Assembly (NCBI RefSeq): GCF_005696695.1
Contig: NZ_CP040006.1
Location: 240,001 to 272,000, forward strand
DNA: 32,000 bases
Source: Schaalia odontolytica
GTDB taxonomy: Bacteria; Actinomycetota; Actinomycetes; Actinomycetales; Actinomycetaceae
Reading direction: 5' to 3'
Shown here: in pieces, positions 1 through 32,000 of the stretch
Numbering within the stretch: position 1 is the stretch's first letter
How the letters are laid out: every line of letters begins with the position of its first letter
The notes under the pieces: model-generated
Told to the model about the DNA's origin: nothing
Databases searched by the model: none
The model's input: only the letters and a program-made list of their open reading frames with translations
Made by a program: the position numbers and the translations under genes

Positions 1-199
1 CGTCGCGAATCTCCGTCTCGAGGATGTCGGCGCTCTCGGGGATCGCTGCGACCGTCACGGGACCCAGGCCGGCTTCGACTAGCGCCGCTGTGCAGGCAGG
101 GGTCGCCCGGTCCTCCTTCGTGCCGCGCTGGATGCGGTCGGAATAGGTGATGACGTGGGCGCTGATCTGGCTGAGGTCGTAGTCGACAGGCTTGGGCAT
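1..199 (-). CDS. MoaB/MogA-family molybdenum cofactor biosynthesis protein; only the N-terminal 66 codons are in the window
   Basis: ATG at complement 197-199, preceded by CCTCGGAGGACACC (a GGAGGA Shine-Dalgarno). The translation MPKPVDYDLSQISAHVITYSDRIQRGTKEDRATPACTAALVEAGLGPVTVAAIPESADILETEIRD shows the (V/I)SDR..G..(E)D..G..L...G....V..(I/V)P(D/E) pattern of MoaB/Mog. It is divergent from modA. Confidence 0.55.
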   Translation of the reverse strand, partial: MPKPVDYDLSQISAHVITYSDRIQRGTKEDRATPACTAALVEAGLGPVTVAAIPESADILETEIRD

Positions 200-547
200 G
201 GTGTCCTCCGAGGTGTGGTGACGTGCTGGTGACTGTGATCCTAGTCCCTTCCTGCTGTGGAGGCGGGGCTGAGGGCAGGCGTGAGCGTGAGGTGATTTTG
301 TGTGCGCGTCGCCCGAGGGAAAAGGGGCCTCCGGACGTCTGAGTGCGCTGATGCGCGACTGAAGCGGCCTGCGGATGGCGGCTCACCCCGTTTTATGATG
401 GGTGAAAACAAGTTAAATAACTTTCTGGCTTTCCCCGGTATTAAAAGCAAAAGTAACAATTTGGGTGCGCTCTTGCGAAGCGTTGCGTGCTTGCTGCGCC
501 CCTTGTTAGATTTAACGCGTTCGATTCCCTCTCAAAAGGAGATATGA

Positions 548-1342
548 GTGCGTTCCCTCCGCATCCTCCCCGCCATCGGCGCCGCCGCCCTGGCACTCGC
601 CGCCTGCACGGGCGGCTCCACCCCCGCCGACTCCACGGCCTCGGCCGAGGCGACGCAGCCCGCCGAGACCACCGTCCTTAACGTCTACGCCGCCGCCTCC
701 CTCACCGAGACCTTCGGTGAACTCGAGAAGACCTTCGAGGAAGCCAACCCCGGCGTGGACGTACGCTTCAACTTCGCGGGCTCCCAGGACCTCGTGACCC
801 AGCTCGGCGAAGGGGCGGACGTCGACGTCCTGGCCACCGCCAACGAGTCCACCATGAAGAAGGCCGCCGAGGCCTCGCAGGTCGACGCGCAGACCATCTT
901 CGTCACCAACACCCTCACCCTCATCACGACGCCCGGCAACCCGGCGGGCGTGACCGGCCTCGACTCCTCGCTCGACGGAGTCAAGCTGGTGATCTGTGCG
1001 CCCGAGGTCCCCTGCGGCAAGCTCACCAAGACCCTCACCGAGAAGCTCGGCGTGACCCTGAACCCCGTCTCCGAGGAGCAGGCCGTCACCGACGTGCGCG
1101 GCAAGGTCTCCTCTGGCCAGGCCGACGCCGGCATCGTCTACAAGACCGACGCCCTCGCCGAGGGCGACGCCGTCGACACCGTCGCCATCCAGGGCGCCGA
1201 CGAGGCCGTCAACAAGTACCCGATCGCCCTCGTGAGTGCCTCGACCAAGAAGGACCTCGGCCAGAAGTGGATCGACCTGGTTCTGTCCGCCGACGGCCAG
1301 AAGATCCTCGAAAACGCCGGATTCACGCCCGCCGCGAAGTAA
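548..1342 (+). CDS. modA: Molybdate ABC transporter substrate-binding lipoprotein ModA
   Basis: GTG start with an AAAGGAG Shine-Dalgarno at 535-541. Lipoprotein signal MRSLRILPAIGAAALALAAC (lipobox LAAC). ModA-type periplasmic binding protein sequence (NVYAAASL, FNFAGSQDL, DVLATAN, GIVYKTDA). The cognate permease follows 9 nt downstream. Confidence 0.9.
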   Translation: MRSLRILPAIGAAALALAACTGGSTPADSTASAEATQPAETTVLNVYAAASLTETFGELEKTFEEANPGVDVRFNFAGSQDLVTQLGEGADVDVLATANESTMKKAAEASQVDAQTIFVTNTLTLITTPGNPAGVTGLDSSLDGVKLVICAPEVPCGKLTKTLTEKLGVTLNPVSEEQAVTDVRGKVSSGQADAGIVYKTDALAEGDAVDTVAIQGADEAVNKYPIALVSASTKKDLGQKWIDLVLSADGQKILENAGFTPAAK

Positions 1343-1351
1343 CATCGACGC

Positions 1352-3331
1352 GTGAAGTCACGCAGGACACCCGCCGTCAGCCCCCTGCCCGTCTGGGCGG
1401 GGGGCCTCGGTGCGCTCGCCCTGTGCTTCCTGATCCTGCCCCTGGCCTTCATGCTGGGGCGCGTCAACTGGGCCACCCTCGGCACGACCCTCGCGACGCC
1501 GGAGGCGGCCTCGGCCCTGGGCCTCTCGCTGCGCACGTGCGCCATCGCGCTCGGCGTGGACCTCCTCCTCGGCATCCCCGCGGCCCTCGTGCTGTCCCGT
1601 TCGTGGCGGGGCGTGCGCGCCGCCCGTATTCTCGTCGCCCTGCCGCTCTCGCTGCCGCCCGTCGTCGCGGGCATCGCGCTGCTCGCTGCCTTCGGCAGGC
1701 GCTCGGCCCTCGGCGCGCTCCTCAGCGGCGTCGGCCTCGACATCGCCTTCACGACAACCGCCGTCGTCATCGCCCAGGTCTTCGTTTCCCTGCCCTTCCT
1801 CATCGTCACCCTCGAGTCCGCGCTGCGCGCCCGCGAGCAGGGGCTCGACGAGATGGCCTCCTCCCTGGGGGCCTCGCCCACGCGCGTGTTCTGGCAGATC
1901 ACCCTGCCGACGGTCCTGCCCGGCCTTGGGCGTGGCGCCGCCCTCGCGCTGGCCCGATGCCTCGGCGAGTTCGGTGCGACCCTCACCTTCGCGGGGTCCA
2001 TGCAGGGCGTCACCCGCACGATGCCCCTCCAGATCTACCTGGCCCGAGAGTCCGACGCGGACCTGGCCCTCGCGCTCGGCGTGGTCCTCCTCGGCGTCGC
2101 AGCCGCCGTCGTCGCGCTCACGGAAACCCCGTGGGGACGCCTCGCCTCGCTCCTTCGATCGACGAGGCCCGGGCACGCTTCCGCTGATTCGTCCGCTCGC
2201 TCCTCCGAGGCCCCCGCCGCGCTCGCGAGCCAGGCCGGCGAGGGCGTGGCCGTGCGCGTCGCCGGAACCGTGGCGGCGCGCGGATGGGACGTGGACGCGG
2301 AGCTTCGCCCCGGCCTCGTCACCGCCGTCGTCGGTCACAACGGCGCGGGAAAGTCGACGCTCGCCCAGGTGATCGCCGGGACCCTGCGCGTGGATAGTGG
2401 GACCGTCAGCATCGGCGATCGAGTCGTCGACGACGCCGCCACGTTTGTGCCCGCGCGCCGCCGCGGTGTTGCCCTGGTTTCCCAGGCACCCCGCATCTTC
2501 ACCCACATGAGCGTGCTCGCCAACGTCGCTTTCCCCCTGCGCGTGCGCGGGGCGGGGCGCGCCGAGGCCCGGGCCGCCGCCCTCGAACAGCTGCGCGCCG
2601 TGGGGATCGCCGACCTCGCGAACAAGCGCGCCTCCGACCTGTCCGGCGGCCAGGCGGCCCGCGTCGCGATCGCTCGCGCCCTCGTCTTCCGCCCCGAGGT
2701 CCTCATCCTCGACGAGCCCACGGCCGCCCTCGACGTCGAGGCCACCGCCCAGGTCTCCGCCGTCCTGCGCGAGCGCCTGGCGGGCGCCGGCATCACGACG
2801 CTGCTGGTCTCCCACGACATCGCCGAGGTCCTCTCCCTCGCCTCTCACATGATCGTCATGGGGGAGGGGCGCATCGTCGAAGAAGGCGAACCCGCCCGCG
2901 TGCTCGCCTCGCCTGCGTCGGTGTTCGCGGCCCGCCTGGCCGGACTCAATATCGTGAGTGGGCCTCCTGTGGCGCGTCCCGGCATGGTCGGCGTGCGCGT
3001 CGGCGACGGAGCGCTGTGGGCGGCTTCCGACAGCGTTGCCCCTGGCGAGGAGCCGGCACGCGTCGCCCTCACCTTCCCGCCCGAGGCCGTGGCCCTGTCC
3101 CGCGAGGAGGCCCACGCCTCGCCTCGTTCCGTCCTGCCCGGCGTCGTCGCGGGCATCGACGTTGACGGCTCCCTCGTCAGCGTGCGCGTCGCGCTCGCGG
3201 AGGGTGTGTCGGTGAGCGCCCGCGTCACTGCCGCCGCATGGTCCGAGCTGGGCCTCGGCGTCGGCGAGGGCCTGTGGGCGAGCGTGAAGGCCACCCAGGT
3301 CCGCGCGATCTGCGTCGCGCCGACCTCCTGA
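1352..3331 (+). CDS. modBC: Fused molybdate ABC transporter permease (ModB) and ATPase (ModC) with a C-terminal TOBE-like domain, 659 aa
   Basis: The N-terminal ~265 aa has multiple TM helices and the EAA-loop motif (DEMASSLGASPTRVFWQITLP). After a linker come Walker A (GHNGAGKST), the ABC signature (LSGGQAARVAIARAL) and Walker B (LILDEPTAALD). The C-terminus (GVSVSARVT....WASVKATQVRAI) resembles the ModC TOBE/molybdate-binding domain. All of this lies in a single uninterrupted frame. Confidence 0.85.
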   Translation: MKSRRTPAVSPLPVWAGGLGALALCFLILPLAFMLGRVNWATLGTTLATPEAASALGLSLRTCAIALGVDLLLGIPAALVLSRSWRGVRAARILVALPLSLPPVVAGIALLAAFGRRSALGALLSGVGLDIAFTTTAVVIAQVFVSLPFLIVTLESALRAREQGLDEMASSLGASPTRVFWQITLPTVLPGLGRGAALALARCLGEFGATLTFAGSMQGVTRTMPLQIYLARESDADLALALGVVLLGVAAAVVALTETPWGRLASLLRSTRPGHASADSSARSSEAPAALASQAGEGVAVRVAGTVAARGWDVDAELRPGLVTAVVGHNGAGKSTLAQVIAGTLRVDSGTVSIGDRVVDDAATFVPARRRGVALVSQAPRIFTHMSVLANVAFPLRVRGAGRAEARAAALEQLRAVGIADLANKRASDLSGGQAARVAIARALVFRPEVLILDEPTAALDVEATAQVSAVLRERLAGAGITTLLVSHDIAEVLSLASHMIVMGEGRIVEEGEPARVLASPASVFAARLAGLNIVSGPPVARPGMVGVRVGDGALWAASDSVAPGEEPARVALTFPPEAVALSREEAHASPRSVLPGVVAGIDVDGSLVSVRVALAEGVSVSARVTAAAWSELGLGVGEGLWASVKATQVRAICVAPTS

Positions 3332-3495
3332 TCGTTTCACTGTCTGACGGTGGCGCGAATTTTGTTACGCTTCATATGTTGTAATTCTTGGTTTTCGCAT
3401 GAGCGGGATCCGCACCCCCAAAATGCGGAGCACAGCCTATTTTCGCGGTTATTCTGCGGTTTTAATCGCCGCGTACCAGCAGTCGGTGGACAGCT

Positions 3496-3524
3496 TTGAC
3501 TCTGCGTGAGGGGTTTCCTAAGTT
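3496..3524 (+). promoter_or_regulatory. Candidate sigma-A type promoter for the 1521-aa gene
   Basis: TTGACT (3496-3501), a 17-nt spacer, then TAAGTT (3519-3524). It sits in a relatively AT-rich intergenic region, followed by an AGGAGG Shine-Dalgarno (3538-3543) and the ATG at 3550. Confidence 0.35.
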
Positions 3525-3549
3525 GTGGTGAGAACCCAGGAGGTACCTC

Positions 3550-6500
3550 ATGACAACACAGGGTCACCACGAGGCAAAGCGCCCCTATCAGCTCGGCATC
3601 GACGTCGGCTCGACGACGGTCAAGGCCGTCGTTTTGGATGGAAATCGCCGTCTTTTCTCCGACTACCGACGCCACAACGCAGACGTGCGCGCATCTCTGG
3701 GAGCCCTCCTCGCCGACGTCGAGCGCGCCCTGCCCGGCGCCCGCGTCCACGCGGCCATCACCGGATCCGGCGGCCTGACGACCGCCCGCGCCATGGGCAT
3801 CCCCTTCGTCCAGGAGGTCATTGCGGGTACCGAGGCCACCCAGCGCCTCCACCCCGAGGTCGACGTCGTTATCGAGCTGGGCGGCGAGGACGCCAAGCTC
3901 ACCTACCTGCACCCCACCCCCGAGCAGCGCATGAACGGCACGTGCGCGGGCGGAACTGGCGCGTTCATCGACCAGATGGCGACCCTCCTGCACACGGACG
4001 CCGCGGGCCTGGGCGAGATGGCGACCCGCCACACCCAGCTCTACCCGATCGCCTCGCGCTGTGGCGTCTTCGCCAAGTCCGACATCCAGCCCCTCATCAA
4101 CCAGGGCGCCGCCCACGAGGACCTGGCCGCCTCCATCTTCAACGCCGTCGCCACCCAGACTATCGCCGGCCTGGCGTGCGGGCGCCCGATCCGCGGAACC
4201 GTCATGTTCCTCGGCGGCCCCCTGCACTTCCTGCCCGCCCTGCGCGAGGCCTACAAGGCCCTCCTGCCCAAGGCCGACTCCTTCGTCACCCCCGACGACG
4301 CCCAGCTCTACGTCGCGATCGGTGCGGCCCTCCTCGCCGAGAAGGAGGCCGCCAAGAAAGCCCGCCAGGCCGAGGAAGCGGGCGCCACCTCCGTCGACTC
4401 CCGCGGTGAGAAGCTCACTACCCTCATGGAGCGCCTCGCCGCCGCCCCCGTGCAGGTCGAGTCCCCGCGCATGGACCCCCTCTTCGCCACCCCCGAGGAC
4501 CGCGAGGAGTTCATGGCCCGCCACAGCCTCGACGTCATCCCCAAGGCCAGCCTCGACGAGGCCGAGGGCCGCTGCTGGCTCGGCATCGACGCGGGCTCCA
4601 CGACGATCAAGGCCGTCGTCATCGACTCCCAGGACCGCATCGTCTTCACCCACTACGCCTCCAACGAGGGCGACCCCGTGGCCGCGGCCGTCGACATCGT
4701 GCGCGCCGTCCGCTCGGCTCTGCCGCAGGGGTGCGAGATCGGCCGCTCGTGCGCGACCGGCTACGGCGAGGGCCTCGTCAAGTCCGCCCTCACCATGGAC
4801 GAGGGCGAGATTGAGACGATGGCGCACTACCGCGCCGCCGAGTTCATCTGCCCCGGCGTCACCTCCGTCATCGACATCGGCGGCCAGGACATGAAGTACC
4901 TGCGCATCCGCGACCACGCGGTGGACTCCATTTCCGTCAATGAGGCCTGCTCCTCGGGCTGCGGCTCCTTCCTGCAGACCTTCGCGCAGACGATGGGCAC
5001 CGACGTACGCTCCTTCGCGCGCATGGCCATGGAGTCCGAATCTCCCGTGGACCTGGGCACCCGCTGCACGGTGTTCATGAACTCCTCCGTCAAGCAGGCG
5101 CAGAAGGAAGGCGCGGACGTGCGCGACATCAGCGCCGGCCTCTCCTACTCCGTCGTGCGCAACGCCCTCTACAAGGTCATCAAGCTCAAGGAGCCCTCGG
5201 ACCTGGGTGAGCGCGTCGTCGTCCAGGGCGGCACATTCCTCAACGACTCGGTGCTGCGCGCCTTCGAGCTGCTCACCGGCCGCGAGGTCGTGCGCCCTGA
5301 CATTGCGGGCCTCATGGGGGCGTACGGAGCCGCCCTGACCGCGCGCATGCACGACACGGGTGAGGGGACCTCGACGCTCGCGACGATCGAGGCCCTCGAG
5401 GGCTTCAGCGTGGACACGACGCGCAAGACCTGCCGCCTGTGCCAGAACCACTGCCAGATGACCATCTCAACGTTCTCCAACGGCGAGCGCCACGTGTCGG
5501 GCAACCGCTGCGAGCGTGGCGCATCCCTGGAGCGCGTGCCGAAGAAGTCGGACCTGCCCAACCTCTACGACTGGAAGTACAAGAGGATCTTCGGATACCG
5601 CCGCCTCACTGAGAAAAAGGCGTTCCGCGGCGACATCGGCATCCCGCGCGTGCTCGGCATGTACGAGAACTACCCGTTCTGGTTCACGATGCTGACCGAG
5701 CTCGGCTTCCGCGTCATGATCTCGGGCCGCTCCAACCACGACCTCTTCGAGACCGGCATGGAGTCCATCCCCTCGGAGAACGTGTGCTACCCGGCCAAGC
5801 TGGTCCACGGACACATCGAGTCCCTGCTGGACAAGGGCATCACGACGATCTTCTACCCCTGCGTCGACTTCGAGCAGAAGCTCACCGAGTCCGAAAACTC
5901 CTTCAACTGCCCCATCGTGGCGACCTACCCCGAGGTCATCCGCAACAACATGGAGCGCCTCTTGGAGCCGGGCACAAAGTTCATCAGCCCCTTCGTCAAC
6001 TTCGGCAACCGCGAGTATCTGCCCGCCCACCTGTCCAAGACCTTCAAGGAATACGGCTACGACATCCCGGTCGAGGAGATGAAGGCCGCCCTGGACAAGG
6101 CCTGGGAGGAGGACGCCGCCGTCAAGGCCGAGATTCGCGCGAAGGGTGTCGAAACCATCGAGTGGATGCGGGAGCACGGCGTGCGCGGCATCGTGCTCGC
6201 GGGCCGCCCCTACCACCTCGACCCCGAGATCAACCACGGCATCCCCGAGGTCATCGTCGGCCTGGGCATGGCCGTCCTCACCGAGGACTCCATCATCGAC
6301 GCGCGCCTCGAGCGCCCCCTGCGCGTCCTCGACCAGTGGTCCTACCACTCGCGCCTCTACGAGGCCGCCGCCCGCGTCGGCGACGAGCCCGACCTTGAGA
6401 TGGTTCAGCTCAACTCCTTCGGCTGCGGCGTCGACGCAATCACCGCCGACCAGGTCCAGGAGATCCTCGAAGGCCGCGGCGACGTGCACACCGTCCTCAA

Positions 6501-8115
6501 GATCGACGAGGTCTCCAACCTGGGCGCCGCCAAGATCCGCCTGCGTTCCCTCGACGCGGCGATCACCGAGCGCGCCTCCCTCGCCTCCGCGATCGACGAG
6601 GCCGGGGCCGGGGACGGTACGGACGGCGCGGAACTGGCCCCCGCCTCGTCCGTGGGCCTGGTGTCGGGTTCCGTCGACACCGCCACCCTGCGCGACCCCT
6701 CCGGTGACGCAGCCCGCGAGGAGGAGGCCGGGCACATTCAGCCCCGCGCCGTCTTCACCGAGGAGATGCGCGAGGCTGGATACGAGATCCTCGCGCCCCA
6801 GATGTCCCCGATCCACTTCCGCTTCCTCACCCCGCTGTTCGCGAGCGCGGGCCTGAAGGTGCGCGTCCTGGAGCACACGAGTCGCACCTCTATGGAGGTC
6901 GGACTCAAATACGTCAACAACGACTCGTGCTACCCGGCGATTGTCGTCATCGGCCAGCTCCTCGACGAGTTCATCTCCGGGCGCGCCGACCCCGACCGCA
7001 CGGCCGTGGGCATCACGCAGACGGGCGGCATGTGCCGCGCCAGCAACTACGCGGCCCTTCTACGTAAGGGCCTGCGCGACGCCGGATACCCGCAGGTCCC
7101 CGTCATCGCCCTGTCCGTTCAGGGCTTCGAGGACAACCCGGGCTTCCGCCTGGGCGTCACCCACATCCACAAGGCCATCCAGGCCTTCGTCATCGGCGAC
7201 GCCATCCAGTCGATGCTCCTGCGCGTGCGCCCCTACGAGGCCACGCCCGGCTCCGCGATGGACCTGTACCGCACGTGGGACGGCTACGTCCAGGAGTGGA
7301 TCACCTCGGGACGTGTGGCGGCTCTCGGTGGGCGCGTCTCCTACGGAAAGATCATCCGCGAGTGCGTGCGCGCCTTCGACGCCCTGCCCCTGCGCGATAT
7401 CCCGCGCAAGCCGCGCGTCGGCCTGGTTGGCGAAATCCTCGTGAAATTCCACCCCGACGCCAACAATCACGCCGTTGATGTCATCGAGGCCGAGGGCTGC
7501 GAGGCCGAACTGCCCGGCCTCATGCAGTTCTTCCACAACTCCGTGGCCACCGCCGCGTGGGACAAGGAGAACCTGGGCATCGAGGGTAAGCAGCGCTACA
7601 TCATGCCGATCGTTTTGTGGGCACTCAAGAAGTACGAGAAGCCCGTGCACCGCGCGTTTGCCGCGACGAACGGCAAGTTCGAGGCGCACCGGCCCATCGA
7701 AGAGATGATCGAGCGCTCCCAGGACATCGCGCGCCTGGGCAACCAGGCCGGCGAAGGCTGGTACCTGACCGCCGAAATGGTCGACATGATCGAACACGGC
7801 TGCCCGAACATCATCTGCGCCCAGCCCTTTGCGTGCCTGCCCAACCACGTCGTCGGCAAGGGTATGTTCCGCGCGCTGCGCACACGCTACCCCGAGGCCA
7901 ACATCGTGGCCGTCGACTACGACCCGGGTGCCTCCGAGGTCAACCAGCTCAATCGCATCAAGCTCATGCTGGCCACCGCCCTGCAGGACCCCCAGGCGCG
8001 CGATGGCGACGTGCTGCAGCTCGTCGACGCCGAAGAACCGGCGTCATGCGGCGGATCCGGCTCGGTCATGCTCGGCATGCCGACCATCCCGAGCAGGCGG
8101 GCGGCCTTCCGCTGA
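3550..8115 (+). CDS. Giant fusion protein of two tandem BadF/BadG/BcrA/BcrD-type (HgdC-like) activase ATPase modules, a DUF2229-like region and a 2-hydroxyacyl-CoA dehydratase (HgdB/BcrC-like) region; possibly a PlsAR-type plasmalogen synthase homologue
   Basis: The ATPase module occurs twice. Module 1 has LGIDVGSTTVKAVV, VIELGGEDAK, NGTCAGGTGAFIDQMA and SRCGVFAKSD. Module 2 has LGIDAGSTTIKAVV, VIDIGGQDMKYL, NEACSSGCGSFLQTFA and TRCTVFMNSS. A Cys cluster follows (CRLCQNHCQMT...GNRCERG). Next comes IGIPRVLGMYENYPFWFTMLTELGF (activase-associated domain). The C-terminal part has YVNNDSCYPAIVVIGQ and GITQTGGMCRASNY, typical of dehydratase D-components. Strong Shine-Dalgarno and high GC3 throughout. 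Confidence 0.85.
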   Translation: MTTQGHHEAKRPYQLGIDVGSTTVKAVVLDGNRRLFSDYRRHNADVRASLGALLADVERALPGARVHAAITGSGGLTTARAMGIPFVQEVIAGTEATQRLHPEVDVVIELGGEDAKLTYLHPTPEQRMNGTCAGGTGAFIDQMATLLHTDAAGLGEMATRHTQLYPIASRCGVFAKSDIQPLINQGAAHEDLAASIFNAVATQTIAGLACGRPIRGTVMFLGGPLHFLPALREAYKALLPKADSFVTPDDAQLYVAIGAALLAEKEAAKKARQAEEAGATSVDSRGEKLTTLMERLAAAPVQVESPRMDPLFATPEDREEFMARHSLDVIPKASLDEAEGRCWLGIDAGSTTIKAVVIDSQDRIVFTHYASNEGDPVAAAVDIVRAVRSALPQGCEIGRSCATGYGEGLVKSALTMDEGEIETMAHYRAAEFICPGVTSVIDIGGQDMKYLRIRDHAVDSISVNEACSSGCGSFLQTFAQTMGTDVRSFARMAMESESPVDLGTRCTVFMNSSVKQAQKEGADVRDISAGLSYSVVRNALYKVIKLKEPSDLGERVVVQGGTFLNDSVLRAFELLTGREVVRPDIAGLMGAYGAALTARMHDTGEGTSTLATIEALEGFSVDTTRKTCRLCQNHCQMTISTFSNGERHVSGNRCERGASLERVPKKSDLPNLYDWKYKRIFGYRRLTEKKAFRGDIGIPRVLGMYENYPFWFTMLTELGFRVMISGRSNHDLFETGMESIPSENVCYPAKLVHGHIESLLDKGITTIFYPCVDFEQKLTESENSFNCPIVATYPEVIRNNMERLLEPGTKFISPFVNFGNREYLPAHLSKTFKEYGYDIPVEEMKAALDKAWEEDAAVKAEIRAKGVETIEWMREHGVRGIVLAGRPYHLDPEINHGIPEVIVGLGMAVLTEDSIIDARLERPLRVLDQWSYHSRLYEAAARVGDEPDLEMVQLNSFGCGVDAITADQVQEILEGRGDVHTVLKIDEVSNLGAAKIRLRSLDAAITERASLASAIDEAGAGDGTDGAELAPASSVGLVSGSVDTATLRDPSGDAAREEEAGHIQPRAVFTEEMREAGYEILAPQMSPIHFRFLTPLFASAGLKVRVLEHTSRTSMEVGLKYVNNDSCYPAIVVIGQLLDEFISGRADPDRTAVGITQTGGMCRASNYAALLRKGLRDAGYPQVPVIALSVQGFEDNPGFRLGVTHIHKAIQAFVIGDAIQSMLLRVRPYEATPGSAMDLYRTWDGYVQEWITSGRVAALGGRVSYGKIIRECVRAFDALPLRDIPRKPRVGLVGEILVKFHPDANNHAVDVIEAEGCEAELPGLMQFFHNSVATAAWDKENLGIEGKQRYIMPIVLWALKKYEKPVHRAFAATNGKFEAHRPIEEMIERSQDIARLGNQAGEGWYLTAEMVDMIEHGCPNIICAQPFACLPNHVVGKGMFRALRTRYPEANIVAVDYDPGASEVNQLNRIKLMLATALQDPQARDGDVLQLVDAEEPASCGGSGSVMLGMPTIPSRRAAFR

Positions 8116-8134
8116 CCCAGCCGTGACGCCGAGA

Positions 8135-8164
8135 GGGGGACGGAGCACGCAGGCTCCGTCCCCC
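8135..8164. terminator. Bidirectional stem-loop terminator between convergent genes
   Basis: Perfect 12-bp stem GGGGGACGGAGC (8135-8146) / GCTCCGTCCCCC (8153-8164) with a 6-nt loop. It lies between the stop at 8115 (+) and the stop at 8215 (-). Confidence 0.7.
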
Positions 8165-8214
8165 TTCGCGTGTGCACCTCCTCGTGCGCACTGTCCCCGG
8201 CCTCGTCCGGTGTG

Positions 8215-9834
8215 TTACGGCGCGGGCATGACCCCGCGACCGATCTCAAACCCGGCCGGCGCCCAGCCCGTCCCGTACGACAGACGCACCGACACCTCGC
8301 GAACGCCCGAGGCCGGCCACGCCACCGGGAGGAACCCCGTCTCGCCGGGCGCGACGTCCAGGAACGCCGGGTACTCCCACGTGACGGCTCCATCCTCGAT
8401 GACACGGCACAGGAACTCCAGGTCGGACGTCGGTGTGAAGGTCATGTGGTTGCGAACCGTCACCCCCGAGTACGAGGGCGCCACCGTCACCGGCGCGTAG
8501 TGCAGCTCCTCCGCGCGCACCTCGCTCAGCAGCGGGAAGTCCGTTTCCGCATACTCCGGCCGCGTCGGATCAAGTGCGCGGGCGGCGCGGATCTCCTCGT
8601 CCTCCTCGCCCACGTTCCACGCAATGACGCTCGGGTGCGCACGATCCCGGCGGATCATCGCCTCGATTGCCTCGTCGCGCGCGGGGCCGGACTCGTACAT
8701 CGTCGACGCCCGGCCAATGATGTACAGACCGTACAGGTCAGCCAATTCGTAGAAGCGCGCGTGCGCGGGCCCCTGCTCGATCGCGACCGCGTTCACGCCG
8801 CGGCGCTTGCACCACACGATGTCATCGAGCATGTCCTGCAGACCCACCGCGAGCCCAGTGCGACCATCGCACTCGTTGCGGCGCACGCCGCGCAGCGTCA
8901 GCGGGCGGCCTGCCAGGCGCAAGCCCTCGGGGGTCGCCGTCAGATCGCGGAAGCCCACCTGCAGGGCGATCGCGTCCTGTGTGCCCGCCTCCTCGTCGCT
9001 CAGCGTCACCACCAGCGTGTACAGCACCGGCTCCTCGGCGCTCCACGGGAGCACGTCCACGCCTCTTGCCTCGAGGTCCTCGCCGGGCGGGGCGCTCGCG
9101 GACCAGATCTCCTCCTGCTGGGCCTCGCCTAGCAGTGCGGCGCGGATCGTTGAGGTCTTCGAGGCCTCGGAGCACTCGACGCGCAGGCGCAGGGACCCGC
9201 TCGTGCCGTCGTGCGAGGCCTGCGGGATCACATCGATGACGTGCGCAGGTGGGCGAGCCTCGAGGGAGACCTCGCGGAACAGGCCGTGGCAGCACGCCGG
9301 CGAATCCATGAGCAGAACGCTGATCTCGTGCGTGTGCATCGGTTGCAGCGCATCCGTCACGTCGAAGGCTGCCGGAATGAAACCGTCCGCGCAAAAACCG
9401 ACGAAAATGCCGTCCAGCCACACGTAGAGGGGGCCGGTGAAGCCGCCGAACGTCAGCGTCATCGTCCACCCGCGCTCGCTCGCGTCCTTCAGGGGCGCGT
9501 CGAGGATGAACTCGCGACGCAGGATTGAGGCGCGAACCTGATCCGGGGCGGGTTCTCCCTGGGCCTCTGCGGCTCTGCGGGCCTCCTCCTCGCGGCGCAG
9601 CCATGCGCCGTCCATCTCCAGCACACCGGGCACCGACGTCGCCTCGAAGTCACGCTGAAGGGGGGTGCGTTTGATCAGCTCGGCAGCAGTGCCTGATACA
9701 CCCGTGACCTGCCAGGTGCTGGACAGCATTTGAAGTGGCCTGCGCGACCTCCACGTCGAGTGCACCGTCAGGCGGTTCACCGACGCCCCGGGGTCCCGTA
9801 GCCATGCAACGTCTGGTTCCGGGATGTGTTCCAT
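8215..9834 (-). CDS. Glycoside hydrolase family 2 (LacZ-like) protein, truncated to 539 aa and active-site-degenerate; possibly a pseudoenzyme or gene relic
   Basis: Clear collinear similarity to E. coli LacZ domains 1-3. PWSAEEPVLYTLVVTL matches LWSAEIPNLYRAVVEL. VGFRDL...LAGRPLTLRGVRRNE matches VGFREV..LNGKPLLIRGVNRHE. YELADLYGLYII matches YTLCDRYGLYVV. RRDRAHPSVIAWNVGEE matches QRDRNHPSVIIWSLGNE. ALDPTRPEY matches SVDPSRPVQY. The alignment then jumps straight to a domain-4-like segment (LDVAPGETGFLPV matches LDVAPQGKQLIEL). The ~160 aa carrying the nucleophile region is therefore absent. Confidence 0.6.
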   Translation of the reverse strand: MEHIPEPDVAWLRDPGASVNRLTVHSTWRSRRPLQMLSSTWQVTGVSGTAAELIKRTPLQRDFEATSVPGVLEMDGAWLRREEEARRAAEAQGEPAPDQVRASILRREFILDAPLKDASERGWTMTLTFGGFTGPLYVWLDGIFVGFCADGFIPAAFDVTDALQPMHTHEISVLLMDSPACCHGLFREVSLEARPPAHVIDVIPQASHDGTSGSLRLRVECSEASKTSTIRAALLGEAQQEEIWSASAPPGEDLEARGVDVLPWSAEEPVLYTLVVTLSDEEAGTQDAIALQVGFRDLTATPEGLRLAGRPLTLRGVRRNECDGRTGLAVGLQDMLDDIVWCKRRGVNAVAIEQGPAHARFYELADLYGLYIIGRASTMYESGPARDEAIEAMIRRDRAHPSVIAWNVGEEDEEIRAARALDPTRPEYAETDFPLLSEVRAEELHYAPVTVAPSYSGVTVRNHMTFTPTSDLEFLCRVIEDGAVTWEYPAFLDVAPGETGFLPVAWPASGVREVSVRLSYGTGWAPAGFEIGRGVMPAP

Positions 9835-10055
9835 GTAATAAAAGTAGCATTTTATGTTTAGTCATGAAATGGCATTGTTTTTTGAAATACAGGTAAATGT
9901 GCCTTGACATGCGGAATATCTACGGGTGACAAGTGGGATGGCGACCACATTCTGGGATTTATGGTCATACGGATGGACAAAAATGCCTCGTTGCCGGGAG
10001 GTGCTGTTTGGGTATAACGAGCCCCGGCCTCGTCTCTCGGGGTGCACATAAAGAA

Positions 10056-10093
10056 CCCCGGCCTCGTCCCTGAGAGTTGGAACGAGGCCGGGG
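10056..10093 (-). terminator. Stem-loop terminator downstream of the OPT transporter gene
   Basis: CCCCGGCCTCGT (10056-10067) pairs with ACGAGGCCGGGG (10082-10093) across a 14-nt loop, about 45 nt past the stop codon at 10138-10140 on the minus strand. Confidence 0.55.
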
Positions 10094-10137
10094 CTGCATG
10101 CCGCGGGGGTGAATCCCCTCGCGTGTGCGTCGCGCGT

Positions 10138-12138
10138 TTACTTCGCGGCGGACTCGCGATCCGAGTCGCGCGTGATCTTACGAGCGAAGTTGTAGAGCAG
10201 CCACGTCGCAACCGCGAAGAACACCAGGCCCAGAACGTTCGCGAACGGCGTGAAGCCGTCGCCGATGAACGGCAGCGCCAGCGGCGACTCCGAGCCCGTC
10301 GCGCCCGCGATGCCCGCGTAGACGACGCCGAACAGGGACTCGCCGACGATCAGGCCGGTGGCAGCCAGCGTGCCGAAGCGCTTCGCGCGCTCCACGTCCG
10401 CCTGCTTGTCAGCCCACCTGTTGTACAGGAAGCCAATGAACGCGCCGATCGGGATCAGGACCGTCAGGGAAGCGGGCAGGTAAATGCCCATGCCGACCGC
10501 CAGCGGAGGCAGGGCGAGCTTACCCTTCGACGCGGGGCGCAGAACCTCGTCAATGATGATGACGACAACGCCGATCGCAGCACCGATGCCCAGGAGCTTC
10601 CAGTCGATGCCGCCGCCAAGCACGCCCTTAGCGAGCGAGGAAATCAGCGAGGCCTGCGGGGCCGCCAGCGCGTCCGGTCCAGCGCCGGGAGCGCCCTGGA
10701 AACCGAAGGAGTTCTGCATGAGCTCCAGGACCGGGGGAATGATCAGCGCGCCGAAGACGACGCCGATGACCAGGGCAACCTGCTGCTTCCACGGGGTCGC
10801 GCCCACCAGCTGGCCCGTCTTGAGGTCCTGCAGGTTATCGTTCGCGATCGTCGCAATGCAGAAGACGATGGCCGAGGTGAACAGCGTGTAGGCGATGAGT
10901 GCCGTGTTCTCTTCCGTGGTCGAGCCGCGGCCGTGCACCGCCAGGATGACGACCGCCGTGATGACGACGACCAGCAGGCCGACGCCGGAGACCGGCGAGT
11001 TCGACGAGCCGATCAGGCCGGCCATGTAACCACAGACCGCCGCGACCAGCAGGCCGGCGAGCAGGATGAAGATGACCGAGACGGCAATCAGGACGGCCGT
11101 GTTGTGCTCGATCTGCGTGCCGCGCATGAACCACCACAGCAGACCTGCGATCGGAACCATGGCCACAAAGATGGAGACGATAACCCACTTGCCGGGGATA
11201 TCCTGCTCGGTGCGGTCGACCTGCGCGCCATTCTCCTTGGTGCCGCGCGAGGCGCGCAGCGACTCAGACATGCCGCGGGCGATCGGGCCCATGATCTTGA
11301 TGAGCGTCCAGATGGCGGCGACCGCCATGACGCCCGCGCCGATGAAGCGCACGTCCGACTTGAAGACCGTGGACAGGGCTGAGGTCAGATCATCCGCGCC
11401 GTCCAGCTGGCCGTTCGCGTACAGGGGCAGTAGAACGCCGTAGGAGGTGACCATGCCGATCAGCATCGCGATGCCGACCGTCATACCGACCAGGTGGCCC
11501 ACGCCGATCAGAGCGAGGGACAGGGAGGTGGAAATCATCGTGCCCGTCGAGCCAATCTTGAAAGCCGTACCAACCTCGGAGGCCACGACCTTCATGTAGC
11601 CCAGAAGCGCCATCGTGGCCGAGGCCAGGGCGCCCCACGTGATGGCCAGGAGGCCACGCTTGTTGTCCTCGCCCGCATCCTGGGCATCGCCGACCTTCAG
11701 AATCTCAGCGCCTGCCACGCCCTCCGGGTAGGGCAGGTCCGAGCCGGTCACGAGCGCGCGGCGCAGGGGGATCGAGTACATGACGCCCAGCGCACCGCCG
11801 ACCGCACACACAAACATGGTCTCCCAGTAGGGGAAACCGCTCCACCAGCCGACAATCACGAGGCCGGGGAGAACGAAGATGACCGCCGACAGCGTGCCGG
11901 CCGCCGAAGCGATGGTCTGGACGATGTTGTTCTCCTGGACCGTGTGGTCGCCCCAGAAGCGCAGAACCGCCATCGAGATGACGGCTGCCGGGATCGACGT
12001 CGCAAACGTCAAGCCGACCTTCAGACCCAGGTAGACGTTCGCGGCCGTGAACAGCAGCGTAATAATGCCGCCGAGGATGATGCCGCGGAGGGTCAGTTCT
12101 TTGAGCGACGTTTGCTTCGTCGCGTTTGGCGCAGACAC
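10138..12138 (-). CDS. OPT-family oligopeptide transporter (about 666 aa, polytopic membrane protein)
   Basis: The N-terminus (LKELTLRGIILGGIITLLFTAANVYLGLKVGLTFATSIPAAVISMAVLR) is the signature start of bacterial OPT-superfamily transporters, and there are many TM segments. I place the start at the GTG at complement 12136-12138, which has an AAAGGA Shine-Dalgarno 5 nt upstream. The longer track ORF (to 12420) would run into the tRNA gene. Confidence 0.85.
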   Translation of the reverse strand: MSAPNATKQTSLKELTLRGIILGGIITLLFTAANVYLGLKVGLTFATSIPAAVISMAVLRFWGDHTVQENNIVQTIASAAGTLSAVIFVLPGLVIVGWWSGFPYWETMFVCAVGGALGVMYSIPLRRALVTGSDLPYPEGVAGAEILKVGDAQDAGEDNKRGLLAITWGALASATMALLGYMKVVASEVGTAFKIGSTGTMISTSLSLALIGVGHLVGMTVGIAMLIGMVTSYGVLLPLYANGQLDGADDLTSALSTVFKSDVRFIGAGVMAVAAIWTLIKIMGPIARGMSESLRASRGTKENGAQVDRTEQDIPGKWVIVSIFVAMVPIAGLLWWFMRGTQIEHNTAVLIAVSVIFILLAGLLVAAVCGYMAGLIGSSNSPVSGVGLLVVVITAVVILAVHGRGSTTEENTALIAYTLFTSAIVFCIATIANDNLQDLKTGQLVGATPWKQQVALVIGVVFGALIIPPVLELMQNSFGFQGAPGAGPDALAAPQASLISSLAKGVLGGGIDWKLLGIGAAIGVVVIIIDEVLRPASKGKLALPPLAVGMGIYLPASLTVLIPIGAFIGFLYNRWADKQADVERAKRFGTLAATGLIVGESLFGVVYAGIAGATGSESPLALPFIGDGFTPFANVLGLVFFAVATWLLYNFARKITRDSDRESAAK

Positions 12139-12387
12139 GAAAAATCCTTTCGCTGCCTTGAATAGATACCCTGCAAGAGTAGTGCATTTATGAGTGGGCG
12201 TGAATGGTATGCGGTTACTTAATCTCGTATTCAACCGTTCTAAATGCCGAGGTCGCGCTTGTTTTGCTTGTTCCGTGTGAACTTTCGGGGTTGTGGCCCT
12301 GCTCCCAGGCTGCTGTGTGGCCCTCCTCCCAGCACGCCCGGTCGATTTGCGCGCGCAGGGGGAGGGTGTAGTAGAGTATCCGGGTAA

Positions 12388-12477
12388 GGTAGCGTGTCCG
12401 AGCGGCCGAAGGTGCAGCACTCGAAATGCTGTGTGGTGTCACAGCCACCCTGGGTTCAAATCCCAGCGCTACCGCCA
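12388..12477 (+). tRNA. tRNA-Ser, anticodon CGA, with encoded CCA
   Basis: Acceptor stem GGTAGCG/CGCTACC. D-loop GAGCGGCCGAA, typical of class II tRNAs. Anticodon stem CAGCA/TGCTG with loop CTCGAAA (anticodon CGA). Long variable arm (TGTGGTGTCACAGCCACCC). T-arm CTGGG-TTCAAAT-CCCAG. Discriminator G followed by CCA. Confidence 0.9.
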
Positions 12478-12480
12478 CTG

Positions 12481-12514
12481 CCGCCCGGCCCCATTGGGGC
12501 CGGGCGGTTTTGTT
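12481..12514 (+). terminator. Rho-independent terminator after tRNA-Ser
   Basis: CCGCCCGGCCCC (12481-12492), loop ATT, GGGGCCGGGCGG (12496-12507), followed by TTTTGTT. Confidence 0.8.
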
Positions 12515-12744
12515 ATGCCTAGCTGGTGTGCCGTGTTGCCGTGTTGCTTGTGGCCCCACGGGTGTTCCGGGCGCCGGAGGGCCCGGCCGCCCGCGAGGCT
12601 AGGCGACCTCACTTCGTTCGGCGCCACGCCTCGAAGCCCGCCCGTGCCCTCCGGTCCCTCCGGCGCCCTCCACACCAGTGGGGCTAGGTCGCTGATGTGT
12701 GGCGCGTCGTCTCGTAGCCCGGCCAGGCCCCGCCGCCGCCGATC

Positions 12745-12857
12745 AATTTCGCACGTAATTCTCCTGCGGCTTGTTCAAACATTGAATTTGCATCGTTGGA
12801 ATTGCAACGTTTTTGGGGTGTGTCGAAAAATGACCACGATAAATTACGTGCGAAATT
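12745..12857. repeat. Perfect 16-bp inverted repeat flanking an 81-bp AT-rich core
   Basis: AATTTCGCACGTAATT (12745-12760) is the exact reverse complement of AATTACGTGCGAAATT (12842-12857). The enclosed sequence is much more AT-rich than the window average. Confidence 0.8.
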
Positions 12858-12928
12858 TGGGAGGCGGTGGTGTCGTTGCTGCCCGCGGGCGCCGCGACCA
12901 GGCCCTGTCGACCGGGTGGCCCGGTTGT

Positions 12929-13034
12929 CTGAAACCGCTGTCGCCTTTGCGGGCGCCGGCCGAGCTTTAGCTGAAACCCCTGTCGCCTTTGCTTGCTGGT
13001 GTCTGTGTGGGAGTGAAACCGCCATCGCCTTTGT
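12929..13034 (+). repeat. Three direct copies of a 22-bp motif, phased at exactly 42 bp
   Basis: CTGAAACCGCTGTCGCCTTTGC (12929), CTGAAACCCCTGTCGCCTTTGC (12971) and GTGAAACCGCCATCGCCTTTGT (13013). Confidence 0.85.
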
Positions 13035-13076
13035 GGGCGCGAAATGGGCGTTTTTGGTGCGTTTTTTGGCTGCATT

Positions 13077-13180
13077 GGTGTTGTTGGTTTCAACGGTTGC
13101 TATTCAGGGGCGCGCAGTGGTGATGGCGGTTTCATACTGGCCTGCATCAGTGGCTGCAGAGGTGTCATTGGTTTCAAAGT
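13077..13180 (-). repeat. Three inverted-orientation copies of the TGAAACC-type motif, again phased at exactly 42 bp
   Basis: GGTGTTGTTGGTTTCAACGG (13077), GGTGATGGCGGTTTCATACT (13119) and GGTGTCATTGGTTTCAAAGT (13161). The reverse complement of copy 2 (TGAAACCGCCATCACC) matches direct copy 3 (TGAAACCGCCATCGCC). Confidence 0.75.
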
Positions 13181-13206
13181 CGCCACGTCACAGCGTCCAG
13201 TGCGCA

Positions 13207-13399
13207 AAAAAGTTCGCCCAGCAGGGCCTGGTGGTGGGTGTGAGCGTGACAAAATTCGCCCAGCGCTCGAGAAATAGCCGAAAATCGGCGTTTTATGGTG
13301 TGCTGGGCGAGTTTTGTACCGGGTTGGCCCAAGAATGCCGAGTGCTGGGCGAACTTTGTCGCGGGCCAGCAGCTGTAGGCGTCCGCGGGCGAACTTTGT
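13207..13399. repeat. Five copies of a 16-bp motif GCTGGGCGAAnTTTGT, two inverted then three direct, spaced 42/42/40 bp within each set
   Basis: Minus-orientation copies are AAAAAGTTCGCCCAGC (13207-13222) and ACAAAATTCGCCCAGC (13249-13264). Plus-orientation copies are GCTGGGCGAGTTTTGT (13302), GCTGGGCGAACTTTGT (13344) and CGCGGGCGAACTTTGT (13384). The two sets diverge around the small palindrome GCCGAAAATCGGC (about 13278-13290). Confidence 0.8.
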
Positions 13400-13507
13400 T
13401 GCGCCGTGCGCTTGGTAGCTGGGCCCCTCTACTGGCAGTGTTAACCCTTTAATGCGCAGCTAAACCCACCTAGTGGTAGCTGGGCGTGGCTGCCCACGCT
13501 CCACCAG

Positions 13508-13586
13508 GTGGGTTAACGTGCGCAGGAAAGGGCCCAGGCGGCCACCTGCTGGGTTAGGACCCCCCATCTATCGGGTTAACGTGCGC
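13508..13586 (+). repeat. Two direct copies of GGGTTAACGTGCGC, 63 bp apart
   Basis: GTGGGTTAACGTGCGC (13508-13523) and CGGGTTAACGTGCGC (13572-13586). An inverted GTTAACCC lies at 13440-13447. Related words recur at 24688-24696 and 25064-25076. Confidence 0.75.
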
Positions 13587-13695
13587 GTGACGGGCGGCCT
13601 GGTGATATGTCGTGTGCTGCGGACCAGCAGCCTCTGCGGGCGCTGCAGCCAGGCCCACGGGTCCTTCGAAGCCGTCGCGCCTCCCGGGATACGAC

Positions 13696-13725
13696 AGAGG
13701 CGGGACCCCGAAGGATCCCGCCTCT
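13696..13725 (-). terminator. GC-rich hairpin, possibly the sodA terminator
   Basis: AGAGGCGGGA (13696-13705) pairs with TCCCGCCTCT (13716-13725) across a 10-nt loop. It lies about 110 nt downstream of the sodA stop on the minus strand and has no clear U-tract. Confidence 0.3.
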
Positions 13726-13833
13726 CGTTGCGTGCGGTGGCCGCGCCGTCGGCGCCGATAAGACAGCGCTAGAAACTCAGTGCCCGAGCCTCAGCTCGGT
13801 AACAACGGCCGCGGTCGTGTCAGGCACGAACGG

Positions 13834-14520
13834 TCAGTTCTTCCACCAGCCCTTGACGGTGTCGATGGCCTGCGTGCCCAGGTCGGTCAGCGCGGAGTGG
13901 GCGTTGACCAGGCCGGAGGACAGGCGAGCGGCCTGGAAGCGGGAGGCGACGTTCTCCCAGTTCACCAGGTTCCACCAGGCCTTGACGTAGTCGGCCTTGA
14001 CGTTGAGGTAATCCAGGTAGAAGGCGTGCTCCCACATGTCGATCATGAGCAGCGGAACGGTCGCGACCGGGATGTTGCCCTGCTGGTCGGTCATCTGGTA
14101 GGTCACGAGGCGCTTGCCGACGGTGTCCCACGCGAGGACGGCCCAGCCGGAGCCCTGCAGGCCCAGGGCTGCGGCGGCAAACTGAGCCTGGAAGGACTCA
14201 AAGGAGCCGAAGAACTCGTCGATGGCGGCGCCGAGCTCACCCTCGGGGCGCGAGGCGCCCTCGCCGGTCATGTTGGTCCAGAAGATGGAGTGGTTGGTGT
14301 GACCGCCCAGGTTGAAGGCCAGGTTCTTCTCCCACAGGTTGATCGCGGCGAAGTCACCGGACTCGCGGGCGGCAGCCAGCTTCTCAAGGGCCGCGTTCGC
14401 GCCGGCCACGTAGTTGGCGTGGTGCTTGGAGTGGTGCAGCTCCATGATGCGGCCGGAAATGTGGGGCTCGAGAGCGGCGTAATCGTAGGGAAGTTCGGGC
14501 AGGGTGTAGACGGTCATCAT
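13834..14520 (-). CDS. sodA: Mn/Fe superoxide dismutase
   Basis: M(M)[32 protein letters not shown]...[11 protein letters not shown] is the canonical Fe/Mn-SOD sequence, including the metal ligands. There are two tandem ATGs (14520 and 14517) behind a CAGGAGGAGC Shine-Dalgarno; the second may be the true start. The track ORF extension to 14655 is rejected. Confidence 0.93.
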
Positions 14521-14625
14521 GCTCCTCCTGGGCGTCGTCGTCGTTTGTCTGTTGACTCCAAGGGTAGTACTTAAGTCCCGCCTTGCGTAGGGGTTATGTG
14601 TCACCTTTCGCGCAGTGCGATCAAC

Positions 14626-14668
14626 GACGAGGCCGGGGCTGGGTCTCGCGACCACGCCCCGGCCTCGT
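14626..14668 (-). terminator. Stem-loop terminator downstream of the DUF808 gene
   Basis: ACGAGGCCGGGG (14626-14637) pairs with CCCCGGCCTCGT (14657-14668) across a 19-nt loop, 15 nt past the stop at 14683. The stem sequence is the same as in the terminator at 10056-10093. Confidence 0.5.
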
Positions 14669-14682
14669 GAAACGACAGACGA

Positions 14683-15651
14683 TCAGGCCTTCGTGCGCGC
14701 CCGACGCACGAGCGCGGAAGCGCCCACGACGATCCACGCGATGACGGCACCCAGGATGACGCCGAAGATGCCGGACAGGAGAGTCTCGACCAGCCAGGTC
14801 ACGAAACCGCCCGCGCCGGACACCGCGTGCTCGGCGGCCTCGAGGACGTGGTGGAAGACGGGCACACCGACCTCGGCGAGGTTTGCGATGACCAGGTGGC
14901 CGCCGACCCACAGCATCGCGACCGTGCCGACGACACCGATGACGCTGAAGATGTGCGGCATGACGCGCACGATCGTGCGGCCGACGTTGTCGACGGGGCC
15001 GGGGCGGTTGTCCTCGGGATCCAGTGCGCCCTTCGCGAGGTGGAGGCCGAAGTCGTCCGCCTTCACGAGCAGGGCGACGAGGCCGTACACGAAGAACGTC
15101 ATGAAGAACGCGACCGCGATGAGGACGGCGACGCGCATGATGCCGGTCTCGTTGGACAGGCCGGCCATGGACACGAGCATGATCTCGGCGCTGAGGATCA
15201 GGTCGGTGCGGGTCGCCGAAGCGACGATGCTCTTCTCGAGTTCCTCGCTGGAGGTGGCGCCACCCTCGTCGTGCTCCTCGTGGTGGCCGGGCAGCCAGCC
15301 GAGTTTCTCGAGGACTTTCTCGCCGCCCTCGAAGCACAGGTACGCGCCGCCTACGATCAGCAGGAATGGGAGGGCCTGCGGAGCCAGCCACGTCAGCAGC
15401 AGAGCGATCGGCAGGATGATGAACAGCTTGTTGATGAGGGAGCCGCGCGCGATCTTGCCGATGATGGGCAGCTCGCGCGCCGGGCTCAGGCCCGACACGT
15501 ACTGGGGTGTCACCGCGGTGTCGTCGATGACGACGCCTACAGCCTTCGAGGAGGCCTTGACCGCGTTGGCCGCGACGTCGTCGATCGACGAGGCCGTGAC
15601 CTTCGCGAGGGTCGCGATATCGTCGAGCAGTGCGACAAGTCCACCGGACAT
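14683..15651 (-). CDS. DUF808 (YedI-like) inner-membrane protein
   Basis: MSGGLVALLDDIATLAKVTASSIDDVAANAVKASSKAVGVVIDDTAVTPQYV is the characteristic DUF808 N-terminus, followed by TM helices. ATG at complement 15649-15651 with a GGAGGA Shine-Dalgarno 7 nt upstream. Confidence 0.8.
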   Translation of the reverse strand: MSGGLVALLDDIATLAKVTASSIDDVAANAVKASSKAVGVVIDDTAVTPQYVSGLSPARELPIIGKIARGSLINKLFIILPIALLLTWLAPQALPFLLIVGGAYLCFEGGEKVLEKLGWLPGHHEEHDEGGATSSEELEKSIVASATRTDLILSAEIMLVSMAGLSNETGIMRVAVLIAVAFFMTFFVYGLVALLVKADDFGLHLAKGALDPEDNRPGPVDNVGRTIVRVMPHIFSVIGVVGTVAMLWVGGHLVIANLAEVGVPVFHHVLEAAEHAVSGAGGFVTWLVETLLSGIFGVILGAVIAWIVVGASALVRRARTKA

Positions 15652-15730
15652 GAGGTTTCCTCCTCTGAGCCTGACGTGAGGCTCCTGGTTGGGTACCCGC
15701 GCATTGTACGCGTGGGGATAGGCTTGAGTC

Positions 15731-17422
15731 ATGACGACTTCCGTACCCGTCCCCGCCCTTGACCGCGACCTGATTGGGCGCCTGCGCGCCGACGTGATCG
15801 CCTCGACGTGGACCGTTGAGAATCTTCAGACCCTGATCAGTGAGGGCGCGCTGTCCGCCCTCATGCGTGACTCGCGACTGCCCGCCCTCGTCGAGCTCGC
15901 GGGCGCGACCGACCCCGCCGCGGTCCTCACGCGCTTCTTCATCCTCGGCCTGCCCGAGCGCGCCTCGGCCCTGAACGAGGCCCTCCCGACGCTGGGCGCA
16001 CGCGGGCTGGAGTCCCTCGGCCTCGCGGCCACTATCGACGAGGCCGAGGCCGCCTCCGCGCTCGTCATGCCCCGTGCGGGCGGCGCGCCCAAGCGCGAAC
16101 CCAAGGATGAGCGTGACGAGGCCTCGGCCTCGAAGGCGCCGAGTCTGCCGACGATGCGCGACCCCGACGAGGAGGTCCCCGAGCCCGAGGCCGAGGAAGA
16201 CCCGTGGATGCGCGCCCTCTTCGACCTGCGCCCCCACGCGGCGACCCTGCCGGGCGGCGACCACGAGTGGTGGGTGGCCTCGGACCTGGCGGAGGTGCAG
16301 ACCGGCAAGCCGCTGTCGGATGACCACGTGCTCGGCATTGGCGGCGCGACCCTGACGTTGCTGGAGATGACGGTGCGCGAACACGTCGACTCGGCCCTCG
16401 ACGTGGGGTGCGGCTGCGGCATCCAGGCCCTCTACCTGGCGACGCACGCCGACCGCGTGGTGGCGACCGACCTGTCGTCGCGTGCGTGCGCGCTGACCCA
16501 GTTCAACGCGGCCCTCAACGAGGCTGTCATCGACGTGCGTGAGGGCTCCCTCTTCGAGCCCGTCGAGGGTGAGACCTTCGACCTCATCGTCACGAACCCG
16601 CCCTTCGTCATCACCCCGGACTCGGTGCGCGGCGCGGCCGGCCTGCTCGAGTACCGCGATGGCGGTATGGACCGCGACAACCTGATCCGCGCGGTCCTGC
16701 GCGGCGCGCCCGCGTGCATGAACGAGGGCGGCACCCTGCAGATGCTCGCCAACTGGGAGATTCCCGCCGATCGCAACCCGGACACGCAGTGGTCGTGGCG
16801 CGTGGATTCGTGGCTCGACGGCCTGCCGGTGGACGCGTGGGTCGTCCAGCGTGACGTCCTCGACCCCGCGCGCTACGTGGACATGTGGATCCGCGACTCG
16901 GGCGGCCAGCTCATGGCCCGCGCCGACTACGAGCGCGCCTTCACCTCGTGGCTGGCCGACTTCCGCCGCGCGGGCACGGGCGCGATCGGCATGGGCTTCG
17001 TGGCGCTGCGCAGGCTCGACGAGGCCGAGGCCGCCTCGGGCGGCAAGCGCGCCTACGACCTGTCTCTCGATGGGCACGCCCCGCGCGGGCGCGACGTTGC
17101 GTGGGCGCTGGCCTCCCTGCGTGCCCCGGAGCTGTGGGACACCGCGCTGACGCGCGCCTCGGACGTGCGCGAGGAGCGCCACTACGTGCCTGGCAGCCCC
17201 GACCCGGAGCTGCTCATCATGCACCAGGGTGGGGGACTGGGCCGGTCTGTGCCCGTCTCCTCGTCCGTGTCGGCGGTTGTGGGTGCCTCCGATGGTGAGC
17301 TGACGGTTGGGCAGATCGCGGCTGCCGTCGCGATGCTCACGTCCGTTGAGGTCGATGACGTCCGCGCCGAGATCGAGGCGCCCCTGCGCGACCTGATCCG
17401 CTGGGGATTCCTGACGTACTGA
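15731..17422 (+). CDS. Class I SAM-dependent methyltransferase with an NPPF motif (HemK/RsmC/N6-adenine-MTase-like core), 563 aa with extra N- and C-terminal domains
   Basis: Motif I LDVGCGCGIQALYLA. Acidic residue after beta-2 (VVATDLS). Motif IV FDLIVTNPPFVITP. An acidic low-complexity insert (PKDERDEASASKAPSLPTMRDPDEEVPEPEAEEDP) lies in the N-terminal domain. Confidence 0.75.
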   Translation: MTTSVPVPALDRDLIGRLRADVIASTWTVENLQTLISEGALSALMRDSRLPALVELAGATDPAAVLTRFFILGLPERASALNEALPTLGARGLESLGLAATIDEAEAASALVMPRAGGAPKREPKDERDEASASKAPSLPTMRDPDEEVPEPEAEEDPWMRALFDLRPHAATLPGGDHEWWVASDLAEVQTGKPLSDDHVLGIGGATLTLLEMTVREHVDSALDVGCGCGIQALYLATHADRVVATDLSSRACALTQFNAALNEAVIDVREGSLFEPVEGETFDLIVTNPPFVITPDSVRGAAGLLEYRDGGMDRDNLIRAVLRGAPACMNEGGTLQMLANWEIPADRNPDTQWSWRVDSWLDGLPVDAWVVQRDVLDPARYVDMWIRDSGGQLMARADYERAFTSWLADFRRAGTGAIGMGFVALRRLDEAEAASGGKRAYDLSLDGHAPRGRDVAWALASLRAPELWDTALTRASDVREERHYVPGSPDPELLIMHQGGGLGRSVPVSSSVSAVVGASDGELTVGQIAAAVAMLTSVEVDDVRAEIEAPLRDLIRWGFLTY

Positions 17423-17439
17423 GCGTTGTTGTGTGCGTG

Positions 17440-17471
17440 GGCGCCGCGGCTGAAGGGGCAGCCGCGGCGCC
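17440..17471 (+). terminator. Strong stem-loop terminator after the methyltransferase gene
   Basis: GGCGCCGCGGCTG (17440-17452), loop AAGGGG, CAGCCGCGGCGCC (17459-17471). The stem is a perfect 13 bp. Confidence 0.65.
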
Positions 17472-17602
17472 TCGCCGCATCAGGTGGACTTTGTGGCGTC
17501 ATTCTAGGAGTGTCGTCAGCGTGGACAGGGGAGTGCACGAGGCCGACTCCAGATGTGGGACCCCTGTGTTAGCCTGACGCCACAATCACGCGAAGGAGCG
17601 AC

Positions 17603-18997
17603 ATGGACTACGAGCTGGCCTACCGATACGGTGCCCCCTCGCGCCTGGAAGAGGGCGGCGGCCTTGCGCTGGCGACCTCGGGAGGCTCGACCCCCGAGGG
17701 GGAGGCAGCGCATCCCTTTTTCTTTTCGGGCTTCATGGAGCGTCCCGACGTGGTGGCCGCCGGTCTGCTCGCGGTCGCACGTGTGGCGCGTACCCGCTTC
17801 TATGTGCCGCCGGGCATGGTCGTCGCGCCCGGCGGAGGCCTGACTCGTATCGGGATGCTCGACCCGGTCGTGACCAGCACGGCCGAGGGCCTGCGCTTCG
17901 AGTCCTTTAGCGTCTGCTGCGGCGTGTACGCGCGGCTCGACGTGGAGGCCTCGGCCCTGGACGCCACCCACTGCGCAGTCGGCGTGACCAACGTGGATGT
18001 TAATCAGCCGCTGCGTGCCGCCCTAGCGTCGCTGCGAGCTGGGGAGCCCCTGCACCTGGGTGTGGGCGAGGAGGGGCTGACGGCCACGACCCTGGACGAG
18101 GAGGTCACGGAAGAGAAGGTGCCGCTGTCCCTGCGCTGGCTCAAGGGATTCGCGGAGACACAGATGCTCTCCTCCGCGATGATGCCGCTGCATGCGTTGA
18201 ATACCGCGCAGGCGCGCGCCTTCATCCGAGGCCTGCCCAGGTCCAGCGCGACGGGCACGGTCATGTGGGCGGGGCGGGCCGTGCGCGGTCTGCGTTTGGG
18301 GACCCGGCCTGCGCCGGGGGCCGCGTGCGTCGCCGGCCCCGAGCGCCTGCGCGTGTTCGAGCCGCTTCTTCATCTCATCACCTCGCTTGAGGCCTACGGG
18401 CCTGATGTGGATGCTGGCAGCGAGCCGGTCGCTTCCCTGTGGGTCGCCCGCCTGCCCGGCGCGCGCCTCTCCATTGGGCTCAGCCCCGCCAAGTCGCGCG
18501 GCTTCTCGGGGGAGGGTGCGGTCCTGGCGTCCCTGGGAGATCCGCGCGTCGAGGAGGACGCGGATATGCTGTCCGCCCTGCTCTCCTTCGAGCCGCGCAT
18601 CGACACGCAGCTCATGGCCGCGCGCTCCGGACTGGCCCCCGACCGGGTGGCTGGCGGCCTGGCACTCCTGGCCTCGAGTGGTCAGGTTGGCTTCGACGTG
18701 ACTGAGGGGGCCTACTTTCACCGTCCTCTGCCCGTGCGTCCCGACGCCCTCACCGCTATGCATCCGCGCCTGGCAGGGGCGCGCACGCTCATTGAACGCG
18801 GTGCGGTCACCCACGAGGAGGGGGCGCGCTTCCGTGTCGCCTCGGGCGCAAACCGCTACCGGGTGGAGGTGCCCGCCGACCCCTACGCCATCGGCGAGTA
18901 CCGCTGCACGTGCCCGTGGTGGATGAAACATAGGGGTGGGCGGGGGCCATGCAAGCATGTCCTCGCCGTCTCCACGCTGATCAAGGAGGATCAATGA
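17603..18997 (+). CDS. SWIM zinc-finger family protein (464 aa), first gene of a three-gene operon
   Basis: ATG with a GAAGGAG Shine-Dalgarno. C-terminal CxC-x16-CxH SWIM signature (YRCTCPWWMKHRGGRGPCKHVLAV). High GC3. The stop TGA overlaps the next start (ATGA at 18994-18997). Confidence 0.85.
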   Translation: MDYELAYRYGAPSRLEEGGGLALATSGGSTPEGEAAHPFFFSGFMERPDVVAAGLLAVARVARTRFYVPPGMVVAPGGGLTRIGMLDPVVTSTAEGLRFESFSVCCGVYARLDVEASALDATHCAVGVTNVDVNQPLRAALASLRAGEPLHLGVGEEGLTATTLDEEVTEEKVPLSLRWLKGFAETQMLSSAMMPLHALNTAQARAFIRGLPRSSATGTVMWAGRAVRGLRLGTRPAPGAACVAGPERLRVFEPLLHLITSLEAYGPDVDAGSEPVASLWVARLPGARLSIGLSPAKSRGFSGEGAVLASLGDPRVEEDADMLSALLSFEPRIDTQLMAARSGLAPDRVAGGLALLASSGQVGFDVTEGAYFHRPLPVRPDALTAMHPRLAGARTLIERGAVTHEEGARFRVASGANRYRVEVPADPYAIGEYRCTCPWWMKHRGGRGPCKHVLAVSTLIKEDQ

Positions 18998-21453
18998 GTC
19001 AGAAGTCGGATCCGTTCCGGCGGCCAAAAACGCTGGATGAATGTGCGGACTTTTGGAGACTGCACCTGTGGACCGAGGGCCACCCAGGCGAGTGGACACT
19101 CGATCAGGTCTACGCGCGCATGCTCGAGATTAACGAGGGCCCGCCCACGGCCCATGACCTGGACGTCAGCTCCAGGGTCACCGGTGCTTGGCTCAAGGGG
19201 ATCGGATTCTTGCGCCTGGCCGAACTGCACGGCGACCTGGCCCTCGACCACGATCAGCGGTACCTGACGGCGCTCATCGGCCTCGAACCCGGACTGCAGC
19301 TGCCCCTCATGCGTGCCGATCGGGAGCTGCGCGAGGAGCTGGTGTGGGGGATGCTGCGCCAGGAAGGTAACCGCGGCGTGTCGCTGTCCTCCTCCGACCG
19401 TTCTGCCTCGATGGGCTCGGAGCAAACGCCCGGCTGGTCGCGCACGTTCGAAGCGAGCGTCAATGAGGGGCTCATCGAACGTGATCGTCTGCTTGACGCC
19501 CTCCTGGAGATGCTGGCGGCCGACCTGCCCTCGGCACGTGCCGGGTGGTATTCGCGCACCCTGCGCCTGCTCGCCATGACCATTGACGAGGCCGAGGCGC
19601 GGCAGCCGACTCTGTGTGCCCTCATGTCGTCTCCCGTCGGGGCAACCGTGACCCTGGCGGTCGGGCACCTGTCCGCCCTCGCCAGGGCTGGTCGCCTCGA
19701 CCTGGAGCTGTTTGCGCGCAGCTGCGAGGGAGCGCTCATGGGGTCGAAGGCCAACGCACTCGCAGCCTTGACAATCCTGCGCGGTGGTCTCGAGGTCCTG
19801 AGTCCCGGCGGCATCGAACCCCTGTTGGCGATCGCGATGTCTTTCCCGCATGCGCAGGTGCAGGCTCTGGCCATCGAGCTGGCGAGTGACGCGCTGCGAT
19901 CGGGCCTCCTCGACTCCGCAGCGCTCGGCCGACTCCTGTCGGATGCGGAGTTGGACCCGCTCGTCGTCGCCACGCTCGACCTCCTCGACCCGGGGCACAC
20001 GGCGAATGGCCAGCCTGACCCCGGACCCGTCCCCGAGGAAGGTAGCGGTGGGCAGGCTCCCGCCGCCTTCTTGCCGCCTCCCCGTGAGGTGAACGACCTG
20101 GTTCCCATGAGCGCCGACGACGTGGTTGGTCGGGTCGGTGTCCTGGCGCAGGGCGCGCAGATGGGGCTCGAGTATGAGGCGCTGCTCGCGTTCCTGGCAT
20201 CCCCCGAGTACGACCCGAGTGCGCTGGAATCGTTGCGCCCGCTTGTGCGGCGCCTGACCACGCGCAGGTTTGGGTACGAGCGCATGCTCGGAACTCTCCT
20301 GCAGATAGCCCTCAATGGGGGAGGGGAGGGTGCTGAGAGCCCGCTGGCCGCTGGCACCGCCTGGTTGGAATCGGAGAACATGCCCACCCTCATGCGAGAG
20401 CGCATCATCGAGGTCGCGGGTCTGCTCGCACGCGGGCAGCGCTACCGCCTCCTGGCCACGCCCACCGACGACCGGGGAGCCGTGAATCCCCTGACGCTCG
20501 TGCGCCGTGCCCTGGACAACGGGGGCGCGACACCCCTTCCAGCCGACCTCACCCAGGCGCTGCTGCGCGTGGACACCGAGCATCCGGACTGCGCGGCCGC
20601 GCTCGTGCTCGTGGACGAGCGGGAGGCGGACCTGCCCGCCTCCGCCGTCGCCCGCATTCGCCTCGCCCTTCAAGGGGTGGTGCGCAGACGTGCCGAGGGC
20701 TACCTGTCCTCACTCTCCGTGACGTGGGAGGGGCGTCCCTCCTATGAGTCCGGGAAGCCCAAGGTCGCGCGAGACGGCTCGCCGATCTACGCATTTTTCT
20801 TCCCTCGCATCGTCGGCGTGGACACAGGTGCGACAGGACCCGAGCTGAGCGCGCTCGCGGATATTGCGAGTGCTTCGGGCGATTTTACTGCCCACCGCTA
20901 TCTCTACCCCGCGTCGGTGCGCCACTTCGCCGTCTGCCTGCTTGCCTCTCAGTGGTACGTGCTTGACCACACCCAGCTGACCTGTGAGTGCTACAGGGCC
21001 CTGTGCGAGCACGGCGGGCGCTGGGATTCGCTGTCCGCCCAGCTCCTTGGGCAGGCGATGGGCGAGCGCGAGGTCGAGTCGCGCGCGCTCGGCGTCGAGG
21101 CCCTGGCCGCCTTGGTGGCGCGCGGTGACCTCGCCTTCGACCAGGTTGTGTCTGGTTTCGAGGCCGTGGCGCACACCGTGAAACTGAACCGGTGGGCGCA
21201 GGCCTTCGGGGATCTGGGGGACGTGGACCCCCGCCTCGCGCTGGATCTGGCGCTCACGCTGCTGCCCGGGCTCGAGCGAGGGCGCACGGGCATCGGGCAG
21301 TTGCTGGGCGTCGTTACTGCACAGTACGCACGGGCGCAGGCCGAGGGATGGGCGCCGCCGCTCGGCGAGGAGTGTATCGGCTGGCTCGGCCTTTTCCGAG
21401 GGTCCTCACAGGCGGCCAAGTATGCGCGCACGCTGAAGGAGATGGGCCAATGA
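18994..21453 (+). CDS. Large (819 aa) Ala/Leu-rich, probably all-helical repeat protein of unknown function, SWIM-associated
   Basis: ATG at 18994 with AAGGAGGA immediately upstream and an ATGA overlap with the SWIM gene. Long uninterrupted frame with strong GC3 bias. I see no Walker, nuclease or other catalytic motif. The stop overlaps the next start (ATGA at 21450-21453). Confidence 0.8.
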   Translation: MSQKSDPFRRPKTLDECADFWRLHLWTEGHPGEWTLDQVYARMLEINEGPPTAHDLDVSSRVTGAWLKGIGFLRLAELHGDLALDHDQRYLTALIGLEPGLQLPLMRADRELREELVWGMLRQEGNRGVSLSSSDRSASMGSEQTPGWSRTFEASVNEGLIERDRLLDALLEMLAADLPSARAGWYSRTLRLLAMTIDEAEARQPTLCALMSSPVGATVTLAVGHLSALARAGRLDLELFARSCEGALMGSKANALAALTILRGGLEVLSPGGIEPLLAIAMSFPHAQVQALAIELASDALRSGLLDSAALGRLLSDAELDPLVVATLDLLDPGHTANGQPDPGPVPEEGSGGQAPAAFLPPPREVNDLVPMSADDVVGRVGVLAQGAQMGLEYEALLAFLASPEYDPSALESLRPLVRRLTTRRFGYERMLGTLLQIALNGGGEGAESPLAAGTAWLESENMPTLMRERIIEVAGLLARGQRYRLLATPTDDRGAVNPLTLVRRALDNGGATPLPADLTQALLRVDTEHPDCAAALVLVDEREADLPASAVARIRLALQGVVRRRAEGYLSSLSVTWEGRPSYESGKPKVARDGSPIYAFFFPRIVGVDTGATGPELSALADIASASGDFTAHRYLYPASVRHFAVCLLASQWYVLDHTQLTCECYRALCEHGGRWDSLSAQLLGQAMGEREVESRALGVEALAALVARGDLAFDQVVSGFEAVAHTVKLNRWAQAFGDLGDVDPRLALDLALTLLPGLERGRTGIGQLLGVVTAQYARAQAEGWAPPLGEECIGWLGLFRGSSQAAKYARTLKEMGQ

Positions 21454-24050
21454 CCACCCCCATGACACTGGCCGAGCGCCGCGCGGCCCTCAAACGCCTC
21501 CTCGCCGCCGGGGAGAGGACAATCGACGCCTACGAGCGGGTGTTGGAGGGGGCCTCAGAGAAGGATCGGCGCTCCCTCTTCAAGTCCGTGCCCTTTGTGC
21601 GCCTCGTCCCGCCAGCCGCCGAGCGGGCGGAAGCCGTCCCCGAGGACACGGTGTGCATGTGCGCGTTCCTGCGCGCAGCCCTGGCCGGGAGCGATGACGC
21701 CGGCGACGACTACGGAGTTCGTTGGTCGGGCCGCAGCGGAGGCGATCCTCGCGAGGGAGCGGACCTGGATCGGCTGCTCGCCGCCCACAGGTGCGGCGCG
21801 GCCGGGCGGAGCAGCAAGTGGCTCGAGGAGGCAGCCGGGAGTCCCGGAGGCATTGGCTTCTGGCACACCTACCGCTCCCTCCTGGCCGAGCGTGGAGCGT
21901 ACCTGACGTCTGCGCCCTCCCTGGAGTACTTCGCGCGCAGGATCATTCCCGCACCCCACCCCACTTCGGATGAGACTCGACTCTTCTTCGAGAAGAACCC
22001 GACCTTCCTCGACCACGAGTTCTGGCAGCTCTTCCGCGTCGAGGGTGCCCTGCCCGGCTCGGCGCTCTTCGTGTGGATGTACCGCGAGGACCCCTCTGCG
22101 CCCGGCGGTGACTTCGAGCGCCTACACAGCCAGGATCTCATCTGCTACATGGCGACGCACCTACCGCATCTGCGGCCCCGCATCCTGTCCGAATGTCTGG
22201 CCGCGCATCGGCGCGACTTTTCCGCATACAACAGTCGTGCCTTCTCGCTGGCCTGGGAGGCGCTTGAACCCACGCGCGAGGAAAAGCTCGAGGCAGCCTC
22301 GGACCTCATCGCCCTGCTTGGGGTCCAGCCCTCGCAGACGGTCACGCTGGCGCAGAAGGCTCTCCTTGGCCTCGTCGGGGAGCTCACGGTAGAGCAGGTG
22401 GGCGCGCTCGTACAGGTCAGCGCTCAGGTCCTTGCCCGCACCGAAAAGAAGCTGCTGCGCGCTCACCTGCGCCTGCTTGCCGCCCTCGTCAAGGCCCGTC
22501 CCGGGTGCGCGACCGCCGTCAGTGACGTGGTCGCTGAGGCTGAGTTCCCCCTCGACCTGCGAGATCGCGCCGCCACGCTCGTCGTGGCCCCTGATACTTC
22601 CGGAGACTCCGTGGACGAGGCCGGGGCCGGGCCTGCGGGGACGGCCACCTCCGACGCGAGCACCCAGGGAAGCGAACCCGGGGGAGGGACCCAGGCCTCG
22701 TGGACGTTCCCGGACACGCCCGCCGCGGACCTACCGCGCACCTCGCGCACCGCTGAGCTGCCCGACGATAACGACGCGGTCGTCGCTGCGTTGCACGCCC
22801 TCTTTGAGGACGCGGCCGCGGGCGCCGCCCTGCCCGCGCTCCTGATGCGCATCAGTGGCGAGGGCATCGAGCTGACGGAGGCCGACAAGGCGCTGCTCGC
22901 CGCGTACTGGAAGAGCGCGCCCAACTGGAAGGGCGCCAACCAGCTGTCCTACCTGGCCTCACGGCTCCTGCGCGACGTGGAGGTGAAGGACGCACCCGAG
23001 GCAGGTCACTTCCGCGGCTACCGGCGCAAGGGCAGCGAATGGGAGCAACACCGCGGCCCAGTCCAGCTCCTGCACGAACAGCTGCGCGTCGCATTGCGCG
23101 ACAAGCCCTACGACAAGCCGAACGGTCAGGACATGTACCGCTTCGACCCCATCCTGACCGCACCGCTGGAACCGATCCACCCGCAGTGGGAACGTCAGAT
23201 CATTCGAGCCGCCTACCAGAAGCCCGTCAGGGTTGTGCGCGGTGAGTACAAGAAGACCGACGACATGCATGAGACGTGGGTGATCCCCGGGCAGAGCCCG
23301 GCCACGGGTGCCGACTCGCTCACCCAGGCCCTCACCAACGTCGCCGGCGTCGCCCCCGAGTTCACCGGGCGCCTCCTGGAATCGGGGGACTACCGGTCGA
23401 GCGGCGTCGCCTACGCGTGGGCGGCCTGGGCGCTCCAGCACAACCCGGACATTCTGGCCGCCCACGCGATGCCCGTCCTCCAGGGTGCGTTCTTCAAGTT
23501 CCCGCAGGTCATCACCGCCTTCGAGGTGATAGTGCGCGCACTGGGACAGGGATGGCGGGCGCCGGGCGCGCCCACCTACTCGGCCCTGGCGTGGGCATCC
23601 ACCGCCGCCCAGGCCAACTACCGGGCGATCACCGCCGAGGCTATCGCGGGTCTCGCCGATACCGGCCGCTTCGACCCCGCCGCCATGGCCGAGGAGATCG
23701 GCTACCTGATGCGCAACGGGTGGTTCGGGCCCGGGAGGGTCACCCAGACACTCAGCGACTGCGCGTCCGTCTCTGCCCTGGCCGGGTATCGCGTCGCCCA
23801 GACGATCACCGCCGTGCTGCCCGCGCTGGCCGGTGTCAGAGGAGCAAATGGCATGGTCGAGGTGCTGGTGGCGCTCGCGGGCGACTACGGCATGAGGGTG
23901 AGCGTCCCCGATGAGATGCGCCCCAAGATGAAAGGATCAAGCGCGATGGCTAAGGCGCTGCGCGCGCTTGACGCGCTGCCTGATGCCCCGACTGATCTCG
24001 CGTGCGAGGCGGCTGAGGCACTCGATGCAGTCCGAGTGCGGCAGGGGTAG
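21450..24050 (+). CDS. Large (866 aa) helical protein of unknown function, apparent paralogue of the preceding gene
   Basis: ATG at 21450 with a GAAGGAG Shine-Dalgarno 8 nt upstream and an ATGA overlap. Its segment QTVTLAQKALLGLVGELTVEQVGALV...LLRAHLRLLAAL resembles ATVTLAVGHLSALARAGRLDLELFAR...ANALAALTIL in the preceding protein. There is a central acidic/Gly/Thr-rich linker. The last ~35 codons are duplicated at 25687 onward. Confidence 0.8.
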   Translation: MTTPMTLAERRAALKRLLAAGERTIDAYERVLEGASEKDRRSLFKSVPFVRLVPPAAERAEAVPEDTVCMCAFLRAALAGSDDAGDDYGVRWSGRSGGDPREGADLDRLLAAHRCGAAGRSSKWLEEAAGSPGGIGFWHTYRSLLAERGAYLTSAPSLEYFARRIIPAPHPTSDETRLFFEKNPTFLDHEFWQLFRVEGALPGSALFVWMYREDPSAPGGDFERLHSQDLICYMATHLPHLRPRILSECLAAHRRDFSAYNSRAFSLAWEALEPTREEKLEAASDLIALLGVQPSQTVTLAQKALLGLVGELTVEQVGALVQVSAQVLARTEKKLLRAHLRLLAALVKARPGCATAVSDVVAEAEFPLDLRDRAATLVVAPDTSGDSVDEAGAGPAGTATSDASTQGSEPGGGTQASWTFPDTPAADLPRTSRTAELPDDNDAVVAALHALFEDAAAGAALPALLMRISGEGIELTEADKALLAAYWKSAPNWKGANQLSYLASRLLRDVEVKDAPEAGHFRGYRRKGSEWEQHRGPVQLLHEQLRVALRDKPYDKPNGQDMYRFDPILTAPLEPIHPQWERQIIRAAYQKPVRVVRGEYKKTDDMHETWVIPGQSPATGADSLTQALTNVAGVAPEFTGRLLESGDYRSSGVAYAWAAWALQHNPDILAAHAMPVLQGAFFKFPQVITAFEVIVRALGQGWRAPGAPTYSALAWASTAAQANYRAITAEAIAGLADTGRFDPAAMAEEIGYLMRNGWFGPGRVTQTLSDCASVSALAGYRVAQTITAVLPALAGVRGANGMVEVLVALAGDYGMRVSVPDEMRPKMKGSSAMAKALRALDALPDAPTDLACEAAEALDAVRVRQG
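23945..24012 (+). repeat. Direct repeat copy 1 (inside the 3' end of the 866-aa gene)
   Basis: 62/68 identical to 25687-25754. The 44-bp core TGCGCGCGCTTGACGCGCTGCCTGATGCCCCGACTGATCTCGCG (23959-24002) is perfect. Confidence 0.9.
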
Positions 24051-24082
24051 ATCCGCGTCGGGTGTCTCAGGTGCGTGGGTTG

Positions 24083-24349
24083 CTACTGGCCGTAGTGGAA
24101 GCGGCAGGAAATGATCCAGAGGGCTTTGCCGTCGTCGCTGATCTGGTAGATCAGGCGGTGCCGTGAGTCGATTCGGCGTGACCAGTACCCCGAGAACTCG
24201 TAGCGAAGAGGTTCAGGTTTGCCGATCCCCTCGTTCCCGTTGCGCTGGATGTCCTTGATGAGGGCGTTAATGCGCTTGAGGGTCTTGCGATCCTCGAACT
24301 GCCACCAGATGTAGTCGTTCCAGGCTTCCTCGTCCCACGTGATGTGCAT
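24083..24349 (-). CDS. yoeB: YoeB/Txe-family toxin (ribosome-dependent mRNA interferase)
   Basis: MHITWDEEAWNDYIWWQFEDRKTLKRINALIKDIQRNGNEGIGKPEPLRYEFSGYWSRRIDSRHRLIYQI....ISCRFHY is a textbook YoeB sequence. It starts 2 nt after the yefM stop. Confidence 0.93.
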   Translation of the reverse strand: MHITWDEEAWNDYIWWQFEDRKTLKRINALIKDIQRNGNEGIGKPEPLRYEFSGYWSRRIDSRHRLIYQISDDGKALWIISCRFHYGQ

Positions 24350-24351
24350 GA

Positions 24352-24615
24352 TCAGTCCTCGTCGAGCTCAATGAGGTCATGGACGACGCCCTCGCCAGCG
24401 CGGTGACGTGCGATCGATTTGCGCAGGTGGCGGGCGTTCGCGGGGGACTGCATGAGGTAGACGGTCTCCATGAGGGACTCGTACTCGTCGAGGGCGATGA
24501 TGACGGCGCTCTCGTGGCCCTGTCGGGTGATGACGATTTCCTCGCGGTCGTTGACGACCTGGTCGAGGACCTCGGCGTAGCGTGCGCGCGACTCGGTGTA
24601 GGTCATGGTCTTCAT
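24352..24615 (-). CDS. yefM: YefM/Phd-family antitoxin
   Basis: MKTMTYTESRARYAEVLDQVVNDREEIVITRQGHESAVIIALDEYESLMETVYLMQSPANARHL matches the YefM/Phd family. GAGGAG Shine-Dalgarno upstream. Confidence 0.93.
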   Translation of the reverse strand: MKTMTYTESRARYAEVLDQVVNDREEIVITRQGHESAVIIALDEYESLMETVYLMQSPANARHLRKSIARHRAGEGVVHDLIELDED

Positions 24616-24636
24616 GGGTGCTCCTCTGCTCGCCTA

Positions 24637-24675
24637 TGTACAGAACATTGTACAGTATTTGAGGGTGCGTGTCTC
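24637..24675 (-). promoter_or_regulatory. yefM-yoeB promoter with a paired TGTACA operator
   Basis: TGTACA (24637-24642) and TGTACA (24649-24654) are 12 bp centre to centre. As I recall, this is the arrangement of the E. coli yefM-yoeB operator. On the minus strand a -10 TACAAT (complement 24647-24652) overlaps the operator, and GAGACA (complement 24670-24675) lies 17 nt upstream. Confidence 0.6.
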
Positions 24676-24820
24676 TAGTCGGCTGGTAACGTGCGGGAGT
24701 ACTACCTCCGTGCGGGGCCAGGTACTGCGGAACTGCTCGCACGGGACTGCTGACGCGGGACTGCTGGCACGGGGTCTGCATCGCGGCGTCCTTCACCTGG
24801 GAGGGAGAGGCCTGCACGTC

Positions 24821-24921
24821 CTGGATAGGTAGCGCCGATCTGGATAGGTAGTGCTGATCTGGATAGGTTATTTTCCTATCCAGAACGTCATAACCTATCC
24901 AGTTCGTGGTTTCCTATCCAC
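24821..24921. repeat. Iteron-like array of three direct then three inverted copies of CTGGATAGG, each set phased at 19 bp
   Basis: CTGGATAGGTA at 24821, 24840 and 24859. CCTATCCAG / CCTATCCAC at 24875, 24894 and 24913. The central perfect palindrome is CTGGATAGG-TTATTTT-CCTATCCAG (24859-24883). Confidence 0.9.
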
Positions 24922-24947
24922 TTCGTGGCCGCCCGTGCCCATACATG

Positions 24948-25018
24948 TCCGCACGTGGGCCCTTTCATCCGCACGTGGGCCCTTTCATCCGCACGTGGGC
25001 CCTTTCAACCGCACGGGG
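24948..25018 (+). repeat. Tandem 20-bp repeat, 3.5 copies
   Basis: TCCGCACGTGGGCCCTTTCA at 24948, 24968 and 24988, plus a partial ACCGCACGGGG at 25008. Each unit contains a CACGTG palindrome and GGGCCC. Confidence 0.9.
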
Positions 25019-25081
25019 GTAACGCCGCCTACGCGCAGGTCATGGGGTTTCCGTGCGTATCGAGGGGTTAACGTGCAGTCC

Positions 25082-25507
25082 TTAGTGGCCGCGGTGGCGA
25101 GCTTTCGCTTTCAGGCGGGCGAGGCGGCGTTTCTCTTCAGCTTTCTCACGTTTCTTCTGCTTGGTCGTGGAAGCTCGTTCTCGTGCCATGCGTTCGCGTT
25201 CTGCTTGAATCGCTGCCTGTGATGCAGTGGAAGGAAGCGCACGGCGGGCGAGGTGGGAAGCTTGGCGCTGTGCGCGCTTGGGGTTGTGGTGCGTCGCCTG
25301 ACGTTGGGCCATATCGGAAGCCCAAGCGACCTCGTCGAGGCGGCACAGGAGAGCGTTAGCGTGAGCGAGAAGGAACTCGTAGAACTCCGCGTCTGAGGGC
25401 TGTGCGCCGAACACGATTCTAACGGCGCGAAAACGGTCGGCCTCGTGGCGCTCAATGACACCGACCCAGAACTGACCATCGAAATATAGTGTGGACTCCG
25501 TCTTCAT
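25082..25507 (-). CDS. DUF2992 (YjdF-like) family protein with a highly basic C-terminal tail, 141 aa
   Basis: MKTESTLYFDGQFWVGVIERHEADRFRAVRIVFGAQPSDAEFYEFLL matches my recollection of the DUF2992 N-terminal signature (FDGQFWVG). ATG at complement 25505-25507 with GGAG upstream. The Lys/Arg-rich tail is KQKKREKAEEKRRLARLKAKARHRGH. Confidence 0.7.
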   Translation of the reverse strand: MKTESTLYFDGQFWVGVIERHEADRFRAVRIVFGAQPSDAEFYEFLLAHANALLCRLDEVAWASDMAQRQATHHNPKRAQRQASHLARRALPSTASQAAIQAERERMARERASTTKQKKREKAEEKRRLARLKAKARHRGH

Positions 25508-25686
25508 TACTCGTCTCCAGGTACACCAGGGTGGACCCGATGACGCTGGATTCTGCTCGGGGCAGCGACGGATGCGAGGCATCGCCCAGACTTCCTACTG
25601 GACTGTGCGGTTCGCGTATCAGGACTGACGACTCATTATACGTCCCGTGTTCCAGGGTGTTGCTACTGGACGATCGGCTTGCCGCC

Positions 25687-25754
25687 GATGGACAAGGCCT
25701 TGCGCGCGCTTGACGCGCTGCCTGATGCCCCGACTGATCTCGCGCGCGAAGCGG
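25687..25754 (+). repeat. Direct repeat copy 2 (relic or alternative 3' end of the 866-aa gene)
   Basis: The 44-bp perfect core at 25701-25744 is identical to 23959-24002. In frame it reads MDKALRALDALPDAPTDLAREAGAALSAIVSRRADGGGPTSG*, against MAKALRALDALPDAPTDLACEAAEALDAVRVRQG* at copy 1. Confidence 0.9.
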
Positions 25755-25769
25755 GGGCTGCCCTCAGCG

Positions 25770-27479
25770 CTATCGTCTCTCGTCGAGCCGATGGAGGCGG
25801 CCCCACCAGCGGGTGATCAGCCACTCGTCGTGCGTTGAGATAACCAGGGTTCCCTCCCACTCGCGCATCGCCTCTTCGAGGGACTCCAGGGCGTTCAGGT
25901 CCAGGTAGTTCGTGGGCTCATCGATCACGAGGATCTGAGCGTCGGCCCGCGCCGCGAACGCCAGCTGAGCCCTGCGTTGGTTTCCCGCGGAGAGCTCACC
26001 GAGCGGCCGGTTCCACGCCGCTGGGGGAACGAATCCCTTCCCGGCCTCCCCGATGCCCAGGTACCACGCATTCTCGGGGATGAGGGGGTCGCCGGGCCGC
26101 GGGAGCACCTGGGGCACGAGGACGACCCCGGAGGCGGCATCGATGCATCCGTGCGCCCCGCTGGGGGCCCCGCGTGCGATCCACTCCAGCAGGGTGGTCT
26201 TGCCCGACCCGTTGGGCCCCGCGACGAGGAGGTGCTCGCCGTAGCGCGCCTCGAAGGAGGTTGGCGCGAGGCGTCCCTCCACCGACGCGCCGCGGACGGC
26301 CAGGGCGATACCCATTGCGTGTGGGTGCGGTGATGTCCCGCCCGTGGTGGTCCTGATGGGGTGGGGGAAAGAGAACTCGCCCTGGTCATAGCGGGGCTTG
26401 GGGACTTCGTGTGCCGCGAGAACCGACAGCCTCCGGGAGTCGTCGTTGATGCGCCTCTTCGACACAGTTTGGGCGCGGTCGGCGTAGTACTTCTGCGCCA
26501 TCCGTATCTCGGTGCGGGGTTTGAAGCGCGCATGCCCCACCACCGTCGAATCCCGCTGGTGAGATACGAGTCGGCGTTTCTCTGCCTGCTGATCCGCATG
26601 GATCGCGGTGTGCCGCGAGCGTGCGGCGGCCTTGTCGCGCAGGTAGTCCGAGTAGGATCCTCCTACCCTGTACGCCCCGAAGTCCGCGGGCTCTCCCTTG
26701 GAGATTGCCACCGCCCGCCACGGTGTCGGATCCAGGTCGAGCAGCGCCGTCGCCGTGCGCTCAATGAAGGCCCGGTCGTGGCTGGTCATGAGCACCGGCC
26801 CCTGCCAGTTGTCGATTGTGTGTGCTAGGTGCTCGCGCCCGTCAGTGTCCAGGTGGTTCGTCGGTTCGTCCAGGACGAGGGCCTCTGGTCGATCAACGAG
26901 GGTGAGGGCCAGGCGCAGGCGGGCACACTGCCCTGGGGAGAGGGAGGCGAGGGGGCGGGAGCAGTCGAGGCCTCCTAGGTCGAGGGCCTCCAGGGTCTGT
27001 TCGAGGCGCGTGTCGATGGTCCACGCGTCCCGCGCGATCATCGCCGCTAGGACGCGGTCGTACTCCGCTTCGTCGCCCGGTGAGGGGTCCCGGGCGAGGT
27101 GCTCGGTGAGGAAGTCGAAGCGCGCCGCCAGCCCGCGGGTGCCTGACGTGGCGGCATCGATGAGCTGTGCGACGGTGCGGGACTCCCTGTCCCCCGCGAG
27201 CGGAGGACGGGACGCCAGAGGGGCTCCCGGTGCTGACCGCATGGCCGCGGGCCAATGAATTGGGGGAACTAGCTGGGGCGCGGAGAGCGTCGGGCCGGCG
27301 ATCGTTCCGGAGTCCGGCTGGAGTCGGCCCGCTGCGAGGGCCAGCAGTGTTGACTTGCCGATCCCGTTCGGGCCGACAACTACGAGGCGGTCGGCGGGCC
27401 CACACGTGAAGGAGACGTTAGTGAGGACGGGCAGCGTGCCGTAGGAAAAGAAGACGTGGGAAAAGACAATCGTGGACAT
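25770..27479 (-). CDS. ABC-F family ATPase (two ABC domains, no TM domain; translation factor or ribosome-protection type)
   Basis: Two Walker A motifs (GPNGIGKST, GPNGSGKTT), two signature motifs (LSPGQCARLRLAL, LSAGNQRRAQLAF), two Walker B motifs (LVLDEPTNHLD, LVIDEPTNYLD) and a basic inter-domain linker. I start it at MSTIVFSHV (complement 27477-27479). Confidence 0.85.
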   Translation of the reverse strand: MSTIVFSHVFFSYGTLPVLTNVSFTCGPADRLVVVGPNGIGKSTLLALAAGRLQPDSGTIAGPTLSAPQLVPPIHWPAAMRSAPGAPLASRPPLAGDRESRTVAQLIDAATSGTRGLAARFDFLTEHLARDPSPGDEAEYDRVLAAMIARDAWTIDTRLEQTLEALDLGGLDCSRPLASLSPGQCARLRLALTLVDRPEALVLDEPTNHLDTDGREHLAHTIDNWQGPVLMTSHDRAFIERTATALLDLDPTPWRAVAISKGEPADFGAYRVGGSYSDYLRDKAAARSRHTAIHADQQAEKRRLVSHQRDSTVVGHARFKPRTEIRMAQKYYADRAQTVSKRRINDDSRRLSVLAAHEVPKPRYDQGEFSFPHPIRTTTGGTSPHPHAMGIALAVRGASVEGRLAPTSFEARYGEHLLVAGPNGSGKTTLLEWIARGAPSGAHGCIDAASGVVLVPQVLPRPGDPLIPENAWYLGIGEAGKGFVPPAAWNRPLGELSAGNQRRAQLAFAARADAQILVIDEPTNYLDLNALESLEEAMREWEGTLVISTHDEWLITRWWGRLHRLDERR

Positions 27480-27534
27480 AATGCACCTTGGGGAGGAGGG
27501 GCAGGGAGGCATTATGTCAGGAGTCCATGGGGAC

Positions 27535-27540
27535 ATTATA
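27535..27540 (-). promoter_or_regulatory. Candidate -10 box (perfect TATAAT) for the ABC-F gene
   Basis: The minus strand reads GTTGCCGATATAATGTCC, about 55 nt upstream of the start codon. There is no convincing -35. Confidence 0.3.
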
Positions 27541-27658
27541 TCGGCAACGGCGCGCAGGCGCGGCAGTTCTGCACAGAAATGGGGGCGTCCTCCCGGGGCT
27601 GTCTGTCAAGACTAACGGCTTGCCGACGGACGACATGAGCATGCGGGAGGACACCCGG

Positions 27659-27702
27659 ACAAAATACTCCCCCGCGAGCCCTCGTTGGGACCCGCGGGGG
27701 AG
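27659..27702 (-). terminator. Rho-independent terminator after the small membrane-protein gene
   Basis: The minus strand reads CTCCCCCGCG, a 16-nt loop, CGCGGGGGAG, then TATTTTGT. In plus-strand coordinates the stems are at 27667-27676 and 27693-27702 and the T-tract at 27659-27666. Confidence 0.65.
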
Positions 27703-27725
27703 GAACGGCGACTACTGAGGAATCC

Positions 27726-27995
27726 TCAGAACAGCAGCGGTGCGAAGCCAGCCACCGGGGCGAGGAACGCGGCGCCACCCAGCAGAGCGGTCTTGATGTA
27801 GGGGAAGGCGACGAAGGCGGCGATGATGAGGACCACGAGCAGCGCCATGAGGATGAGGTTGTTGCGCTGACGCTTGTACTGCTCGGGCGTCAGCTCCTCC
27901 TTCTTGCGGATGAGCGGGGCCTCGCCGTGGACGGAACCAGTGTTGCCGCCGGGCTTTGCGCCCTCGTTCTCGGTCGGGAAGTGCTGGTCGGACAT
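27726..27995 (-). CDS. Small (89 aa) membrane protein with a polar N-terminus and a hydrophobic C-terminal half
   Basis: ATG with a GGAG Shine-Dalgarno (CCAGTAGGAGACCACCATG). Very strong GC3 bias. LILMALLVVLIIAAFVAFPYI is a TM helix. It starts 29 nt after the DUF1266 gene stop and is probably co-transcribed with it. Confidence 0.65.
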   Translation of the reverse strand: MSDQHFPTENEGAKPGGNTGSVHGEAPLIRKKEELTPEQYKRQRNNLILMALLVVLIIAAFVAFPYIKTALLGGAAFLAPVAGFAPLLF

Positions 27996-28024
27996 GGTGG
28001 TCTCCTACTGGGTGTTTGAGGGGA

Positions 28025-29086
28025 TCAATTGACGATCGGCTTGCCGCCGATGGACATGGGGGCGCGGGTGCGGGCCTGTGCATCGAGGTCCTTCTCCCAC
28101 GCGGAGGCCTCCTCCCAGTTGACGGAAGACAGCAGGTGCAGAGCACCCATCTCGCGCAGTGCGTCGAGGAGGATGAAGCGCGGGGCGGGGTAGGGGGCGT
28201 TCCATGGGATCACGGTCCACAGGCCATTCTTGCCGACGAGGAACTCGCCGCGGTTACGGTCGTGTAGGTCGTTGGCAGCGGTCTGCGCATCGCCCTCGGC
28301 GGCCCACAGCCAGCGGGTGACGCGGAAGGCCTCCCACGTCTCCTCCCACGAGGAGTAGGAGAACTGCAGAGCCCGGTTGATGACCGCGAGGGTATCCCAG
28401 GCCTCGTCCTCGCTCAGCCAGCCCTGGCCGGCACCCGCGCGCGTCAGGTTCGCGGCGCGAATGAGGTCCCACGCGGCGAAATCCAGGGCCTGGATGCCGC
28501 GGTCATTGTCCAGGAAACGGCGGATGCGCCAGCGACGCTCCCAGTCCTCCATCGACGAGTCCGCGGTCTTACTCAGGCGGGCGATCTCCTTGTCTGCCCA
28601 CCCGGGCCTTGCGCAGCGCTCGCGCAGGGCAGCGAAATCCTCGCGGTGTCCGGCGCGCAAGAGCGAATAAATCTGGCGGATCAGGCTCTCGCGATCGGTG
28701 ATACCCCAGTCGCGGTCGAGCATGCCCTTCATTCCGGCGGGATCCGACAGCTTCAGCTGGTTAACGACCTCGTCGTTGCACAATGCGTACACCATGGCGG
28801 GAGCCAGCAGGCGTGCCTGCGGATCGGCGGCCATGTCCTCGCGCTTGCCGCGCAGCTTCGGGGTGTGGTGCTCGTTGAGCTTGTTCCACTCGCCTTCCTT
28901 GCCTGCCTTGCGCACGTCGCGTGGCGCGGGGACGGCGCCCTTCGAGCGGGCGGCTGCCTGCTTGAACGTATTCGCAGCTAGGGCCACGATGACGCAGCCG
29001 ATCGCGAACCAGATCGGGAACGGAATGTCGGAGAGGAAATTCTGGAGCACAGACTGATTGTGCCCGATGGAAAGCAGATCACACAA
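28025..29086 (-). CDS. DUF1266 domain protein with an N-terminal TM helix
   Basis: Core segment DWGITDRESLIRQIYSLL...LDFAAWDLIRAANLTRAGAGQGWLSEDEAWDTLAVINRALQFSYSSWEETWEAF..TRWLW matches the DUF1266 pattern (AWD..R...L.R.....G.L.E.EAW......A...Q..F.SWEE). The start is uncertain: the track start at 29086 is a TTG, and GTG at 29050 is an alternative. Confidence 0.7.
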   Translation of the reverse strand: MCDLLSIGHNQSVLQNFLSDIPFPIWFAIGCVIVALAANTFKQAAARSKGAVPAPRDVRKAGKEGEWNKLNEHHTPKLRGKREDMAADPQARLLAPAMVYALCNDEVVNQLKLSDPAGMKGMLDRDWGITDRESLIRQIYSLLRAGHREDFAALRERCARPGWADKEIARLSKTADSSMEDWERRWRIRRFLDNDRGIQALDFAAWDLIRAANLTRAGAGQGWLSEDEAWDTLAVINRALQFSYSSWEETWEAFRVTRWLWAAEGDAQTAANDLHDRNRGEFLVGKNGLWTVIPWNAPYPAPRFILLDALREMGALHLLSSVNWEEASAWEKDLDAQARTRAPMSIGGKPIVN

Positions 29087-29367
29087 TTCAGGGGCACTCG
29101 TGCGCGCAAGGTGGGACGAGGCTGGGGCTTCCCCCTATGTAATAGGTACCGCCGGATGAGCCCACCGGCGCCTCGCCCGGGCGCGCCCGCGCGCGAGAAT
29201 CCGCCACTGCCTCGTGAATGTCAAACCCGAGCGGCGTGAGACGCGCGGAAGCGGTCCCGGTACCCAGATGCGGGTGGGACGCGGTAAGGTCCATCCCAGA
29301 TGCCTCGCTGGGTGAACCGCGAGCGAGGGTGCTACAAATACTGGGGAAGCGACGGAAGGGACCGGCA

Positions 29368-32000
29368 ATGTCAGCGACGAAGCTCGTGATCGTGGAGTCT
29401 CCTGCGAAGGCAGCCACCATCGAGGGATACCTGGGTCCCGACTACCACGTGACCGCCTCCATCGGCCACATCCGCGACCTCCCGCAGCCCTCCGAGCTGC
29501 CCAAAGACATGAAGAAGGGGCCGTTTGGTCGCTTTGCCGTCAACGTGGATGATGGCTTTAAGCCCTACTACGTGGTGAACCCGGATAAGAAGAAAAAGGT
29601 CACCGAACTCAAGAAGCTCCTCAAGGAGTGCGACGAACTCTATCTGGCAACTGATGAGGACCGCGAGGGTGAGGCCATCGCGTGGCACCTCCTGCAGGTC
29701 TTGAAGCCGAAGGTTCCCGTGCGTCGCATGGTGTTCCACGAAATTACGAAAGAAGCGATCCAGCGCGCGCTGGAGAACACGCGCGACCTGGACACCGCCC
29801 TCGTGGACGCTCAGGAGACCCGCCGCATCCTCGACCGCCTCTACGGCTACGAGGTCTCGCCCCTCCTGTGGCGCAAGATCCGCCCGTCCCTGTCCGCCGG
29901 CCGCGTGCAGTCGGTGGCCACGCGCCTCGTGGTCGCCAGGGAACGTGAGCGCATGGCGCACGTGAGCGCCCAGTACTGGTCGATCGACACGGCGTTCACG
30001 TCGGCGGGCCAGGCCTTCGGCGCGCGCGTCTCCTCCGTGGATGGCCACTCGATCGCGACCGGCTCCGACTTTTCCGAGAAGGGCGAGCTGAGCGCGAAGG
30101 CGGCCAAGGCCGGCGTCCTCCACCTGGACGAGGCCACGGCCCGCGCCTACGCGCAGGCTCTGTCGGATGCCCCGGCCTCGGTCATCGACTCGGTGACCCG
30201 CAAGCCCTACCGTCGCCGCCCGGCAGCCCCCTTCACGACGTCGACCCTCCAGCAGGAGGCGTCGCGCAAGCTGCACTGGAACGCGTCCTCGACGATGCGC
30301 ACCGCCCAGTCCCTCTACGAGTCCGGTTACATCACCTACATGCGTACCGACTCCACGGCGCTGTCCAGCCAGGCGATCCACGCCGCCCGCGAGCAGGCCA
30401 CCCAGCTCTACGGGGCCGAGGCTGTGGCCGAGTCCCCGCGCCTGTACGGCACCACGTCCAAGGGCGCCCAGGAGGCGCACGAGGCGATCCGTCCTGCGGG
30501 TGATCACTTCCGCACGCCGGGCGAGGTGGCCGGTTCTCTGTCGAAGCAGCAGCTGGCGCTGTACGACCTGATCTGGAAGCGCACGGTTGCCTCGCAGATG
30601 GCCGACGCTCTCGGCTACACGGCGACGATCCGCGTGCTCACCGGCATCGAGGTTGACGGTAAGCGCCACGACGTGCTGTCCTCGGCCTCGGGCACGGTCA
30701 TCACCTCCCCGGGCTTCCGCCTGGCCTACCAGGAGGGCCGCGACCAGGGGCGTTACGACGCGGAAAAGAACGACGCGGAGAAGACCCTCCCGGACGTCGC
30801 TGAGGGTGATCCCGCGACGCTGACCGAGGCCACCCCCGACGGCCACGAGACCCAGCCCCCGGGCCGCTACACGGAGGCCACGCTGGTCAAGACCATGGAG
30901 GAGCTCGGTATCGGCCGTCCCTCCACCTACGCGGCCACCATCCAGACGATCGGTGACCGCGGGTACGTGACGCACCGCGGCCAGTACCTGGTGCCCACGT
31001 GGCTGGCGTTCTCCGTGACGCGCCTGCTCGAGGAGAACCTGGCGAACCTGGTCGACTACGACTTCACGGCCTCGATGGAGGGCGACCTGGACCGTATCGC
31101 CGCGGGCGAGGAGAACGGCACGGAGTTCCTGACCGGCTTCTTCTTCGGCCCCGACGGCACGGGTGAGAACGGCGGTCTGCGCCACGACGTCGCCTCCCTG
31201 GGCGATGACATCGACGCGCGCGCCGTCAACTCGATCGACCTGGGCCGCGGCGTGACGCTGCGCGTGGGTCGCTACGGCCCCTACATGGAAAAGGCCGACG
31301 GGACGCGCGCGAACGTGCCACCGGAGGTCGCTCCCGACGAGCTGACGGATGAGCTGATCGACCAGCTCTTCTCCCGCGCCGCCGACGATGGCCGTGAGCT
31401 GGGCGTCGACCCCGCGACCGGTCACACGATCATCGTCAAGGATGGCCGCTACGGCCCCTACGTCACCGAGGTCCTGCCCGAGGAGACTGAGGGCGCCGAG
31501 GAAGGCGCGAAGAAGACGAAGAAGGCTGCCGCCAAGCCTCGCACCGCCTCGCTGTTCAAGACCATGGACATCGCGACCGTCACCCTCGAGGACGCCCTGG
31601 CGCTGCTGTCCCTGCCGCGCGAGGTAGGCACGGACCCGGCCTCGGGCGAGGTCATCACGGCGCAGAACGGCCGCTACGGCCCCTACCTGAAGAAGGGCAC
31701 GGACTCGCGCACGCTGGCCTCCGAGGACCAGCTGCTGACCATCACCCTGGACGAGGCCCTGGCCATCTACGCCCAGCCCAAGACGCGCGGCCGCGGCACG
31801 GCCCGCCCGCCGCTGCGCGAGTTCGGCGAGGACCCGATCTCGGGCAAGAAGGTCACCGTCAAGGACGGCCGCTTCGGCCCCTACGTGACGGATGGCGAGA
31901 CCAACGTGACGGTGCCGCGCGCCGAGACGGTGGAGGACCTGACGGCCGAGCGCGCCTACGAGCTGTTGGCAGATAAGCGCGCCAAGGGCCCCGCCCCCAA
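29368..32000 (+). CDS. topA: DNA topoisomerase I (type IA), 3' end beyond the window
   Basis: This gene is not in the ORF track because no stop codon falls in the window. ATG at 29368 with a GAAGGGA Shine-Dalgarno. It translates MSATKLVIVESPAKAATIEGYLGPDYHVTASIGHIRDLP... (Toprim), then ...ELYLATDEDREGEAIAWHL, ...YITYMRTDS (active-site Tyr region). The actinobacterial C-terminal repeats follow (KDGRYGPYVTE, QNGRYGPYLKKG, KDGRFGPYVTDG). Confidence 0.95.
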   Translation, partial: MSATKLVIVESPAKAATIEGYLGPDYHVTASIGHIRDLPQPSELPKDMKKGPFGRFAVNVDDGFKPYYVVNPDKKKKVTELKKLLKECDELYLATDEDREGEAIAWHLLQVLKPKVPVRRMVFHEITKEAIQRALENTRDLDTALVDAQETRRILDRLYGYEVSPLLWRKIRPSLSAGRVQSVATRLVVARERERMAHVSAQYWSIDTAFTSAGQAFGARVSSVDGHSIATGSDFSEKGELSAKAAKAGVLHLDEATARAYAQALSDAPASVIDSVTRKPYRRRPAAPFTTSTLQQEASRKLHWNASSTMRTAQSLYESGYITYMRTDSTALSSQAIHAAREQATQLYGAEAVAESPRLYGTTSKGAQEAHEAIRPAGDHFRTPGEVAGSLSKQQLALYDLIWKRTVASQMADALGYTATIRVLTGIEVDGKRHDVLSSASGTVITSPGFRLAYQEGRDQGRYDAEKNDAEKTLPDVAEGDPATLTEATPDGHETQPPGRYTEATLVKTMEELGIGRPSTYAATIQTIGDRGYVTHRGQYLVPTWLAFSVTRLLEENLANLVDYDFTASMEGDLDRIAAGEENGTEFLTGFFFGPDGTGENGGLRHDVASLGDDIDARAVNSIDLGRGVTLRVGRYGPYMEKADGTRANVPPEVAPDELTDELIDQLFSRAADDGRELGVDPATGHTIIVKDGRYGPYVTEVLPEETEGAEEGAKKTKKAAAKPRTASLFKTMDIATVTLEDALALLSLPREVGTDPASGEVITAQNGRYGPYLKKGTDSRTLASEDQLLTITLDEALAIYAQPKTRGRGTARPPLREFGEDPISGKKVTVKDGRFGPYVTDGETNVTVPRAETVEDLTAERAYELLADKRAKGPAP

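Follow-up and report, generated by a model that had tools for sequence, protein, structure and literature searches.

The BIMEs, which are REP clusters of enterobacteria, are extragenic multicopy hairpin modules in variable mosaics, often located at 3' ends, and have been reported to affect mRNA stability and termination. Neisseria has the NIMEs and Correia elements, and the enterobacteria have the ERIC elements: intergenic repeats of 100-150 nt with a mosaic or imperfect-palindrome build, multicopy and variable between strains. As MITEs, the Correia elements possess defined terminal inverted repeats, duplicate a TA target and insert in either orientation. In the actinobacteria, a dispersed conserved intrinsic-terminator motif of Mycobacterium tuberculosis named TRIT was reportedly described by Czyz et al. 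in 2014, a multicopy hairpin plus U-run at gene 3' ends with a fixed orientation. Phased short repeats, some of them both direct and inverted, are found in iteron and centromere arrays: the sopC repeats of F measure 43 bp, and the lambda origin has iterons. Long inverted arms composed of tandem subrepeats are found in eukaryotic foldback transposons.

The intergenic tract investigated here, between a tRNA-Ser gene and sodA of Schaalia odontolytica, resembles each of these systems in part. It lies in a window of 32,000 nucleotides (contig NZ_CP040006.1, positions 240,001 to 272,000; all coordinates below are those of the window) and consists of a chain of long imperfect hairpins, which we name H1, E, A, B and C. 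The tract shares with the BIMEs the extragenic mosaic of multicopy hairpin modules and the frequent 3'-end position, but its sequence is unrelated, its modules are much longer (125-250 nt), its arms are direct 42-nt subrepeat arrays facing inverted ones instead of alternating single REPs, and its polarity relative to the upstream gene is strict. Module E is similar in size to the NIME, Correia and ERIC elements and is likewise strain-variable and present in many copies; unlike the Correia elements, the tract family shows no target duplication and its orientation is fixed. The likeness to TRIT lies in the conserved, co-oriented hairpin with a U-run at gene 3' ends, while E is larger and cloverleaf-like, and its hairpin-plus-U-run (helix P3) has only 5 bp within a longer stem. 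The period near 42-43 bp and the occurrence of the E core among iterons in oral actinophages recall the iteron and centromere arrays, from which the family differs by the lack of adjacent rep or par genes, about 100 chromosomal copies, a transcription polarity and a split between the direct and inverted consensus sequences. The arms of modules A and B are built like those of foldback transposons, which are elements of another domain of life; for the tract family, neither a transposase nor termini nor target duplications were identified. The features of the locus are as follows.

12388 to 12477, + strand: tRNA-Ser(CGA), the co-oriented upstream 'gene' of the tract (ARAGORN; Rfam tRNA, 48.7 bits).
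12480 to 12508, + strand: canonical intrinsic terminator of the tRNA-Ser, a 13-bp GC-rich stem followed by TTTTGTT.
12553 to 12684, + strand: module H1, a GC-rich hairpin whose 34-nt arms show 85% complementarity.
12734 to 12865, + strand: module E, about 125 nt, cloverleaf-like (135.6 bits with the covariance model).
12930 to 13176: module A as a whole.
12930 to 13034, + strand: left arm of module A, three direct TGAAACCnnnnnCGCCTTTGC cores 42 nt apart.
13035 to 13071, + strand: centre of module A, GCGAAATGGGCGTTTTTGGTGCGTTTTTTGG, related to the centre of module B and the T-run of E.
13072 to 13176, + strand: right arm of module A, three inverted cores with GGTTTCA at the end.
13190 to 13404: module B as a whole.
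13190 to 13270, + strand: left arm of module B, inverted cores AAAAAGTTCGCCC at 13207 and ACAAAATTCGCCC at 13249.
13277 to 13296, + strand: centre of module B, a small hairpin GCCGAAAATCGGC followed by GTTTTAT.
13296 to 13404, + strand: right arm of module B, three direct GGGCGAAnTTTGT cores at 13305, 13347 and 13387.
13445 to 13586, + strand: module C, a hairpin (13445-13485 / 13492-13532) with CCACCnnnGTGG palindromes, and GGGTTAACGTGCGC at 13510 and 13573.
13696 to 13725, - strand: terminator-like hairpin of the convergent sodA, outside the repeat family and kept in L002 and L003.
13834 to 14517, - strand: sodA, Fe/Mn superoxide dismutase of 227 aa (Sod_Fe_N, Sod_Fe_C), convergent and downstream of the tract.

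The genes flanking the tract are an OPT transporter gene, the tRNA-Ser, sodA and a DUF808 gene. The region 12510-13830 carries no coding signal, as the initial annotation of this DNA had concluded. The GC spread between codon positions is at most 0.20 in 12100-13800 vs 0.4-0.66 in the flanking OPT and sodA genes, none of the ORFs in the tract passes the GC3 filter, and a Pfam search with the 218-aa ORF at 12796-13452 returned zero matches. Because the motif sets are inverted, a single reading frame is excluded, and a coding or pseudogene origin is rejected on these grounds; the decayed repeat-protein gene that had been named as the counter-explanation finds neither a Pfam match nor a codon signal. 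In several assemblies, an ORF of 224-283 aa is annotated across the tract. On the sense strand the tract is rich in G and T, with a GC skew of +0.17 to +0.25 and an AT skew of -0.36 to -0.49. A scan of 12100-14000 for sigma-70-type promoters found zero sites. With the Rfam 15 covariance models at the gathering threshold, the scan that had been suggested at the outset, only the tRNA scores; at E <= 5, nothing lies over module E, and modules A, B and C are overlapped only by sub-threshold matches at chance level.

A tRNA gene beside the tract and the hypervariability of the tract core between strains would suit the relic of a mobile element integrated at the tRNA-Ser that had been put forward earlier. 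Such a relic, like a decayed gene, is extremely improbable. The 25-mer at the tRNA 3' end, with up to three mismatches, matches only the tRNA itself in the 32 kb, an integrase gene or fragment is absent among the GC3-filtered ORFs and the Pfam-scanned window proteins (a non-exhaustive check), and blastn against 72,556 plasmids and 50,697 GenBank phages gave zero matches. Among the matches listed, the same modules stand behind 34 other genes.

The short motifs of the tract are phased. The TGAAACC cores (TGAAACCnnnnnCGCCTTTGC) start at 12930, 12972 and 13014 in the direct set and occupy 13072-13092, 13114-13134 and 13156-13176 in the inverted set, both at a spacing of exactly 42 bp, which corresponds to four turns of B-DNA. 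For GGGCGAAnTTTGT, two inverted copies (13207 and 13249) precede three direct ones (13305, 13347 and 13387), the intervals being 42/42/40. These positions and the mirrored arrangement agree with those first reported, the offsets of 1-5 nt reflecting different motif start points. The two copies of GGGTTAACGTGCGC at 13510 and 13573 were also reproduced; they are the only exact ones in the 32-kb window, with near-matches elsewhere, notably at 25045/25065. The CCACCnnnGTGG-type palindromes at 13466, 13501 and 13542 are parts of the larger hairpin of module C. In the autocorrelation of 12900-13420, lags 42, 84 and 21 reached z = 6.5, 4.7 and 3.7, and the largest z at any lag among 500 dinucleotide shuffles was 4.3; the 42-bp period therefore stands against shuffled controls. 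TGAAACC and GGGCGAAnTTTGT are essentially confined to the tract within the 32-kb window, and their observed counts were reached in 0 of 100 shuffles. The kinship of the A centre, the B centre and the T-run of E imposes a super-period of about 240 bp on the tract, and the AT-rich block at 12744-12860 is highly conserved.

The unit of modules A and B is composed of a 21-nt core and a 21-nt spacer, and the spacers are kept between loci (e.g., L169 vs the window). A CRISPR array, in which identical repeats of 23-47 nt run in one direction between unique spacers of 26-72 nt, is rejected, in line with the initial annotation, given the opposed direct and inverted sets, the 21+21-nt unit and the spacers conserved between loci; no cas domains were found among the Pfam-scanned window proteins, which represent part of the ORFs. 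An array like ToxI of type III toxin-antitoxin systems, whose direct tandem repeats of 34-45 nt stand immediately before the gene of a toxin endoribonuclease, was rejected as well, with no gene after the arrays, a convergent sodA and inverted sets.

The modules are dispersed far beyond this locus. At least 120 metagenome stretches (human-associated, high-GC contigs) match the 18-mer of E. About 109 distinct copies carry the entire architecture and just three loci (L140, L155 and L190) are orthologs of the tRNA-Ser/sodA locus, both among the matches listed; H1-like modules occur at 54 loci, A-like at 23, B-like at 30 and C-like at 17, again among the matches listed. Both the content of the mosaics (E-A-B-E in L181, E-B in L199) and the module order (E-B-A in L193, E-A-B in L207) vary, E copies stand in tandem 260 nt apart in L156, and the arms of A contain one to five cores, often in unequal number between the two arms. 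Within the species, 12820-12970 is replaced by a different hairpin in L084 and L086, an alternative allele of module C in L085 and L002 differs by two compensatory pair changes, and the tract core is unalignable between strains whose flanks are 89% identical. Very probably, the tract belongs, as one copy among many, to a dispersed family of mosaic repeats and is not a locus-specific device.

This dispersal bears on the scaffold, centromere or origin specific to the locus that had been considered at first, a proposal we abandon: the modules lie at about 100 non-orthologous loci among the matches listed, with no rep or par gene nearby. An iteron origin or partition centromere was rejected, no Rep, ParB or ParR gene being adjacent in the OPT, tRNA-Ser, sodA and DUF808 neighborhood. 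The place that the orthologous locus occupies in the complete P. hongkongensis chromosome, and the lack of a DnaA-box-like motif, make a replication terminus or oriC unlikely; for parS, the A core offers only a half-site-like TGAAAC.

The family could be a purely selfish non-autonomous repeat of the foldback-type MITE or BIME-like kind, devoid of host function, whose polarity arises from the insertion mechanism or from purifying selection against the opposite orientation; we regard this as unlikely. It is restricted to a single lineage (the covariance model finds E only in loci of the S. odontolytica group), reaches a high copy number with strain variation and tandem amplification, breaks metagenome assemblies within modules (several contigs break off at 13310, within module B) and contains an IS3 transposase inside one tract (L208), all of which would suit a selfish repeat, as would the analogous arrays of unrelated motifs in other Actinomycetaceae. 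E also has the inverted ends (16-25 nt), the small size and the many copies (>100) of a MITE. Against a selfish repeat, neither a target-site duplication nor a clean empty site nor a cognate transposase was found at the loci compared, and the orientation bias, together with the siting where canonical terminators are missing, suggests host use. The differences between the orthologous loci compared are mosaic replacements; in the orthologous pair L181 and L199, a clean boundary for the insertion of module A is absent, and the loci diverge wholesale downstream of E. Classification as a MITE was rejected for lack of a target-site duplication or precise presence/absence and with 47 of 48 tracts in a single orientation. 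A transposon-end model with Tn7- or Mu-like site arrays was rejected because there is no target duplication or transposase, the IS3 element (L208) and the ParB-like gene (L131/L228/L241) being single-locus occurrences. The family presents extragenic multicopy hairpin modules in variable mosaics, the pattern of the REP/BIME type. We also observe that it is young, confined to one lineage and strain-variable, a pattern equally expected of a purely selfish element.

The orientation of the family relative to transcription is strongly biased. In 47 of 48 tracts the gene upstream of E runs in the same direction as E (p = 3.5e-13), the upstream genes are of 34 different kinds, and the genes downstream of the tracts are on the + strand in 24 cases and on the - strand in 26, all among the matches listed. 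Between the upstream stop codon and E, a canonical hairpin with a T-run is present in just 10 of 47 tracts among the matches listed, and at five loci E begins 43-72 nt past the stop codon; read-through into E is therefore likely.

No other part of the tract is as conserved as module E, which serves as the signature of the family. Its stem P1 (12745-12760 / 12842-12857) forms 16 of 16 pairs; helix P2 is TTCAAACATTGAA (12774-12786), helix P3 is CGTTGGAATTGCAACG + TTTTT (12794-12814), and helix P4 has two alternative pairings. The outer stem covaries: among the matches listed, one pair is CG in 83 and UA in 24 copies, another UA in 82 and CG in 26, a third GC in 97, GU in 13 and AC in 0, and a further one TA in 34 and GC in 22. 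Outer-stem variants of the ACGT and AUGC types stand together on contigs L120, L189 and L197, and also in L181. The loop bases are invariant, and so is a 5-bp hairpin with UUUU in the sense of the upstream gene, whose stem is weak and whose conserved sequence extends 3'. The fold energies of E on the two strands are about equal (-36.5 vs -35.3 kcal/mol). For the tract, the + strand folds at -257.7 kcal/mol (z = -6.0) and the - strand at -194.2 kcal/mol (z = -4.0). The right and left arms of module A in the window form 58 Watson-Crick pairs, 21 G:T and 4 A:C, and family-wide 129 G:U stand against 15 A:C on the sense strand; the asymmetry of the A arms rests on about four sites. Since the copies are mutually related, a few ancestral events rather than many independent ones underlie the covariation and the G:U counts.

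The best reading of these observations is a lineage-specific, orientation-locked intergenic mosaic repeat comparable to a BIME or NIME; as a whole, with a role at the RNA level included, we give it about an even chance. The family is observed to be dispersed in many copies, modular and polar, with covariation in the outer stem of E and a 42-nt phase kept throughout. The modules H1, E, A, B and C are scattered through the intergenic DNA of S. odontolytica-group genomes and are gained, lost, reordered and amplified from strain to strain. A mechanism at the RNA level, a little short of an even chance, would have the tract transcribed together with the co-oriented gene before it, as the 3' trailer of that gene. 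The resulting stack of long RNA hairpins may then stop or insulate transcription between neighbors and/or guard the upstream 3' end from exonucleases, and the cloverleaf of E may provide a specific recognition site within the stack. Several features temper the trailer model. The strong tRNA terminator at 12480-12508 stands ahead of the tract, so read-through at the window locus may be low; E folds about as well on the opposite strand; selection on specific long hairpins is not clear, since the A pentamer does not covary and the A arms are often unequal; and the near-invariant 42-bp spacing, the protein-site look of the loops and cores and the youth of the family count against it as well. P3 is only 5 bp inside a longer stem with a conserved 3' arm, so that simple termination at P3 does not account for E.

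If the tract were instead an independent structured noncoding RNA gene of about 0.8-1 kb, with 21-bp helices and 21-nt loops, its transcript might be processed (e.g., by RNase III) into small RNAs or titrate an RNA-binding protein. The G- and T-rich sense strand and the fold that beats shuffled controls on that strand (z = -6) would fit such a gene, and the terminator that parts the tract from the tRNA implies that the transcript would need its own promoter. We consider it very improbable: 12100-14000 contains zero promoter-like sites, Rfam returns no match over the tract, and module order and copy number are not conserved, unlike those of a defined RNA gene.

The mirror symmetry of the motif sets had first been taken as an argument for a function at the DNA level. 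In favor of it, the cores are conserved and the 42-bp spacing is kept almost throughout. The argument is weakened because E polarity holds in 47 of 48 tracts and stem variants coexist on single contigs, and because G:T far exceeds A:C on the strand with the sense of the upstream gene and canonical terminators are usually missing before E.

In a DNA-level nucleoprotein array, a rather unlikely alternative, a DNA-binding protein would recognise the A and B cores as asymmetric sites, spaced by four helical turns and facing each other as two sets, with E as a cluster of palindromic sites. Such an array would resemble iterons, centromere repeats or the site arrays of transposon ends in its action, possibly with a connection to phages of the host. 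Family-wide, the spacing is 42 nt in 25 of 26 direct and 34 of 35 inverted intervals of module A; it is kept in about 95% of intervals. The A cores combine a conserved core with a central pentamer and spacers that vary without compensation: in nested A cores, 3.67 of the 5 pentamer positions are paired vs 3.48 +/- 0.16 for random pairs (p = 0.14). The phasing, the uncompensated variation and the invariant loop bases of E all favor protein sites. The invariant loops and the conserved core with its variable pentamer resemble sequence-specific protein recognition, possibly on DNA. The same proposal is countered by the 47/48 polarity, which is unexpected for a symmetric DNA site, by two incompatible variants of the E outer arm within one genome, which fit pairing better than recognition by a single protein, and by the consensus sequences of direct and inverted A cores, which differ systematically. 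About 100 copies have no accompanying rep, par or transposase gene, and the ParB-like gene located 4-5 kb from E belongs to one locus type (L131/L228/L241), although this gene is a point in favor of an array.

The possible phage link comes from the E core ACTTTTCGTTGGAATTGCAACGTTTT, found in some 30 contigs of oral actinophages, among them relatives of 'Siphovirus contig89'. It sits there in the replication module, inside an intergenic region of 630 bp and with phage-specific iterons on its flanks; A arrays are also located at the ends of four prophage-like contigs. The match of the phage core spans just 20-26 nt, and a handful of chance lineages is expected for the 18-mer query by a rough estimate on an assumed collection size. 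It is a long shot that the invariant E hairpin (CGTTGGAATTGCAACG + T-run) is a recognition site common to the Schaalia chromosome and oral contig89-like actinophages, which carry it where the replication module has its iteron-rich control region or origin. If so, the E-A-B tracts would be cis sites that interact with replication or transcription factors of the phage or the host; they might blunt infection as decoys or sponges or be phage-mobilised non-coding satellites, with the 42-bp arrays as a protein-loading platform.

In the literature searched, the element family is undescribed, and the Schaalia RNA paper found there concerns the ZTP riboswitch. Abundant in the human mouth, S. odontolytica also serves as the host on which Saccharibacteria (TM7) are cultivated. 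A large repeat family appears to be present in its genome, with kilobase-sized intergenic gaps, broken metagenome assemblies and strain differences, and the modules are markers for strain typing that gene callers can misread as genes. If the modules are protein-binding or phage-related, an unknown nucleoprotein system would be indicated. If, as the orientation-locked mosaic reading with a 3' trailer would have it, they are insulators or 3'-end protectors, they would belong to the means by which this lineage terminates its genes, canonical terminators being absent behind many of the genes upstream of the tracts.

The gene-free tract between tRNA-Ser(CGA) and sodA belongs to a lineage-specific family of intergenic mosaic repeats. 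The features of the locus, from tRNA-Ser to sodA, are as follows.

12388-12477, + strand: tRNA-Ser(CGA)
12480-12508: canonical terminator of tRNA-Ser, directly after the tRNA
12553-12684: module H1
12744-12860: AT-rich block within module E (12734-12865), closed by a perfect 16-bp inverted repeat
12930-13176: module A, with arms of 111 nt and three cores each, forming 58 Watson-Crick, 21 G:T and 4 A:C pairs
13190-13404: module B, pairing by 51 Watson-Crick, 7 G:T and 3 A:C pairs
13445-13532: hairpin of module C
13696-13725: sodA's own hairpin
13834-14517, - strand: sodA

Since tRNA-Ser with its terminator lies on the + strand and sodA with its hairpin on the - strand, the tract is placed between two convergent 3' ends. 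The motifs, arrays and non-coding status reported in the initial annotation are all present as described. With an exact 42-bp spacing in each set, TGAAACC cores lie at 12930, 12972 and 13014, facing inverted partners whose ends are at 13092, 13134 and 13176. Of the GGGCGAAnTTTGT cores, two (13207, 13249) are inverted and three (13305, 13347, 13387) are direct; copies of GGGTTAACGTGCGC lie at 13510 and 13573, and the CCACC...GTGG palindromes were also found. Autocorrelation confirmed the 42-bp period (z = 6.5 at lag 42, 4.7 at 84 and 3.7 at 21), with no lag exceeding z = 4.3 in 500 dinucleotide shuffles. The absence of a credible CDS was likewise borne out: the tract carries no coding signal, its codon-position GC is flat (spread at most 0.2 versus 0.4-0.66 in neighbouring genes), no ORF there passes the GC3 filter, and a Pfam search of the longest ORF returned no domain. 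In the compared contigs L082-L086, automated annotation placed genes of 224-283 aa (in L085, 538 aa) over the tract, antisense to the repeats; these are likely false genes.

Imperfect hairpins follow one another along the tract. A motif, ...CGTTTTTGG, recurs at intervals of about 240 nt in the centres of E, A and B. G and T are unusually frequent on the + strand, which folds as RNA at -257.7 kcal/mol (z = -6.0) versus -194.2 kcal/mol (z = -4.0) for the - strand.

Positions 12000-14600 are 99.96% identical to contig LLVT01000001.1 of GCA_001462375.1, and SodA is 96-98% identical to those of Actinomyces sp. ICM47, an oral MAG and S. odontolytica UMB0018. In the last strain (L003), a second sodA 3'-end fragment at 12397-12470, about 1.8 kb downstream of sodA, indicates that DNA between sodA and the repeat tract was locally rearranged or inserted. 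An oral MAG (L002) and Pauljensenia hongkongensis (L004) share the order tRNA-Ser, tract, sodA; in Gleimia coleocanis the two genes are likewise about 1.35 kb apart, but the intervening DNA differs in content and has low GC. The tract middle cannot be aligned with L002 despite 89% identical flanks, and L002 carries other mirrored 40-bp arrays in its place. Among contigs encoding identical SodA, the tract is 94-99.9% identical yet mosaic: 12820-12970 is exchanged for a different hairpin in L084 and L086, and module C in L085 is another allele with two compensatory pair changes. Four contigs stop within or just past module B. The sole block conserved throughout this same-locus comparison is 12744-12860, and E occurs without A or B in other strains' orthologues of the locus.

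The 18-mer TTGGAATTGCAAYGTTTT from this block matches at least 120 metagenome stretches. Among the matches listed, about 109 distinct copies retain the whole architecture of E (about 125 nt), all in contigs of GC 0.57-0.69, and just three of them, in L140, L155 and L190, sit at orthologues of the tRNA-Ser/sodA locus. One long contig can carry several copies of E, and some are in tandem at intervals of 200-260 nt. H1-, A-, B- and C-like sequences (54, 23, 30 and 17 loci among the matches listed) are for the most part found downstream of E and at non-orthologous places. Even where the upstream gene is shared, module content varies (E-A-B-E in L181 versus E-B in L199), as does order (E-B-A in L193 versus E-A-B in L207); one orthologous locus has a single E in L113 and L176 and three in L156. 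The A arms hold between 1 and 5 cores, frequently with different numbers on the two sides, L169 shows a super-repeat of 84 nt, and the 42-nt spacing is family-wide (25/26 A-direct and 34/35 A-inverted intervals; B intervals 41-42 nt). With the same modules dispersed at non-orthologous loci, the suggested DNA scaffold, centromere or origin is not supported as stated. Nor is a relic of integration at the tRNA, the tract being one copy of a dispersed mosaic repeat.

In RNAalifold and single-sequence folds, E has a long outer stem that encloses three hairpins, including the invariant CGUUGGAAUUGCAACG with a U-run after it; the folding energy of E is about the same on either strand. The outer stem covaries among the matches listed (CG 83/UA 24; UA 82/CG 26; GC 97/GU 13/AC 0), as it does further out (TA 34/GC 22). 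Nothing in Rfam resembles E. A covariance model of E finds one copy in the window and matches S. odontolytica-group loci, with no copy in the compared Pauljensenia, Gleimia or other Actinomyces loci.

Taking the strand of E as +, the closest gene upstream is also + in 47/48 tracts among the matches listed (p = 3.5e-13), a co-orientation seen with 34 different upstream genes; downstream genes are + in 24 cases and - in 26. A canonical hairpin with T-run stands between the upstream stop codon and E in just 10/47 tracts, and E starts 43-72 nt past the stop codon in five loci. The position of the family is therefore that of a 3' trailer to co-oriented genes.

The conserved cores, the invariant loops and the fixed period of 42 bp, or four turns of DNA, would fit a phased array of protein-binding sites on DNA, and the tract may be such an array. 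However, both E stem variants coexist on the single contigs L120, L189 and L197, and in L181, which does not fit easily with one DNA-binding protein recognising them. The sequence evidence favours action of the family as a single strand in the sense of the upstream gene, most simply as RNA, because of this coexistence of covarying stems, the polarity with respect to that gene, the predominance of G:U over A:C in the sense strand (129 versus 15 family-wide), the G:U-compatible transitions that distinguish direct from inverted cores, and the frequent lack of another upstream terminator. The copies are related, so these counts trace back to a few ancestral events; a variable pentamer in the nested A cores shows no covariation (p = 0.14), and in the window a strong tRNA terminator precedes the tract. 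As RNA, the hairpin stack might terminate or insulate transcription and/or protect the upstream 3' end.

The E core ACTTTTCGTTGGAATTGCAACGTTTT is also present in about 30 IMG/VR contigs (42-45 kb, GC 0.50-0.57). In one of about 44 kb (L236), its place is a 630-bp intergenic gap that separates a helicase gene from nuclease/polymerase-like genes; it is co-oriented with them and flanked by phage-specific iterons GGCCAGTTTTG; related phages have GGGTCCAA, CTGTCACA or TGGTACAA beside it. In L236 (6800-7090) and the related viral contigs, a conserved 26-nt hairpin core is bordered by arrays of phage-specific 8-11-nt iterons in the replication module. The nearest GenBank record is that of the oral 'Siphovirus contig89', and phages of Arthrobacter, Gordonia and Streptomyces are distantly similar; contig89 alone has the full core among 50,697 GenBank phage records. 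The core-plus-iteron region of these contig89-related oral actinophages is probably an origin or control region. The phage occurrence could reflect a shared host factor, a phage origin of the core, or coincidence; chance matches to an 18-mer query are expected in a handful of lineages, a rough estimate with an assumed collection size. A arrays form the ends of four prophage-like contigs (GC 0.65); where these are annotated (L260, L262), lysis genes come before the array. In one recurrent locus type, which is probably mobile or prophage, L131 (4315-6093), L228 (4456-6174) and L241 (5543-7318) encode, 4-5 kb from an E/A tract, a 572-592-aa protein that combines an N-terminal ParB domain with an HTH.

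A second non-coding tract of like architecture lies at 24620-25080 of the window, between the YefM/YoeB pair and a DUF2992 gene; the E model finds no copy there. It holds CTGGATAGGTAG three times direct opposite CCTATCCA three times inverted, spaced 19-20 bp, then four contiguous copies of TCCGCACGTGGGCCCTTTCA at 20 bp, and GGGGTTTCCGTGCGT and GGGGTTAACGTGCAG at 25043 and 25063, similar to the module C motif. TGTACA-N6-TGTACA at 24637-24654, immediately upstream of the yefM start, resembles the known YefM/YoeB operator type. Over the window regions compared (17600-24050 and 24620-27600), L085, with identical SodA, lacks the SWIM/DUF6493 genes and the segment with the second array tract, the DUF2992 gene and an ABC-ATPase gene; these segments are accessory islands around the conserved YefM/YoeB pair.

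We found no description of the repeat family in the literature; to our knowledge it is an undescribed member of the known class of intergenic mosaic repeats. Short-period arrays occur in further actinobacteria (L038 3900-4060; L076 1215-1320; L074 20340-20420; L044 2200-2310). Actinomyces glycerinitolerans has CGCCCCGTTGGACCGCCCA four times, then three inverted copies, beside a nucleotidyltransferase gene, and arrays of 19-22-bp period stand at gene ends in an uncultured Actinomycetota MAG (L076) and two Microbacterium genomes (L074, L044). P. hongkongensis has its own dispersed arrays (L004 980-1510 and 11450-11720), with CTGTGAAACC in 4-5 copies at 20 bp, CCYRCCCCAATG in 7 copies at about 21 bp plus inverted copies, and the CCCCAATG motif again in the tract beside the orthologous tRNA-Ser. 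Intergenic DNA of the Actinomycetaceae may therefore in general contain phased mirrored arrays, each lineage with its own motifs.

Follow-up and report, generated by a model that had tools for sequence, protein, structure and literature searches.

A translationally coupled SWIM and DUF6493 gene module in Schaalia odontolytica whose SWIM protein is homologous to that of type XIII retrons

Background

What do three large, tightly linked genes of Schaalia odontolytica do, and do they form a natural unit? The genes, whose products we call P1, P2 and P3, lie in a window, the 32,000 bp stretch of contig NZ_CP040006.1 that was analyzed, which derives from an oral actinomycete of the Pauljensenia/Schaalia type. 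The first-pass annotation described them as an uncharacterized, translationally coupled module, a description that still applies: profile, structure and literature searches yielded no experimentally established function for the module. We tentatively favor the view that the three proteins form a DNA-engaging sensor or scaffold complex that is sister to the SWIM accessory protein found in type XIII retrons but lacks a reverse transcriptase.

Operon structure and boundaries

The three open reading frames (Table 1) have the lengths originally given and a GC3 of 0.81-0.83, the range of genuine genes in this DNA. Inspection of the sequence also bore out the two ATGA stop/start overlaps (18994-18997 for P1/P2 and 21450-21453 for P2/P3) and a separate Shine-Dalgarno sequence for each gene, with an AAGGAG-type ribosome-binding site 5' of every start. 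The 4-nt overlaps favor equimolar synthesis of P1, P2 and P3, and they are also present in most other lineages and in annotated plasmid pairs. With these overlaps and a promoter-like element of its own, P1-P2-P3 is a single self-contained operon.

Table 1. Coordinates of features in and around the module (positions within the window)
Feature	Position	Strand	Basis or detail
GC-rich hairpin, upstream boundary of the module	17440-17471	+	arms 17440-17452/17459-17471, perfect 13 bp
Putative promoter and leader	17565-17598	+	conserved TGTGTTAGCCT
-10-like TAGCCT within the leader	17570-17575	+	part of the TGTGTTAGCCT block
Shine-Dalgarno AAGGAG of P1	17593-17598	+	sequence
P1 ORF, clamp-fold (predicted)/winged-helix/SWIM protein	17603-18997	+	464 aa; Pfam, PADLOC, hhalign, AlphaFold2
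P1 residues ~20-295, predicted two-domain PCNA/sliding-clamp-like fold	17660-18487	+	AlphaFold2 and Foldseek
P1 acidic motif D87-x7-E95-x4-E100-x31-D132-x37-E170	17861-18112	+	invariant columns
P1 residues ~304-400, helical, winged-helix-like	18512-18802	+	AlphaFold2 secondary structure and weak profile match
P1 residues ~402-463, SWIM zinc finger	18806-18991	+	Pfam PF04434
P2 ORF, DUF6493 HEAT/ARM alpha-solenoid, DUF7824-type C-terminus	18994-21453	+	819 aa; Pfam, AlphaFold2, Foldseek
P3 ORF, DUF6493 solenoid, DUF7825-type C-terminus	21450-24050	+	866 aa; Pfam, hhalign

The unit had been taken to start at 17472, which is merely the first base past a hairpin; coding begins at 17603. The hairpin closely follows the stop codon that ends the methyltransferase gene upstream. 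A 76-nt stretch containing it has a folding energy of -44.6 kcal/mol (z = -3.5), and its stem carries compensatory changes in one relative (L018). The earlier description of a strong terminator was correct as to a stable hairpin with perfect arms, but a T-tract is missing, and for this reason a consensus terminator scan, which is T-tract-based, made no call. The hairpin is probably a factor-independent terminator without a U-tract. Downstream of it, the block at 17565-17598 is the sole upstream sequence kept out to Schaalia meyeri, and the upstream region of A. graevenitzii contains an identical TGTGTTAGCCTGA; the block is a putative promoter.

At the other end, a YoeB/YefM toxin-antitoxin cassette had been described as an insertion that falls within the 3' end of the P3 gene. 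This is ruled out: the P3 stop codon is intact and the cassette is a convergent neighbor 32 nt beyond it. The cassette is found clade-wide, and in Schaalia meyeri, which is without it, the C-terminus of P3 is unchanged.

Domain structure of P1

As reported initially, P1 ends in a SWIM finger, matched by PF04434 at residues 419-457 (E 3e-6, 27.1 bits versus a cutoff of 19.6), but its spacing is CxC-x12-CxH, not CxC-x16-CxH. The ligands C435, C437, C450 and H452 (nt 18905-18958) are invariant in an alignment of 41 P1-family sequences that extends down to approximately 54% identity to P1, and the SWIM segment has a pI of 9.0. The winged-helix-like region preceding the finger has a weak profile match to an Lrs14-like wHTH regulator (E 0.27), and a flexible, invariant loop of low pLDDT, SPxKSRGFSGEG (residues 294-305), lies ahead of that region.

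Using the AlphaFold2 model of P1 (pLDDT 82.5, pTM 0.84) as a Foldseek query against the PDB, we obtained 440 matches at E <= 1e-3, the best 50 of which were, with no exception, PCNA, beta-clamp or 9-1-1 chains. The best clamp matches had E ~2e-8, probability 1.0 and a TM by target of 0.6-0.65 over approximately 290 columns. On these models, the N-terminal body of P1 is predicted to be a two-domain PCNA/sliding-clamp fold. The clamp-like region has a slightly acidic net charge, and all four of its clamp helices bear conserved arginines (R60/R63/R65, R138, R178 and R248/R250).

Relation to type XIII retrons

The nearest described relative of P1, absent from the first-pass annotation, is the accessory SWIM protein that type XIII retrons encode. 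The PADLOC model SWIM_XIII matches P1 at E 1.7e-44 and is matched by all 41 sampled members of the P1 family. A genuine type XIII retron was found in Methylobacterium (L090; WGR_XIII E 1.5e-251, SWIM_XIII E 4.8e-213, RT_XIII E 6.6e-176), and residues 86-460 of P1 align with its SWIM protein in hhalign (probability 99.45%, E 4e-22, 361 columns), the acidic-motif positions being retained. P1 resembles retron XIII cluster 114_1 in both acidic motif and finger spacing, which were described there as Dx7[D]x4Ex30-32Dx37E and CxC-x12-CxH; a DprA-like winged helix has also been reported in retron XIII homologues (Mestre et al. 2020, PMC7736814). The two systems differ in their other components. A type XIII retron has a reverse transcriptase and a WGR protein, whereas the SWIM and DUF6493 module is accompanied by no WGR protein, and 32 diverse loci held no reverse transcriptase. 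The retron partner is a WGR-HEAT protein, while those of P1 are DUF6493 solenoids, which match no PADLOC model and have no detectable relation to the WGR-HEAT partner. Judged by sequence, the P1 family is an RT-less sister of the retron SWIM protein. Our literature search found no study that addresses the function of the accessory proteins in type XIII retrons.

It had been proposed that the three proteins contain no catalytic motif. Searches of Pfam and NCBIfam indeed brought up neither a Walker nor a kinase family and no known family of nucleases, and with PADLOC included no effector enzyme was found in P1, P2 or P3; P1 does, however, have the acidic motif and the clamp-like fold. P1 might be read as a metal-dependent nuclease with the acidic residues as its active site, restrained or targeted by the solenoids in the manner of a toxin and its regulator. 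Retron effectors are frequently nucleases, and D87, E100, D113, D132, E170, R98, R111 and N130 are invariant in the 41 sequences. For cluster 114_1, whose motif P1 fits, a nuclease role has been proposed from a transposase-like DEDE motif (Mestre et al. 2020, PMC7736814). We nevertheless regard a nuclease as improbable, since none of the three databases returned a nuclease family and the region resembles a sliding clamp, not an RNase H-like DDE transposase, in all 50 best matches. To our knowledge, sliding clamps have no catalytic activity. The AlphaFold2 secondary structure suggests that E100/R111 and R98/D113 form cross-strand pairs on one sheet face, which would amount to a salt-bridged surface patch.

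The E. coli YehQ cluster (yehLMPQ, with DUF4132 proteins) had been offered as a counterpart. The analogy fails at the family level: a SWIM finger is all that YehQ has in common with P1, and it sits at a different place in the protein, while neither YehI nor YehM proved to be related to the profile of DUF6493.

P2 and P3 are solenoid paralogues

The view of P2 and P3 as giant, HEAT/ARM-like helical paralogues was confirmed. Pfam DUF6493 matches residues 136-254 of P2 (E 3.8e-13), and P3 scores 24.8 bits against DUF6493 (cutoff 25) and 23.5 bits against DUF7825. The all-alpha AlphaFold2 model of P2 (pLDDT 86.9), with a disordered linker at 337-358 and a small beta insertion at 574-608, matched only generic karyopherin/PR65 (HEAT/ARM) solenoids in Foldseek, proteasome Rpn2 also being among the matches; neither solenoid has a close relative among solved structures. 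BLASTP did not detect that P2 and P3 are related. Their family profiles align in hhalign (probability 99.8%, E 7e-29, P2 105-817 versus P3 179-843) across the TVTLA signature noted previously, and by this profile comparison they are true, distant DUF6493 paralogues of ancient origin. P2 has a pI of 5.0 and P3 of 5.7.

Solenoids of this kind would also suit a protein-directed scaffold that engages no nucleic acids and captures clients for regulation or proteolysis, with the clamp body as an oligomerization platform. HEAT solenoids typically bind proteins, the structural matches are to karyopherins, PR65 and Rpn2, eukaryotic SWIM and HEAT proteins can capture clients, and P1, P2 and P3 are each acidic over their whole length. 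SWIM domains are also able to mediate protein-protein contacts (Mestre et al. 2020, PMC7736814). Against this account, which we consider improbable, stand the winged-helix region and the conserved arginines on the four clamp helices, the closest relatives of P1, which operate together with an msDNA-producing reverse transcriptase, and the flanks of the module loci, which contain no linked gene for a protease, a ubiquitin-like protein or a chaperone.

Distribution and composition of the module

When 185,579 species-representative genomes were scanned with a pattern-based method, approximately 210 P1 relatives, patchily distributed, were identified. The family comprises 1,764 clusters among 1.8 billion representatives, 587 of them at E <= 1e-30 with a uniform full-length architecture, and was not found in phage collections. 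The SWIM and DUF6493 core is present in Actinomycetota, Alpha- and Betaproteobacteria and Bacteroidota, both chromosomally and on plasmids; the plasmid-borne pairs occur in Bacteroidota, Alphaproteobacteria and Streptomyces. Actinobacterial P1 is approximately 60% identical to that of Achromobacter, Comamonas and Diaphorobacter, a level that implies horizontal transfer.

A DUF6493 gene adjoins the SWIM gene in 32 of 32 representative loci, in which no other family recurs beside it, and MoxR/vWA genes, which had been named for a co-occurrence check, are absent near the locus and near the modules of its relatives. The number of solenoid paralogues varies from one to three: the P2 type is the lone partner in several single-partner modules, and a P3-type partner stands alone in some other loci (BLAST). 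A close relative, Actinomyces sp. ICM47, can do without P3, which is absent in one of its loci (L020) and undetected in a shorter one (L015). Thus, the genes are co-conserved as originally supposed, but the core is a SWIM and DUF6493 pair rather than a triad. The evolutionary unit is a clamp-SWIM protein with one to three DUF6493 solenoids, which is passed on en bloc in several phyla, both by inheritance and by transfer. One MAG contains two copies of the module (L044 and L045).

Selection, synteny and likely role

The gene order methyltransferase-P1-P2-P3-ABC-F is stable throughout the Pauljensenia/Schaalia clade, within which the locus is vertically inherited. For P1, dN/dS is 0.05-0.09 versus most clade relatives and 0.14 versus S. 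meyeri, and for P2 and P3 it is 0.16-0.35; all three are under ordinary purifying selection, like the neighboring genes. Pairwise identities of P1 and of its partner are correlated (r = 0.85), and the solenoid partner has diverged 1.54 times as much as P1.

These values bear on whether the module is a decaying type XIII retron, its reverse transcriptase and ncRNA lost and its genes becoming pseudogenes. The homology of P1 to the retron SWIM protein fits such a remnant, as do the fragmented Rothia aeria copy (L072) and genes that are split in three other loci (L016, L023 and L034). The idea is largely refuted and very improbable: in most loci the frames are intact, dN/dS spans 0.05-0.35, hundreds of clusters share one full-length architecture, the partner is DUF6493, with no reverse transcriptase in 32 diverse loci, and translational coupling is retained across lineages.

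An accessory-like or defense setting had also been proposed, and the case for it is weak given the clade-wide synteny and the neighborhoods of 28 diverse loci, where genes of metabolism and transport predominate and matches to defense models are no more than scattered. Flanking genes are unrelated from lineage to lineage; in one locus (L005) the module lies between secG and pgl/opcA/zwf, and in another (L004) it adjoins nadABC. Together with purifying selection, this context would fit a housekeeping or semi-core accessory of DNA metabolism with no part in immunity, in which the clamp-like SWIM protein and its solenoid scaffolds would help to replicate, repair or segregate the chromosome, perhaps as an adaptor that imitates the replicative clamp or forms a bridge to it. 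The clamp fold is classic for replication and repair, and type XIII retrons follow host phylogeny, for which domestication has been suggested (Mestre et al. 2020, PMC7736814). We hold this to be rather unlikely: the distribution is patchy, the module moves between phyla and on plasmids, solenoid number varies to the point of P3 loss and of decay in Rothia aeria, and no SOS box or other common regulatory motif was found upstream across lineages.

In the sensor or scaffold complex that we prefer, P1 would be the conserved nucleic-acid-engaging core, touching DNA or a DNA/RNA structure via its arginine-bearing clamp helices and winged helix, and its basic SWIM finger would dock one or more acidic solenoids. 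The solenoids, which diverge approximately 1.5 times faster and vary in copy number, would be recognition or regulatory subunits, comparable to HEAT-type sensors elsewhere. Lacking any enzyme domain, the complex would work in a stoichiometric mode: it would bind, occlude or recruit on DNA. Both complex formation and DNA contact are inferred from these features. A function in defense is plausible. The likeliest role of the complex would be to monitor or control DNA that is foreign or aberrant, and in this sense it would be an RT-independent equivalent of the SWIM subunit in type XIII retrons.

Organization of the operon

The three forward-strand genes, which encode a SWIM zinc-finger protein (P1) and two DUF6493 solenoid proteins (P2 and P3), lie in high-GC DNA (about 0.68 over the window) and have coding-like GC3 values of 0.81-0.83. 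The first-pass annotation had read them as translationally coupled. The ATGA stop/start overlaps on which this reading was based are legible in the sequence at both junctions, and AAGGAG-type ribosome-binding sites precede each of the three starts. A strong terminator had also been proposed upstream of the unit. The hairpin there has a perfect 13-bp GC stem, the 76 nt around it fold at -44.6 kcal/mol (z = -3.5), and the stem carries compensatory substitutions in a related locus (L018). However, it was not called by a consensus terminator scan because it lacks a T-tract.

Just 5' of P1 is the conserved block TGTGTTAGCCT, which contains a -10-like element. Together with the Shine-Dalgarno sequence, this block is the sole non-coding sequence kept out to Schaalia meyeri and A. 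graevenitzii, which suggests that the operon has a putative promoter of its own. Among the upstream regions of related loci we found no shared regulatory motif or LexA box, only -10-like TAnnnT elements. A 16-nt inverted repeat, TTGTGGCGTCATTCTA / TAGCCTGACGCCACAA (88% complementary, arms 63 nt apart), brackets the P1 upstream region. Part of it coincides with the -10-like element, and the repeat may serve as an operator or fold into a leader structure. At the other end of the operon, a YoeB/YefM pair had been thought to be inserted into the 3' end of the P3 gene. Instead, it is a convergent neighbor lying 32 nt beyond an intact stop codon. The pair is kept through the clade and is missing in S. 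meyeri, where the end of P3 is unchanged.

Features of the window, predicted parts of P1, and genes of the comparator retron locus L090 (Methylobacterium bullatum)
Feature	Sequence	Position	Strand	Details
BcrAD/BadFG protein gene	window	3550-8115		1521 aa
tRNA-Ser(CGA)	window	12388-12477
Repeat-rich non-coding DNA	window	12480-13830		~1.3 kb
Hairpin	window	17440-17471		perfect 13-bp GC stem
Inverted repeat, first arm	window	17491-17506		TTGTGGCGTCATTCTA
-10-like element	window	17570-17575		TAGCCT
Inverted repeat, second arm	window	17570-17585		TAGCCTGACGCCACAA
P1 ORF	window	17603-18997	+	464 aa
ATGA overlap, P1/P2	window	18994-18997
P2 ORF	window	18994-21453	+	819 aa
ATGA overlap, P2/P3	window	21450-21453
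P3 ORF	window	21450-24050	+	866 aa
yefM	window	24352-24615	-
Short-repeat tract	window	24728-25019
DUF2992 gene	window	25082-25582	-
Two-domain DNA-clamp fold (predicted)	P1 model	residues ~20-295		four helices
Flexible loop (predicted)	P1 model	residues 294-305		SPxKSRGFSGEG
Helical, winged-helix-like region (predicted)	P1 model	residues ~304-400
SWIM module (predicted)	P1 model	residues 402-463
Complete type XIII retron	L090	4351-11379
WGR_XIII	L090	4351-7593		1080 aa, E 1.5e-251
SWIM_XIII	L090	7590-9254		4-nt overlap with WGR_XIII, E 4.8e-213
RT_XIII / RVT_1	L090	9571-11379		E 6.6e-176

Kinship of P1 with a retron accessory protein

According to Mestre et al. (2020; PMC7736814), a type XIII retron consists of a reverse transcriptase (RT) and two kinds of accessory protein. 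One of these (cluster 114_1) carries the motif Dx7[D]x4Ex30-32Dx37E at its center, a winged helix reported to be DprA-like, and a C-terminal CxCx12CxH SWIM finger. The other comprises HEAT/ARM proteins, one or two to a retron; a WGR-like domain is present in the commonest of them.

Pfam matched the SWIM finger alone in P1 (E 3e-6) and NCBIfam gave no match. The PADLOC profile SWIM_XIII matched P1 at E 1.7e-44 and all 41 of the 41 family members tested, with a best E of 1.5e-56. The first-pass annotation had called the module motif-less and had given the finger of P1 an x16 spacing; for P1, both points need correction. The finger is CxC-x12-CxH (C435, C437, C450, H452), and P1 carries the acidic motif D87/E100/D132/E170. 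In an alignment of 41 diverse homologues, 54-89% identical to P1, these four acidic residues and the four zinc ligands are invariant. The spacing of D87/E95/E100/D132/E170 (x7, x4, x31, x37) is exactly that of the published retron XIII motif.

A complete type XIII retron, which we used as a comparator, came to light among weak plasmid matches, on an unannotated Methylobacterium bullatum replicon (NZ_LR743510.1 334805-352016). When the P1 family profile was aligned to the SWIM protein of this retron with hhalign, the probability was 99.45% (E 4e-22) over P1 residues 86-460, a span that takes in the acidic motif, the helical region and the finger. On the strength of such sequence comparisons, P1 and the SWIM accessory protein of type XIII retrons are true homologues. 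We place P1 in a sister clade of the retron proteins because it scores 150 bits on SWIM_XIII, where the true retron member scores 706 bits.

The likeness extends to gene organization. In type XIII retrons, as in the module formed by the SWIM gene and its neighboring DUF6493 genes, a SWIM gene is translationally coupled to the gene of a giant alpha-helical repeat protein; the Methylobacterium retron has the same 4-nt overlap between them, and some retrons have two HEAT genes beside the SWIM gene (PMC7736814). The module differs in having no RT and no detected retron ncRNA in the window or related loci, and in its solenoid partner, a DUF6493 protein with no detectable kinship to WGR_XIII or HEAT-ARM_XIII. 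The SWIM gene comes first in the operon studied here, whereas the solenoid gene comes first in the Methylobacterium retron.

Several searches bear on these differences. No RVT_1 domain was found in the scanned ORFs of the window (18 frames with coding-like GC3 and four further large ORFs), while the RT of the Methylobacterium retron, our positive control, was readily recovered. Nor did a retron RT recur in 32 representative loci or among 106 flanking proteins. An Rfam scan of the window at gathering thresholds returned tRNA-Ser only, although the type XIII ncRNA may lack an Rfam model. When P2, P3 and 19 diverse DUF6493 proteins were compared with PADLOC, no type XIII model was matched, and the 19 matched no model of any kind. 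The DUF6493 profile aligned to the WGR_XIII protein of the Methylobacterium retron with a probability of 0.5%, the general solenoid fold class alone being common to the two. In other words, the module and the retron have in common only the clamp-SWIM subunit; the module has a different solenoid partner and no RT, and no retron ncRNA was detected. No described PADLOC v2 system is present with all its genes: the operon matches SWIM_XIII alone, P2 and P3 match nothing, and a PADLOC call of a type XIII retron needs the RT. We considered and rejected a remnant retron on the grounds of purifying selection, family size and the different solenoid partner. The module is best filed as an RT-less variant akin to the accessory module of type XIII retrons, and it brings with it a new hypothesis on structure.

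Predicted fold of P1

We modeled P1 with AlphaFold2 from the 41-sequence alignment (pLDDT 82.5, pTM 0.84) and compared the model with the PDB using Foldseek, which returned 440 matches at E <= 1e-3. The best 50 of the 440 consisted entirely of chains from PCNA, bacterial beta-clamps or 9-1-1 complexes; their probability was 1.0, some 290 columns were aligned, and the clamp-normalised TM-scores were 0.60-0.65. The flexible loop that links the clamp body to the winged helix is invariant and of low pLDDT, and both a weak Lrs14-type match of the P1 profile and the DprA-like winged helix reported for the retron homologues are consistent with the winged helix. By its predicted structure P1 has the two clamp domains and four helices of the sliding clamps (PCNA, beta-clamp and 9-1-1), which is within the two or three DNA-clamp-fold domains of that family, but it is not a member of Pfam PCNA_N/C or DNA_pol3_beta. 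There is no kinship with clamps at the sequence level; the Pfam, NCBIfam and PDB sequence and profile searches gave no clamp. PDB sequence searches with P1, P2 and P3 singly, and with the P1 profile, returned nothing useful. P1 also differs from the clamps in its fused winged-helix and SWIM modules, and we know of no counterpart in clamps of its invariant acidic patch.

The arginines R60/R63/R65, R138, R178 and R248/R250, which are invariant or nearly so, are spread over all four clamp helices. Helices of this kind line the DNA-facing side in sliding clamps, and those of P1 would likewise face DNA. The 'DEDE' residues sit on beta strands of the first clamp domain in the model. Because of the strand register, E100/R111 and R98/D113 are probably cross-strand neighbors, so that the motif would form a conserved charged patch and not an RNase H-type active site.

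This bears on the alternative that the acidic patch is a nuclease site. An origin from MULE/Mutator-type transposases has been suggested for the retron XIII SWIM protein (PMC7736814), and in these transposases, as in P1, a domain bearing conserved acidic residues is followed by a SWIM finger at the C-terminus. However, the acidic residues of P1 lie in a clamp-like fold, as predicted, and not in an RNase H-like DDE domain, and the module locus is syntenic. The predicted fold speaks against a nuclease role. In a literature search we came across no description of the retron XIII SWIM protein as having a clamp fold, and nothing relevant on SWIM zinc fingers and anti-phage activity or on retrons and PCNA.

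We also fetched the yeh region of E. coli K-12, to which the first-pass annotation had compared the operon. The yehLMPQ / yehH-yehI genes (MoxR ATPase, vWA, the SWIM protein YehQ and DUF4132 giants) resemble the module in that a SWIM protein lies near very large helical proteins. The comparison breaks down beyond this point. The alignment of the P1 family to YehQ (hhalign probability 5.9%) covers 43 columns of the finger only, and the YehQ finger is near the N-terminus, with nothing else in common. The DUF6493 profile gave a probability of 0.07% against YehI (DUF4132) and showed no detectable kinship with YehM either, and P2 and P3 have no PF13569-type match. Co-occurrence with MoxR and VWA genes, which the first-pass annotation had suggested as a check, was not borne out; no AAA_3/MoxR or VWA domain turned up in the window or among the genes that flank related loci.

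The two solenoid proteins

The Pfam family PF20103 (DUF6493; gathering threshold 25 bits) scored 49.7 bits on P2 and 24.8 bits on P3, and weak C-terminal matches were found to DUF7824 in P2 and DUF7825 in P3. BLASTP of P2 against P3 gave nothing significant. With family profiles built from related loci, P2 residues 105-817 align to P3 residues 179-843 with a probability of 99.8% (E 7e-29), and the TVTLA signature from which the two had earlier been judged paralogous falls inside the alignment. That judgement holds: P2 and P3 are, as their profiles align, old paralogues of two recognizable types, DUF6493 + DUF7824 for P2 and DUF6493 + DUF7825 for P3. Homologues of the P3 type carry precomputed PF20103 and PF25149 annotations.

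We discarded a first set of P2 homologues, all of which were at least 92% identical, and modeled P2 from an alignment of 91 sequences based on a profile of distant partners. In the AlphaFold2 model (pLDDT 86.9, pTM 0.81), P2 is an all-alpha solenoid in which residues 337-358 form a disordered linker and residues 574-608 a small beta insertion. Foldseek returned generic HEAT/ARM solenoids only, at low TM (karyopherin-beta2, PR65, importins), in keeping with the HEAT/ARM-like fold that had been proposed; no close solved relative of P2 exists. In RefSeq, adjacent 'SWIM zinc finger family protein' and 'DUF6493 family protein' genes are routinely annotated, by name only. The annotations of DUF6493, DUF7824 and DUF7825 have no function or structure attached, and DUF6493 is mentioned in none of the papers covered by our literature search.

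Distribution and conservation of the module

The P1 family is large. We scored 2,453 homologues in a 90% cluster database, and in a 50% representative library 1,764 clusters matched at E <= 1e-3, 1,206 at E <= 1e-10 and 587 at E <= 1e-30; almost without exception the members are full-length, at about 450 aa. When the species genomes of GTDB were scanned, 210 relatives came to light. One locus, in a Pauljensenia sp. (L007), has P2 and P3 100% identical to those of the window and P1 98% identical, which places the window in an oral actinomycete of the Pauljensenia/Schaalia odontolytica group. The family was absent from 50,697 phage records and from IMG/VR, and we rejected a phage origin or carriage of the module on this basis.

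Across 85 loci, the SWIM gene almost always adjoins DUF6493 genes, whose number and order vary. The order is SWIM-P2-P3 in the window clade, SWIM-P3-P2 in Achromobacter and Propionicimonas, SWIM-P2-P3-P3 in Rothia mucilaginosa, and P2-SWIM-P3 in two metagenome-assembled genomes (MAGs). Paeniglutamicibacter, Frondihabitans and Microbacterium have the SWIM gene and one P2-type gene, and three loci are in divergent orientation. Most lineages have the 4-nt overlap of start and stop codons. One Propionicimonas MAG (5N093) has two SWIM-P3-P2 modules on different contigs (L044, L045), with similar upstream regions.

The first-pass annotation had proposed a co-conserved three-gene module. This is correct for the SWIM and DUF6493 families, both of which are present in 32 of 32 representative loci, but not for the full triad; in addition to the variation in solenoid number and order, Actinomyces sp. 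ICM47 (L020, L015) keeps the SWIM gene and P2 and is missing P3, and in L020 the YoeB/YefM pair is directly 3' of P2. No fourth gene recurs among the 32 loci. Pfam assigned the 106 proteins flanking 28 loci to 149 families, each seen three times or fewer and most of them transporters and metabolic enzymes, with RT, MoxR and vWA all absent. PADLOC matches among these proteins were scattered (ShosA/PsyrAT, AbiD, mad, DpdF-like), and there is no background with which to compare them.

The identities of P1 and its partner co-vary (r = 0.85), with the partner diverging 1.54 times faster. Between Actinobacteria and Achromobacter, Comamonas and Diaphorobacter, P1 is about 60% and the solenoids about 30% identical, which indicates that the whole block has been transferred. 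The SWIM and DUF6493 pair also occurs on annotated plasmids of Chondrinema (Bacteroidota), Asticcacaulis (Alphaproteobacteria) and Streptomyces. The two-gene core is thus conserved and transferred as a unit. A few MAGs have split module genes, and in the complete genome of Rothia aeria (L072, AP017895.1) the array is decaying: P1 is split and is followed by several fragmented P3-type genes.

Within the clade, dN/dS is 0.05-0.09 for P1 (0.14 against S. meyeri), 0.16-0.33 for P2 and 0.16-0.35 for P3, compared with 0.07-0.42 for neighboring genes; we disregarded some SOD and DUF808 values as artefacts of alignment. The module genes are under ordinary purifying selection, which is weaker on the solenoids. 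In the L012 and L014 pairs, dS is about 0.41-0.52 for the module genes and about 0.19 for the adjacent methyltransferase. The raised dS could reflect weaker codon bias (GC3 0.81-0.83 versus about 0.9 in most neighbors) or exchange of alleles by recombination. Throughout the clade the locus keeps the order methyltransferase, P1-P3, toxin-antitoxin pair, DUF2992 and ABC-F.

A housekeeping role in DNA metabolism stays in play, since the locus is vertically syntenic, its selection is ordinary and most of its flanking genes are metabolic; in that case the module would still be a new clamp-like DNA factor. The role that fits best is surveillance of foreign or aberrant DNA. We favor it because of the patchy distribution, the horizontal transfer, the expansion of paralogues and the kinship with retrons.

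Proposed mode of action

The operon encodes a protein with a predicted clamp fold, a winged helix and a SWIM finger, together with two paralogous HEAT solenoids. Because of the translational coupling, the co-variation of identities, and the contrast between a basic SWIM segment (pI 9.0) and acidic P2 (pI 5.0) and P3 (pI 5.7), we infer that P1 and the solenoids form a stoichiometric complex. Within it, P1 would engage DNA or a DNA/RNA structure, and the solenoids, which evolve faster and vary in copy number, would be recognition or regulatory subunits. Such a complex would work through binding and not through catalysis.

A more specific scheme for this surveillance role is tentative, and we consider it rather unlikely to be right in full. 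The module would be an enzyme-free system in which a PCNA-like SWIM protein assembles, as a ring or a one-sided clamp, on DNA that is foreign or aberrant, and interchangeable HEAT solenoids sense invader proteins or gate the clamp, thereby blocking replication or recruiting host nucleases. Type XIII retrons would have been born when an RT/msDNA cassette captured an older clamp-SWIM core. If this is true, the retron XIII 'nuclease' needs to be reread as a clamp-fold binder of DNA or msDNA.

Apart from this scheme, the kinship ties an orphan gene pair (about 1,800 clusters at 50% identity, in at least three phyla) to the least understood retron class. That class gains a structural hypothesis, in which its 'DEDE' protein is predicted to be a clamp-fold/winged-helix/SWIM protein and not a transposase-like nuclease. 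If this is correct, the module is a simple model, free of an RT, for the workings of the SWIM subunit of type XIII retrons. It would also reveal a role for the PCNA fold beyond replication and account for the HEAT-type giants found beside bacterial SWIM proteins. Abundant commensals of the human mouth (Pauljensenia/Schaalia, Rothia, Arachnia) are among the carriers, which puts a phenotype within experimental reach.

Other features of the region

Between yefM and the DUF2992 gene is a tract of short repeats with a 14-nt unit (3.3 copies), a 19-nt unit CTGGATAGGTAGCGCCGAT (2.5 copies) facing inverted units that contain CCTATCCAG, in 53-nt arms that are 75% complementary, and a 20-nt unit TCCGCACGTGGGCCCTTTCA (3.6 copies, 96% identity). 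The tract looks iteron- or operator-like. The non-coding DNA downstream of tRNA-Ser(CGA) has several repeat families at 42-nt spacing and many long imperfect inverted repeats. Farther upstream, the 1521-aa protein has two BcrAD/BadFG ATPase domains and a DUF2229 domain (CoA-enzyme activase type), and its gene adjoins a ModA / ModBC-type ABC transporter with a TOBE domain.

What the first reader, a model, noticed from the sequence alone, without database searches (positions are those of the whole stretch)
23945..25754. 1.74-kb toxin-antitoxin/iteron cassette bracketed by a 44-bp perfect direct repeat that duplicates the 3' end of the operon's last gene
Positions 23959-24002 and 25701-25744 are identical (44/44), or 62/68 with flanks, at an offset of 1742 bp. 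Copy 1 encodes the present C-terminus of the 866-aa protein (..AKALRALDALPDAPTDLACEAAEALDAVRVRQG*). Copy 2, read in the same frame, encodes a related but different tail (..DKALRALDALPDAPTDLAREAGAALSAIVSRRADGGGPTSG*) that would run convergently into the ABC-F gene. This is the pattern left by an element that integrates into a gene's 3' end and carries a surrogate end (attL/attR-like). Between the repeats lie yoeB-yefM, two iteron-like arrays and a DUF2992 gene, but no integrase, transposase or Rep gene. The cassette is therefore either a decayed remnant or a small element mobilised in trans. A second short direct repeat, GTTGCTACTGG (24079-24089 and 25658-25668), lies just inside each long repeat.
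Basis: seen in the sequence. Interest (0 to 1): 0.65.

Follow-up and report, generated by a model that had tools for sequence, protein, structure and literature searches.

The report
Leftover gene end from haplotype merging
The 44-bp direct repeat is real, but it is the leftover original end of a gene, stranded when two alternative gene blocks of a very variable chromosome slot in oral Schaalia/Pauljensenia bacteria were joined by ordinary recombination; it is not the attachment site of a mobile element.

Summary
In detail: 23959-24002 equals 25701-25744 (44/44; 69/80 with flanks). Copy 2 is the ancestral 3' end of the 866-aa gene. Five relatives, including a close one (L036) and Schaalia meyeri, have the predicted empty site, where the gene ends ...SAIVSRRADGGGPTSG* and overlaps the ABC ATPase gene. 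The att-site or mobile-element reading is not supported. The 1.7-kb block (yoeB-yefM, three repeat arrays, a YjdF/DUF2992 gene) carries pieces of its former neighbours at both edges. On the left is a piece of the 3' end of the methyltransferase gene that lies 6 kb upstream; this piece supplies the gene's present stop codon. On the right are 34 bp of the 3' end of the DUF1266 gene that lies 2.3 kb downstream. I predicted, and then found, genomes in which the block sits directly between those two genes with no 866-aa operon. Across about 90 loci the right junction differs: the stranded gene remnant ranges from 19 bp to more than 350 bp, or includes scraps of the whole upstream operon, and each junction sits at a short microhomology. 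No recombinase is present, and the block was not found at any other site. The best explanation is illegitimate plus homologous recombination between alternative haplotypes, followed by deletional decay. The perfect 44-bp stretch is a later conversion or exchange patch. This is ordinary genome-plasticity scarring.

The parts
15731..17422 (+). Methyltransferase gene (MT; DUF7059 + MTS domains). Its last ~70 bp and its terminator (about 17350-17470) are the source of the relic now fused to the end of the 866-aa gene in the relatives and, in reduced form, in the window.
   Evidence: Pfam. Sequence. Alignment A2 shows that the g866-to-yoeB interval of L002 and L062 is collinear with the MT-3'-end-to-yoeB interval of B0 locus L081. 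BLAST finds MT[1622-1692] copies after g866 in L002, L032, L033, L035, L038-L042, L044-L048, L062 and L068.
17603..24050 (+). SWIM / DUF6493 (834 aa) / DUF6493-DUF7825 (866 aa, 'g866') operon. This is island A. It is absent from the slot in the B0 genomes.
   Evidence: Pfam. PADLOC SWIM_XIII hit, E 1.7e-44. B0 loci L081, L083 and L088 have MT directly next to yoeB.
23944..24023 (+). Repeat copy 1 (perfect core 23959-24002), inside the working 3' end of g866.
24024..24050 (+). Surrogate last 8 codons and stop of g866 (..DAVRVRQG*). The first ~17 bp (GATGCAGTCCGAGTGCG) are what remains in the window of the MT 3'-end relic that is seen at full length in L002-type relatives.
   Evidence: Within the window alone the similarity is weak; the assignment rests on the intermediate forms in relatives.
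24051..24082 (.). Spacer 'post1' of unknown origin. It replaces the ~180-bp MT'/terminator segment found in other haplotypes.
24083..24349 (-). yoeB toxin gene (88 aa).
   Evidence: Pfam YoeB_toxin, E 1.2e-34.
24352..24615 (-). yefM antitoxin gene (87 aa).
   Evidence: Pfam PhdYeFM_antitox, E 8.6e-25.
24637..24675 (-). Upstream control region of yefM-yoeB: the palindrome TGTACA-N6-TGTACA (24637-24654) overlaps a promoter-like site (24647-24675).
   Evidence: Sequence. Promoter scan. That TGTACA repeats are the YefM-YoeB operator in E. coli is from my own knowledge and was not tested here.
24728..25019 (.). Three tandem arrays ('iterons'): 14 bp x3.3 (24728-24773); a 19-bp-spaced 3 direct + 3 inverted CTGGATAGG array (24815-24927); 20 bp x3.6 TCCGCACGTGGGCCCTTTCA (24948-25019). 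In relatives this segment is present, absent, or replaced by a DsrE-like ORF.
25082..25507 (-). YjdF-family (DUF2992) gene, 141 aa.
   Evidence: Pfam, E 4.8e-36. Plasmid homologues are annotated 'YjdF family protein'.
25508..25662 (-). Leader/promoter region of the DUF2992 gene ('pre2'). It is 89-100% identical (mostly 96% or more) across haplotypes whose neighbouring genes differ by 5-30%.
   Evidence: No Rfam family. Fold z-score -1.5.
25663..25696 (-). Relic of the 3' end of a DUF1266 gene (..GGKPIVQ*). It matches the real gene end at 28025-28058.
   Evidence: In B-type loci (L003, L004, L008 and others) a full DUF1266 gene starts exactly here.
25686..25816 (+). Relic of the ancestral 3' end of g866. 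It comprises repeat copy 2 (25686-25765, perfect core 25701-25744) and the old tail, which runs to the stop at 25814-25816 and overlaps the ABC ATPase CDS by 47 nt. It is joined to the DUF1266 relic at the microhomology CGATGG(A/C)CA.
25770..27536 (-). It is part of island A. In the empty-site genomes its 3' end overlaps the ancestral g866 end.
   Evidence: Pfam..
27726..27995 (-). Small 89-aa gene with no Pfam family, linked to the ABC ATPase gene.
28025..29086 (-). Full DUF1266 gene, the right-hand conserved flank of the slot. Its 3' end is the source sequence type of the relic at 25663-25696.
   Evidence: Pfam, E 2.5e-26..

Best explanation
The repeat is a recombination scar, not a functional site. 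In oral Schaalia/Pauljensenia, the chromosomal slot between a methyltransferase gene (MT) and a DUF1266 gene holds one of two alternative gene blocks. Island A is SWIM-g834-g866 running convergently into the ABC ATPase gene and an 89-aa gene. Island B0 is yoeB-yefM, the repeat arrays (or a DsrE-like gene) and a YjdF/DUF2992 gene. The window carries a merge of the two.

Inferred path, step 1: A-type DNA (MT...g866) recombined into a B0 chromosome. One crossover was homologous, in MT. The other was illegitimate and joined the g866 tail, about 15 codons before its stop, to the last ~70 bp of MT. This gave g866 a frameshifted MT-derived surrogate end, directly followed by yoeB.

Inferred path, step 2: A-type DNA carrying (SWIM...)g866-ABC ATPase-s89-DUF1266 recombined in. 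The homologous crossover was in DUF1266 and the illegitimate joint was in the recipient's DUF1266 3' end. This left a DUF1266 3' relic and a second, redundant copy of the operon next to the ABC ATPase gene.

Inferred path, step 3: the redundant copy was whittled down by deletions between short microhomologies. In the window's lineage the deletion ran between CGATGG in the DUF1266 relic and CGATGG in the g866 tail. Only the last 80 bp before the ABC ATPase stop codon survive, plus the 47 bp that are also ABC ATPase coding sequence.

Inferred path, step 4: a short gene-conversion or homologous-exchange patch later made 44 bp of the relic identical to the working copy.

Shown here: the relics, the junction variants, both parental haplotypes and the empty sites. 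Inferred: the order of events and the recombination pathway. The two 44-bp copies could still support rare RecA-type loop-out of the 1.7-kb block, which would restore an empty-site gene, but no dedicated mobility machinery is involved.
For: (1) Empty sites. L036 has a full g866 about 85% identical in DNA to the window's, with a near-identical ABC ATPase allele (97% over the 110 bp on the contig). Its g866 ends ..AREAGDALSAIVSRRADGGGPTSG*, the same as the window's copy-2 frame, and overlaps the ABC ATPase CDS by 47 nt. S. meyeri L009 and L017, L018 and L029 are likewise empty.
(2) MT relic. The g866-to-yoeB interval of L002 and L062 is collinear with the MT-3'-end/terminator-to-yoeB interval. 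A 1-bp frameshift there creates the g866 stop.
(3) A prediction confirmed. From (2) I predicted genomes with MT directly convergent on yoeB and no g866 operon. A look-up with the window's exact YefM protein found them: L081, L083 and L088 show MT next to yoeB, and L085 has the same block up to yoeB, where its sequence ends. The order is MT, yoeB, yefM, DsrE-like gene or arrays, DUF2992, DUF1266. Flanks are 94-96% identical to the window.
(4) DUF1266 relic. 25669-25696 matches 28031-28058 (28/29), with 0 matches expected by chance. In B-type loci a full DUF1266 gene starts at that exact point.
(5) Decay series left of the ABC ATPase gene. SWIM', g834' and tail scraps in L041/L042. About 350 bp of g866 in L053, L062, L068 and L078-L080. 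About 170 bp in L054. 80 bp in the window, L001, L010, L016 and L035. 19 bp in L002, L007, L012, L020, L023, L026, L045 and L075. Arrays joined directly to the tail in L013, L071, L077 and L067.
(6) L041 and L062 share the same left breakpoint in the DUF1266 relic and the same GCGCGT microhomology, but have different right partners. This is what nested deletions from one long ancestor would give. Other junctions also sit at microhomologies: CGATGG(A/C)CA, GCGGG and CTGCGG.
(7) Loci with the window's exact junction (L010, L035) carry a different allele inside copy 2, and that allele is not identical to their own copy 1. Outside the 44-bp block, the window's copy 2 matches the L036/L010 type. 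So the perfect block is a secondary patch.
(8) There is no recombinase in the window or in neighbouring genes of relatives. The block was seen only in this slot.
(9) The block has lower GC (0.59-0.63) than its flanks (0.66-0.73), which fits a separate origin for island B0.
(10) Precedent. Homology-facilitated illegitimate recombination uses 3-10 bp microhomologies, and single-crossover events duplicate part of the homologous locus (PMC3240628). The same mechanism has been invoked for displaced gene ends and orphan arrays in Vibrio T6SS and Rhs loci (PMC5361080).
Against: The order and number of events cannot be fixed from the sequences. B0 could itself derive from the B-type by deletion between MT and its relic. 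The different junctions could be independent joinings rather than nested deletions. Homology-facilitated illegitimate recombination usually deletes recipient DNA rather than duplicating it (PMC3240628), so each proposed step needs the less common outcome with a small duplication. I have no information on natural competence or conjugative chromosomal transfer in these bacteria. Within the window itself the MT relic is reduced to ~17 bp, and the 32-bp spacer 24051-24082 has no identified source. Some loci are MAG or metagenome contigs that may contain assembly errors (for example L015 and L077).
Confidence: 0.8

Rival explanations
1. A small integrative element (yoeB-yefM, iterons, DUF2992) inserts site-specifically into the 3' end of g866, carries a surrogate gene end, and is bounded by attL/attR (the 44-bp repeat). 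It is either decayed or mobilised in trans by an integrase encoded elsewhere.
For: A perfect 44-bp direct repeat brackets the block. Copy 2 is the ancestral gene end, and empty sites exist. The block has lower GC than its flanks. It contains a TA module, which is typical of mobile DNA, and the nearest TA relatives at the DNA level are on Dietzia and Rhodococcus plasmids at about 72% identity.
Against: There is no recombinase in the block, in the window, or in neighbouring genes of relatives. The surrogate end is a relic of the chromosomal MT gene, and the right edge is a relic of the chromosomal DUF1266 gene. There are at least 8 different junctions next to the ABC ATPase gene. The 44-bp identity is absent in relatives with the same junction. 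The block was found only in this slot, and in B0 genomes it sits there with no g866 target at all. There are no hits to phage, viral or plasmid collections beyond the TA genes.
Confidence: 0.04
2. Same class of event, different path. A non-replicating circular DNA, formed by illegitimate joining of a B-type chromosomal segment, carried part of the SWIM-g834-g866 operon plus the TA/DUF2992 block. It integrated into an A-type chromosome by one homologous (Campbell-type) crossover. That duplicated the homologous operon segment on both sides of the block, and the right-hand copy then decayed.
For: A single crossover of a circle produces exactly this topology: the left copy truncated at its 3' end and the right copy truncated at its 5' end. 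Duplications of 109-950 bp of the homologous locus were the commonest outcome in the E. coli experiments of PMC3240628. The scraps of SWIM, g834 and g866 left of the ABC ATPase gene imply that a long second operon copy once existed.
Against: It still needs two earlier illegitimate joints (g866|MT' and DUF1266'|SWIM). No circle or plasmid with these sequences is known. The present data cannot distinguish it from two linear homology-facilitated events.
Confidence: 0.2
3. The different remnants next to the ABC ATPase gene are products of several independent joinings of A-type and B-type DNA, a recurrent illegitimate-recombination hotspot at convergent gene ends, rather than one merge followed by nested deletions.
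For: Both parental haplotypes co-circulate at 85-96% identity, with clear mosaicism. For example, L001 is 100% identical to the window in g866 but only 92-96% identical from the ABC ATPase gene onward. In L048, L052 and L074 the ABC ATPase gene sits between the arrays and DUF2992, which deletions alone cannot produce. L035 has a tandem duplication of the TA unit.
Against: L041 and L062 share the same left breakpoint and the same microhomology motif. All other junction types (J1-J6) can be derived by simple deletions from one long form, and the DUF1266 relic always starts at the same stop codon.
Confidence: 0.25
4. The repeat is an assembly artefact, or a chance similarity between coding sequences.
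For: None beyond the general caveat that many of the comparison loci are metagenome contigs.
Against: Zero matches were expected in shuffles. The same structure appears in at least 6 independent assemblies, including a 1.17-Mb isolate contig.
Confidence: 0.01

Closest known systems
Homology-facilitated illegitimate recombination (HFIR) and related single-crossover duplications (Acinetobacter, S. pneumoniae, P. stutzeri, E. coli; PMC3240628 and the references cited in PMC5361080)
   Same: One conserved flank acts as a homologous anchor (MT on the left, DUF1266 on the right). The other joint is illegitimate, at a microhomology of 2-9 bp. The result is foreign or alternative DNA inserted with no recombinase and no fixed site.
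   Different: Experimental HFIR usually deletes recipient DNA. Here each joint left a small duplication of a gene's 3' end, an outcome seen experimentally mainly with single-crossover circles. The mechanism is inferred from scars only and was not demonstrated in these bacteria.
C-terminal displacement and orphan 3' fragments in Rhs, CDI and T6SS effector-immunity loci (Kirchberger et al. 2017, PMC5361080, and the references therein to Jackson et al. 2009)
   Same: A working gene receives a new 3' end, and the old 3' end is pushed downstream, where it persists as an orphan fragment. Different strains show mosaic arrays, and no integrase is involved.
   Different: In those systems the displaced ends are functional toxin domains with immunity genes, and the displacement is adaptive. 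Here the displaced end is about 40 codons with no partner gene, the new end is frameshifted junk from a methyltransferase gene, and the orphan is visibly decaying.
Integrative elements that target a gene's 3' end and restore it (tRNA/tmRNA-targeting islands and prophages with attL/attR). This comparison rests on my own knowledge.
   Same: A direct repeat brackets an insert, a duplicated gene end is present, and empty sites exist in relatives.
   Different: There is no integrase. The repeat length and junction are not fixed among carriers. The insert's edges carry relics of chromosomal neighbour genes. The insert was not found at other sites.
Chromosomal type II toxin-antitoxin yefM-yoeB modules
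   Same: The module has YoeB_toxin and PhdYeFM domains, an antitoxin-first operon with a 2-bp gap, and a TGTACA-N6-TGTACA palindrome over the promoter.
   Different: Nothing unusual in the module itself. YoeB carries two extra C-terminal residues (GQ) compared with E. coli YoeB (recalled from memory). Relatives show two allelic TA types, a tandem duplication (L035) and loss of the module (L039, L047).

Membership tests
Recombinase-mediated integrative element (island / prophage / IME) with attL-attR | A tyrosine or serine recombinase (or transposase) is encoded in or next to the element. | tested here: not met
   Pfam scans of all block ORFs and of the other window ORFs I scanned found none. 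The only hit is a sub-threshold, evidently spurious IS110 match inside a BcrAD ATPase-family protein. The called genes around the block in L081-L086 include no recombinase.
Recombinase-mediated integrative element (island / prophage / IME) with attL-attR | The same att core and the same junctions occur in all genomes that carry the element. | tested here: not met
   There are at least 8 different right junctions. The g866 remnant ranges from 19 bp to more than 350 bp or to operon scraps. The left junction comes in three or more forms: MT' + terminator, post1, and shorter versions. The 44-bp identity is absent in L010 and L035, which have the same junction.
Recombinase-mediated integrative element (island / prophage / IME) with attL-attR | Empty sites with a single copy of the repeat exist in relatives. 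| tested here: met
   L036, L009, L017, L018 and L029. Ordinary recombination scars predict this equally well.
Recombinase-mediated integrative element (island / prophage / IME) with attL-attR | The element is found at other sites, on other replicons, or as a circle. | tested here: not met
   Exact-protein look-ups for YefM and DUF2992 return only this slot. Plasmid, phage and viral searches find only generic TA or distant YjdF homologues. Circle formation cannot be tested with these tools.
Iteron-type plasmid replicon or partition site | A Rep or Par protein gene lies next to the repeats, and there is similarity to known plasmid origins. | tested here: not met
   No Rep or Par domain was found. 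The arrays have no plasmid or phage DNA matches. The arrays are dispensable, being absent or replaced in many haplotypes. A homologous CTGGATAGG array lies in a different intergenic region in S. meyeri.
Type II TA system yefM-yoeB | A YoeB-family toxin lies downstream of a Phd/YefM antitoxin in one operon. | tested here: met
   Pfam E 1.2e-34 and 8.6e-25. The genes are 2 bp apart on the same strand. An operator-like palindrome and a promoter-like site are present. Toxicity and neutralisation cannot be tested here.
Homology-facilitated illegitimate recombination product | The junctions sit at short microhomologies, with a homologous anchor on one side. | tested here: met
   CGATGG(A/C)CA for the window's junction, GCGGG for J2, GCGCGT(CG) for L041/L062 and CTGCGG for L035. 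Conserved MT and DUF1266 flanks are present in both parental haplotypes.
Homology-facilitated illegitimate recombination product | Both parental arrangements exist in the population. | tested here: met
   A-type: L036, L009, L017 and L018. B0-type: L081, L083, L085 and L088.
Homology-facilitated illegitimate recombination product | DNA uptake or transfer and the recombination event are demonstrated in the organism. | not testable with these tools
   This needs transformation or mating experiments between A-type and B0-type Schaalia strains.
YjdF family (DUF2992) with yjdF riboswitch | A DUF2992 domain, with a yjdF-motif RNA in the leader. | tested here: inconclusive
   The domain is present (E 4.8e-36; homologues annotated YjdF). 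No Rfam family matched the leader at E up to 5, and the leader's fold is not exceptional (z -1.5). The protein therefore belongs to the family, but the riboswitch association was not found here.

The most novel reading that the evidence does not exclude
The slot between MT and DUF1266 might be more than passively plastic. The palindromic CTGGATAGG array and the neighbouring tandem arrays recur at a second intergenic site near a tRNA gene and sodA in relatives. They could be binding sites for an unidentified, trans-encoded recombination, partition or transfer protein, which would make the yoeB-yefM/array/YjdF block a non-autonomous mobilisable module. In that case the recurrent joints at convergent gene ends would reflect a targeted process rather than random illegitimate recombination.
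Probability: 0.05. Interest if true: 0.6.

Novelty: new member of a known kind. Interest (0 to 1): 0.25.

Why it matters
The main value is as a caution and a worked example. A perfect direct repeat that duplicates a gene's 3' end around a TA-bearing, low-GC block looks like attL/attR, yet comparison with relatives shows it is a scar of ordinary recombination between alternative haplotypes. The locus preserves both parental arrangements, the merged forms and a graded series of decay products. It could therefore serve as a natural record of how illegitimate and homologous recombination assemble and then erode accessory gene blocks in oral Actinomycetaceae. It also shows how a gene can acquire a new stop codon from a neighbour's relic. 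It does not reveal a new type of element or mechanism.

Tried and rejected
(1) Plasmid or phage origin of the block. Distant BLAST of 24003-25700 against PLSDB hit only the TA genes (Dietzia and Rhodococcus, about 72% identity), and there were no phage hits. Exact scans of IMG/VR for both array motifs and a DUF2992 protein scan found nothing. tblastn with DUF2992 found only distant (under 40% identity) YjdF-family genes in Firmicutes plasmids and Streptococcus prophages.
(2) A structured RNA or riboswitch in the block or in the DUF2992 leader. There was no Rfam hit above noise; the palindromic array gives spurious miRNA-like hits. The leader's fold z-score is -1.5.
(3) The 11-mer GTTGCTACTGG as a target-site duplication. 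Rejected. It is the last codon, stop codon and 4 nt of yoeB at one end and of the DUF1266 relic at the other, and it is not conserved at both ends in relatives.
(4) 'The TA module is always retained, so addiction explains the pattern of deletions.' Rejected. L039 and L047 keep the MT relic and the arrays but lack the TA module.
(5) The source of the 32-bp spacer 24051-24082. Not found. It has only a partial resemblance to a DUF1266-downstream sequence in L010.
(6) A defence-system assignment for island A. Only the SWIM protein has a specific PADLOC hit (SWIM_XIII). The ATPase and methyltransferase hits to mad3, mad8 and mad2 look like generic domain similarity. Not pursued.
(7) L015 (A. bouchesdurhonensis) shows scrambled operon fragments, either an assembly problem or heavy rearrangement. 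I did not use it as evidence.

Full report
**1. Observation**

The repeat is real. Positions 23959-24002 and 25701-25744 are identical (44/44), and in register the match extends to 80 nt at 86% (23944-24023 versus 25686-25765). In 100 dinucleotide-preserving shuffles of the window, none gave two matches even with three mismatches allowed. Copy 1 encodes the present C-terminus of the 866-aa protein..LACEAAEALDAVRVRQG*. Copy 2, in the same frame, reads ..LAREAGAALSAIVSRRADGGGPTSG*. Its stop is at 25814-25816, inside the convergent ABC ATPase gene, whose stop codon is at 25770-25772.

Between the copies lie:
- yoeB and yefM;
- three tandem arrays (14 bp x3.3; a 19-bp-spaced 3+3 palindromic CTGGATAGG array; 20 bp x3.6);
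- a DUF2992 gene.

No recombinase, transposase or Rep domain was found in the block or in the other window ORFs I scanned. The block has lower GC (0.59-0.63) than its flanks (0.66-0.73).

**2.

Immediately left of copy 2, 25669-25696 matches 28031-28058 (28/29, 26 exact, 0 expected by chance). That second site is the 3' end of the DUF1266 gene on the minus strand. The 'copy 2' region is therefore a chimera: a DUF1266 3' relic (25663-25696..GGKPIVQ*) joined to a g866 3' relic. The two overlap at the motif CGATGG(A/C)CA.

**3. Relatives**

The window is 100% identical to GCA_001462375.1 contig LLVT01000001.1. It belongs to the oral Schaalia/Pauljensenia (Actinomyces odontolyticus) group. I collected 15 loci from species-representative genomes, 65 from metagenomes and 12 through exact-protein look-ups. 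I mapped the window's modules onto them with BLAST. A few of these loci are the same contig retrieved from two collections (for example L004 and L060, L007 and L024, L012 and L021).

The region downstream of g866 is extremely variable.

- *Empty sites.* In S. meyeri (L009), in L017, L018 and L029, and in the close relative L036, the g866 gene runs directly into the ABC ATPase gene. In L036, g866 is full length and about 85% identical in DNA to the window's, and its ABC ATPase allele is near-identical (97% over the 110 bp on the contig). Its C-terminus..AREAGDALSAIVSRRADGGGPTSG*, is the window's copy-2 reading, and it overlaps the ABC ATPase CDS by 47 nt.

- *B-type loci.* About 19 loci (for example L003, L004, L008, L030, L037, L059 and L065) have g866, the TA module, (in most) the arrays, DUF2992 and its leader, and then a full DUF1266 gene starting exactly where the window's DUF1266 relic starts. 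They lack the ABC ATPase gene.

- *Merged loci.* These carry both the block and the ABC ATPase gene, but with different joints:
  - window, L001, L016, L010, L035, L087: 34-bp DUF1266 relic + 80-bp g866 relic;
  - L002, L007, L012, L020, L023, L026, L045, L075: 50 bp + 19 bp, joined at GCGGG;
  - L054: about 49 bp + about 170 bp;
  - L053, L062, L068, L078-L080: 136 bp + about 350 bp of g866 with an internal deletion;
  - L041, L042: 136 bp + scraps of SWIM and g834 + the tail;
  - L013, L071, L077, L086: the palindromic array joined directly to the tail;
  - L067: the 14-bp array joined to the last 19 bp of the tail;
  - L048, L052, L074: the ABC ATPase gene lies between the arrays and DUF2992.

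- *Further variants.* L005, L011, L031 and L063 have lost everything between the yefM promoter and the 89-aa gene. L039 and L047 have lost the TA module. L035 has a tandem duplication of the TA unit.

**4. The surrogate end is a relic of another chromosomal gene**

In L002-type relatives, the sequence from the last 8 codons of g866 to yoeB (about 180 bp) is a copy of three things: the last ~70 bp of the methyltransferase gene MT (window 15731-17422, ending ..EIEAPLRDLIRWGFLTY*), its terminator hairpin, and the next ~110 bp. A 1-bp frameshift creates the g866 stop. The window's version shares only the first ~17 bp (GATGCAGTCCGAGTGCG). It then has a 32-bp spacer of unknown origin.

From this relic I predicted a haplotype in which MT lies directly convergent on yoeB, with no g866 operon. 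A look-up of contigs that encode the window's exact YefM protein found it. L081, L083 and L088 have MT next to yoeB, and L085 shows the same block up to yoeB, where its sequence ends. The order is MT, yoeB, yefM, a DsrE-like gene or the arrays, DUF2992 with its leader, then DUF1266. The flanks are 94-96% identical to the window, and there is no SWIM-g834-g866 operon and no ABC ATPase gene. Alignment A2 shows that the L002 g866-to-yoeB interval is collinear with the B0 MT-to-yoeB interval all the way to the yoeB stop codon.

**5. Interpretation**

The slot between MT and DUF1266 holds two alternative islands:
- island A: SWIM-g834-g866, the ABC ATPase gene and the 89-aa gene. This is the state in S. 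meyeri;
- island B0: the TA module, arrays or DsrE-like gene, and YjdF/DUF2992.

The window carries a merge of the two. The block is edged on the left by an MT relic and on the right by a DUF1266 relic, so it came from a B0-type chromosome together with bits of its neighbours. It was not brought in by a site-specific recombinase. The g866 relic next to the ABC ATPase gene is the last vestige of a second, ABC ATPase-linked copy of the operon.

L041/L042 and L062/L068 share the same left breakpoint in the DUF1266 relic (..GCGCAGCGCGT) but continue into SWIM (..CTGCGCGTGTTCGAG) and g866 (..CTGCGCGTCGC) respectively. That is the expected result of a deletion between two copies of a GCGCGT microhomology in a longer ancestor. 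The window's junction (CGATGG in the DUF1266 relic joined to CGATGG in the g866 tail), the GCGGG junction, and the array-to-tail junctions can all be derived in the same way. The remnant in L062 is closest to the empty-site allele of L036 (85%) and is more than 15% diverged from all working copies, which fits a decaying pseudogene.

**6. Why 44/44?**

L010 and L035 have the window's exact junction, but their copy 2 carries a different allele (..GCACTCGACGCTCTGCCGGATGCTCCGACGGG..) that is not identical to their own copy 1. Outside the 44-bp block the window's copy 2 matches the L036/L010 type. Inside the block it equals the window's own copy 1. The perfect stretch is therefore a secondary patch, from gene conversion from copy 1 or from homologous exchange with another strain. 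It is not a conserved recombination core.

**7. Mechanism and precedents**

The joints sit at 2-9 bp microhomologies next to conserved homologous flanks. That is the signature of homology-facilitated illegitimate recombination. Duplication of part of the homologous locus is the typical outcome of single-crossover integration of circles (PMC3240628). The same logic has been used to explain displaced gene ends and orphan arrays in Vibrio T6SS and Rhs loci (PMC5361080).

The exact path cannot be resolved from the sequences. It could be two linear events, one Campbell-type event, or recurrent independent joinings. B0 could itself arise from the B-type by deletion between MT and its relic, but a B0-like source is still needed to explain the relics. 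The two repeat copies could support rare RecA-type loop-out, which would regenerate an empty-site gene. L036 could be either ancestral or such a revertant.

**8. The 'iterons'**

The arrays are not linked to any Rep or Par gene and have no plasmid or phage matches. They are dispensable: in many haplotypes they are absent, truncated, or replaced by a DsrE-like ORF. A homologous CTGGATAGG array, with the same central GGATAGGTTATTnnCCTATCC palindrome, the same ~19-bp spacing and diverged spacers, lies in a different intergenic region next to sodA in S. meyeri. An array like the 20-bp one lies in the corresponding region of L007. The conserved 9-mers with variable spacers suggest a protein-binding array of unknown function. 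I did not find evidence that it drives the rearrangements.

**9. Verdict**

This is a new, well-documented instance of a known kind of event: recombination scars in a hypervariable chromosomal slot. Interest is low to moderate.

Noticed in passing
window 25663-25696 versus 28025-28058: A third direct repeat: a 34-bp relic of the DUF1266 gene's 3' end sits directly left of repeat copy 2. The two copies flank the ABC ATPase gene and the 89-aa gene. Recombination between them would delete those genes and give the B-type arrangement seen in about 19 relatives.
   Followed up: yes
window 24024-24050, with source at 17340-17470; L002:12573-12695; L081:6595-6700: The present stop codon and last ~8 codons of the 866-aa gene derive from a frameshifted copy of the 3' end of the methyltransferase gene 6 kb upstream. 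In many relatives that gene's terminator hairpin was carried along too.
   Followed up: yes
window 17603-24050; L081, L083, L088: The SWIM / DUF6493 / DUF6493-DUF7825 operon is itself accessory. It is absent from the slot in genomes whose flanks are 94-96% identical. The SWIM protein matches the PADLOC model SWIM_XIII (E 1.7e-44). The operon's function is unknown, and no paper in the searched library mentions DUF6493.
   Followed up: partly
window 24815-24927; L009:2380-2505 (S. meyeri, next to sodA); L007:1670-1830: The palindromic array of CTGGATAGG 9-mers (3 direct + 3 inverted, ~19-bp spacing) has a homologue at a different intergenic site in S. meyeri, with conserved 9-mers and diverged spacers. 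An array like the 20-bp CCGCACGTGGGCCC one sits in the tRNA-sodA intergenic region of L007. These are probably protein-binding arrays of unknown function.
   Followed up: partly
window 12480-13780: A 1.3-kb stretch after a tRNA gene (12388-12474) has no convincing gene and is rich in repeats. Examples are CTGAAACCGCTGTCGCCTTTGC x3 at 42-bp spacing (12929-13034) with inverted partners near 13120-13190, and GGGTTAACGTGCGC x2 (13511, 13573), which also occurs at 25064 in the block.
   Followed up: no
window 25508-25662 (minus strand): The leader/promoter region of the YjdF/DUF2992 gene is 89-100% identical (mostly 96% or more) across haplotypes whose neighbouring genes differ by 5-30%. It has no Rfam match (including the yjdF motif) and only an unexceptional predicted fold (z -1.5). 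The reason for this conservation is unexplained.
   Followed up: partly
L035:8097-9860: A tandem duplication of an ~890-bp unit (g866 tail piece, MT relic, yoeB, yefM and the start of the array region), joined at the microhomology CTGCGG. It gives two TA copies. The contig has 153x coverage, so it is probably real.
   Followed up: partly
L039:8183-8370; L047:8183-8582: Haplotypes that keep the MT relic and the arrays but have lost yoeB-yefM. The TA module is therefore not indispensable at this locus.
   Followed up: partly
L081:5553-5885; also L006, L010, L015, L043: In some haplotypes the array region between yefM and DUF2992 is replaced by about 430 bp that encode a 110-aa DsrE/DsrF-like protein (Pfam E 9.6e-6).
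   Followed up: partly
L007, L009, L010, L012, L041, L059 downstream of the first DUF1266 gene; L081:553-3716: The DUF1266 genes occur as 1-3 tandem, strongly diverged paralogues (66-95% identity). In the B0 loci they are followed by three ~520-aa genes with no Pfam hit instead of the topoisomerase-side flank. The variable zone therefore extends beyond the slot analysed here.
   Followed up: no
window 24051-24082: A 32-bp spacer between the g866 stop and the yoeB stop has no identified source. Its right part (GGTGCGTGGGTTGCTACTGG) resembles the sequence downstream of a DUF1266 allele in L010 (GGTGCGTGTTGCTACTGG).
   Followed up: partly
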